DNA of 32,000 nucleotides, taken from Acaryochloris thomasi RCC1774. GTDB lineage: Bacteria; Cyanobacteriota; Cyanobacteriia; Thermosynechococcales; Thermosynechococcaceae. The notes under the pieces are model-generated. The model saw nothing but the letters and a program-made list of their open reading frames with translations. It searched no databases and was not told the DNA's origin. The translations under genes were made by a program, and so were the position numbers. Shown here one piece after another: positions 1 through 32,000 of this stretch (position 1 is its first letter; each line of letters starts with the position of its first letter). Where the stretch lies: positions 22,320 to 54,319 of the forward strand of contig NZ_PQWO01000025.1 of the NCBI RefSeq assembly GCF_003231495.1, read 5' to 3'.

Positions 1-1023
1 CTGCGGGAGCTACGCGCTCAGTTGGCTGGAGTAGAGACCCAACGCCCTAAGTCGGCGGCATTGGCCCAAGCCCAAGCCCAGATTCAAGGTGCGATCGCAA
101 CCCAACAACAAGCCGAAGCTAAATATCAAGAAGCCCAGGCCGACCTCGCTCAGACAAGTCGCGATCGCAAACGCGCCCAAGACCTTGAGAAATCCGGTGC
201 CCAATCTCGTAAGGTTAGAGAAGATGCAGAGCTAGCTGAGACTCAACGGCAACAAGAAGTAAAGGCCGCCCGGAATCAGGTGGAAGTTGCCGCAGCAAAT
301 GTAGCCGCAGCCCGAAAAGCGCTATCTGTCCTCCAGGCCGAGCAGAAAGATCCTGACTACCTCCAGGATGTCTATCGCGCTCAAATTGCCAGTACAGAAT
401 CCACGTTGACCAATCTTGCCGATGAAGCCCGTCGCACTGCTGTTCGCGCTCCGGTGGGGGGGAATGTACTCCGAGTGATGGAAGAAAGTGCTCGCTTTGT
501 TCAGGCAGGCGATCCGCTCCTTGAGTTAGGCAATGCTACCCAACTGGAATTGGCAATCGATGTTCTCTCCACCGATGCAGTTAAAGTCAAACCAGGTGCC
601 TCAATCAACATTGAACACTGGGGTGGAGAGCAACCTCTGCAGGCCCAAGTCCGCTACTTAGAACCGTCAGCCTTCACAGAGGTTTCCGCCTTGGGGGTCG
701 ATGAGCAGCGTGTGAATGTGATTGCCAATTTTGCCAATCCACCTCGGTCTTTGGGGGATGGCTATCGGGTCGAAGCTCAAATCGTGGTTTGGGAAGATGA
801 AGACGCCTTGAAAGTTCCTTTGAGTGCCCTGTTTCGTTGTGGCGATCAGGACTGGTGTACGTTTGTGGCTGAGCAGGGGAAAGCCCAGCGGCGTCAGGTG
901 GTGATTGGTCAGCGAAGTAGTTTAGAGGCTGCGGTTGATGAAGGATTGAAAGCAGGTGATCAGGTGATTTTGCATCCCAGTGAGCAGATCAAAGCAGGGC
1001 AGTGGATTAGTAACAGATCATAA
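1..1023 (+). CDS. HlyD-family periplasmic adaptor (membrane fusion protein) of an efflux/secretion system, 5'-truncated by the window edge
   Basis: The frame is open from nt 1, so the TTG at 22 in the track is not a real start. A Q/A/E-rich coiled-coil segment is followed by a beta-rich C-terminal part (VRAPVGGNVL, GDPLLEL, GDQVILHP) typical of HlyD/MFP adaptors. Stop codon at 1021-1023. Confidence 0.8.
   Translation: MRELRAQLAGVETQRPKSAALAQAQAQIQGAIATQQQAEAKYQEAQADLAQTSRDRKRAQDLEKSGAQSRKVREDAELAETQRQQEVKAARNQVEVAAANVAAARKALSVLQAEQKDPDYLQDVYRAQIASTESTLTNLADEARRTAVRAPVGGNVLRVMEESARFVQAGDPLLELGNATQLELAIDVLSTDAVKVKPGASINIEHWGGEQPLQAQVRYLEPSAFTEVSALGVDEQRVNVIANFANPPRSLGDGYRVEAQIVVWEDEDALKVPLSALFRCGDQDWCTFVAEQGKAQRRQVVIGQRSSLEAAVDEGLKAGDQVILHPSEQIKAGQWISNRS
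91..98. repeat. HIP1 octamer GCGATCGC
   Basis: Perfect match read directly. Confidence 0.95.
161..168. repeat. HIP1 octamer GCGATCGC
   Basis: Perfect match read directly. Confidence 0.95.
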
Positions 1024-1083
1024 TTTCTCCCTCATAGAAACCTCAAAGTAATTTTTTAGAGTTGGTGTGTGGCAATCTAAACC

Positions 1084-1503
1084 ATGTATGAATTTGAGGA
1101 GCTAACTTTTACTATGGAGTACCTCTACTTTTTTGCGAATGCTAGCCTCACACTTGAAGCGATCGACTATTTGATTAAACGCGATCACCTTCCCTTGGAT
1201 TACGTTACTGTTGTCCATTCACCTGAGGGATGGTTGATTCGGATGAAATTTGACGGATGCATCGAGCCTAAGTTGGAGGCCGATTTCCTGGCGGTAATGA
1301 ATGAATTTGGCCATCCCTACGAGGCTTCTATGCCGATGGTTATAGCTTTGGAGGGTATAGATACAGGCCAGACAACGGAAGAAATCTTGCATCGACATCT
1401 AATTTCAGTCATTGCTCACGGAAAACCAGATCGGAAAAACATCGAAGTCTTTCAGCAAGAGTTCGTCCAAGGGGCATCTATCTGCCCAAAAAGTCTCAAA
1501 TAG
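1084..1503 (+). CDS. hypothetical protein (139 aa)
   Basis: Long ORF with an ATG start in a coding-dense plus-strand context. I recognise no motif. Confidence 0.55.
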   Translation: MYEFEELTFTMEYLYFFANASLTLEAIDYLIKRDHLPLDYVTVVHSPEGWLIRMKFDGCIEPKLEADFLAVMNEFGHPYEASMPMVIALEGIDTGQTTEEILHRHLISVIAHGKPDRKNIEVFQQEFVQGASICPKSLK

Positions 1504-1529
1504 TTGTTGCTGAATGGGAGGATTTTGCG

Positions 1530-1961
1530 ATGATTAATACTAATTCAAGCCAACATTCCGAACAGACTCAGACTGAGTTCGGTTCTTGGGATGCTCCTCT
1601 TACAGAACCGCTATCGGGGTCTCAGCCGACGGATCATCCATCACCGATCTCATCTCCCCCCTTTCTCAGCCCCGCAGGTGTCCCAATGCCCTGTGTAATT
1701 TCTCTGGCAGGGAGTCCAACCGTGCAGTCTCTAATGCATTGGGGATTGAAGCTCTCTCCGAAGAGTCTCCATGTTGCGGAATGGAGAGATGCTCTGGCGC
1801 TTTTGATGTGGCAAGCCTCTGTCCTCCGGTTGTCTCAGATGCTCATTGAAGACGAGTTGAAGCTCAAAGTCTGCCGTAAAGGAACGCTGAGAACTCAAAT
1901 TCAGAATGCGTTAGCACTCCTCTTTTGGTTGGGGAATGATGGTGTAATGAGCCATGCTTAA
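1530..1961 (+). CDS. hypothetical protein (143 aa), Pro/Ser-rich N-terminus
   Basis: ATG preceded by a GGGAGG Shine-Dalgarno at about -12. No recognisable domain. The overlapping alternate-frame ORF 1586-1849 is rejected. Confidence 0.55.
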   Translation: MINTNSSQHSEQTQTEFGSWDAPLTEPLSGSQPTDHPSPISSPPFLSPAGVPMPCVISLAGSPTVQSLMHWGLKLSPKSLHVAEWRDALALLMWQASVLRLSQMLIEDELKLKVCRKGTLRTQIQNALALLFWLGNDGVMSHA

Positions 1962-1992
1962 ATGTCGATGCAGTTCTTAATCGATGTAGCTG

Positions 1993-3033
1993 ATGCAAAC
2001 GGGTTCGCTGTCTTGTCCGATTCCCATTGAGCAATACCCGCATGTTCTTCTGGCCCATGGGGGCGGTGGCAAATTAATGCATCAGCTCATTGAGCAGATG
2101 TTTATGAGATTGTTCCAGCCAGAGGTGCGTTGTCAGCACGATTCGGCAGTGTTGGAGATGCCGTCAGGACGCCTCGCCTTTACGACCGATTCCTATGTGG
2201 TACATCCCCTATTTTTCCCTGGGGGTGATATTGGTTCTTTGGCCGTTCACGGGACCATCAACGATCTAGCAATGGCGGGTGCTCGTCCCCTATATCTCAG
2301 CGCCAGCTTCATTCTAGAAGAGGGGCTAGCGATGGATACGCTCTGGCAAGTTGTGCAATCAATGCATCAGGCCGCTCAGCAGGCTAATGTACGGGTGGTA
2401 ACAGGAGACACAAAGGTTGTAGAACGAGGCAAGGGCGACGGTCTGTTTATTAATACAGCGGGCGTTGGTGTGATTGAGCACGAGCAAGTGATCCATCCGC
2501 AGTCTGTACGCCCCGGAGATGTCGTGTTGCTCAACGGTGACGTTGGACGCCACGGCATTGCCGTAATCGCAGTTAGGGAAGGGCTAGAGTTTGAAAGCAA
2601 TATTGAGAGCGATTCTGCTTTGCTCAATGATGTAGTGCTAAAGCTATTAGAGGCTGGGGTTGAGCTGCACTGTTTACGAGATTTGACTCGGGGGGGGCTT
2701 GCGAGTGCGTTGAACGAGATTGCAGAAGCCGCAGGGGTTACAATCGCACTCCAAGAAACAAGCATTCCCGTCCGAAAAGATGTGCAGGGAGCCTGTGAGA
2801 TTCTTGGATTTGATCCGTTATATGTTGCTAACGAAGGACGATTTGTAGCATTTATCCCGCAAAAATCTGTTGATCTAGCCCTTTCCATTTTGCACAGCCA
2901 AAATCATCCCTTGGCCCAGGTTATTGGTCAAGTGACAGAGAGTTCAGCGGCTCGTGTCACTATCAAGAGCAGAATTGGAACTCAGCGCATTGTTGACATG
3001 CTAAGTGGTGAACAGCTTCCCCGAATTTGCTAA
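1993..3033 (+). CDS. hypE: [NiFe]-hydrogenase maturation protein HypE (carbamoyl dehydratase, AIR-synthase/PurM-like fold)
   Basis: N-terminal CPIP...[15 protein letters not shown], a PurM-like core, and the diagnostic C-terminal PRIC ending in the catalytic Cys. 346 aa is the typical length. Confidence 0.92.
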
Positions 3034-3137
3034 GCGGCTAATGTCAGTTATGTAATTGTCTCGATAACAAACTTTTTGGGTTCTTCCCAGCTTTTGATGT
3101 CGCTTACTGCAGTCTTATGAGGTTATAGGTGTAGATA

Positions 3138-3164
3138 CTTCACAAGTTCCTCAAGTTATCGGTT
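3138..3164 (+). promoter_or_regulatory. recurrent intergenic box, copy A (upstream of the N-ATPase operon)
   Basis: CTTCACAAGTTCCTCAAGTTATCGGTT. The core TCACAAGTTCCTCAA is identical to copy C. It ends 77 nt before ATG 3231. Confidence 0.4.
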
Positions 3165-3176
3165 TATAAATCCTAA

Positions 3177-4664
<1,488 letters not shown>

Positions 4665-4733
4665 CGAGTTATGAGTTTTGAAGGATGAGTTTCGAGTTAG
4701 GACTATCTTCATCTCTGAAATTTTTGTGAAATC

Positions 4734-5111
4734 ATGCAAATCCAGATCTTTCTGCCGAATGAAATTTTGATTGACCAGTCTGTGAGTAAAGTCACGGCAG
4801 AGGCTGAGCATGGCACATTTTGTCTGTTGCCGCACCACATTGATTGTTTAGCAATTCTGGTTCCTGGCATTGTGACGCTGGTTGCTGACCAGGGCGAGGA
4901 AACCTTTGTCGCAGTAGATGAAGGGATTTTAGTGAAGTCTGGATCAGAGGTTCGGATCTCGACTCGCAATGCAGCGCAGGGGACAGAGTTAAATTGCTTG
5001 AAACAGCAGGTTGAGCAACAGTTCCGTGCAATCGATGAACAAGAACGATTAACCCGGTCTGCCCTCGCTCAGTTAGAAGCAAGTTTGGCACGTTACTTTA
5101 CTGCGCTGTAG
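4734..5111 (+). CDS. atpC: N-type F-ATPase epsilon subunit
   Basis: 125 aa. The N-terminal beta-sandwich pattern (VTAEAEHGTFCLLPHH...LVPG...VDEGILVK) is typical of epsilon. Positioned directly after beta. Confidence 0.85.
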   Translation: MQIQIFLPNEILIDQSVSKVTAEAEHGTFCLLPHHIDCLAILVPGIVTLVADQGEETFVAVDEGILVKSGSEVRISTRNAAQGTELNCLKQQVEQQFRAIDEQERLTRSALAQLEASLARYFTAL

Positions 5112-5123
5112 GGAGTGGCATTG

Positions 5124-5435
5124 ATGGGCAAACCACAACACCCAGAGGATTTGAATCCAACTAGAAAGGATGCGTTTCAAAGACAGGTCGAGGGTAAGGT
5201 TGACCGCAAAATCAAAGCGCGTCAACAGAAGAAGAGCGTCTGGTTTGGGTTAGGGATGTTTGGGTTAGTGGGGTGGTCGGTGGCGATTCCAACGCTGCTG
5301 GGCATTGCGCTGGGTGTGTGGCTCGACAGGCATATTTCTAGTCGCTATTCCTGGACTCTGATGATGTTGGTGATTGGGATGGGTTTAGGCTGCTTCAATG
5401 CCTGGTACTGGATCAGCAAGGAGAGCGGTCGATGA
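5124..5435 (+). CDS. atpQ: AtpQ (ATPase_gene1/AtpZ-like small membrane protein of N-ATPase operons)
   Basis: Basic N-terminus followed by two TM helices (WFGLGMFGLVGWSVAIPTLLGIALGVWLD; WTLMMLVIGMGLGCFNAWYWI). Third position in the operon. Possible starts are GTG 5115, TTG 5121 and ATG 5124; ATG 5124 follows GGGAG. Confidence 0.75.
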   Translation: MGKPQHPEDLNPTRKDAFQRQVEGKVDRKIKARQQKKSVWFGLGMFGLVGWSVAIPTLLGIALGVWLDRHISSRYSWTLMMLVIGMGLGCFNAWYWISKESGR

Positions 5436-6661
5436 ATGAGACGGTTCTTCTTTATCTTGTCTTGCTGGTTGGGACAACCGTTGTGGTGTCTATTTTGATC
5501 AAGGCAGGGCTGGAACGGATCGGTGTAGCTCCGTTAGTGGGGTATGTGTTGCTTGGCTTTGTTTTACAACTTTTAGATAGTCGTGGTTTTCTAACCTCCA
5601 ACACCGTCTTAGAAGTCTATGGTTTTCTGGCAGAGCTAGGCATTATCTCGTTACTGTTCCGAGTTGGCCTAGAGAGCAACCTCAGTGGATTATTACGTCA
5701 GTTACCCCACGCTTGCTTCCTGCTTACGGGGGATGTGCTGCTGAGCGGGTCTTTTGGTTTTGTCACAGCCTATTTCCTGTTGAAATTATCACTGATTCCC
5801 AGTCTGTTTATTAGCATTGCGCTGGTGGCAACGAGCGTGGGTATTTCGCTCAGCGTATGGCAAGAATCCCAGGCGCTCAACTCAAAAAACGGAGAGTTAC
5901 TCCTCGATATCGCTGAGATGGATGACATTGCGGCGATTATTCTCATGTCCTTATTGTTCGCAATTGCTCCGTTTTGGAATGGTGGTCAAGAAATAAGTTT
6001 CATTCCCCTTCTCGGGGAAGTGCTTGGACCGTTCCTATTAAAAGTTCTGATTTTTGGTACGTTCTGCTTGATCTTTTTCCGCTATATTGAGCACCCACTC
6101 ACTCATTTTTTCAGCAAGATTGAGCCAGCCCCCGATCCGATGTTGATGGTTGCGGGGACTGGTTTTATGATTGCTGCTCTAGCTGGACTATTGGGTTTTT
6201 CCGTTGCTGTAGGGGCATTCTTTGCCGGACTGGCATTTAGCCGTGATCCAGAAGCCGTCAAACTGGATGCCTCTTTTGGAGCGCTGTACGAATTCTTTGT
6301 TCCCTTTTTCTTTGTCAATATTGGCTTGCAGATTAAGTTGCAGGCTCTGGAAACTGCGCTGGGATTGAGTGTACTGCTCCTGATCGTAGCACTGCTCGGT
6401 AAGCTCATTGGCATTGGGGGACTGATGTTGATCACTCGAAGCGAGGCTGCAAGTGCGACATTGTTGGGAATTAGTATGATTCCTCGTGCAGAAATTACGA
6501 TGGTGATTATGCAGAGAGGGCGTGATTTAGGAGATTGGGCAGTATCGTCTCAAATTTTTGCTGGTATGGCCTTGGTTGCGATCGCAACCTGCATCATCTC
6601 TCCAGTACTGCTATACCCCTTACTCAAGCAGTGGCCTCAAAAACAAGAGGTTAAAGCATGA
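5432..6661 (+). CDS. cation:proton antiporter (Na+/H+ exchanger family, CPA2-like, 409 aa)
   Basis: Polytopic membrane protein. It has an ATS motif (LVATSVGIS) and a paired-Asp motif (AEMDDIAAII, D164/D165) like the TM4/TM5 signatures of CPA antiporters. The start ATG 5432 overlaps the atpQ stop (ATGA), and its stop overlaps the atpR start (ATGA at 6658-6661). Confidence 0.85.
   Translation: MNETVLLYLVLLVGTTVVVSILIKAGLERIGVAPLVGYVLLGFVLQLLDSRGFLTSNTVLEVYGFLAELGIISLLFRVGLESNLSGLLRQLPHACFLLTGDVLLSGSFGFVTAYFLLKLSLIPSLFISIALVATSVGISLSVWQESQALNSKNGELLLDIAEMDDIAAIILMSLLFAIAPFWNGGQEISFIPLLGEVLGPFLLKVLIFGTFCLIFFRYIEHPLTHFFSKIEPAPDPMLMVAGTGFMIAALAGLLGFSVAVGAFFAGLAFSRDPEAVKLDASFGALYEFFVPFFFVNIGLQIKLQALETALGLSVLLLIVALLGKLIGIGGLMLITRSEAASATLLGISMIPRAEITMVIMQRGRDLGDWAVSSQIFAGMALVAIATCIISPVLLYPLLKQWPQKQEVKA
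6578..6585. repeat. HIP1 octamer GCGATCGC
   Basis: Perfect match read directly. Confidence 0.95.
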
Positions 6662-6972
6662 CCGAAATCTCACCTACATTAATCACTGCACTCTTGTTAG
6701 GGGGAGGCTTAGGGATACTCTACTTCGGCGGTTTGTGGTTCACCATTCAACAGCTAACCCACACAAAGAAACCTGTGGTACTAATGTGGACCAGCTTCTT
6801 ACTGCGTCTGGGAGCTGTGCTCGGCTTCTTTCATCTCATTCTTCAGCACGGCGCGACCGATCAATTGCTTGCGTTATTGCTGCTTTGCTTTCTAGGATTC
6901 CTCCTGGCTCGGAATCTTTTGATTAGCAGCGTTATACCCAAGAGGAGGCTAAAAAATGAATCTCACCCCTGA
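6658..6972 (+). CDS. atpR: AtpR (N-ATPase-specific small membrane subunit)
   Basis: 104 aa with three hydrophobic helices and intramembrane Arg residues (SFLLRLGAV, GFLLARNLL), as described for AtpR. Lies immediately upstream of subunit a. Confidence 0.75.
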   Translation: MTEISPTLITALLLGGGLGILYFGGLWFTIQQLTHTKKPVVLMWTSFLLRLGAVLGFFHLILQHGATDQLLALLLLCFLGFLLARNLLISSVIPKRRLKNESHP

Positions 6973-7660
6973 TCAAATTATCATCTGGCAATGGGGAGCA
7001 TTCTCTCTCAATGCCACGCTGCTTTTCACTTGGCTGGTCATGGGACTGCTGGTGATGGGTTCTTGGCTCATCACTCGTCAGCTCTCAAACTCGACGCAGA
7101 TATCACGAGGGCAGAACCTTCTAGAGGTTATCGTTCTGGGGATTAGCAACCAGATCCAGGAAATTAGCGAGCAACCGCCTGGACCTTATCTACCCTTTGT
7201 AGGGACGCTCTTTATTTTTATTGCGTTTTCAAATCTGTTCAGCGTGGTTCCGGGCTATCAGCCTCCGACAGGGTCTCTCTCGACCACAACGGCATTGGCG
7301 CTCTGTGTTTTCTGTGCCGTCCCCCTCTATGGGATCAAGAAAAAAGGAGTTTGGGGCTATCTGCAGCAATATCTACAGCCGAGTCCGGTAATGCTGCCCT
7401 TTAATATCATTGGAGACTTCTCGCGAATTGTAGCCCTTGCGGTTCGCCTGTTCGGCAATGTCATGAGTGGCACCATGATTGTCGCTATTCTGCTGTCCGT
7501 GGCTCCGTTGCTATTCCCCGTGGTCATGCAAATGCTGGGGTTATTAACCGGATTGATTCAAGCCTATATTTTCGCCATTCTGGCAATGGTGTTTATCGCG
7601 GCAGCGAGCCAGGTAGACAAGAAACAACATCCGACTATCAGTGAGGAAACCCATGGATAA
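6956..7660 (+). CDS. atpB: N-type F-ATPase subunit a
   Basis: 234 aa polytopic protein with the conserved stator arginine context (LAVRLFGNVMSG) and the C-terminal QAYIFAILA helix. Overlaps atpR by 17 nt. Confidence 0.9.
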   Translation: MNLTPDQIIIWQWGAFSLNATLLFTWLVMGLLVMGSWLITRQLSNSTQISRGQNLLEVIVLGISNQIQEISEQPPGPYLPFVGTLFIFIAFSNLFSVVPGYQPPTGSLSTTTALALCVFCAVPLYGIKKKGVWGYLQQYLQPSPVMLPFNIIGDFSRIVALAVRLFGNVMSGTMIVAILLSVAPLLFPVVMQMLGLLTGLIQAYIFAILAMVFIAAASQVDKKQHPTISEETHG

Positions 7661-7943
7661 TATTGCCTTAATCGGGATGGCTTCGATTGTGATGTCAGGA
7701 TTCACTATAGCCATTGGTTCCATTGGTCCTGCCTTGGGAGAGGGGCGAGCGTTATCCCAAGCGCTCAGCGCCATTGCTCAACAGCCCGATGAAGCTAATA
7801 CCATCACGCGGGTGCTGTTTGTCGGCATGGCGCTGGTGGAATCAACAGCCATTTACTGCTTTGTAATTACGCTAATTTTGATTTTTGCCAATCCCTTTTG
7901 GGCCTACGTCGTAGAGCAGGCCATTACGGCGGGGGGAGGGTAG
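7653..7943 (+). CDS. atpE: N-type F-ATPase subunit c (Na+-type ion-site signature)
   Basis: Hairpin of two TM helices with an RQPD/E-type loop (AQQPDE). Helix 2 reads LVESTAIY and helix 1 reads GPALGEG. The track start at 7641 is GTG; ATG 7653 follows GAGGAAA and overlaps the atpB stop by 8 nt. Confidence 0.9.
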   Translation: MDNIALIGMASIVMSGFTIAIGSIGPALGEGRALSQALSAIAQQPDEANTITRVLFVGMALVESTAIYCFVITLILIFANPFWAYVVEQAITAGGG

Positions 7944-7946
7944 GAA

Positions 7947-8735
7947 ATGCTAATCGATCCCTTAACCACCTTTGCCCAAATCATCAATTTTCTGATTTTG
8001 GTGGCATTGCTGAAGCGGTTCCTCTATGTTCCGATTACCCGCGTGATGAAACAGCGAGAGCACCGCATTGCAATGCAGCTACAGGAGGCTGCAGCCAAAG
8101 AGGAAATGGCTCAACAAGAAGCGGAACGATATCGCCAAATGCAGCGTGATCTAGAGGCTCAGCAGGCTCAATTCCTAGCGCAGGCCCAACTGGATGCGGA
8201 TGAGCATCGACAAATGTTGCTGCAGAACGCACGGGAAGATGTGGATAGCATCCATGCTACATGGACTGCGGCGGTCGAGTGCGAGAAGCAGGTGTTTTTG
8301 GGGGCACTCAGGCAGCGGGCGGGGCAGCAGGTGGCGACAACGGTGCGCGGCGTGCTTCGAGACTTGGCGAACACGAATTTAGAGCTGCAGATAGTCGAAG
8401 CTTTTATCGTTCATTTGAGTCACCTCACCGTGCAGGAACAAGAGACGCTAGAGGCGGCCTTATCAACCTCAAATGCTCAAGAACTGGTTATTCAGAGTAC
8501 ATTCCCGATTTCGGCTGTAGACCAAGCCAGGGTACTGGAAGCATTGTATGTGCAGACCACGACTCTGGTAGGTCTTGGCATGGGCCAGTTTGTAATCGTT
8601 CCCGATCTGATGTGTGGGATTGAACTGAAGATTCCGGGATACAAGCTGGCTTGGAACCTAGCGCACTACCTTGAGCGCCTAGAAGAGAATTTAGCACGGG
8701 TTTTGGATAGTACCGCATTAGCGGAGGACGGATAA
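7947..8735 (+). CDS. atpF: N-type F-ATPase subunit b (long form, 262 aa)
   Basis: Single N-terminal TM helix (FAQIINFLILVALL) followed by a long charged helical region rich in Q/E/A/R. Positioned between c and alpha. Confidence 0.85.
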   Translation: MLIDPLTTFAQIINFLILVALLKRFLYVPITRVMKQREHRIAMQLQEAAAKEEMAQQEAERYRQMQRDLEAQQAQFLAQAQLDADEHRQMLLQNAREDVDSIHATWTAAVECEKQVFLGALRQRAGQQVATTVRGVLRDLANTNLELQIVEAFIVHLSHLTVQEQETLEAALSTSNAQELVIQSTFPISAVDQARVLEALYVQTTTLVGLGMGQFVIVPDLMCGIELKIPGYKLAWNLAHYLERLEENLARVLDSTALAEDG

Positions 8736-8738
8736 ATA

Positions 8739-10271
8739 ATGGCGACGCCCGAGCTTGATATTTTGAAGCCGGTTTTGGAGGACGTTTTTGCAGCCTTTGA
8801 GCAGGTTGAAGGTCAGTATCCCTTTGAATTGCGAAGTCAGGAAGTAGGGACGGTAACCAGTTTGGGCCACGGTATTGCGCGGGCGACGGGGCTGACCCAT
8901 GTTCAATCCGAGGAGCTGGTGAAATTTCCTGGAGATCGCATGGGCATTGCCTTCAACCTCGATCCAGAGGAAGTGGGCCTAATTTTGCTCGATGATAGCC
9001 GTTCTTTGAAGGCGGGATGCGAAGTTCAGCGCACTGGGCGGGTCTTAGACGTACCAGTGGGAGAAGCGTTTTTAGGTCGCGTAGTGGATGCGACCGGACG
9101 CCCCCTCGATCACCGAGGGATAGTGAGGACGTTTGAGCGTCGCGCCGTTGAACGGGAAGCTCCAGCAATTATGGATCGTGCTCCGGTGACGGTACCGCTG
9201 CAGACGGGGATTAAGGTGATTGATGCGCTGATTCCCATTGGTCGGGGACAGCGGGAACTGATTTTAGGCGATCGCCAAACGGGTAAAACAGCCATTGCCA
9301 TCGATACGATCCTCAACCAGAAGGGCAAGGACATCATCTGTATCTATTGCGCCATCGGCCAGCGCAGTTCTGCCGTAGCTAAGTTAATTGCGGAATTACG
9401 AGATCGCAATGCAATGGACTACTGCATCGTAGTAGTGGCTGGAGGCGAAGCGACACCCGGCCTGCAATACATTACCCCCTACGCCGCCACCACAATGGCA
9501 GAGTACTTCATGGAACAGGGGCGAGACGTGTTGATCATCTACGACGATCTGATTCAACATGCCCGTGCCTATCGTGAACTGTCGCTGCTGCTGCGCCGCC
9601 CGCCTGGTCGTGAAGCCTTCCCTGGCGATATTTTCTATATTCATGCTCGGTTATTAGAGCGGGCCACTCATCTGCACCCTGATTTAGGCGGTGGCTCTTT
9701 AACCGCCCTACCCATTATCGAAACGGAGGCCCAAAATCTATCGGCCTATATTCCGACGAACCTGGTCTCAATTACCGACGGGCAAATCTATCTGACGCCC
9801 GATCTGTTTCAAAAGGGGATATTCCCCGCCGTGGATGTGGGGAAATCTGTTTCCCGTGTAGGAGGAAAAGCTCAGCTCCCGGCTTATCGAAGCGTTGCGG
9901 GTGATTTACGCCTCTCCTATTCACAGTTTGAAGAGTTAGAATCCTTTGCTCGGTTTGGGACTCGTCTGGAAGCGTCAACCCTCCAGTCTTTAGATCGCGG
10001 TCGTCGGGTTCGAGAAGTTTTGCAGCAGCGACAGTATCAGCCTCTGTCGGTTGAGGGGCAAATTGCCGTGCTGTTGGCGGTGACTCAAGGGTTATTTGAT
10101 ACAGTCCCCCTCGATCAAGTATCTGAGGTAGAGGATCAGGTCGGTCAGGCTGTGCAGCGAGAGTTACCGGAGATCTGCGATCGGATTCAGAGTGGGACTA
10201 AGCTGAGTGAAGACGATCGCAATTCTCTTCTGCAGTGCATCGCAGCGAACTTATCAAATTGGTCGGAATAA
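8739..10271 (+). CDS. atpA: N-type F-ATPase alpha subunit
   Basis: Walker A GDRQTGKT, plus CIYCAIGQR and [21 protein letters not shown](F)PGD motifs. 510 aa. Confidence 0.93.
9268..9275. repeat. HIP1 octamer GCGATCGC
   Basis: Perfect match read directly. Confidence 0.95.
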
Positions 10272-10286
10272 AGGGGAGTAGGAACT

Positions 10287-11162
10287 ATGAAAACCGCCGA
10301 AGCCCTGAAGCGTCAAATCGCCAGCACCCAAGAGTTGCAAACTGTTGCTAAGACCATGAAAGCGCTTGCTGCTGTCAATATTCGCCAGTATGAACAGGCA
10401 GCTATCGCCCTGAAGCAATATAGCCATACGCTCAGAATGGGACGGCAGATTTTTCTGATTAACTACCCTGAAGCCTTAGCTGAGTTACGGCCATCGGTTC
10501 ACCGTCGTCTAGGGGCGGTCATTTTTGGCTCAGATCAGGGGATGTGTGGTCGCTTCAATGAACAGTTAGCTCAATATGTCATTCATGAGTTGAATCGAAT
10601 TTCTTCACAGATGAAGGAGCCGCTTTTGTTGGGGATGGGATCACGGGTTTGCGATCGCATCCAAGAACAAGGCTTCCCTATCGAACGATGTCTATCTGTC
10701 CCCGCTTCCGTAGAGGGGATTACGGCTAAGATACAAACCATTGTTCTGCAGCTCGAACAGTGGCGAACCGCACAACAGGTAGATCAAATTTGGGTGTTCC
10801 ATAACCGAGCCGCGAAAGGCGCAACCTCTACCCCTCGCCAACGGCAGATTTTTCCACTCTCGATTCGAGGATCGCAGCGTCCCTGGTCCTCTCGCTGTCG
10901 TCCAATGGTGTCTCAAAGTCGAGAGCAGCTTTTCTCGGCGTTATTTCGGCAGCACTTCTTTGTCACCCTTTACCGTGCCTGTGCTGAATCGCTTGCCAGC
11001 GAAAATGCTAGTCGCCTCACATCAATGCAGTTAGCTCAGAACAATATTACAGAGCATCTCACTGAGCTGCAGGCCATCTTTCAGCAACAACGTCAGACCA
11101 AGATTACTGAAGAATTGCTCGATATTGTGTCCGGTTTTGAAGCTCTGAACCGACCACATTAA
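10287..11162 (+). CDS. atpG: N-type F-ATPase gamma subunit
   Basis: N-terminal helix (IASTQELQTVAKTMKALAAVNIRQYE) and C-terminal helix (ASENASRLTSMQLAQNNI...ITEELLDIVSG) typical of gamma. A GGGGAG SD lies upstream. Last gene of the operon. Confidence 0.88.
   Translation: MKTAEALKRQIASTQELQTVAKTMKALAAVNIRQYEQAAIALKQYSHTLRMGRQIFLINYPEALAELRPSVHRRLGAVIFGSDQGMCGRFNEQLAQYVIHELNRISSQMKEPLLLGMGSRVCDRIQEQGFPIERCLSVPASVEGITAKIQTIVLQLEQWRTAQQVDQIWVFHNRAAKGATSTPRQRQIFPLSIRGSQRPWSSRCRPMVSQSREQLFSALFRQHFFVTLYRACAESLASENASRLTSMQLAQNNITEHLTELQAIFQQQRQTKITEELLDIVSGFEALNRPH
10651..10658. repeat. HIP1 octamer GCGATCGC
   Basis: Perfect match read directly. Confidence 0.95.
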
Positions 11163-11188
11163 CCGCGAACTTAAAGTTCATAACTGAC

Positions 11189-11755
11189 TCAACTTCCTGT
11201 ACAAAGAATATCGGCACAGGTGGCCACTGTCTGCCATTCTTGAATGACCAGAGCCGGAATCGTCAGCTTGACTGTCTTCTCATCTTCAGTTGAGATTGCC
11301 GAAGGCCATTCGGCAGCTATCGAAAGCTCTAGAGGCCCATTCAACTCAGACACAATTGGCTTGAGGTCATACTGATTAATATTTGGGGCTAGAGGGCGAT
11401 CTATGTACAGTGATTCTGGAACGCTGACTGCCTCTAGAGTGTTTCCATGAGACGGGATGAGGGTGAGTGGTTGTTCATGATCGACACTCACTCTATCAGT
11501 GGGTCCTGCAAGCTGCAAAGATATTGTAGGTGGACTGGCAAAACCTGTGTGTTTTGAGACAACGACCTCCCAAGAATACCCTTGCTGATCCCGCAGTGTT
11601 TGCTGTGACTGATAAAGCATCTGGCCTTGACTTTCTCGGGTCAGAGTGACGGCAGCAACGGCAGGCGTGAGTGTTCCTATGCTCAAGACTAGCAGCAATG
11701 CTAAAGCACTTGTCAGCAAAAACCAGAAAGCACCTGTGCGGGTCCAATTTCTCAT
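11189..11755 (-). CDS. hypothetical exported/membrane-anchored protein (N-terminal signal-anchor; resembles a cyanobacterial DUF3122-type protein)
   Basis: 188 aa ORF with a hydrophobic N-terminus (FWFLLTSALALLLVLSIGTL...AVAA). Convergent with atpG. The family name is from memory only. Confidence 0.6.
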   Translation of the reverse strand: MRNWTRTGAFWFLLTSALALLLVLSIGTLTPAVAAVTLTRESQGQMLYQSQQTLRDQQGYSWEVVVSKHTGFASPPTISLQLAGPTDRVSVDHEQPLTLIPSHGNTLEAVSVPESLYIDRPLAPNINQYDLKPIVSELNGPLELSIAAEWPSAISTEDEKTVKLTIPALVIQEWQTVATCADILCTGS

Positions 11756-11780
11756 TTTGTTTGTTTTAGCATTCTAAACA

Positions 11781-11990
11781 TCACAAAGTCTTGCACGACC
11801 GACTCCAGCAGCGCTCTAAGAAGATTCGCTGTTTCTCTGCCTCGTGCTCTTTCGTAAAACAACGCTCTAATAGCTGTTTGCTATAAGTTTTAGAGAATTT
11901 GAATGGATTCATGACGGTTTCATCTTGAAAAAGAGGCTGATTCAGATACACCCATACCGTCTTCATCAGCCTCAGAACTGGATTTCCCAT
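11781..11990 (-). CDS. small hypothetical protein (69 aa)
   Basis: ATG preceded by a perfect AGGAGG 8 nt upstream on the minus strand (plus-strand cctcct at 12000-12005). No recognisable domain. Confidence 0.5.
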   Translation of the reverse strand: MGNPVLRLMKTVWVYLNQPLFQDETVMNPFKFSKTYSKQLLERCFTKEHEAEKQRIFLERCWSRSCKTL

Positions 11991-12039
11991 GACTAAGACC
12001 TCCTATTTGTTAACTCTTCTATCTGTGACTTCGCGCAGG

Positions 12040-12450
12040 CTAGCTCATGGCTGCAGCGCTGCGATCGTAGGTGGCTCGAAAGCTGGGATGGACTTTCCCT
12101 TGAATGTGATTCCAGTATTGGGTGGGGTCAGCCACCATGTGAATGTCAGCCGTCAAACGACCTAACATGCTTTGCTGGCGCTGCTTAATGGCTCGATGAT
12201 GGTTCATCATCAACCAGCGGGCTTCATCGGTGGCGGACTTACATCCAGCCGCTGCGGGCTGCTTTTGACCTGCCGTGCGATACTCAACACCCCGATAGGT
12301 TAGGTCAGCCTCAGGTTTGGTTACTGGGAACTCATGGAGGATATGGCGTGGGAATGCTACGCCTCGATATTTACCTGCTTCCTTTTGCTTGCCATAGTTG
12401 ACGTCTGGAGGTGTGTAGTCGTAGGTGACACCTCGATATTTGAGTTGCAT
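12040..12450 (-). CDS. DUF4278-like protein (MQLKYRGVTY N-terminus, three YRGV motifs)
   Basis: I prefer the start at ATG 12450, which has AAGGAG upstream, over the track start at 12477. The N-terminal M-x-L-x-YRGV-x-Y and the repeated YRGV match what I remember of cyanobacterial DUF4278. Confidence 0.7.
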   Translation of the reverse strand: MQLKYRGVTYDYTPPDVNYGKQKEAGKYRGVAFPRHILHEFPVTKPEADLTYRGVEYRTAGQKQPAAAGCKSATDEARWLMMNHHRAIKQRQQSMLGRLTADIHMVADPTQYWNHIQGKVHPSFRATYDRSAAAMS

Positions 12451-12545
12451 TGTCTCATCTCCTTTCGCAGAGTACATTGAGTCTCTACCTTGACTGTAGG
12501 CTGATCATCTGAGGACTTTATGAAGGCTATTCAGGCTTGATGCTC

Positions 12546-12561
12546 CTCACAAGATCCTCAA
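12546..12561 (+). promoter_or_regulatory. recurrent intergenic box, copy B (divergent region between the DUF4278-like gene and the hybrid response regulator)
   Basis: CTCACAAGATCCTCAA, about 147 nt upstream of GTG 12708. Confidence 0.35.
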
Positions 12562-12707
12562 CTTCCTGGCTTATTTTGAAATCTACCTGATGACCAAGCC
12601 ATGAAAGACCAAGATTTAAGGATCTCTGGACTGTTGGTAAAACGTTTTATGGGTAATCTGAAAGATCAAGCTTGAATCTATTACCCCAGCAGCGATGGAG
12701 ACCTCCT

Positions 12708-15056
12708 GTGAGAATTCTAATTGTCGAGGATGATGCGTTAACCGCTGAAGCTCTGAAAACCTTGTTTACAGATCAGAACTATGCGGTTGAACTGACCGCC
12801 GATGGTCATACGGCTGCCGATCTGGTGGAGGCGTTTGAGTATGACCTGATTCTGTCAGATGTGATGCTGCCGGGGTTAGATGGTGTGAGTCTATGTCGTC
12901 AGTTGAGATCGCAAGGTCACAGAACCCCCATCCTGCTCCTCACTGGCAAAGACAACGGCCACGACAAAGCGGTGGGTCTCGATGCCGGAGCCGACGATTA
13001 CGTCGTCAAGCCCTTCGATCCTGAAGAACTTGCAGCTCGCGTGCGTGCGCTCCTGCGTCGAGGGGAACAAACAATTCTTCCTATCCTGGAATGGGAAGCG
13101 GTGAGGCTGGATCCTAAAGCTTGTGAAGTCCGCTATAACGACTCTCTTCTGCAGTTGACGCCCAAGGAATATGGACTTTTAGAACTGTTAATGCGGAATA
13201 ATCGCCGGGTCTTTAGCTGCGGTATGGTCCTAGAACATCTATGGGCCTACGAAGATATCCCTGGCGAAGATGCAGTGAGAACCCACATCAAGGGGCTGCG
13301 GCAAAAGTTGAAAGCAGCCGGTGCGCCCACTGATTTGATTGAGACCGTTTACGGGATTGGGTATCGTTTGAAGCCCCTAGCAGATTTGGCAAAATCCCAA
13401 ACGGTACCTGTTGCCGAAACTCCAGTTCACCAGCAGACCTTAAACGCCATTGCCGACATCTGGGTTAAGTTTCAGCCCCGCGTCAGCAAGCAGGTGGGGG
13501 TTCTAGAAGAGGCTGCTACTGCTCTAGATCACGGCTCCCTTAATCCCCAGCTACACCAAAAAGCTCGGCAGGAAGCTCACACACTTGCGGGAGGGTTGGG
13601 AACCTTTGGTCTTCCAGAAGGATCTCGGGTTGCTCGCAATATTGAGCGTCTATTGAAGGCTGATACAGCTCTTACTAAGACTCAAGTGCTTCAGTTGCAG
13701 CAAGATGTTGCTGCGCTCCGCCAGGAAGTTGACTGTGCAGATCATCACCCGCAGGTTGCTCCGATGAAGAGCGATGAGCAGTCCGTTGTTTTGATTGTCG
13801 ATTGCGATCTCATCTCCCTTAAGTCCTTAACCAATGAAGCCCAACAGCGGCAAATTCGCTGTCAGACCGCTACGAGTATCACATTAGCGAGAGATCAAAT
13901 TCAGCGGCAGCATCCGAGTCTAGTCCTCTATGAACCTGCGGCGGCTGAAAGCGAAGCACAAAGCTCAGCCTTTCTCCTAACGCTCTCTCAACAAAGCCCC
14001 CCGGTGCCCGTCTTGATTTTCACTTCAGAAGAGAGCTTCTCTGATCGCATTACAGCCGCCCGTCTGGGAGGGCAGGCCTACCTATCAAAATCGCTTCCCA
14101 CAGAGCAAGTGTGGGATCGGGTCGAACATACACTCCAGTCAGCGGGGCTGATTGAAGCTCAAGTCATGATTGTAGATGATGATCCTAAAATTCTGGAGGC
14201 TGTGGCTGCGCTCCTCAAACCTTGGGGGCTTGCTGTAACGACGCTGAAAGATCCTAGTCAATTTTGGGAGACCCTGACCGCTTGCTCCCCAGATCTTTTA
14301 GTTCTAGACGTTGAAATGCCTCAAATTAGCGGGGTAGACCTGTGCAAAGTGGTACGAAACGATCCGCAGTGGGAGCAGTTACCCATCATCTTTTTGACCG
14401 CTCACACTGAGCCTGAGACGGTTAACCAGGTTTATGTTGTGGGAGCCGATGATTTTGTCAGTAAGCCCATTGTGGGGCCAGAGCTGGTGGTCCGCATTCT
14501 CAATCGTCTAGAGCGCTCTAGACTGCAGCAACAGATCTCTGAGACTGACCCTGTGACTCAAGTGCTGAATCGAAAAGAGTCTATACAAACCCTAGAAAAT
14601 CTATTGAACGAAGTGAAGCATCAACCGCTATGTCTGATTATGCTAGAGGTTGAGCGAATTCAACAGATCAATGATTGCTTTGGTTTCGAGACGGGTGATC
14701 AGATTCTAAAACATGTGACTCAATGCATCCTGCAGTCTAAGGCTGCTGGAGATGTAGTGGTTCGCAAAAGCGGAACACATTTTGTTGTGGGACTGCGGGG
14801 TCTGACAAAAACAGAGGGTCGCCAGTGGTTTCATGCTCTCATGACCCTCATTGACCACAGGACTTTTAATGCGCCTGATCACACCCCGCTGCAGATTACC
14901 TGTAGTGCTGGTATTGCCCAGTATCCTGATCATGCCCAGTATCCTGATCAGGGGACTGAGCTGCAGCGTCTCTTTTGCATCGCAGAGACCGCAAAGGCGA
15001 GAGGCTGGGGGCAAGTACATTCTGTTCAGCCCCTGACTACAACAAAGGGAGGTTAA
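12708..15056 (+). CDS. multidomain response regulator: REC - OmpR-type winged helix - HPt-like - pseudo-receiver - REC - degenerate GGDEF
   Basis: Numbering is from the track start at 12672.
- REC1: DD19-20, D63, T91, K113.
- Trans_reg_C-like wHTH: LTPKEYGLLELL...GIGYRL.
- HPt-like: EAH303TLAGGLGTFG.
- Receiver-like segment lacking the acceptor Asp: LVLYE421.
- Intact REC: DDD501-503, D546, T576, K598.
- GGDEF-fold domain with SGTHF (aa 700-704) in place of GGDEF.
The likely start is GTG 12708 (MRILIVEDD) with GGAG 8 nt upstream; the track start is TTG 12672. Confidence 0.85.
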   Translation: MRILIVEDDALTAEALKTLFTDQNYAVELTADGHTAADLVEAFEYDLILSDVMLPGLDGVSLCRQLRSQGHRTPILLLTGKDNGHDKAVGLDAGADDYVVKPFDPEELAARVRALLRRGEQTILPILEWEAVRLDPKACEVRYNDSLLQLTPKEYGLLELLMRNNRRVFSCGMVLEHLWAYEDIPGEDAVRTHIKGLRQKLKAAGAPTDLIETVYGIGYRLKPLADLAKSQTVPVAETPVHQQTLNAIADIWVKFQPRVSKQVGVLEEAATALDHGSLNPQLHQKARQEAHTLAGGLGTFGLPEGSRVARNIERLLKADTALTKTQVLQLQQDVAALRQEVDCADHHPQVAPMKSDEQSVVLIVDCDLISLKSLTNEAQQRQIRCQTATSITLARDQIQRQHPSLVLYEPAAAESEAQSSAFLLTLSQQSPPVPVLIFTSEESFSDRITAARLGGQAYLSKSLPTEQVWDRVEHTLQSAGLIEAQVMIVDDDPKILEAVAALLKPWGLAVTTLKDPSQFWETLTACSPDLLVLDVEMPQISGVDLCKVVRNDPQWEQLPIIFLTAHTEPETVNQVYVVGADDFVSKPIVGPELVVRILNRLERSRLQQQISETDPVTQVLNRKESIQTLENLLNEVKHQPLCLIMLEVERIQQINDCFGFETGDQILKHVTQCILQSKAAGDVVVRKSGTHFVVGLRGLTKTEGRQWFHALMTLIDHRTFNAPDHTPLQITCSAGIAQYPDHAQYPDQGTELQRLFCIAETAKARGWGQVHSVQPLTTTKGG
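14916..14951 (+). repeat. 18-bp tandem duplication (17/18 identical) within the GGDEF-like domain coding region
   Basis: gcccagtatcctgatcat followed by gcccagtatcctgatcag, encoding AQYPDH-AQYPDQ. Confidence 0.95.
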
Positions 15057-15060
15057 TGAG

Positions 15061-17604
15061 ATGGCTGCTTCTATTTCACTTAACCTCCAGGAAGCGGTCT
15101 TGGAAACCATGGATGCCTTGCTTGTGGTTTTAGATCGGCAAGGACGGATTGTTCAATTCAATCGGGCCTGCGAGAAAACAACGGGCTATTCCTTTGTTGA
15201 GGTGGAAGGTAAAGCCGTTTGGGATGTGCTGTTAGTTCCTGAAGAACGTGAGTCGGTCAAAGCCGTCTTTACAGAGCTGGAAAACAAGAAATATGCTAGC
15301 CGAAATGAGAATTATTGGGTGAGTAAAACGGGGCAGCGGCATTTGATTGCCTGGTCAAATACGATGTTGCTTGACACGCAAAACGATGTGGAATATATCA
15401 TTGGGACCGGCATTGATATTACCGAACGTCGTCAAAGTGAAATCGCCCTTCAACAGCAGGTCAGGTATGAACAACTTTTAAGTGAGATTGCAGCACATAT
15501 CCGTCAGTCCCTGGACTTGAATGAAGTTCTCAACACGACCGTCACTGAGGTGCAGCGGGTCTTAGACACAGATCGCGTCTTGATTTTTCGGTTTGAGCCT
15601 AATTGGAACGGCAAGGTTCTCGTTGAGTCCCTGGGGTCGCAGACTTGGATGTCAGCGCTAGGGATGCAAATTCATGATCCTTGCTTTGCCAAAACCTACG
15701 TTGAACCCTATCGAAAGGGACGAATTTTCAGTATTGAAGACATTCATCAGGCTGGTTTGTCTCCCTGCCTGGTGGAGCTACTCGATCAGTTTCAAGTCCA
15801 GGCCAACCTTGTCGTTCCGATTCTGCAAGGGGATCAGCTCTGGGGGCTGTTGGTTGCTCACCATTGTTCTTCTCCCCGACAGTGGCAGCAGCAAGATATT
15901 AACCTGCTCACTCGACTGGCGACTCAACTTGCGATCGCAATCCAGCAGTCTGAACTCTACCAACAACTGCAGACTGAGCTGACCGAACGTGAGCAAGTGG
16001 AAGTCGTTCTTCAGGAAGCTCGTAAAAATCTCGAAAGCAAAGTCACAGAACGCACCACCGAACTGATCAGCGTCAATCAGCAGCTCAACCTAGAACTCAT
16101 AGAGCGTCGCGAAGCCGAAAAAGCGCTGCAGGTCTCCCAAGACCGCTTTGCAGGCATTCTCGAAATTGCTGATGATGCCATCATTTCCATTGATGCTGAG
16201 CAAAATATTACCCTTTTCAACCAAGGCGCTGAGCGAACGTTTGGCTATGCCGCAATCGATATCCTCGGTCAGTCCCTCGATCTGCTGCTGCCCTTCCAGT
16301 CGGCTCAGAACCATCGTCAGCAGGTTGAGAAGTATAGTCTGTCTTCCCAGCCATCCCGAGAAATGGGGGAGCGACGGGAAGTCTATGGTCGTCGCCAGGA
16401 CGGTAGCGAGTTCCCTGCTGAAGCCTCAATTTCTAAACTTGAACTGGAATCAGAAACGATTTACACCGTTATCCTGCGCGATATTTCGCAGCGGAAGCAG
16501 GACCAGGAAAATCTAGAGCAGTTGAGTCATCAAAATGAACTCATTCTTAATGCCATTGATGAAGGACTTTGCGGCTTGAACCGGCAGGGCCAGTTCACCT
16601 TCGTCAATGCCGCCGCAGAACGCTACCTAGGATACGCTGCTGCTAACTTGATTGATCAGCCCATTGAGCGGTTGTTACCCGACACCCATGTACCGGATGC
16701 TTTAGCTTCGGTTTATGCCTCAATGAAAACGGGAACCATTGAGACCATCCAGAACGCAACCTTTTGCCATAAAAATCAGTCCTGTTTCCCTGTAGAGTAC
16801 CTCGCGACCCCCATTCAGGAACGAGGAGAGATTGTCGGCGCTGTGATCACCTTTAGAGATATTAGCGATCGTCAGGTGATGGAGCGATTGAAGGATGAGT
16901 TTATCTCTATCGTCAGTCACGAGCTGCGTACCCCCCTGACCTCCATTCACGGTTCACTGCAGATGATGGCGAGCGGGATGCTCAGTACTCAACCGGAGAA
17001 GAGTCAGCGGTTGCTCAAGATTGCAGCAGAAAGCACCAATCGTTTGGTGCGATTGATTAACGACATCCTTGACGTGGAACGGATCGAGTCAGGACATGTG
17101 AGAATGGCTTTCCAGATCTATAATGCTGCCGAGTTGATGACTCAAGCCGCCAACACTATGCAAGGGATGGCTGACAGCATGGGTATTTCCTTGTCTGTGA
17201 CTCCTCTGACGGTTGATCTTTGGGCCGACCCAGACCGCATTCTGCAAACCTTCACGAACTTACTGAGTAACGCCATCAAATTTTCAGAGGCGGGGAGTAC
17301 CGTTTGGCTAAACGCCAAGCGTATAGAACCGCAACGAGCGGGCGATCAATCTTGGGTTCGCTTCAGTGTTAAAGATCAGGGCCGAGGGATTCCCGAAGAC
17401 AAAATAGACCTAGTTTTTGAACGGTTTCAGCAGGCCGATTCCTCAGACACCCGTAACTACGAAGGGACAGGTTTAGGTTTAGCAATCTGCCGCAGTGTTG
17501 TGCAGCAACACTGCGGGCAAATCTGGGTCGAGAGTCAGTTTGGGCAAGGCAGCACCTTCTACTTTACGATTCCTGAGTCTTCTTCAGCGTCAGTGAGTGA
17601 GTGA
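15061..17604 (+). CDS. sensor histidine kinase: PAS - GAF (phytochrome/CBCR-like) - coiled coil - PAS - PAS - HisKA - HATPase_c
   Basis: H-box SHELRTPLTSI, N-box LLSNAIKFS, G1 DQGRGI, G2 GTGLGL. The GAF domain has DRVLIFRF...LWGLLVAHHC. A GGGAGG SD lies upstream, 4 nt after the stop of the preceding gene. Confidence 0.92.
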   Translation: MAASISLNLQEAVLETMDALLVVLDRQGRIVQFNRACEKTTGYSFVEVEGKAVWDVLLVPEERESVKAVFTELENKKYASRNENYWVSKTGQRHLIAWSNTMLLDTQNDVEYIIGTGIDITERRQSEIALQQQVRYEQLLSEIAAHIRQSLDLNEVLNTTVTEVQRVLDTDRVLIFRFEPNWNGKVLVESLGSQTWMSALGMQIHDPCFAKTYVEPYRKGRIFSIEDIHQAGLSPCLVELLDQFQVQANLVVPILQGDQLWGLLVAHHCSSPRQWQQQDINLLTRLATQLAIAIQQSELYQQLQTELTEREQVEVVLQEARKNLESKVTERTTELISVNQQLNLELIERREAEKALQVSQDRFAGILEIADDAIISIDAEQNITLFNQGAERTFGYAAIDILGQSLDLLLPFQSAQNHRQQVEKYSLSSQPSREMGERREVYGRRQDGSEFPAEASISKLELESETIYTVILRDISQRKQDQENLEQLSHQNELILNAIDEGLCGLNRQGQFTFVNAAAERYLGYAAANLIDQPIERLLPDTHVPDALASVYASMKTGTIETIQNATFCHKNQSCFPVEYLATPIQERGEIVGAVITFRDISDRQVMERLKDEFISIVSHELRTPLTSIHGSLQMMASGMLSTQPEKSQRLLKIAAESTNRLVRLINDILDVERIESGHVRMAFQIYNAAELMTQAANTMQGMADSMGISLSVTPLTVDLWADPDRILQTFTNLLSNAIKFSEAGSTVWLNAKRIEPQRAGDQSWVRFSVKDQGRGIPEDKIDLVFERFQQADSSDTRNYEGTGLGLAICRSVVQQHCGQIWVESQFGQGSTFYFTIPESSSASVSE
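15931..15938. repeat. HIP1 octamer GCGATCGC
   Basis: Perfect match read directly. Confidence 0.95.
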
Positions 17605-17608
17605 TTCC

Positions 17609-17989
17609 ATGTCTACCAAACGAGTCCTGGTGATTGATGACGAACGCTATATCCAAGAGATCATCCAAATTGCTCTTGAAACAATTAGTGGCTGGCAAGT
17701 GGTGACAGCCAACTCTGGCTTAGAAGGGTTAGACATGGCTGAGCAAAAACAGCCCGACGCCATTCTTTTGGATGTGATGATGCCTGACATAGATGGGTTA
17801 ACCACATTTAAGAAGCTACAGGCGAATCCAGCTACACAGTCTATCCCTGTTATTTTACTGACGGCAAAGGTTCAGGCCGCCGATCAAGGGCGGTATCAGG
17901 ACTTGGGAGTGAAGGCCACAATCTCTAAACCCTTCGACCCTCTGCAGTTGCCGGACCAGATATCTACACTGCTGGATTGGACTGCATAG
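17609..17989 (+). CDS. single-domain (CheY-like) response regulator
   Basis: VLVIDDE, phospho-acceptor ILLDVMMPDIDG, LLTAK and SKPF motifs. Start is either ATG 17609 (4 nt after the kinase stop) or GTG 17597 (8 nt overlap). Confidence 0.9.
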   Translation: MSTKRVLVIDDERYIQEIIQIALETISGWQVVTANSGLEGLDMAEQKQPDAILLDVMMPDIDGLTTFKKLQANPATQSIPVILLTAKVQAADQGRYQDLGVKATISKPFDPLQLPDQISTLLDWTA

Positions 17990-18050
17990 AGTTGAGACTG
18001 CTTACCGTTCTCCTATTTTTTTGCCGAGTGGATGGCGAAGAATACATTCT

Positions 18051-18080
18051 CCTTCACAGCTTCCACAGATTTATCGGTTA
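18051..18080 (+). promoter_or_regulatory. recurrent intergenic box, copy F (upstream of the DUF1830-like gene)
   Basis: CCTTCACAGCTTCCACAGATTTATCGGTTA aligns with copy A over about 27 nt with one indel, including the trailing TTATCGGTT. Confidence 0.35.
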
Positions 18081-18210
18081 GTCTCTCCTGTATCCGTGAG
18101 GAGCTGGCTTCAGGCAAGATGTGAAGGACTGCAGAAGCGCTCAATCGCCAATGGAGCAAGTCGCAGTGATATCTCTACTGACTTCAAAGACCGCAAGTTA
18201 TTCGGGTGGA

Positions 18211-18438
18211 ATGAAGCAAGCTACGAAAACAGTGTGTCGCTATATCAACCATACACGGCAGTTTCAGATTGTCCGAATTGCAAATGTCTCTGACACCTTT
18301 TTTGAGCGGACTGTCTTGCCTGGACATCAAGTTGTATTCGAAGCTGACTTTGATGCTGAACTAGAGGTTCATACCTATGAGATCGCAACGGCTATTTTGA
18401 CGGCGAGAATTAGTTGCGATCGCTTAGCGTCGATCTAA
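18211..18438 (+). CDS. DUF1830-like small cyanobacterial protein
   Basis: CRYINHTRQFQIVRIANVSDTFFERTVLPGHQVVFEA...LEVHT matches the DUF1830 pattern (C-Y-x-N...FERVV-PG) as I recall it. ATG 18211 is preferred over the GTG at 18121. Confidence 0.75.
   Translation: MKQATKTVCRYINHTRQFQIVRIANVSDTFFERTVLPGHQVVFEADFDAELEVHTYEIATAILTARISCDRLASI
18416..18423. repeat. HIP1 octamer GCGATCGC
   Basis: Perfect match read directly. Confidence 0.95.
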
Positions 18439-18651
18439 AACCCTCACTTTCCGTAAGTCAATAGCTGCTCTCACTCGTTAGTGTAAATGCTGAAACCCTA
18501 TCGATAAAAGCTCAGTATAGATGCATAACTCTTCATCATGAAATTTGTAACGGATTCTTCTGTTGGATTGAATGCAGCTATCAGTAGTATGGAGCAGCTT
18601 TCTTTTCTGCACTTTTCAAAGACAGATTCTGAGCTATCAAGGATGACTTAA

Positions 18652-18900
18652 ATGTTTTTGTTTCGCTCTAGCAAAAAAGATACGCTCTGGTGGCTGGAAA
18701 TTGAAACCCAAACGCCCAAATGCACTTACTATTTCGGCCCCTTCGACAGTGCAAAGGAAGCTAGGCATCATAGAGCTGGGTACGTCGATGACTTACGAAA
18801 TGAACAGGCTGTAGGACTCGTGACAAAAATCAAGAGATGGCAAACCGAAACATTGACCATCTTTGATGAAGAGAAATTAACGCTAAAACCTCATCTATAG
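18652..18900 (+). CDS. DUF1816-like small cyanobacterial protein
   Basis: WWLEIETQTPKCTYYFGPFDSAKEA...GYVDDL matches the DUF1816 signature (WW-x-I...P-C-TYYFGPF) as I recall it. Confidence 0.75.
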   Translation: MFLFRSSKKDTLWWLEIETQTPKCTYYFGPFDSAKEARHHRAGYVDDLRNEQAVGLVTKIKRWQTETLTIFDEEKLTLKPHL

Positions 18901-19071
18901 AAAGGGATATGCATTGATTCTATTCCAGATTTTAATGGAAGTCTGCTTGTCAGATTTTAGGTTTTCCTATGTGCACTTTTGAATAAATTTTTAGAGACTT
19001 CCGATTGATTATTTCATGCTGCTCTTGCACTACCGAAATGGTTTGATGCCAAACGATTCAAGCCGTTCTCC

Positions 19072-19087
19072 CTCACAAGTTCCTCAA
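19072..19087 (+). promoter_or_regulatory. recurrent intergenic box, copy C (upstream of ppsA-usp-hoxEF)
   Basis: CTCACAAGTTCCTCAA, 85 nt upstream of ATG 19172. Confidence 0.4.
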
Positions 19088-19171
19088 TTTAGTGGCCTAC
19101 AACAAAAGTAGATGGAGTTAAGTAGAACTCTCCATCTCTGACAGGACCTAATTGATAGAGGAACCTAGATC

Positions 19172-21628
19172 ATGGCGCAAGCAACTCAACAATTCCAGCA
19201 GACCCAAAGCTCTAAAACCCATGAACTATTGATGTGGTTTGATGAAGTCGGAATTGATGACGTTCCTCTCGTGGGAGGAAAGAATGCATCTCTCGGTGAG
19301 ATGATTCAGCAGCTTTCTCAGAAAGGTATAAAAGTTCCCGCAGGATTTGCCACAACAGCCTTTGCTTATCGGTCCTTCATTCAGCTGGCAGGGCTAGAGC
19401 CTCAACTGCGTGAGATATTCGCCGATCTTGATGTCGAAAATGTTAGGAGTCTGAGAAGAGCGGGGCAACAGGCTCGAACGCTCATTCTGAATACGCCTTT
19501 CCCTGAGGATTTGAAAGGGGTCATTACTCAGGCTTACTTAGCATTATGCGATCGCTGTGCCACAGGGCCTTATCTGAACGACGAGCTAGATGTCGCGGTG
19601 CGGTCTAGCGCCACGGCAGAAGATCTCCCCGACGCTAGTTTTGCCGGTCAACAGGAAACCTATCTCAACGTGCATGGCATTCATGGCGTCCTGGAAGCCT
19701 GCCATAAATGTTTTGCTTCTCTCTTCACTGATCGTGCCATCTCATACCGAACTACTAAAGGGTTTGACCACTTCAGCATTGCGCTCTCGGTAGGGGTGCA
19801 GCAGATGGTCCGCTCTGACCTCGCCACCGCTGGTGTGATGTTCTCTATCGATACCGAAACAGGGTTCAAGAATGCCGCTTTGATCACTGCAGCCTATGGT
19901 CTGGGGGAAAACGTCGTTCAAGGATCCGTCAACCCTGATGAGTATCTGGTGTTCAAGCCAACGCTGCTGAAGGGCTGCCAGCCCATCCTTGATAAGCGAT
20001 TGGGTAGCAAAGAAATCAAGATGGTCTACGACCTAGAGGGCAGTAAGCTCACTAAAAACGTGCTAGTTCCCGAGCATGATCGTCAAAACTTTGCCCTCAC
20101 CAACGATGAGATCCTCACCCTAGCCCGATGGGCTTGCATCATTGAAGATCATTACTCTGCTGTCCGGGGCGTCGATACCCCAATGGATATTGAGTGGGCA
20201 CAGGATGGTCACACTGGTGAACTATTCATCGTCCAAGCGCGACCGGAAACGGTGCAGTCTCAGAAGGCTGAGCATCTTTTAACTACCTATCGCTTGCTAG
20301 ATTCTGACGAGGTATTGGTCCAGGGTCGAGCTGTCGGAGCCAGAATCGGCGAAGGCAAAGTGCGGGTGATTGCCGATGCCAGCCAGATCGGTTTATTCAA
20401 GCCCGGGGAAGTTTTGGTGACTTCCCGAACTGATCCAGATTGGGAGCCGATTATGAAGCAGGCCGCTGCCATTGTTACCGATCAGGGGGGCCGTACCTGC
20501 CACGCTGCGATCATTGCCCGTGAGCTGGGCATTCCAGCCATTGTGGGCTGTAACCATGCGACCACAAAACTGTCTACGGGGCAGGTGGTCACGGTCTCCT
20601 GTGCTGAAGGTGAAGGCGGCAATGTCTATGCAGGGCAGTTGTCCTTTGAGAAGCAGGAAACACCGCTGGCCGATTTGCCCCGCACCCGGACTCAAATCTT
20701 GATGAATATAGCCAATCCGGAAACTGCCTTTGGGTTAGCGTCTATTCCCTGTGATGGCGTGGGTTTGGCCCGTCTAGAATTCATTATTGCCAATCAGATT
20801 AAGGTGCATCCGCTGGCATTGATTCACTTTGATCAGCTAGAGGATCCGCTGGTGAAGGATGAGATCGCAACCCTAACCACCCACTATCCCTACAAACCCG
20901 ACTTCTTCATGGATAAGCTGGCCCACGGCATCGGCACCATTGCGGCAGCCTTCTATCCGAAGCCCGTGATCGTGCGAATGTCGGATTTCAAAAGCAACGA
21001 GTACGCCAATCTTTTGGGCGGACAGCCGTTTGAGCCGCACGAAGAGAATCCCATGCTGGGCTGGCGAGGGGCCTCTCGATACTACGAAGGATCGTATCGG
21101 GACGCCTTTGAGCTAGAGTGCAGAGCCATCCGGCGTGTACGAGAGGACATGGGACTCACCAATGTAATTCCAATGATTCCGTTCTGTCGTACCCCAGATG
21201 AAGGCCAAAAAGTTCTCGAAGAAATGGCTCGGCACGGTCTCCAACGAGGTCAAGATGGCCTCCAGGTTTATGTGATGTGTGAGGTGCCCACTAACGTTAT
21301 TTTGGCTGACCAGTTTAGCGACATCTTTGATGGCTTCTCCATTGGCTCCAATGACCTGACCCAGCTCACCCTGGGACTTGATCGGGATTCGAGTTTAGTG
21401 GCCCGTCTTTTTGACGAACGCAATGAGGCCGTCAAAGAAATGATCCGTCAGGTGATTGCCAAGGCAAAAGCTAAGGGCCGCAAAGTGGGTATCTGTGGCC
21501 AAGCGCCCAGTGACTACCCAGAATTTGCTCAGTTCTTAGTGGAGCAGGGCATTGACTCCCTCAGTCTCAATGCTGATTCGGTCCTCAAAACCTTACTTGC
21601 TGTTGCAGAAGCAGAGGGACACCAGTGA
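19172..21628 (+). CDS. ppsA: phosphoenolpyruvate synthase (pyruvate, water dikinase)
   Basis: 818 aa. N-terminal ATP-grasp part (VGGKNASLGEM), phospho-His swivel domain (GGRTCHAAIIARELGIPA), and C-terminal PEP-utilising TIM barrel (GSNDLTQLTLG..., CGQAPSD). Confidence 0.93.
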   Translation: MAQATQQFQQTQSSKTHELLMWFDEVGIDDVPLVGGKNASLGEMIQQLSQKGIKVPAGFATTAFAYRSFIQLAGLEPQLREIFADLDVENVRSLRRAGQQARTLILNTPFPEDLKGVITQAYLALCDRCATGPYLNDELDVAVRSSATAEDLPDASFAGQQETYLNVHGIHGVLEACHKCFASLFTDRAISYRTTKGFDHFSIALSVGVQQMVRSDLATAGVMFSIDTETGFKNAALITAAYGLGENVVQGSVNPDEYLVFKPTLLKGCQPILDKRLGSKEIKMVYDLEGSKLTKNVLVPEHDRQNFALTNDEILTLARWACIIEDHYSAVRGVDTPMDIEWAQDGHTGELFIVQARPETVQSQKAEHLLTTYRLLDSDEVLVQGRAVGARIGEGKVRVIADASQIGLFKPGEVLVTSRTDPDWEPIMKQAAAIVTDQGGRTCHAAIIARELGIPAIVGCNHATTKLSTGQVVTVSCAEGEGGNVYAGQLSFEKQETPLADLPRTRTQILMNIANPETAFGLASIPCDGVGLARLEFIIANQIKVHPLALIHFDQLEDPLVKDEIATLTTHYPYKPDFFMDKLAHGIGTIAAAFYPKPVIVRMSDFKSNEYANLLGGQPFEPHEENPMLGWRGASRYYEGSYRDAFELECRAIRRVREDMGLTNVIPMIPFCRTPDEGQKVLEEMARHGLQRGQDGLQVYVMCEVPTNVILADQFSDIFDGFSIGSNDLTQLTLGLDRDSSLVARLFDERNEAVKEMIRQVIAKAKAKGRKVGICGQAPSDYPEFAQFLVEQGIDSLSLNADSVLKTLLAVAEAEGHQ
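19548..19555. repeat. HIP1 octamer GCGATCGC
   Basis: Perfect match read directly. Confidence 0.95.
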
Positions 21629-21686
21629 TGGATATCAAACAATTCTTTCAAATCATGATTCAGACTCAGGTCTATTGGAGGTTGGT

Positions 21687-22247
21687 ATGTTTCACAAAAT
21701 TTTAGTTGCGATGGATAGCTCTAAAACAGGCGACGAGATCTTTGACTATGCTCTAGCGTTAGCCCAACCTCTTAAAGCCGATCTAATGTTGCTACATGTG
21801 TTGTCGAGTGACGAGGTCGGTGCCCCAGATATGCCGCTAGCTCTTCCTGGCCCCTACTACTATCCAGGACTTTCAGATCTTCCCCTTCAGACCTATCGAG
21901 AAACTTGGGAGAAACTGGAAGCCCAGGGGATAGGACGTCTTCAGAGCTGTGAAAAGCAGGCCAAGCTGCATGGCGTATCGACAGAATATACACAAACCTC
22001 TGGCAGTCCTGGACGAACTATTTGCGACTTAGCCCAAAACTGGGGAGCCGATCTCATTCTGATGGGGTGTCGTGGGCGGGCAGGATTAAGTCAACTCATC
22101 CTCGGTAGTGTGAGTAATTACGTGATGCACCATGCCCCCTGCTCTGTTGTAGTTGTCAAGGCACCCGTTCATACTTTTTCACCGTTAGATCATACTCCTG
22201 AAACCTCTGTACATCTGACTGAATCTCGATTAGCGGGGTGGCAATAA
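21687..22247 (+). CDS. universal stress protein (UspA family), paralog 1 of 5
   Basis: MFHKILVAMDSS start and C-terminal GCRGRAGLSQLILGSVSNYVMHHAPCSVVVV (ATP motif G-2x-G-9x-G-S intact). ATG 21687 has a GGAGG SD. The longer track ORF from 21552 overlaps ppsA and is rejected. Confidence 0.88.
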   Translation: MFHKILVAMDSSKTGDEIFDYALALAQPLKADLMLLHVLSSDEVGAPDMPLALPGPYYYPGLSDLPLQTYRETWEKLEAQGIGRLQSCEKQAKLHGVSTEYTQTSGSPGRTICDLAQNWGADLILMGCRGRAGLSQLILGSVSNYVMHHAPCSVVVVKAPVHTFSPLDHTPETSVHLTESRLAGWQ

Positions 22248-22771
22248 TGTATCAAACTATTCTGGCCGCAGTGGACTTATCAGAATTGAGCTTGGCGGTG
22301 TTTAAGCAAGCGCTCCAGCTCACTAAGTTCTGTGGCGCAAAGCTCATCCTGCTTCATGTTTTGTCCAGTGACGAAGAAGGTTTTCCGATCCTGGCGACCT
22401 TTCCTTATGATCACTTCGAACCAACCTTAGCAGAAGGCTATCTCGAAAGTTGGCGACAGCTTGAGCAGAAGGGACTGCAACATTTGAAAACCTTCGCAGA
22501 TCATGCTCAGCAAGAGGGAATAAAGATAGAGACCCTGCAGATGGCCGGTAATCCAGGACAAATCATTCGGGATCTGGCTCGTGACAGAGCAGTGAATTTA
22601 ATCATGATGGGCAACCGTGGTCGCTCCGGTCTGTCAGAACTCTTGCTAGGGAGTCAGAGCAACTATGTGATGCACCATGCTCCCTGTTCAGTGCAAGTGG
22701 TCAAGGTTCCTGTTCCTAAACTTGAACCACTTGTGGCTACAGCGAATCTTACTAAGAGTACAGGTAATTAG
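22247..22771 (+). CDS. universal stress protein, paralog 2 of 5
   Basis: MYQTILAAVD... [28 protein letters not shown]. The start ATG shares one base with the TAA stop of paralog 1 (TAATG). Confidence 0.88.
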   Translation: MYQTILAAVDLSELSLAVFKQALQLTKFCGAKLILLHVLSSDEEGFPILATFPYDHFEPTLAEGYLESWRQLEQKGLQHLKTFADHAQQEGIKIETLQMAGNPGQIIRDLARDRAVNLIMMGNRGRSGLSELLLGSQSNYVMHHAPCSVQVVKVPVPKLEPLVATANLTKSTGN

Positions 22772-22780
22772 GAGGTCATT

Positions 22781-23278
22781 ATGTATAAGAGCATTCTTGT
22801 TGCAATGGATGTTTTTGACTCAAGAACAACTGTCTTTGAGGAGGCACTTAAACTTGCCAGACTCAGTGGAGCCAAACTCGTATTACTGCATGCTCTTTCA
22901 AACGATGAAGTCGGTTATCCTAATGTGCCTCCTCTCGGCATTGATGAAGCCTACTATGAGCGCTGGCGCAGCTTTGTTAAGGAGGGATTGCTACACCTCA
23001 ATCGGTTCAAAGAGCAAGCTGAGACCGAAGACGTTGAGGCCGAGATGCTTCAGGAAATTGGTCGCCCAGGGCATGTGATTTGTGCTGTTGCCCAAGAACA
23101 GAACGTTGACCTAATCATCATTGGGAATCGTGGTCGCTCTGGTCTTTCGGAAGCTGTGCTGGGTAGCCAGAGTAATTACGTGATGCACCATGCCCCCTGT
23201 TCCGTCTTAGTTCATCGCTTAACGGAGGATCGTTCTCAGTCAAGTGATGACAAAGCACCTTTAGCTGAATCTGTGTGA
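22781..23278 (+). CDS. universal stress protein, paralog 3 of 5
   Basis: MYKSILVAMD... [28 protein letters not shown]. An AGGAGG SD lies upstream, with a 9-nt gap after paralog 2. Confidence 0.88.
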   Translation: MYKSILVAMDVFDSRTTVFEEALKLARLSGAKLVLLHALSNDEVGYPNVPPLGIDEAYYERWRSFVKEGLLHLNRFKEQAETEDVEAEMLQEIGRPGHVICAVAQEQNVDLIIIGNRGRSGLSEAVLGSQSNYVMHHAPCSVLVHRLTEDRSQSSDDKAPLAESV

Positions 23279-23291
23279 TCAGGAGGTTCTG

Positions 23292-23825
23292 ATGTTTAAC
23301 AAAATTCTAGTGGCATTAGATTACTCAGCATCCTGTGAACAAGTCTTTGAGCAGGGTTTGACCTTAGCAAAGATGATGCATGCACAGCTCATGTTGGTGC
23401 ATGTGGTTACCCCTCTAGAGGAAACATATCCGATCTCTACTCTCATGCCCAGTCTGTTAGATGACCCGGTAACCTCCCGCTTCGAAATCGCAAATGCCTA
23501 TATTAGAGAGCTTGAGGCTTTCGAGATGAAGGGGCTTGAGATGTTAAAGTCGCACGCTAATATCGCCACTGAGCAGGGGCTACAAGCAGGAGTTCAACAA
23601 CCCTCAGGGTATCCAGCTCGTAGCCTCTGTGATGTTGCTCGAACCTGGAATGCCGACGTGATTGTTATGGGGCGGCGGAGCCAAAACGTCTTGAGAAAAG
23701 CTTTGCTAGGCAGCATCAGCAACTACGTTACCCACCATGCACCCTGTTCCGTACTGATTGTTCATAACCAGGACAGTCCTGAATCGACTGTGCAACAGGA
23801 GACTGCTGACACCGCCAAGCCTTAA
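23292..23825 (+). CDS. universal stress protein, paralog 4 of 5 (degenerate nucleotide-binding motif)
   Basis: MFNKILVALD... GRRSQNVLRKALLGSISNYVTHHAPCSV. The second Gly of G-2x-G-9x-G(S/T) is replaced by Ser. An AGGAGG SD lies upstream. Confidence 0.85.
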   Translation: MFNKILVALDYSASCEQVFEQGLTLAKMMHAQLMLVHVVTPLEETYPISTLMPSLLDDPVTSRFEIANAYIRELEAFEMKGLEMLKSHANIATEQGLQAGVQQPSGYPARSLCDVARTWNADVIVMGRRSQNVLRKALLGSISNYVTHHAPCSVLIVHNQDSPESTVQQETADTAKP

Positions 23826-23849
23826 GTCTGAATCGTCAAGGTGAAAATC

Positions 23850-24377
23850 ATGTATCACAAAATTTTAGTCGCGATTGATGAAGCCACCATTAACCAAAAT
23901 ATTTTTAATGCAGCGCTGGCACTCGCGAAGACAATACCTGATGTCAAGCTTGTGCTCCTGCACGTTTTGTCTCCTGATCTGGTTAAAGTCCCGGCTCATG
24001 TCTCTGTCCCTGGTCCGTTCCAGCAGCCCAATCTAGACCCGTACCCCAGCCTGCGAGAGGATCTGTTGTTCAGTCACCAGCGACAGTGGAATGCCTATGA
24101 CAGTGATTGTCTTTCTCAACTGCGGTCCTATACAGCAGAGGCCATCAAAGCAGGGGTTACCACTGAATTTATGCAGCAACCGGGTGTTCCGGGGCCTGTG
24201 ATCTGTGATCTGGCGAAAGCTCTACCAGCGGATCTGATTTTAATCGGGAACCGAGGTCGTTCAGGTCTCAAAGAAGTTCTGCTCGGCAGTGTCAGCAGAT
24301 ATGTTTCAGACCATGCCCCCTGCTCCGTTATGGTCATTCGTGCTCAACCCAAGCCCCATGTCGCTGATGAAGCTTGA
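23850..24377 (+). CDS. universal stress protein, paralog 5 of 5
   Basis: [10 protein letters not shown]... [31 protein letters not shown] 23850 (the track start is GTG 23841). The 3' end overlaps the hoxE start. Confidence 0.88.
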
Positions 24378-24900
24378 GCAAAGGATTCAAACAAGCAGGT
24401 CAAACCATCCTAGTGGTGATAAGCGTTTTAAAGTGCTAGAGGCCACCATGAAGCGGCATCAGTATCAACCTGACGCCCTAATTGAGGTTCTCCATAAAGC
24501 GCAGGAACTCTTTGGCTATCTAGAGCTAGATTTACTGCTGCACATTGCCCATAGCCTCAAGCTCCCCCCGAGCCACGTCTATGGTGTAGCGACCTTTTAT
24601 CACTTCTTTGCGCTCAAGCCTGCTGGGGCACATACCTGCGTTATTTGTATGGGCACTGCCTGCTATGTCAAAGGAGCCGCATCTCTTCTGAGCACCGTAG
24701 AACAGATGGCCCAAATTCAGGCTGGAGAAACTACCGCAGATGGTCAGCTTTCTCTCAGCACAGCCCGCTGCTTAGGGGCCTGTGGGAGCGCCCCCGCTGT
24801 CGTAATCGATGGCGATGTGATGGGGTATCAAACCCCAGAGACCCTGGGCGCACTACTCACTATCCACGTTCAGTCCCCAGGTGAGGAGGAGGCACAATAA
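24358..24900 (+). CDS. hoxE: bidirectional [NiFe]-hydrogenase diaphorase subunit HoxE (NuoE-like, [2Fe-2S])
   Basis: [33 protein letters not shown] and the thioredoxin-like 2Fe-2S cysteines (CVICMGTAC ... CLGACGSAP). The start is uncertain: ATG 24358 or 24367, with earlier in-frame ATGs at 24289, 24301 and 24313. All of them overlap usp5. Confidence 0.88.
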
Positions 24901-26583
24901 ATGGATTTAAATGAGCTGCAGACCTTGACGAAGCAGGAAAAAAAGATCCTTGATACACCCTGCATTTGCTGCTGCACCGTGGGAGGCTGCCTCTCTACCA
25001 ATGCCCTTGAGGTTAAGAAACAACTGGAAAGCGAAATCGCAACCCAAAATCTCAAAGACCAGCTCAGCATCCGAGGCGTCGGCTGCATGGGCCTCTGCAG
25101 CCAAGGTCCCCTCGTCCGCCTAGACCCCGAAGGCATCCTCTACGATCACGTCACCCCTGACCAAGCCCCCCAACTCATCCAGGCCGCCCTCCACGCCACC
25201 TCTCCTCCCCATTCAAAACTCAAAACTTCTCCTACGAAGACGCTTCGCGAACAAAACTCAAAACCCAAAGCTCCCTCTCCCTACCAACCCCAACACCATC
25301 CCTTTTTCACCCACCAGCGCCCCATCGTCCTCGAAAACAGTGGTCGCATTAACCCAGAAAAAATCAAGGAATACATTGCCAATCGAGGATACTTCGCTCT
25401 CTACCGCGCCCTCTATGAGATGACGCCCGGCGAGGTGATCGATCAAATCACCCAAAGTGGCCTTCGGGGCCGAGGCGGAGGCGGCTACCCCACAGGCTTA
25501 AAGTGGTCCACCGTCGCCAAGATGCCAACCGGGCAAAAATACGTTATCTGTAATGGAGATGAAGGCGATCCAGGTGCTTTTATGGACCGCAGTGTCTTAG
25601 AAAGCGATCCGCATCGGGTGTTGGAAGGAATGGCGATCTCAGCCTATGCCGTGGGAGCTAACCAAGGCTACATCTACGTGCGCGGCGAGTATCCCCTTGC
25701 GATCAGTCATCTCCAGACTGCTATTCGTCAGGCCCGGCAGAAGGGACTATTGGGCAGTCAAATCTTCGAGTCTCCCTTTGACTTTCGGGTCGATATTCGC
25801 ATCGGTGCTGGAGCCTTTGTCTGTGGCGAAGAAACGGCCCTGATGGCCTCAATTGAAGGCAAGCGTGGTCTACCTCGCCCCCGTCCTCCCTATCCAGCCG
25901 AGTCAGGTCTGTGGGGATGTCCAACCCTAATAAACAATGTCGAAACCTTTGCCAACGTTGCCCCCATCATTCGCAAAGGTGCTGATTGGTTTGCGGGGAT
26001 TGGGACTGAGAACAGTAAGGGTACTAAGGTGTTTTCCCTGGCCGGAAAGATCAAAAATACTGGGTTAATTGAAGTCCCAATGGGCACTCCTCTGCGCCAG
26101 ATTGTTGAACAGATGGGGGGCGGTGTTCCCGATGGAGCGGTAAAAGCCGTACAAACGGGTGGTCCCTCTGGGGGCTGCATTCCCGCCGATGCCTTTGATA
26201 CGCTTGTGGACTATGAATCTTTAAAAGCTCTGGGGTCGATTATGGGGTCCGGCGGCATGATTGTCATGGATCAATCCACCAACATGGTGGACGTGGCCCG
26301 GTTCTTTATGGAGTTCTGTATGGATGAGTCCTGTGGCAAGTGCATTCCCTGTCGAGCCGGAACCGTGCAGCTTTATCAGTTGCTCACCAAGATCAGTGAA
26401 GGTAAAGCGCAGCAGGGGGATCTAGCTCAGCTTGAAGATCTTTGCGATGTAGTGAAACACACAAGCCTCTGCGGGCTGGGACAGTCAGCCCCTAATCCAG
26501 TTTTGAGTACATTACGATTTTTCAAAGATGAGTACTTAGCGCTCATGCAGGATGTCGTATCTGACCGTCAGAAGCCTCCGTAG
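24901..26583 (+). CDS. hoxF: bidirectional [NiFe]-hydrogenase diaphorase subunit HoxF (NuoF-like; FMN, NAD(P)H, Fe-S)
   Basis: N-terminal 2Fe-2S thioredoxin-like domain ([10 protein letters not shown]...[10 protein letters not shown]), FMN site [14 protein letters not shown] site [11 protein letters not shown], and 4Fe-4S ligands [10 protein letters not shown]...C. The ATG immediately follows the hoxE TAA. Confidence 0.93.
25211..25264. repeat. heptamer-family repeat segment inside hoxF: two CAAAACTCAAAAC copies flanking a small hairpin
   Basis: The 13-mers lie at 25214-25226 and 25252-25264. The 17-mer ATTCAAAACTCAAAACT at 25211-25227 is identical to 26641-26657. There is an internal CGAAG-ACG-CTTCG hairpin at 25235-25247. 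Confidence 0.85.
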
Positions 26584-26591
26584 GGGGAGAA

Positions 26592-26656
26592 GAGTTTTGA
26601 GTTTTAAGTTTTGAATTAATCTACTCATTCAAAACTCAACATTCAAAACTCAAAAC
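26592..26656 (+). terminator. long imperfect hairpin built from inverted TTTTGAG/CTCAAAA heptamer arrays, directly after the hoxF stop (putative terminator or RNA-stability element)
   Basis: AGTTTTGAAT (26607-26616) pairs perfectly with ATTCAAAACT (26627-26636) across a 10-nt loop. The outer GTTTTGAGTTTT pairs with AAAACTCAAAAC (26645-26656) across an internal bulge. No clean U-tract follows. Confidence 0.45.
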
Positions 26657-26671
26657 TGATTTAACTTTTCC

Positions 26672-27658
26672 ATGAACCTAGTCAAAAAAATCCAGTATAT
26701 GAGCATTCAAAATCTTACCCTCCGTCAATTTAGGTTGCCTCAGACGGTTGCGATGGCCCTTGGCCTACCTTCGGTAATCGCAACTCTAACCACCCTCTTC
26801 AGCATCCTCGCACCGCAGATTGCCTCAGCCGAGACAGTTCTTGAAAAAGTTGAGCGTACCGGCACGCTAACCGCCGGAACGAATAAAAACGCACTGCCCT
26901 TTGCCTTTGCAGATGAACAGAGTCAGTTGCAGGGGTATTCCGTCGATATGCTCAAGCAGATCCAGGCCCAGTTGACGAAAAAACTTGGGAAAGAAGTGGA
27001 ACTGAAACTCATTGCCCTTGCCCCAGAAGATAGAATCCCAAAGCTGATTGCAGGTGAAGTCGATATTGTCTGTGATGCTAGCAGCTACACCTGGGAGCGT
27101 GAGCAGAAAATTGATTTTTCTGTAAGCTACGGTCTCACAGGGACTCGCCTACTGACCAAGAAAGGAGTCCAAGCATGGGAACCCGAGGCATTAGCAAATA
27201 AGAAAATTGCTGCCGTTGCTGGAACAACGAACGAAATTGCGATTCGCCGCGCTCAACCTCAAGCCCAGATCGTGGTTCTCAAAGATCACGCTGAGGGCTA
27301 TGAGGCATTGAAGCAAGGTACCGTGGATGCCTTTGCTGCTGATGGTATTCTGCTCGAAGGCTGGCTGCAAACGGCTGAAAATCCTGAAGAGTTCAATGTT
27401 GTCGGATACTTCTCCAGAGAAGGGATTGCCTGCATGGTACCCGAGAACAATTCTAAATTTGCTGATCAGGTGAACTACTCACTGGTGCGCTTCATGGAAG
27501 GGTACCTCAAAGGTAAAGAACCCTACGTCGCAACCTTTGATCGCTGGTTTGGTCCTGAGGCTAAAGTGCCTCTAACTCAAGATCTGCGCGCTTTAGTCTT
27601 AGAAACGATGCAGTTGGTGATCGACTTCAAAGAAGAAATTCCTGAAAGTGAACTTTAA
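26672..27658 (+). CDS. polar amino-acid ABC transporter substrate-binding protein (SBP_bac_3-like), secreted
   Basis: Signal peptide (...LAPQIASAE) followed by a type-II periplasmic binding protein pattern (GTLTAGTNKNALPFAF...GYSVDML...DIVCDASSYTWEREQKIDFS...). An alternative start is ATG 26699. No permease or ATPase gene is adjacent. Confidence 0.82.
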   Translation: MNLVKKIQYMSIQNLTLRQFRLPQTVAMALGLPSVIATLTTLFSILAPQIASAETVLEKVERTGTLTAGTNKNALPFAFADEQSQLQGYSVDMLKQIQAQLTKKLGKEVELKLIALAPEDRIPKLIAGEVDIVCDASSYTWEREQKIDFSVSYGLTGTRLLTKKGVQAWEPEALANKKIAAVAGTTNEIAIRRAQPQAQIVVLKDHAEGYEALKQGTVDAFAADGILLEGWLQTAENPEEFNVVGYFSREGIACMVPENNSKFADQVNYSLVRFMEGYLKGKEPYVATFDRWFGPEAKVPLTQDLRALVLETMQLVIDFKEEIPESEL

Positions 27659-27753
27659 GGTCGGGTTTCTCTCTCTATCACGGTCTAAGATTCCACAGGT
27701 GTATTCACACGATAGCTTTGCTCAGAGATGAGTTCATCAATTCCCTATGGCTT

Positions 27754-27772
27754 AAGGCTCACAACATCCTCA
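27754..27772 (+). promoter_or_regulatory. recurrent intergenic box, copy D (upstream of the acidic protein-hpf pair)
   Basis: AAGGCTCACAACATCCTCA is a 19-nt exact match to copy E and is followed by a similar ATTGTC..GATA. It ends 52 nt before ATG 27824. Confidence 0.4.
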
Positions 27773-27823
27773 GATTGTCTAGATAGCCTCAAGTTAAGGA
27801 GTCGTTATTGAGGTATAGGGACT

Positions 27824-28273
27824 ATGACAGACGCAACCTTTTTCAACTTAGGTAGAGTCTCTCCAAGACAACAGAGTACCGCTTCTCAGCAAGGCTCTGA
27901 GAGTCAAGAGATCCTATGGTCCGATTTAGGCAACTTAGACCATGCTGACTCATCCACTGAGGCCCTCGCCGATCAAGAAATGGGAGCTGCTCCAGCTTTG
28001 AAGCGGCTACAGAAAACAATGGCGAGTACTGAGCTTACCGGCGGTGATCCTGATGATGATGCCTATCAAGCCTCGGTTGTTGGCGAAGAAGCTGTGGGTG
28101 GTCAGACGCCTACACCCGATCAGAATGTCACCGAAGAGTTGCAAAAGGCTGTAGGGATTGCCTCTATTGAGGGTGAGACTGTCCGCACAGCAGCAAAGTT
28201 AGAGTGGCGAGATCGACATCCCTGGGGATTGAATCCCGAGTCTGCTGAAGATTATCGGGAGCGACTTGAGTAG
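27824..28273 (+). CDS. conserved acidic cyanobacterial protein (resembles the family annotated DUF6335)
   Basis: LTGGDPDDDAYQASVVGEEAVGGQTPTPDQNVTEELQKAVGI ... RDRHPWGLNPESAEDY matches a conserved cyanobacterial pattern I recall (GGD-D...GEEAVGG...TPDQ(N/D)V(V/T)(D/E)E). The family name is from memory. Confidence 0.65.
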   Translation: MTDATFFNLGRVSPRQQSTASQQGSESQEILWSDLGNLDHADSSTEALADQEMGAAPALKRLQKTMASTELTGGDPDDDAYQASVVGEEAVGGQTPTPDQNVTEELQKAVGIASIEGETVRTAAKLEWRDRHPWGLNPESAEDYRERLE

Positions 28274-28295
28274 ATACCTCAACAATAGGGCAGAT

Positions 28296-28303
28296 GCGAT
28301 CGC
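28296..28303. repeat. HIP1 octamer GCGATCGC
   Basis: Perfect match read directly. Confidence 0.95.
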
Positions 28304-28335
28304 AAACCAATAATTAGTGAGGAGGTCAATTTTAT

Positions 28336-28938
28336 ATGAGACTCGTTATTCAAGGCAAAAATCTGGACATCACTGATGCCATCCATGATTATGTGCAACA
28401 AAAAATAGGTAAGGCAATGATGCATTTTGAGCATCTAACCACTAAAACAGATGTCAAGCTATCTGTTCCAAGTCAATCTAGGAAGCAGCCTCGACAAAAT
28501 GCAGAGGTAACTGTTTTTGCGAATGGCACCGTTATTCGGGCAGAAGAGAACCATGAGAACCTCTATGCCAGTATTGACTTAGTCGCTGATAAGCTTTCTC
28601 GTCAGCTACAGAAGTATAAAGGTAAAAAAGCGCAATTCTCTAAATCAAAGCGGCAGGTAGATGAAAGTCACGATCACCCCCTTGTGCCCGAAGAATTGAC
28701 TCAGGAACGCGCTCCAGAACTGCCTCAGACAGTGGTCCGAAATAAGTTCTTTGCGATGCCGTCAATGACAGCACAGGACGCATTAGAAAACTTGCAGCTT
28801 GTTGATCATGATTTTTATGTGTTCCGCAATGAATCAACTGAAGAGATCAACGTAATCTATGAGCGCAATCATGGCGGCTATGGCATCATTCAGCCTCGTG
28901 AAGAGAATAAAGCTGATCAGTCGTCAGTCTCCCATTAA
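28336..28938 (+). CDS. hpf: ribosome hibernation promoting factor, long form (LrtA-like)
   Basis: MRLVIQGKNLDITDAIHDYVQQKIGK N-terminal RaiA/HPF domain, plus a C-terminal dimerisation domain (FFAMPSMTAQDALENLQLVDHDFYVFRNESTEEINVIYERNHGGYGIIQP). A GAGGAGG SD lies upstream. Confidence 0.92.
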   Translation: MRLVIQGKNLDITDAIHDYVQQKIGKAMMHFEHLTTKTDVKLSVPSQSRKQPRQNAEVTVFANGTVIRAEENHENLYASIDLVADKLSRQLQKYKGKKAQFSKSKRQVDESHDHPLVPEELTQERAPELPQTVVRNKFFAMPSMTAQDALENLQLVDHDFYVFRNESTEEINVIYERNHGGYGIIQPREENKADQSSVSH

Positions 28939-29024
28939 AATCCTTGATTCGCTTTCAGGCCGTCGTCTTTGTGCCTGAGGGGATTGAGCCAAACCGTAAC
29001 GTCTATTGTTTTGAGGGGTAAACC

Positions 29025-29315
29025 ATGTCTAAAGATAATGTGCTGAATTTTTTGTCCAAGGCTGCTGAAGATGAGCATCTGAAGGCAAAACTAGAGACAA
29101 CTGCGAGCCAAGATGAGGTGGTGGGGGTCGCCAACCAGGCAGGGTATGAGTTCTCTACAGAGCATGTGGACGAGATGCTCACAGAGCTGAAGCAGAAACC
29201 CGGATTTTTCGGGATGCTGTCAGAGGCCGTGGCTGAGCTATTTGGTCCGGTTCACGATGACTATCCGGCGACTGGCGTTCAGCCCTATGGCGGTGATTCC
29301 AACCCCAAGCCATGA
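29025..29315 (+). CDS. Nif11-like N-terminal domain protein with a C-terminal FGPxxDDYPxxGVQPYxGD motif
   Basis: MSKDNVLNFLSKAAEDEHLKAKLE...VVGVANQAGYEFSTEHV resembles the Nif11 / Nif11-type leader domain. The C-terminal motif (nt 29241-29297) recurs in the 58-aa ORF at 30706. Confidence 0.75.
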   Translation: MSKDNVLNFLSKAAEDEHLKAKLETTASQDEVVGVANQAGYEFSTEHVDEMLTELKQKPGFFGMLSEAVAELFGPVHDDYPATGVQPYGGDSNPKP

Positions 29316-29371
29316 ATATCGGGACAGTCCCCATCATTCTTCATATTGCTTAGAGCCTTTGATTTGTCTTG

Positions 29372-29755
29372 ATGCCTAAAACAGTTTTAGTTTGCCAGAA
29401 CACGACCTGTTACCAGCAAGGCTCTGCGAACGTGCTGACTGAGTTTCTATCCGGCGCTCCGTCTGGCATTACAGTGGAGTCTTCTGGTTGCTTGGGGCAG
29501 TGTGGGAGTGGTCCGATGGTACTCATTTTGCCGGAAGAGACATGGTATAGCCACGTCCAGCCCCGTGACGCGGCTGTGATTGCGGAGCAGCACCTCAACG
29601 CAGGACGGATCGTCACTAAAAAGCTGTATCCACTTTTTCATCCTCCGCGCAGGCCCATTGGAATGTGGCTAGCCGCTGGCAGTTTCTTGCTAGGTTTTTC
29701 TCTCTTACTGATTTGGATGCTAACGACTCATGCTGCTCTGCTGTCTAGGAATTAG
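29372..29755 (+). CDS. thioredoxin-like [2Fe-2S] ferredoxin domain protein with a C-terminal transmembrane anchor
   Basis: VLVCQNTTCYQQG (C-x4-C) and SGCLGQCGSGPMV (C-x3-C) give the same ligand pattern as NuoE/HoxE. The C-terminal hydrophobic helix is IGMWLAAGSFLLGFSLLLIWML. I use ATG 29372; the track start is TTG 29369. Confidence 0.8.
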   Translation: MPKTVLVCQNTTCYQQGSANVLTEFLSGAPSGITVESSGCLGQCGSGPMVLILPEETWYSHVQPRDAAVIAEQHLNAGRIVTKKLYPLFHPPRRPIGMWLAAGSFLLGFSLLLIWMLTTHAALLSRN

Positions 29756-29810
29756 GAGCTTAGGTTAGTCAATTTGATTTCAGCACCCTCTAATTATTTT
29801 GGGATTAGTT

Positions 29811-30257
29811 ATGCCACAACAACATCCGTTTTATTTGCTTTGGTCTGGCGCGATTAACTTGGGAGATACGCCTGGTGTGTTCAACAACGCACAATTTGCG
29901 GGCCTTCTAGTACAGATTCCAGTCACGCTATCTTTCATACCAGAGAATGATTTACCCGTTCGCTTTCTGCTGAAAACGTCTGACGTTGAAATATTCAATG
30001 ACAAAAAGCATCCCGTCTTTTGGGATTGGGAGCCGGGTACAGCGCTGCCCTCACCCGTTGGTTACGTTGATGATACGGATTTGATTCCAGAGCAGCCTGA
30101 ATTTCATGAGTTGTCTGTCCCGCATTCGGCTGCAGCCGTTGGTCCCCATACAATCACCCTTCAGGTCAATTCCGAGGTTTCAGCAGGTTTACGGGATGAT
30201 TTTGTGCTTGAGTGCATTGAGGCCCACGAAACCATCGGAGCAAAAATCGGATGGTAG
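29811..30257 (+). CDS. hypothetical protein (148 aa)
   Basis: Long ORF. ATG 29811 is preferred over the TTG at 29799. No recognisable motif. Confidence 0.55.
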   Translation: MPQQHPFYLLWSGAINLGDTPGVFNNAQFAGLLVQIPVTLSFIPENDLPVRFLLKTSDVEIFNDKKHPVFWDWEPGTALPSPVGYVDDTDLIPEQPEFHELSVPHSAAAVGPHTITLQVNSEVSAGLRDDFVLECIEAHETIGAKIGW

Positions 30258-30313
30258 AGGGTGCTCAATCAAATGTTTAAACAGAACGATGGGACTGGTT
30301 TAGGAACATAACC

Positions 30314-30571
30314 ATGGTGCAGCTTCCCGCAACAGCATATCCACCACATCGTCTCAGCCTCGATCTTGGGGTGATTATTTTTACTCGACTGGTCAGCCAT
30401 ACCTACGATCTGTCGTTAGAGAGTCGTGAGGGTCAATGCCAATTCATTGGACGCATTGAAGAGAGAAGCAACGACCTTTGGGCGGTTACTTTTATCGACT
30501 GCCAAGCCTGTATTCCTGAATATTTTGATGACTGGCAGCAAGCGACCTTATTTTTATCCCGAGTCTTATAG
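30314..30571 (+). CDS. hypothetical protein (85 aa)
   Basis: ORF with an ATG start, same strand as its neighbours. No recognisable motif. The overlapping ORF 30426-30635 is rejected. Confidence 0.45.
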   Translation: MVQLPATAYPPHRLSLDLGVIIFTRLVSHTYDLSLESREGQCQFIGRIEERSNDLWAVTFIDCQACIPEYFDDWQQATLFLSRVL

Positions 30572-30583
30572 AGTGAGGGTTTC

Positions 30584-30602
30584 AAGGCTCACAACATCCT
30601 CA
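30584..30602 (+). promoter_or_regulatory. recurrent intergenic box, copy E (upstream of the 58-aa ORF)
   Basis: AAGGCTCACAACATCCTCA, identical to copy D. It ends 104 nt before ATG 30706. Confidence 0.4.
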
Positions 30603-30705
30603 TATTGTCGATATAACGTTGAATTGAGGGGTTAGATTTCATACTCACCTGGAATAAACTCCTCACTCCCTTATCGGACACCTATTGTTTTGAAGATGAT
30701 CGGCC

Positions 30706-30882
30706 ATGACGACCCAAAGAGCGACACATTTCTCTGTTCAGTCTGTGGGCGAGGCGGCCCGACGTTTGCTGCAGTTTGTCGCCCAACCCGCGCTTCGCAT
30801 CTTCGGTCCCACCGACGACGACTATCCTGAGGTGGGCGTACAGCCCTACGAAGGAGACCCAGCCGATCAAGACATGACGTAG
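30706..30882 (+). CDS. small protein (58 aa) absent from the ORF track, paralogous to the C-terminus of the 29025 gene
   Basis: My translation is MTTQRATHFSVQSVGEAARRLLQFVAQPALRIFGPTDDDYPEVGVQPYEGDPADQDMT. It shares FGPxxDDYPxxGVQPYxGD with the 29025 protein. Most nucleotide differences at conserved residues are synonymous (ttt/ttc, ccg/ccc, gat/gac, ccg/cct, gtt/gta, tat/tac, ggt/gga, gat/gac). A shared 12-mer CTATTGTTTTGA lies 10-12 nt upstream of both ATGs. Confidence 0.7.
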   Translation: MTTQRATHFSVQSVGEAARRLLQFVAQPALRIFGPTDDDYPEVGVQPYEGDPADQDMT

Positions 30883-30886
30883 TAAA

Positions 30887-30907
30887 TTTTGAGTTTTGAG
30901 TTTTGAG
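30887..30907. repeat. three perfect tandem heptamers (TTTTGAG)x3 just after the stop of the 58-aa ORF
   Basis: Direct reading: ttttgag ttttgag ttttgag at 30887-30907. It is followed by an imperfect palindrome (TGAGTG..TTGATCAA..CACTCA). Confidence 0.9.
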
Positions 30908-30960
30908 TGAGTTGATCAATTCACCACTCATACCTTTCTCATTCCAAAGGTGGAAGTATT

Positions 30961-31863
30961 ATGGCCATAGCTCAAGATCGTCTTAAAGCCTATTTAGAGC
31001 TGATTCAAGTTTTACTAGCTTGCCCCTCGGGTGAAGAGTGGATTCTGTTAAGGCAGAATGAGCAATTTGTGAATGCAGAGTTCATTCAGGTGATGGAGCA
31101 AGTTGCGACTCAGATCGCGGCAGATGGTCACACCCAATCTGGAACGTTCCTGCATAATTTAGCGGCCCAACTACATCATATTTTGGTTAATGAGGTGACC
31201 CCGCCGCCCCCAAATGGTGGCCCCTCTCAGGTCTATCGAGAACTGATTCAATCGCTCATCGATCGCCCTGATGAGGCGGTCGATCTGTTGGCTGCCCACA
31301 ATGAACTGATTGGACCGGAGTTAGTCCATCAGCTTAAGCAAGAGGCAGCTCAGATGATGGGGCAAGGAGAGCAGGAAACGGCCCAGTTCTTAAAGACTCT
31401 GGCGGAAGAACTGAACCGAGCATGGCTTGAGGCTCATGCCTTTAAACCGCATAGTACGACCCACAAAGATAATCATAATCAGCCGGATAACCGCAAGGTG
31501 AAGCCGACTGTTGCAAACCCACGGTCTAAATCGGAGGAACCCCAACCCCCTGTGGCCCACACTGAGCAACCTCAGGGCCTAGAGGGGGTTGTCAATCAAC
31601 TAGGTGAGATTGCAACCTCCCTCGCCCAACTCAACGAACACCTAAAGGTTCAGCAGCAAGATCCGCTGTGGTATATGGACGCTCTAGAGAAAGCCGCCTC
31701 TTCTGATTGGCTGCTATCGACCACCGAAGTGGAACAACTGATCGGCGTCAAACCCCACTGCAAAGCAGACGGTATCTATCAACGGGGCCAATGGGTCTTT
31801 AACAAAGCAGGGAAGATTGGCACCCAAACCGCCTGGCAGGTGAGCAAGACCAGCATCAGCTAA
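30961..31863 (+). CDS. hypothetical protein (300 aa) with two N-terminal ~70-aa repeats and a Pro/Gln-rich linker
   Basis: Repeat 1 is YLELIQVLLACPSGEEWILLRQNEQFVNAEFIQVMEQVATQIAADG...FLHNLAAQL. Repeat 2 is YRELIQSLIDRPDEAVDLLAAHNELIGPELVHQLKQEAAQMMGQG...FLKTLAEEL. Such modules recall the N-termini of cyanobacterial CHAT/TPR proteins. Confidence 0.6.
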   Translation: MAIAQDRLKAYLELIQVLLACPSGEEWILLRQNEQFVNAEFIQVMEQVATQIAADGHTQSGTFLHNLAAQLHHILVNEVTPPPPNGGPSQVYRELIQSLIDRPDEAVDLLAAHNELIGPELVHQLKQEAAQMMGQGEQETAQFLKTLAEELNRAWLEAHAFKPHSTTHKDNHNQPDNRKVKPTVANPRSKSEEPQPPVAHTEQPQGLEGVVNQLGEIATSLAQLNEHLKVQQQDPLWYMDALEKAASSDWLLSTTEVEQLIGVKPHCKADGIYQRGQWVFNKAGKIGTQTAWQVSKTSIS

Positions 31864-31884
31864 CCAACCATACTGACCTTGTCT

Positions 31885-32000
31885 TGAAAAAGTGGACACT
31901 CCATTCGAAGAAATGATCTAGGAGAATGTCCACATGACACAGAAGAAACGCAGACTATTCACTGATGAACAAAAAGCAGAGGCAGTCCGTATTGTCGAGC
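31885..32000 (+). mobile_element. left end of a putative IS3-family insertion sequence (partial)
   Basis: The candidate IRL begins TGAAAAAGTGGACAC; a TG... start and a GTGGACAC-like core resemble IS3-family ends as I recall them. Transposase OrfA starts 49 nt downstream. The exact boundary is not verifiable without the right end. Confidence 0.35.
31934..32000 (+). CDS. IS3-family transposase OrfA (HTH_Tnp_1-like), 3'-truncated by the window edge
   Basis: MTQKKRRLFTDEQKAEAVRIVE fits the OrfA N-terminus pattern M-x-K-x-RR-x-F-x-x-E-x-K-x-E-AV-x-LV. GGAG lies upstream. Confidence 0.6.
   Translation, partial: MTQKKRRLFTDEQKAEAVRIVE

Follow-up and report, generated by a model that had tools for sequence, protein, structure and literature searches.

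A predicted NapA-like cation:proton antiporter encoded within the N-ATPase operon of Acaryochloris thomasi RCC1774

Our analysis covered a window of 32,000 nucleotides from Acaryochloris thomasi RCC1774 and revealed a complete N-ATPase operon with the layout atpD-C-Q-[CPA2]-R-B-E-F-A-G (Table 1). All nine N-ATPase genes are present, matching either the 'alternate F1F0' NCBIfam models or the AtpQ and AtpR models. The gene order atpD-C-Q-R-B-E-F-A-G is kept and corresponds to the canonical operon atpDCQRBEFAG described by Dibrova, Galperin and Mulkidjanian in 2010 (PMC2881411), with a single extra gene between Q and R. The first-pass annotation had read this gene as a CPA-type antiporter of 409 aa, and its forward-strand reading frame, its PF00999 match and the flanking AtpQ and AtpR matches agree with that assignment. 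An identical protein is on record for the same strain, where the source annotation names it 'Na(+)/H(+)-K(+) antiporter GerN'.

Table 1. Genes and junction signals of the antiporter-bearing N-ATPase operon, in window positions
Feature	Coordinates	Strand	Evidence
atpD, N-ATPase F1 beta	3207..4664	+	TIGR03305 802 bits (cut-off 752); PF00006
atpC, epsilon subunit	4734..5111	+	TIGR03166 135.7 (cut-off 100.1); PF02823
atpQ, AtpI/AtpZ-like small membrane protein	5115..5435	+	PF09527 E=4.7e-15; TIGR02230 139.7 bits
Junction 1, atpQ/antiporter	5418..5439	+	AAGGAG (5418-5423), 8-nt spacer, then ATGAATGA
NapA-like CPA2 cation:proton antiporter (predicted), 409 aa	5432..6661	+	PF00999 E=1.8e-42
Junction 2, antiporter/atpR	6645..6661	+	AAGAGG (6645-6650), 7-nt spacer, then ATGA
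atpR, N-ATPase-specific small membrane protein	6658..6972	+	PF12966 E=3.5e-20; TIGR03165 56.9 (cut-off 55.5)
atpB, Fo a subunit	6956..7660	+	TIGR03306 349 (cut-off 302)
atpE, c subunit	7641..7943	+	TIGR03322 145.6 (cut-off 130.9)
atpF, long b subunit, 262 aa	7947..8735	+	PF00430; NF011044 317
atpA, alpha subunit	8739..10271	+	TIGR03324 828 (cut-off 750)
atpG, gamma subunit, last gene of the operon	10287..11162	+	TIGR03323 286 (cut-off 282)

The atpD frame is counted from its first TTG, although translation may in fact begin at the ATG at 3231; the likely start of atpE is the ATG at 7653. AtpQ and AtpR both score above their model cut-offs, and the AtpR translation shows Arg residues within its hydrophobic stretches. 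The atpR and atpB genes overlap by 17 nt. The atpF product scores 217 against TIGR03321, below the cut-off of 225. A delta (OSCP) subunit has no match in the window, where atpA starts 3 nt after atpF. The AtpE c subunit carries the full set of Na+ ligands, with GEG on helix 1 (..PALGEGRA..) and ESTAIY on helix 2 (..LVESTAIYCF..). In the 48 antiporter-linked operons compared, ESTxIY is present throughout, and the helix-1 Glu is replaced by Gln in one only.

The antiporter gene is joined to both neighbours by stop/start overlaps of 4 nt, each of which can be read directly from the sequence, as the first-pass annotation had it. The ATG of the antiporter (5432) overlaps the TGA of atpQ (5433-5435) in the ATGA at 5432-5435, and the ATG of atpR (6658) overlaps the TGA of the antiporter (6659-6661) in the ATGA at 6658-6661. 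The Shine-Dalgarno site for the antiporter lies inside the last codons of atpQ, and the corresponding AtpQ C-terminus, ..YWIxKES.., is conserved together with its AAGGAG among loci of several phyla. An RTGAnTGA or ATGA overlap is found at the antiporter junction in nearly all of the 52 loci in which a homologue directly adjoins atpQ and/or atpR, while at the antiporter/atpR junction most embedded loci either overlap by 4 nt or have a GGAG-bearing spacer of 1-20 nt. Overlaps of this kind leave no room for a promoter or a terminator. A scan of positions 2900-11800 for promoter and terminator consensus sequences gave counts no higher than those of shuffled sequence, and neither antiporter junction showed a site. 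The window, scanned with Rfam at gathering scores, and positions 2900-7100, scanned at E<=1, yielded no relevant match, and hence no Na+/Li+ riboswitch or leader RNA. The antiporter would share an mRNA with the N-ATPase genes. Its translation may be coupled to that of atpQ through the internal Shine-Dalgarno site and the overlap, and that of atpR may be coupled to the antiporter in like manner.

PF00999 spans residues 19-399 of the antiporter. The protein stops 10 residues past this transporter domain and has no regulatory or RCK/KTN domain and no other Pfam match. The ATS motif and the Asp pair that had been pointed out earlier belong to a set of key residues, A133-T134-S135, D159, E162, D164-D165, K324 and P351-R352-A353-E354, which are invariant in 81 homologous sequences. 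D164 is invariant throughout; D165 is likewise invariant among the 81 locus sequences, and it is present in 130 of the 132 sequences of a representative set. When aligned with Thermus thermophilus NapA, the DD motif of TM5 falls on D156/D157, R352 on R331 and ATS on ATS, and the invariant TM10-type Lys, K324, falls on K305, which salt-bridges the first Asp (motif position 8). The electrogenic clades of CPA2 are distinguished by Asp at motif position 6 combined with Lys at position 8 (PMC6181914). In profile searches against the PDB, NapA was recovered at E=6e-36 and KefC at E=1.5e-12. The AF2 model (pLDDT 83.5, pTM 0.85) predicts two crossing helices, interrupted at 132-137 and 348-353 in the manner of the NhaA fold, and its best Foldseek match is 5BZ2, the inward-facing NapA (TM-score 0.78/0.83). 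The protein combines a predicted NapA-like fold with NapA-like motifs. Judged from its sequence, the antiporter is a CPA2 relative, though it is not claimed by NCBI's curated CPA2 model TIGR00932, against which it scores 107.8 bits, below the cut-off of 238.3. The MagA iron-transporter model was discarded at 50.9 against a cut-off of 700. Kef-type identity was rejected in view of DD in place of the QD that Kef/KEA K+ exchangers carry (PMC11150392) and of the absence of the RCK domain.

On TM5, D159 and E162 are additional invariant acidic residues specific to this subfamily; NapA has G151 and V154 at these positions. With the signature D-x2-E-x-DD, Lys and PRAE, the subfamily comprises about 220 clusters at 50% identity. 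The literature searched gave no functional study or paper on it, and only generic mentions of an antiporter as a member of the N-ATPase operon. The DD/K motif alone cannot reveal ion selectivity, and the extra acidic residues could alter selectivity or affinity. A different or broader cation specificity (GerN-like Na+/H+-K+, K+/H+ or divalent) would have the antiporter serve K+ loading or charge compensation beside the Na+ pump, and not extra Na+ export. The GerN label of the source annotation, the invariant D159 and E162 that have no counterpart in T. thermophilus NapA, and the presence of the K+ transporter gene ntpJ in the Na+-V-ATPase operon of Enterococcus hirae (PMC12604602) would all fit such a specificity. 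However, the Kef/KEA hallmarks are lacking, and NapA is by far the nearest solved relative. We regard this alternative as unlikely, though by no means negligible.

The arrangement is not peculiar to A. thomasi. Among 80 loci representing the closest antiporter homologues in species-representative genomes, the antiporter directly follows atpQ and/or directly precedes atpR in 52. The strict Q-CPA-R order accounts for 38 of the 80, and another 14 directly adjoin atpQ or atpR. In four of the 80, the antiporter lies beside the N-ATPase operon, outside it and in other orientations, and 16-24 are stand-alone copies, whose neighbours displayed local synteny only and no recurrent partner family. The carriers of an atpQ/atpR-linked antiporter belong to the Cyanobacteriota, the Desulfobacterota, lineages of the Bacteroidota group and the Zixiibacteriota. 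According to the record titles, most come from marine or saline habitats, and many are energy-limited anaerobes (Desulfobacteraceae, Syntrophales, Zixiibacteriota). Since the arrangement recurs in dozens of species and several phyla, the embedded antiporter is a conserved minority variant of a known operon, not a one-off. It was found in 4 of the 45 N-ATPase operons of a metagenome sample and in 3 of 64 plasmid records; atpQ and atpR are adjacent in 41 of the 45, often with the same ATGAnTGA overlap. Given that about 91-95% of N-ATPase operons have no antiporter, the pump does not require it. The question of commonness raised by the first-pass annotation is thus answered in part: the gene is widespread in lineages, yet present in only about 5-9% of operons. 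The pairing that it proposed is supported insofar as the antiporter is a genuine internal operon gene, kept with overlapping junctions in at least 52 species-level genomes and co-varying with the ATPase.

The evolutionary analyses point to co-inheritance of the antiporter and the ATPase. Distances between antiporters correlate with those between ATPase subunits (Mantel r=0.87, with none of 2000 permutations as high), and the CPA tree matches that of the ATPase. In eight close pairs, the antiporter dN/dS is 0.10-0.18, indicating purifying selection. The linkage to the operon survives in loci with rearranged gene order (L024, L052, L057 and L071). In ten loci, insertions or operon splits occur, and they fall between the antiporter and atpR; the atpQ/antiporter overlap is at least 8 nt in eight of these, and a gap of about 260 nt separates the two genes in the others, L010 and L017. 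Selfish genes found in the antiporter-atpR gap are IS605 TnpB, GmrSD with HEPN, and PIN. A gap that accepts such genes, together with the absence of the antiporter from most N-ATPase operons, is what would be expected of a neutral passenger in a permissive site with no functional link to the pump. Against this, one subfamily occupies one position across phyla with its coupling signals preserved and under purifying selection, its linkage outlasts rearrangement, and its distant members adjoin other ATPases; we find the passenger explanation scarcely credible and disfavour it. The data instead support the view that the pairing of the antiporter with the N-ATPase is not accidental.

The same observations bear on whether the two are in physical contact. 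An antiporter that belonged to the membrane sector of the N-ATPase, or that docked to AtpQ/AtpR, perhaps as a subunit delivering ions or regulating the enzyme, would account for its placement exactly between two N-ATPase-specific small membrane proteins, for insertions and splits hitting the atpR side while the overlap with atpQ is kept in eight of ten loci, and for the strong co-variation of antiporter and ATPase distances. The co-variation is, however, equally explained by co-inheritance. In a Rosetta-stone test, no fusion of the antiporter with AtpQ or AtpR was seen among the homologues. One 499-aa homologue (P0121) was considered as an AtpQ fusion and rejected, its extra length being a loop insertion, and three further long homologues contain PF00999 only. 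Moreover, close homologues occur on their own or beside the operon, and the ntpJ precedent is reported to be functionally independent of its pump (PMC12604602). A physical association is, in our estimation, very improbable.

Distant members of the subfamily adjoin a V/A-type ATPase, an N-type-like ATPase and P-type ATPases. In an N-type-like operon without atpR and in a V/A-type ATPase operon, the subfamily antiporter stands at the head of each; in the V/A-type operon (L162), the c subunit reads ..LAEGIAIY.., with no obvious Na+ motif. A wider proposal is that this compact CPA2 subfamily is dedicated to partnering cation pumps driven by ATP in general, acting as an electrical shunt that yields net electroneutral ATP-powered Na+/H+ exchange and, in N-ATPases, perhaps docked to AtpQ/AtpR. 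We consider this generalization rather unlikely.

With moderate confidence, we favour the reading that the embedded gene encodes a probably electrogenic CPA2 antiporter of the NapA type, exchanging Na+(Li+) for H+, and has become an optional but conserved member of the operon for the Na+-pumping N-ATPase, the whole constituting a salt/alkali cassette. The N-ATPase would spend ATP to export Na+ and make the membrane potential more negative inside, and the antiporter, driven by that potential, would move further Na+ out and H+ in. The sum would be ATP-powered Na+ extrusion with cytoplasmic acidification, independent of the respiratory or photosynthetic proton-motive force and without hyperpolarisation of the membrane. 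The ATPase and the antiporter would most likely be separate membrane proteins serving one task, coupled functionally rather than physically. Lateral transfer may have carried the operon and its antiporter between lineages as a portable unit for tolerance of salt and alkali. The Aphanothece halophytica N-ATPase has been expressed in Synechococcus elongatus PCC 7942. Work cited in PMC5706428 reported that this enzyme moves Na+ and makes for salt tolerance. On the other hand, in Synechococcus PCC 7002, whose operon has no embedded antiporter, N-ATPase transcripts were not raised at high salt (PMC3468840), so that the role of the N-ATPase in salt stress is not settled.

The opposite direction of transport has also to be weighed. 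With Na+ entering and H+ leaving, the antiporter would turn sodium-motive into proton-motive force, or else return the coupling ion for reuse, and the pair would amount to a net ATP-driven proton pump. The many energy-limited anaerobes among the carriers would suit such a device, as would a gene order that holds both activities in fixed proportion. However, an exchanger of 2H+:1Na+, the stoichiometry that we infer from NapA/NhaA (PMC6181914), would in this mode export net positive charge against the pump's own potential, and Na+ export is an evident need in the marine and saline habitats of most carriers. Operation in reverse thus appears improbable.

N-ATPases are widespread and laterally transferred, yet little is understood of their physiology; biochemical studies in the literature searched cover only one enzyme of the Na+ type and one of the H+ type. 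The antiporter-bearing operons constitute a natural experiment that shows with what second activity the pump has repeatedly been paired in evolution. They also provide a testable model for ATP-powered Na+ export and pH control at weak proton-motive force, for instance in darkness, anoxia or alkaline mats. The antiporter subfamily itself is now recognisable by the extra acidic residues on its ion-binding helix.

Among known transporters, Bacillus cereus GerN, a Na+/H+-K+ antiporter, is likened to the A. thomasi protein through the annotation name. With Asp and Lys at motif positions 6 and 8, the clade of CPA2 that includes GerN has been judged electrogenic (PMC6181914). In contrast to the A. 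thomasi protein, GerN acts in spore germination and is not known to have a link to an ATPase operon. Escherichia coli KefC and plant KEA (8BXG) share the CPA2 superfamily and fold (TM-score about 0.72); KefC, however, has QD, a C-terminal RCK domain and electroneutral, K+-selective transport (PMC11150392), whereas the A. thomasi antiporter has DD and no extra domain. T. thermophilus NapA (4BWZ, 5BZ2, 5BZ3), an electrogenic Na+/H+ antiporter, is about 26% identical. The helix count of our model is consistent with an NhaA-type fold of 13 TM helices, two of them broken. Both proteins have ATS in TM4, the DD motif, and the corresponding Lys (K305 = K324) and Arg (R331 = R352), while NapA has PRGE where the subfamily has PRAE.

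At the level of the operon, the ntp operon of E. hirae likewise combines a rotary Na+ pump with a secondary cation transporter, ntpJ/KtrB, which is co-transcribed with the Na+-V-ATPase under high Na+ or alkaline pH (PMC12604602). The pump there is V-type and the transporter a Trk/Ktr K+ uptake system encoded by the last gene, in contrast to the N-type F pump and internal CPA2 antiporter of A. thomasi. The canonical N-ATPase operon, as described in PMC2881411, has the same nine genes in the same order, no delta subunit, AtpQ/AtpR, and the helix-1 Glu with ESTxxY; unlike that of A. thomasi, it has no CPA2 antiporter between atpQ and atpR. The closest parallel is the operon on plasmid pREB4 of Acaryochloris marina MBIC11017, with an identical gene order including an antiporter 78% identical to the A. 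thomasi protein. This insertion corresponds to the 'single gene insertion' of Dibrova 2010, the main text of which neither names nor discusses the inserted gene (PMC2881411); RefSeq labels it cation:proton antiporter. The first-pass annotation knew of no internal antiporter in such operons, and the novelty it implied is not supported in that form, given this earlier record. The A. marina copy sits on a conjugative plasmid, and its atpQ/antiporter overlap is 8 nt compared with 4 nt in A. thomasi. A. marina MBIC11017, which bears the same arrangement, is a cultured strain. Downstream, the two operons also have DUF3122 and DUF4278 genes in common.

ORF calling in the window revealed ten close-packed genes (Table), and this operon agrees with the definition of an N-ATPase in every feature that can be checked within the window. 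It keeps the N-ATPase gene order, encodes both AtpQ and AtpR as well as a long b subunit, and contains no delta gene. The c subunit carries the helix-1 Glu (..GEGRA..) and ESTAIY, and the beta, epsilon, a, c, alpha and gamma subunits exceed the curated cut-offs of the NCBI 'alternate F1F0 ATPase' models. N-ATPases are viewed as ATP-driven Na+ export pumps (PMC2881411; PMC5706428), and for one cyanobacterial N-ATPase both Na+ movement and a contribution to salt tolerance are reported (cited in PMC5706428). The surroundings of the operon resemble the Acaryochloris marina plasmid pREB4, where DUF3122 and DUF4278 genes likewise follow atpG; a PEP synthase gene adjoins the operon in pREB4 and lies at 19172-21628 in the window. 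The window also contains a HypE-like gene, a HoxF-like Complex1_51K gene and at least one Usp gene amid several ORFs of similar size.

Table. Positions of the features discussed; entries with a locus name (L) lie in homologue loci, all others in the window.
Feature	Position	Strand	Basis
Operon: F1 beta, epsilon, AtpQ, exchanger, AtpR, Fo a, c, b, F1 alpha, gamma	3207-11162	+	Pfam, NCBIfam
AtpQ	between epsilon and exchanger	+	PF09527, TIGR02230
Cation/proton exchanger, 409 aa	5432-6661	+	PF00999
AtpR	directly after exchanger	+	PF12966, TIGR03165
atpQ stop/exchanger ATG overlap	5432-5435		ATGA
Exchanger stop/atpR start overlap	6658-6661		ATGA
Surroundings similar to pREB4	1993-3033, 11189-12477, 19172-26583
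PEP synthase gene	19172-21628
Usp gene	22781-23278
Type II P-type cation ATPase, 918-931 aa	L013:10224-12980, L017:3386-6181	that of the antiporter	PF00690/PF00122/PF00689
IS605 OrfB/TnpB	L034:3053-4204
GmrSD_N + RiboL-PSP HEPN protein	L013:13100-14652
PIN-domain protein	L015:10601-11056
Small membrane protein	L034:2527-2946, L010:10312-10704		DUF6163 (weak)
V/A-type ATPase operon with distant relative	L162:3643-9917
N-type-like operon with distant relative	L176:761-7966
P-type ATPase with distant relative	L163:90-3044		E1-E2_ATPase + HAD

Our analysis reproduced the coordinates and length of the antiporter reported in the first-pass annotation, as well as the positions of its ATS motif (133-135) and of D164/D165, and the database record for A. 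thomasi RCC1774 holds an identical protein. A 40-homologue profile matched Thermus NapA at E=6e-36 and KefC only at 1.5e-12. NapA D156/D157, K305, R331 (PRGE) and the TM4 ATS align with D164/D165, K324, R352 (PRAE) and A133-T134-S135 of the exchanger. The AlphaFold model (pLDDT 83.5, pTM 0.85) shows helix breaks at 132-137 and 348-353, which correspond to the pair of discontinuous helices in the NhaA fold, and its top fold match is inward-facing NapA (5BZ2, TM-score 0.78/0.83). The curated CPA2 model TIGR00932 does not claim the protein (score 107.8, cut-off 238.3). Masrati et al. report that the electrogenic CPA2 clades NhaA, NapA-I/II and GerN are marked by Asp at position 6 and Lys at position 8 of the CPA motif (PMC6181914). 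While Kef/KEA K+ exchangers combine a QD motif with an RCK domain (PMC11150392), the exchanger of the window carries DD and lacks any further domain. Because DD and Lys match the electrogenic clades and the Kef/KEA hallmarks are absent, the exchanger probably works in a NapA-like manner, as predicted from sequence and model. Another possibility, to which we give limited credence, would be a different cation specificity, either GerN-like, within the same electrogenic clades, or K+-linked, despite the missing Kef/KEA features.

The subfamily is compact, given that homologues at E<=1e-30 form only 221 clusters at 50% identity, compared to 1596 at E<=1e-10. Two further acidic residues, D159 and E162, lie one and two turns ahead of the DD motif and are invariant in 81 close sequences; among 132 sequences (the window protein and 131 more distant representatives) their conservation is 91% and 86%, respectively. 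NapA has Gly and Val instead. Both residues lie on the ion-binding helix at spacings i-3 and i-6 from D165, and may form an acidic ladder leading to the binding site.

The arrangement is not confined to the A. thomasi genome. A single scan of species-representative genomes yielded 275 relatives; we retrieved the top 80 (46-81% identity), each with 9-kb flanks, and annotated them using the ten window proteins. A strict atpQ-antiporter-atpR order occurs in 38 of these 80 loci (20 cyanobacterial, 18 other). Six more have an insert of 0.4-4.6 kb before atpR, four have atpC-atpQ-antiporter with atpR missing downstream, and four are consistent until truncated by a contig end. In another four the antiporter adjoins a canonical operon in other orientations (L024 and L071 divergent, L052 convergent, L057 upstream); it stands alone in 16 loci with good flanks and eight with short ones. 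Cyanobacterial carriers include Acaryochloris, Rivularia, Calothrix, Richelia, Mastigocoleus, Coleofasciculus, Phormidium, Pleurocapsa and Xenococcus, and the others include Desulfobacteraceae, Desulfatiglandales, Syntrophobacteria, Syntrophales, Cytophagia, Ignavibacteriaceae, Balneolales and Zixiibacteriota. The antiporter-bearing operon is nevertheless a minority variant, found in only 4/45 loci with both atpQ and atpR in a metagenome sample for which the c subunit served as anchor, and in only 3/64 PLSDB plasmid records with an N-type a subunit, all three from Acaryochloris.

Several MAG contigs of Pleurocapsales, Xenococcaceae and Spirulina (L004, L006, L008, L009, L010) carry only atpC-atpQ-antiporter followed by 6-9 kb of unrelated genes, with atpD 4.6 kb upstream of atpC in L009; these may be split operons or misassemblies. 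In two Pleurocapsales-type loci a P-type ATPase gene lies directly 3' of the embedded antiporter and ahead of atpR, which places three ion-transport systems in one operon. The same gap also gathers selfish or defence genes, and a small membrane protein recurs at two loci.

In nearly all loci the last atpQ codons (..YW[IV]xKES..) hold AAGGAG about 8 nt ahead of the antiporter start, and the start and atpQ stop overlap by 8 nt as RTGAnTGA, whereas they share 4 nt in the window. Antiporter and atpR meet at ATGA or GTGA, or are separated by a spacer of 1-20 nt that follows GGAG. Canonical operons use the same atpQ/atpR overlaps (ATGAnTGA in 9/41, ATGA in 5/41), so the insertion kept the coupling logic on either side. 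Canonical metagenomic operons with ATGAnTGA have AtpR beginning M-N/I-E, and embedded antiporters begin M-N/I/S/T-E; apparently the inserted gene now uses the start site that was once that of atpR. Where an insertion or operon split follows the antiporter, the upstream overlap is still at least 8 nt in eight of ten loci; the two genes are about 260 nt apart in L010 and L017. Promoter and terminator consensus scans gave no excess inside the operon, and an Rfam scan found no element. From this junction anatomy we infer co-transcription and translational coupling.

The neighbour-joining tree of the antiporter and the AtpD+AtpB tree display the same groups: two cyanobacterial clades, Desulfobacterota, Cytophagia/Ignavibacteria/Zixiibacteriota and the pair L056+L063. 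Pairwise distances agree closely (Mantel r=0.87; 0/2000 permutations as high; n=42). Canonical operons are interspersed among antiporter-bearing clades of the ATPase tree, and stand-alone antiporters, such as second copies in Waterburya and MAG HOU_bin.0041, nest in embedded clades; genes have thus been lost, duplicated and relocated over time. That the antiporter is a neutral passenger is a reading we find barely credible beside its dN/dS values of 0.10-0.18 in eight close pairs, the same range as for atpQ, atpR and atpB. The antiporter might also belong physically to the ATPase, as a subunit or by docking to AtpQ/AtpR, as its position and shared history would allow; as close homologues also stand alone, we regard this as very unlikely.

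We slightly favour a coupled pump and antiporter, taken as a whole. A single mRNA would carry both, with ribosomes moving from atpQ through the antiporter gene to atpR. The N-ATPase would spend ATP on electrogenic Na+ export, and the NapA-like antiporter would use the resulting membrane potential to drive further Na+ out and H+ in. The pair would therefore achieve ATP-powered Na+ extrusion with cytoplasmic acidification, independently of respiratory or photosynthetic proton-motive force, and would avoid hyperpolarisation, a charge balance we infer. The whole cassette would be transferred laterally; the A. marina copy resides on a conjugative plasmid. An antiporter running in reverse, which would convert the sodium-motive force of the same pump into proton-motive force, is improbable.

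Genomic context was also looked up for eleven distant subfamily representatives (36-40% identity), eight of which stand alone. The relative in L162 (36%) heads a V/A-type ATPase operon, 8 nt upstream of the next gene, with a G-like subunit followed by AC39, I, c, F, E and A; the c subunit there (..LAEGIAIY..) has no obvious Na+ motif. In L176 (38%) some 100 nt separate it from a downstream N-type-like operon, atpD-C-Q-B-E-F-A-G, in which atpR was not called, the variant reported for Methylacidiphilum (PMC6688271), and in L163 (38%) a P-type ATPase follows it after 1 nt. These few cases, together with the two Pleurocapsales-type loci above, hint that the subfamily is recurrently paired with ATP-driven pumps.

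The pairing of antiporter and ATPase is real and biologically meaningful, and the accompanying suggestion of novelty finds no support in the form first put: 38 of the best 80 loci share the arrangement in its strict form, and one line noted the insertion in 2010 (PMC2881411). RefSeq likewise lists a 'cation:proton antiporter' between 'AtpZ/AtpI family protein' and 'ATP synthase subunit I' on pREB4. Our literature search, which covered few subscription journals, found no other description of the antiporter as an operon member. What is new here is the breadth of the arrangement, its conserved coupling signals, the co-inheritance with ATPase subunits, the definition of the subfamily and the hint of its association with other ATP-driven pumps. 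The nearest precedent is the Na+-V-ATPase operon of E. hirae, which ends with ntpJ (KtrB); this gene shares a transcript with the pump genes when Na+ is high or the pH alkaline, and is reported to be functionally independent of the pump (PMC12604602).

Follow-up and report, generated by a model that had tools for sequence, protein, structure and literature searches.

The 32,000-nt stretch of DNA analysed here (the window) carries, on its forward strand, five consecutive genes of the universal stress protein (USP) family, usp1 (21687–22247, 186 aa), usp2 (22247–22771, 174 aa), usp3 (22781–23278, 165 aa), usp4 (23292–23825, 177 aa) and usp5 (23850–24377, 175 aa), between the PEP synthase gene ppsA and the diaphorase genes hoxE and hoxF. 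All five matched Pfam Usp (PF00582) end to end (E about 5e-36 to 6e-29), scoring 102–125 bits against a gathering cut-off of 24 bits and covering model positions 1–139/141. Their proteins share 38–46% pairwise identity, and the five-fold periodicity of the array was recovered at the DNA level by a repeat finder (family D1). A sequence-only reading of this DNA had reported five consecutive Usp genes with shared ends at these positions, a usp1/usp2 junction of TAATG (a 1-nt overlap) followed by gaps of 9, 13 and 24 nt, and a ppsA gene ending 58 nt before usp1, all of which is borne out by the open reading frames, the PF00582 matches, the conserved ends and the coordinates. The GGAGG/AGGAGG Shine-Dalgarno (SD) sequences it gave to the first four genes are present at usp1 (a conserved GGAGGT) and usp3 (AGGAGG) and missing at usp2 (GGGGTGG); usp5 has a weak AAGGTG only.

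The nucleotide-binding motif G-x2-G-x9-G-[ST], which marks the ATP-binding USP subclass (MJ0577/UspFG type), is intact in usp1 (GCRGRAGLSQLILGS), usp2, usp3 and usp5, and these four gave sequence-profile matches to solved USPs, among them 1mjh (E 5e-17). The window USPs differ from the MJ0577/UspFG class in their low identity to it and in adding a 30–40-residue variable insertion and C-terminal tails. None of them reached NCBIfam equivalog level in the profile search.

On the upstream side, ppsA (19172–21628, forward strand, 818 aa) has all three expected domains (PPDK_N, the mobile-His PEP-utilizers domain and PEP-utilizers_C; E 1e-121 to 1e-28). It shares 92% identity with the ppsA found upstream of a five-usp array in a related locus (L082; loci fetched for comparison are given by L numbers), and its orthologue on the Acaryochloris plasmid pREB4 is annotated ppsA. 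Downstream, hoxE (24367–24900, forward strand, 177 aa from its conserved ATG) matched the HoxE equivalog model NF005747 over its full length at 267 bits (cut-off 224), residues 6–163 aligning to model positions 7–164, and is 81–92% identical to annotated HoxE proteins. The start at 24367 lies within usp5, so that ATGAAGCTTGA spans the usp5 stop codon; this ATG and the 11-nt overlap are conserved in four lineages (the window, L084, L001 and L081). It had been claimed that every plausible hoxE start lies within usp5, which is too strong because an ATG at 24448, 70 nt past the usp5 stop, was chosen by the automatic gene call (giving a 150-aa HoxE); the conserved start is nonetheless inside usp5, and one of the ATGs listed with that claim, at 24289, is in fact a GTG. 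Directly after the hoxE stop begins hoxF (24901–26583, forward strand, 560 aa), in which all four expected Pfam domains are present: a 2Fe-2S thioredoxin-like domain at the N terminus, Complex1_51K, SLBB and, at the C terminus, NADH_4Fe-4S. It scored 403 bits with the NuoF-type model PRK13596 (cut-off 389) and has 79–89% identity to the gene after hoxE in L001, L081, L084 and Acaryochloris.

In a tree with their relatives' orthologues, usp1–5 formed five orthogroups with bootstrap 100. The usp1 orthogroup (members in L001, L081, L082 and L092, bootstrap 100) is in every case the copy adjoining ppsA or a ppsA remnant. Its neighbour usp2 has orthologues in L081 and L082, where the same 1-nt overlap with usp1 is kept, and is a frameshifted pseudogene in L092; usp2 and usp3 are sister groups (bootstrap 99–100). 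Orthologues of usp3 were found in L001, L081, L082, L084 and L092, and those of usp5 in L001, L081 and L084 are 73–86% identical and lie immediately 5' of hoxE. Orthologue comparisons gave dN/dS of 0.07–0.30, indicating purifying selection, and dS between paralogues was saturated even over the conserved C-terminal 45 codons (third-position identity 27–44%). This saturation rules out gene conversion as the source of the conserved ends, which therefore reflect protein-level selection. The array is thus an old, maintained duplication rather than a recent amplification, as the sequence-only reading had supposed.

One of the five, usp4, departs from the others at its nucleotide-binding site. In its degenerate motif GRRSQNVLRKALLGS the second and third motif glycines are gone, the second being replaced by Ser, and GRR[SN][RQ][NDH] stands at this place in seven of seven usp4 orthologues, including the N-terminal half of a fusion protein in Acaryochloris. 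Since the G-x2-G-x9-G-[ST] pattern is lacking, usp4 is best kept out of the ATP-binding USP subclass. Its AlphaFold model nevertheless has the USP fold, with five strands alternating with helices (pLDDT 83.5, pTM 0.77) and the motif loop at low confidence, and in a Foldseek search of the PDB all 50 top matches were USPs, TeaD (3hgm) being the best (E 9e-11). In Acaryochloris the usp4 and usp5 orthologues form the N- and C-terminal halves of one 357-aa polypeptide (WP_012167708.1), a fusion found in three Acaryochloris genomes; in the window they are separate reading frames, divided by a stop codon and the 24-nt gap, so no chain there has two Usp domains. Heteromers had been proposed for the whole array, and the fusion gives independent support to the usp4/usp5 pair only. 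Such an intramolecular pair of USP domains recalls the tandem-type USPs (Mycobacterium tuberculosis Rv2623, Thermus thermophilus TTHA0350, Escherichia coli UspE), structures of which were among the matches of the profile and Foldseek searches; the likeness stops at the separate genes of the window and at usp4, which lacks the G-x2-G-x9-G-S glycines in every orthologue. Rv2623 belongs to the hypoxia/DosR regulon, a tie to low-oxygen or low-energy states.

The survey of synteny that the sequence-only reading had proposed found usp arrays beside hoxE in other cyanobacteria. The order ppsA–usp(n)–hoxEF recurs, intact or decayed, in Thermosynechococcaceae MAGs, "Cyanothece" SIO1E1, Leptolyngbyaceae and Chroococcales MAGs and Acaryochloris plasmids; because these are a limited set of related cyanobacteria, the conservation partly reflects shared ancestry. 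A usp gene stands immediately 5' of hoxE in L001, L002/L080, L003, L053, L017, L081, L084 and L091, and one small gene intervenes in L032. Upstream of the usp genes, ppsA or its remnant is present in the window, L032, L081, L082, L091, L092, L017 and L001. Two arrays do without hoxEF: L082 has all five usp orthologues after ppsA, and the decaying array of L092 has usp1–3 with ppsA only. On the A. marina chromosome, a usp1-like gene follows ppsA, and on Acaryochloris plasmids the usp4::usp5 fusion adjoins hoxE (47-nt gap) with ppsA 15 kb off, so that usp–hoxE adjacency has outlasted the surrounding rearrangements and insertions. Three more distant USP homologues (45–50% identity) were singletons, adjoined by neither ppsA nor hoxE.

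Several features point to a single operon. From ppsA to hoxF the genes lie on one strand with junctions of 58, −1, 9, 13, 24, −11 and 0 nt; a scan of the window found no terminator-like structure in any of these junctions, and those folded were at shuffle level (z 0.14 and 1.0). A strong hairpin stands at the end, an AU-rich structure with 25-bp arms 3' of hoxF (26592–26651, forward strand; inverted repeat I2), where the transcription unit probably ends (dG −27.9 kcal/mol, z = −3.87; 0 of 200 shuffles folded as well). In L081 and L084, too, hoxF is followed by a hairpin of this kind, GUUUUGAGU...ACUCAAAAC. The usp1/usp2 TAATG overlap is kept in L081, L082 and L092, and the usp5/hoxE overlap ATGAAGCTTGA in L084, L001 and L081; these stop/start overlaps imply translational coupling, and the conserved hoxE start lacks an SD, consistent with its translation being coupled to that of usp5. 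That ppsA–usp1–5–hoxEF forms one transcription unit, as the sequence-only reading had suggested, appears well supported by comparison, namely by the terminator-free junctions, the conserved overlaps, the 3' hairpin and a motif found before ppsA but not before the usp genes or hoxE.

This motif, TCACAAGTTCCTCAA followed after 10 nt by the −10-like hexamer TACAAC, lies at 19073–19103 on the forward strand, about 70–100 nt 5' of the ppsA ATG, and is the sole strongly conserved block upstream of ppsA when the window, L082 and L092/93 are compared. It precedes ppsA or ppsA remnants in L001, L017, L081, L082, L091, L092 and L094. Its exact 15-mer occurs twice in the window, where seven matches with up to three mismatches compare with 1.14 expected; TCACAAnnTCCTCA has 27 exact matches in 1.44 Mb of fetched loci against about 0.2 expected by chance by our own calculation, all 27 of them in cyanobacterial island loci and oriented toward the downstream gene. 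The TCACAAnnTCCTCA motif was never found before usp genes or hoxE, and has no forward-strand copy between ppsA and hoxE.

Other copies precede genes across the window. The second exact copy (3140–3154, forward strand) lies 53 nt 5' of an N-type ATPase operon (atpD at 3207), and a one-mismatch copy takes the same place in Acaryochloris pREB4 (L080, 2238); none was seen upstream of the N-ATPase operon of Synechococcus 7002. Another, with one mismatch (12547–12561, forward strand), stands 5' of a multi-REC/wHTH/Hpt/GGDEF response-regulator gene (12672–15056) and is paired with a weaker reverse-strand copy (12510) facing a DUF4278 gene, a divergent pair found likewise in Acaryochloris. The variant TCACAACATCCTCA occurs on the forward strand at 27759–27772, 5' of genes for DUF6335 (27824–28273) and HPF/LrtA (28336–28938), a site that L081, L084 and L001 keep at the orthologous place, and at 30589–30602, 5' of a 300-aa open reading frame (30961–31863) and conserved in L081. 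In relatives the same motif precedes hsp20–hoxUY, CBS–hoxH and hoxW–hypAB, and the copy nearest to USP–hoxE in Acaryochloris (one mismatch) precedes a nitroreductase gene. These positions suggest that the motif is a promoter element with a putative binding protein.

Transcription of hoxEF mainly from its own promoter inside the usp5 coding sequence, with usp and hoxEF regulated independently, seems unlikely. Cyanobacteria often have promoters within coding sequences, and the automatic call of a hoxE start after the usp5 stop and the 47-nt USP–hoxE spacer of Acaryochloris would suit one. A consensus scan, however, found no promoter-like site inside usp5, with the total count for the region at shuffle level; the island motif has no forward-strand copy between ppsA and hoxE; and the SD-less start within usp5 fits translational coupling.

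The best reading, in our judgement a reasonably probable one, is that of one co-regulated low-energy/fermentation operon with nucleotide-sensing accessory USPs. Ancient, separately conserved nucleotide-binding USPs would form the middle of a conserved transcription unit that runs from a promoter (TCACAAnnTCCTCA, 10 nt, TAnnnY) through ppsA, usp1–5 and hoxE–hoxF to the hairpin. The unit would belong to an island-wide regulon, given the motif also before the Na+-type ATPase operon, the response-regulator gene and DUF6335–HPF, and this regulon would most likely be turned on when cells are low in energy, in the dark or fermenting. Under such conditions the USPs may act as adenine-nucleotide-sensing accessory proteins, their amounts fixed relative to those of PpsA and the HoxEF diaphorase, and usp4 (ATP motif lost) and usp5 (ATP motif kept) would operate as a heterodimer, proposed because they are a single polypeptide in Acaryochloris. 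The presence of HPF/LrtA in the same motif set speaks for low-energy physiology. Darkness raises ppsA more than 100-fold in Synechococcus 7002, where hoxEFU increases under dark anoxic and under P-limited conditions (PMC3323872). In RNA-seq of A. marina, the transcription units of chromosomal ppsA (AM1_1645) and usp (AM1_1646) are contiguous and their counts run in parallel, which is indirect evidence for co-transcription; both decreased rather than increased when cells were microoxic in the light, so the inducing signal is uncertain (PMC5295598 supplement).

The sequence-only reading had suggested that the USPs could form heteromers that tune a redox or fermentative module, and it knew of no described link between USP arrays and the Hox diaphorase; our literature searches likewise found none. 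In its strongest form the idea is that the USPs, especially usp4 and usp5, bind the HoxEF(U) diaphorase directly and gate electron flow by ATP/AMP status. The overlap of usp5 with the hoxE start codon in four lineages speaks for this, as do the fusion kept immediately 5' of hoxE on Acaryochloris plasmids despite a distant ppsA, unrelated USP genes lying divergently beside hoxE in Chloroflexota MAGs (L004, L005), and other nucleotide-binding regulators (CBS, CP12) within hox clusters. Against a dedicated link, usp genes also accompany ppsA without hoxEF: L082 has all five genes including usp4 and usp5, L092 has usp1–3, and A. marina has its chromosomal ppsA–usp pair. The arrangement is also absent at three other cyanobacterial hoxE loci (L024, L031, L035), which have no USP gene, and to our knowledge most Hox-bearing cyanobacteria lack one at the hox locus. 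Direct gating is therefore improbable, and co-regulation suffices as an explanation, since the neighbourhood is part of a larger island and regulon with the Na+-type ATPase, HPF and hyp genes.

The same hoxEF-free loci (L082, L092/93 and the A. marina chromosome) would fit USPs that mainly serve PpsA, by AMP/ATP sensing at its ATP→AMP reaction or by plain co-expression, with hoxEF a later addition; so would the constant adjacency of the usp1 orthogroup to ppsA or its remnant and the motif upstream of ppsA. We consider this doubtful, because ppsA has been deleted or fragmented at least four times (L081, L001, L017, L094) while motif and usp genes remained, so that usp is retained without PpsA, and because the Acaryochloris plasmid fusion stays with hoxE rather than ppsA. 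Generic stress USPs, tandem-duplicated in a horizontally mobile stress/fermentation island and coupled by linkage alone, are a very unlikely account: in Acaryochloris the island sits on plasmids and comes and goes as one block (PMC8949462, PMC9324425), usp copy number varies among loci (1, 2, 3, 5 or fused), one copy is a pseudogene in L092 and USP paralogue families are common in cyanobacteria, but five orthogroups under purifying selection across saturated synonymous divergence, conserved stop/start overlaps, a usp–hoxE adjacency that survives nearby rearrangements and insertions, and the conserved fusion and degenerate usp4 site all argue against it. A bolder combination is decidedly unlikely: a USP4–USP5 heterodimer, in which one nucleotide site is dead and the other live, would be a true regulatory subunit of HoxEFU, coupled to HoxE translation and gating NAD(P)H/ferredoxin–hydrogenase electrons by adenylate charge, the other USPs would do likewise for PpsA, and the previously undescribed TCACAAnnTCCTCA element would be under the island's multi-receiver OmpR-type regulator.

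The favoured low-energy operon can be set beside known systems. TeaD, from the teaABCD operon of Halomonas elongata (3hgm), is a small ATP-binding-type USP encoded within the operon of the system it modulates, and it was matched by the profile of the five-paralogue alignment as well as by the usp4 model. TeaD is a single gene with a transporter, whereas the window has five diverged paralogues, one with a degenerate site, between metabolic-enzyme and hydrogenase-diaphorase genes; the gene context of an operon-embedded USP regulator is thus present, and the regulatory effect is putative. CBS-domain and CP12 proteins, found within the hox clusters of pREB4 and L017 (the L017 CBS gene being preceded by the same motif), resemble the array as small adenine-nucleotide- or redox-sensing domains embedded among hox genes, and differ from USPs in fold and family; we know of no proof of their role in Hox regulation. 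A further counterpart is the Acaryochloris pREB4 module, which shares ppsA, an N-type ATPase with embedded cation/proton antiporter, DUF3122, DUF4278, a multi-domain response regulator, USP, hoxEF, a solute-binding protein and hyp genes, much of it in the same order; the window differs in that its five usp genes are separate and directly follow ppsA, and in that hoxUYH lie outside it. That module has been proposed for fermentative redox balance plus Na+-ATPase (PMC8949462), and its atp and hox genes co-vary completely (PMC8949462, PMC9324425); the term 'universal stress' is absent from the texts of both papers.

The array bears on two questions, the post-transcription control of the cyanobacterial bidirectional hydrogenase and the actual role of USPs. 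If the USPs were merely co-expressed stress proteins, the finding would remain a useful operon and regulon annotation. The usp5/hoxE overlap, the fusion predicting a USP pair, and a shared motif that marks out a regulon of hox, hyp, Na+-type ATPase and HPF genes are handles on these questions, and the predictions are testable because the fused version stands beside hoxE in Acaryochloris marina MBIC11017, a strain that can be grown in culture. With predicted nucleotide-sensing USPs encoded between ppsA and hoxEF, the conserved operon offers a way to test whether the sensing of energy state is tied to fermentative hydrogen metabolism.

The five usp genes between ppsA and hoxE-hoxF all lie on the forward strand, with usp1 at 21687-22247, usp2 at 22247-22771, usp3 at 22781-23278, usp4 at 23292-23825 and usp5 at 23850-24377. 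We confirmed the genes, coordinates and junctions described by a sequence-only reading of this DNA using the ORF list and the raw sequence, and the Pfam Usp domain matched all five products at full length (E 5e-36 to 6e-29). The gene ppsA ends 58 nt before usp1, usp1 and usp2 share a TAATG junction, the later usp gaps are 9, 13 and 24 nt, and the 3' end of usp5 is overlapped by hoxE. The paralogues are 38-46% identical and share the conserved ends quoted in that reading; a repeat finder recovered the five-fold periodicity of the array at the DNA level. An ATG claimed at 24289 reads GTG in the sequence, and the usp2 SD, described as GGAGG-type, is GGGGTGG. The usp1 SD (GGAGGT) and start codon were invariant in five loci. 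Exact-sequence look-ups with the window's usp5 and usp3 gave no match.

We evaluated the age of the array from substitution rates and neighbor-joining trees. Among the window paralogues dS was saturated, and it remained so over the 45 conserved C-terminal codons, with third positions 27-44% identical. Saturation even there indicates that the shared ends reflect protein-level selection, and recent amplification or gene conversion was rejected as their source. Orthologue pairs between the window and the homologous loci L081 and L082 gave dN/dS of 0.07-0.30 across all five genes, which together with the saturated paralogue dS bears out the proposal of an old, maintained duplication. The usp copies formed five orthogroups (bootstrap 100 each), with usp2 and usp3 as sister groups. 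The three USPs of L091 ("Cyanothece" SIO1E1) were not one-to-one orthologues of usp2-5, and the number of usp genes at that locus may stem from an expansion of its own.

Junction features were conserved across relatives. The TAATG overlap of usp1 and usp2 was kept in L081, L082 and L092, and an ATG at 24367 was kept as the hoxE start in the window, L084, L001 and L081. This ATG lies within GATGAAGCTTGA and makes hoxE overlap the end of usp5, stop codon included, by 11 nt; HoxE read from it aligned with the equivalog model from the model's position 7 onward (267 bits vs a cut-off of 224). The automatic gene call instead starts hoxE at 24448, yielding a 150-aa HoxE (P0003), which drops a conserved N-terminal segment of 14 residues and masks the overlap. 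The claim that every plausible hoxE start lies inside usp5 therefore holds for the conserved ATG but not for the further ATG at 24448, beyond the usp5 stop. Folding of the ppsA-usp1 and usp4-usp5 spacers was no better than that of shuffles (z 0.14 and 1.0). A hairpin with 25-bp arms follows hoxF (dG -27.9 kcal/mol, z -3.87), and similar hairpins lie 3' of hoxF in L081 and L084. Heptamer-like AAAACTC/CAAAACT repeats occur in the hoxF linker coding region (25205-25265) and in the arms of the post-hoxF hairpin (26592-26657). A scan of the window for consensus promoters and terminators, uninformative alone, returned counts at shuffle level and no sites in the junctions, and an Rfam search of the window gave no match.

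We surveyed the synteny of usp arrays and hoxE, as the sequence-only reading had proposed, and found that the linkage recurs. A HoxE genome scan returned 79 loci, 9 of them cyanobacterial hoxE loci; arrangements were read with an HMM trained on the five window USPs, tblastn with window proteins and context look-ups. Orthologues of usp1, usp3 and usp5 precede hoxEF in a Thermosynechococcaceae MAG (L001), and at least three usp genes do so in L084. L081 is collinear with the window, carrying a ppsA with an internal deletion, five usp genes, hoxEF, SBP, DUF6335 and HPF. A Leptolyngbyaceae MAG (L017) holds the N-ATPase, a ppsA fragment, two usp genes and hoxEF; a Chroococcales MAG (L032) holds ppsA, a usp gene, a small membrane ORF and hoxEFU; and L091 holds ppsA, three usp1-like genes and hoxEF. 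In Acaryochloris plasmids and MAGs (L002/L080, L003, L053), a two-domain USP whose halves are usp4 and usp5 orthologues lies directly 5' of hoxE; in A. marina MBIC11017 the order is nitroreductase, USP fusion, hoxEF. No usp gene was present at three other cyanobacterial hoxE loci (L024, L031, L035).

The usp5-hoxE overlap and the position of the Acaryochloris fusion next to hoxE make it possible that the USPs are dedicated to Hox, but in two loci lacking hoxEF the array accompanies ppsA alone. L082 has an intact ppsA (92% identical) and five usp genes, and L092/93 have ppsA, usp1, a frameshifted usp2 and usp3. The L092 usp2 orthologue (9094-9470) is a pseudogene with a frameshift and an internal deletion, and the array of that lineage lacks usp4 and usp5. 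The assembly GCA_020357715.1 carries both five-usp versions, L082 (contig JAHLSW010057745.1, 5312-10528) with intact ppsA but no hoxEF and L081 with a deleted ppsA but with hoxEF present, from one genome or possibly two. Dedication of the USPs to PpsA is in turn weakened by retention of usp genes through repeated ppsA loss. ppsA has been deleted or fragmented at least four separate times, leaving remnants in L081 (841-1214), L001 (~5340-5360, where its last bases are still present), L017 (8554-8721) and L094 (7605-7979), with the upstream motif and downstream usp genes retained; in L094, the syntenic region of another Acaryochloris, a usp1-like gene is kept behind the decayed ppsA. Pure hitch-hiking of the usp genes is unlikely because they are under purifying selection and the overlaps and fusion are conserved.

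On the A. marina chromosome, the supplement of PMC5295598 places usp AM1_1646 after ppsA AM1_1645, and its RNA-seq lists contiguous transcription units with parallel counts. Three more remote USP homologues (45-50% identity; Pleurocapsa, Oculatella, Nostoc) were singletons in unrelated contexts with neither ppsA nor hox adjoining, so a general tie of the wider USP subfamily to ppsA or hox was rejected. When metagenomes were scanned with the alignment of the usp5 orthogroup, one locus only came up, with a usp1-like gene at 49% identity. In two Chloroflexota MAGs an unrelated USP gene divergently adjoins hoxE (L004, 9218-9643, and L005, 839-1264, both on the reverse strand), with cyanobacterial-like HoxE (73-77% identity), and a USP lies within 10 kb in five further non-cyanobacterial loci. 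Together, the relatives' loci and these controls indicate a clade-specific yet robust arrangement, in which usp genes stay when either flank is lost.

Alignment of ppsA upstream regions revealed one invariant block. Two exact copies of TCACAAGTTCCTCAA occur in the window, upstream of ppsA (19073-19087, +) and of the N-type ATPase operon (3140-3154, +). A copy with one mismatch precedes a response-regulator gene (12547-12561, +), the variant TCACAACATCCTCA precedes DUF6335-HPF (27759-27772, +) and a 300-aa ORF (30589-30602, +), and a weaker copy faces a DUF4278 gene (12510-12523, -). A TAnnnY hexamer follows each window copy by about 10 nt. The core TCACAAnnTCCTCA had 27 exact matches in 1.44 Mb of fetched loci vs a calculated chance expectation of ~0.2; 27/27 lay in cyanobacterial island loci, oriented toward the downstream gene. 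It precedes ppsA or its remnants in L001, L017, L081, L082, L091 and L092 (the L094 remnant has a copy with one mismatch), DUF6335 or HPF in L081, L084 and L001, the response-regulator and DUF4278 pair in Acaryochloris, hoxW-hypAB in pREB4, and hsp20-hoxUY and CBS-hoxH in L017. Copies in relatives include those at L017 12678 and 15833 and at L080 35168 (-). In the fetched loci no copy lay directly before any usp gene or hoxE, and loci with decayed ppsA kept the motif upstream of their usp genes. This distribution supports a single promoter for a putative ppsA-usp-hoxEF unit, and a regulon that would join hox, hyp, the Na+-type ATPase and a ribosome hibernation factor. The motif appears clade-specific, since no copy was apparent ahead of the N-ATPase operon of the Synechococcus 7002 plasmid pAQ7. 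A literature search by motif sequence returned unrelated primers only and no description of it.

The window belongs to an island that Acaryochloris carries on a plasmid (pREB4). Its N-type (Na+-translocating) F-ATPase operon (3207-11162; atpD, atpC, ..., a, b, alpha, gamma) is collinear with that of pREB4, contains an embedded Na+/H+ exchanger gene (5432-6661) and directly follows hypE (1993-3033; TIGR02124, 456 bits). The region 12672-17989 encodes an unusual regulator (12672-15056; 3xREC, OmpR-type wHTH, Hpt, GGDEF), a PAS/GAF histidine kinase and a single-domain receiver. The island motif 5' of the regulator gene makes the gene's product the obvious candidate for a motif-binding protein. 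DUF3122 and DUF4278 genes are also present. Small DUF1830 (18121-18438) and DUF1816 (18652-18900) proteins are encoded just 5' of the ppsA promoter, with DUF1816 at the same position in L092/L093. A 128-aa ORF (29369-29755), partly conserved in L081, matches the C-terminal half only of a thioredoxin-like [2Fe-2S] ferredoxin domain (PF01257, E 2e-7). In Acaryochloris, Na+-ATPase and hox genes co-vary completely and a fermentative redox module has been proposed (PMC8949462, PMC9324425); the term 'universal stress' is absent from the text of both papers. Darkness raises ppsA >100-fold in Synechococcus 7002, and hoxEFU increases there under dark-anoxic and under P-limited conditions (PMC3323872). 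Literature searches found no paper tying USPs to Hox or PpsA, in line with the earlier statement that no link between USP arrays and Hox diaphorase is described.

The nucleotide motif G-x2-G-x9-G-S is retained in usp1, usp2, usp3 and usp5 and is degenerate in usp4 (GRRSQN…), as in 7/7 orthologues, among them the N-terminal domain of the fused Acaryochloris protein. The predicted usp4 structure has the standard USP fold (pLDDT 83.5) with a low-confidence motif loop; structurally it came closest to TeaD, the USP whose gene lies in the operon for the TeaABC transporter. A profile of all five window USPs matched MJ0577, TeaD and tandem USPs. Fusion of the usp4 and usp5 orthologues in Acaryochloris is Rosetta-stone evidence that the two may work together, the usp4 site degenerate and the usp5 site competent.

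The interpretation offered by the sequence-only reading survives in part: the junctions, conserved overlaps and motif favor a single unit, and L082 and L092 weaken the case for a dedicated USP-Hox link. Operon-embedded USPs are of a known kind; what appears new here is the five-member array, the degenerate/competent pair and a putative translational coupling to hoxE. The best-supported reading of these genomic data is one conserved ppsA-usp-hoxEF operon within a probable low-energy/fermentation regulon, in which the USPs would be co-produced, putative nucleotide-sensing accessory proteins.
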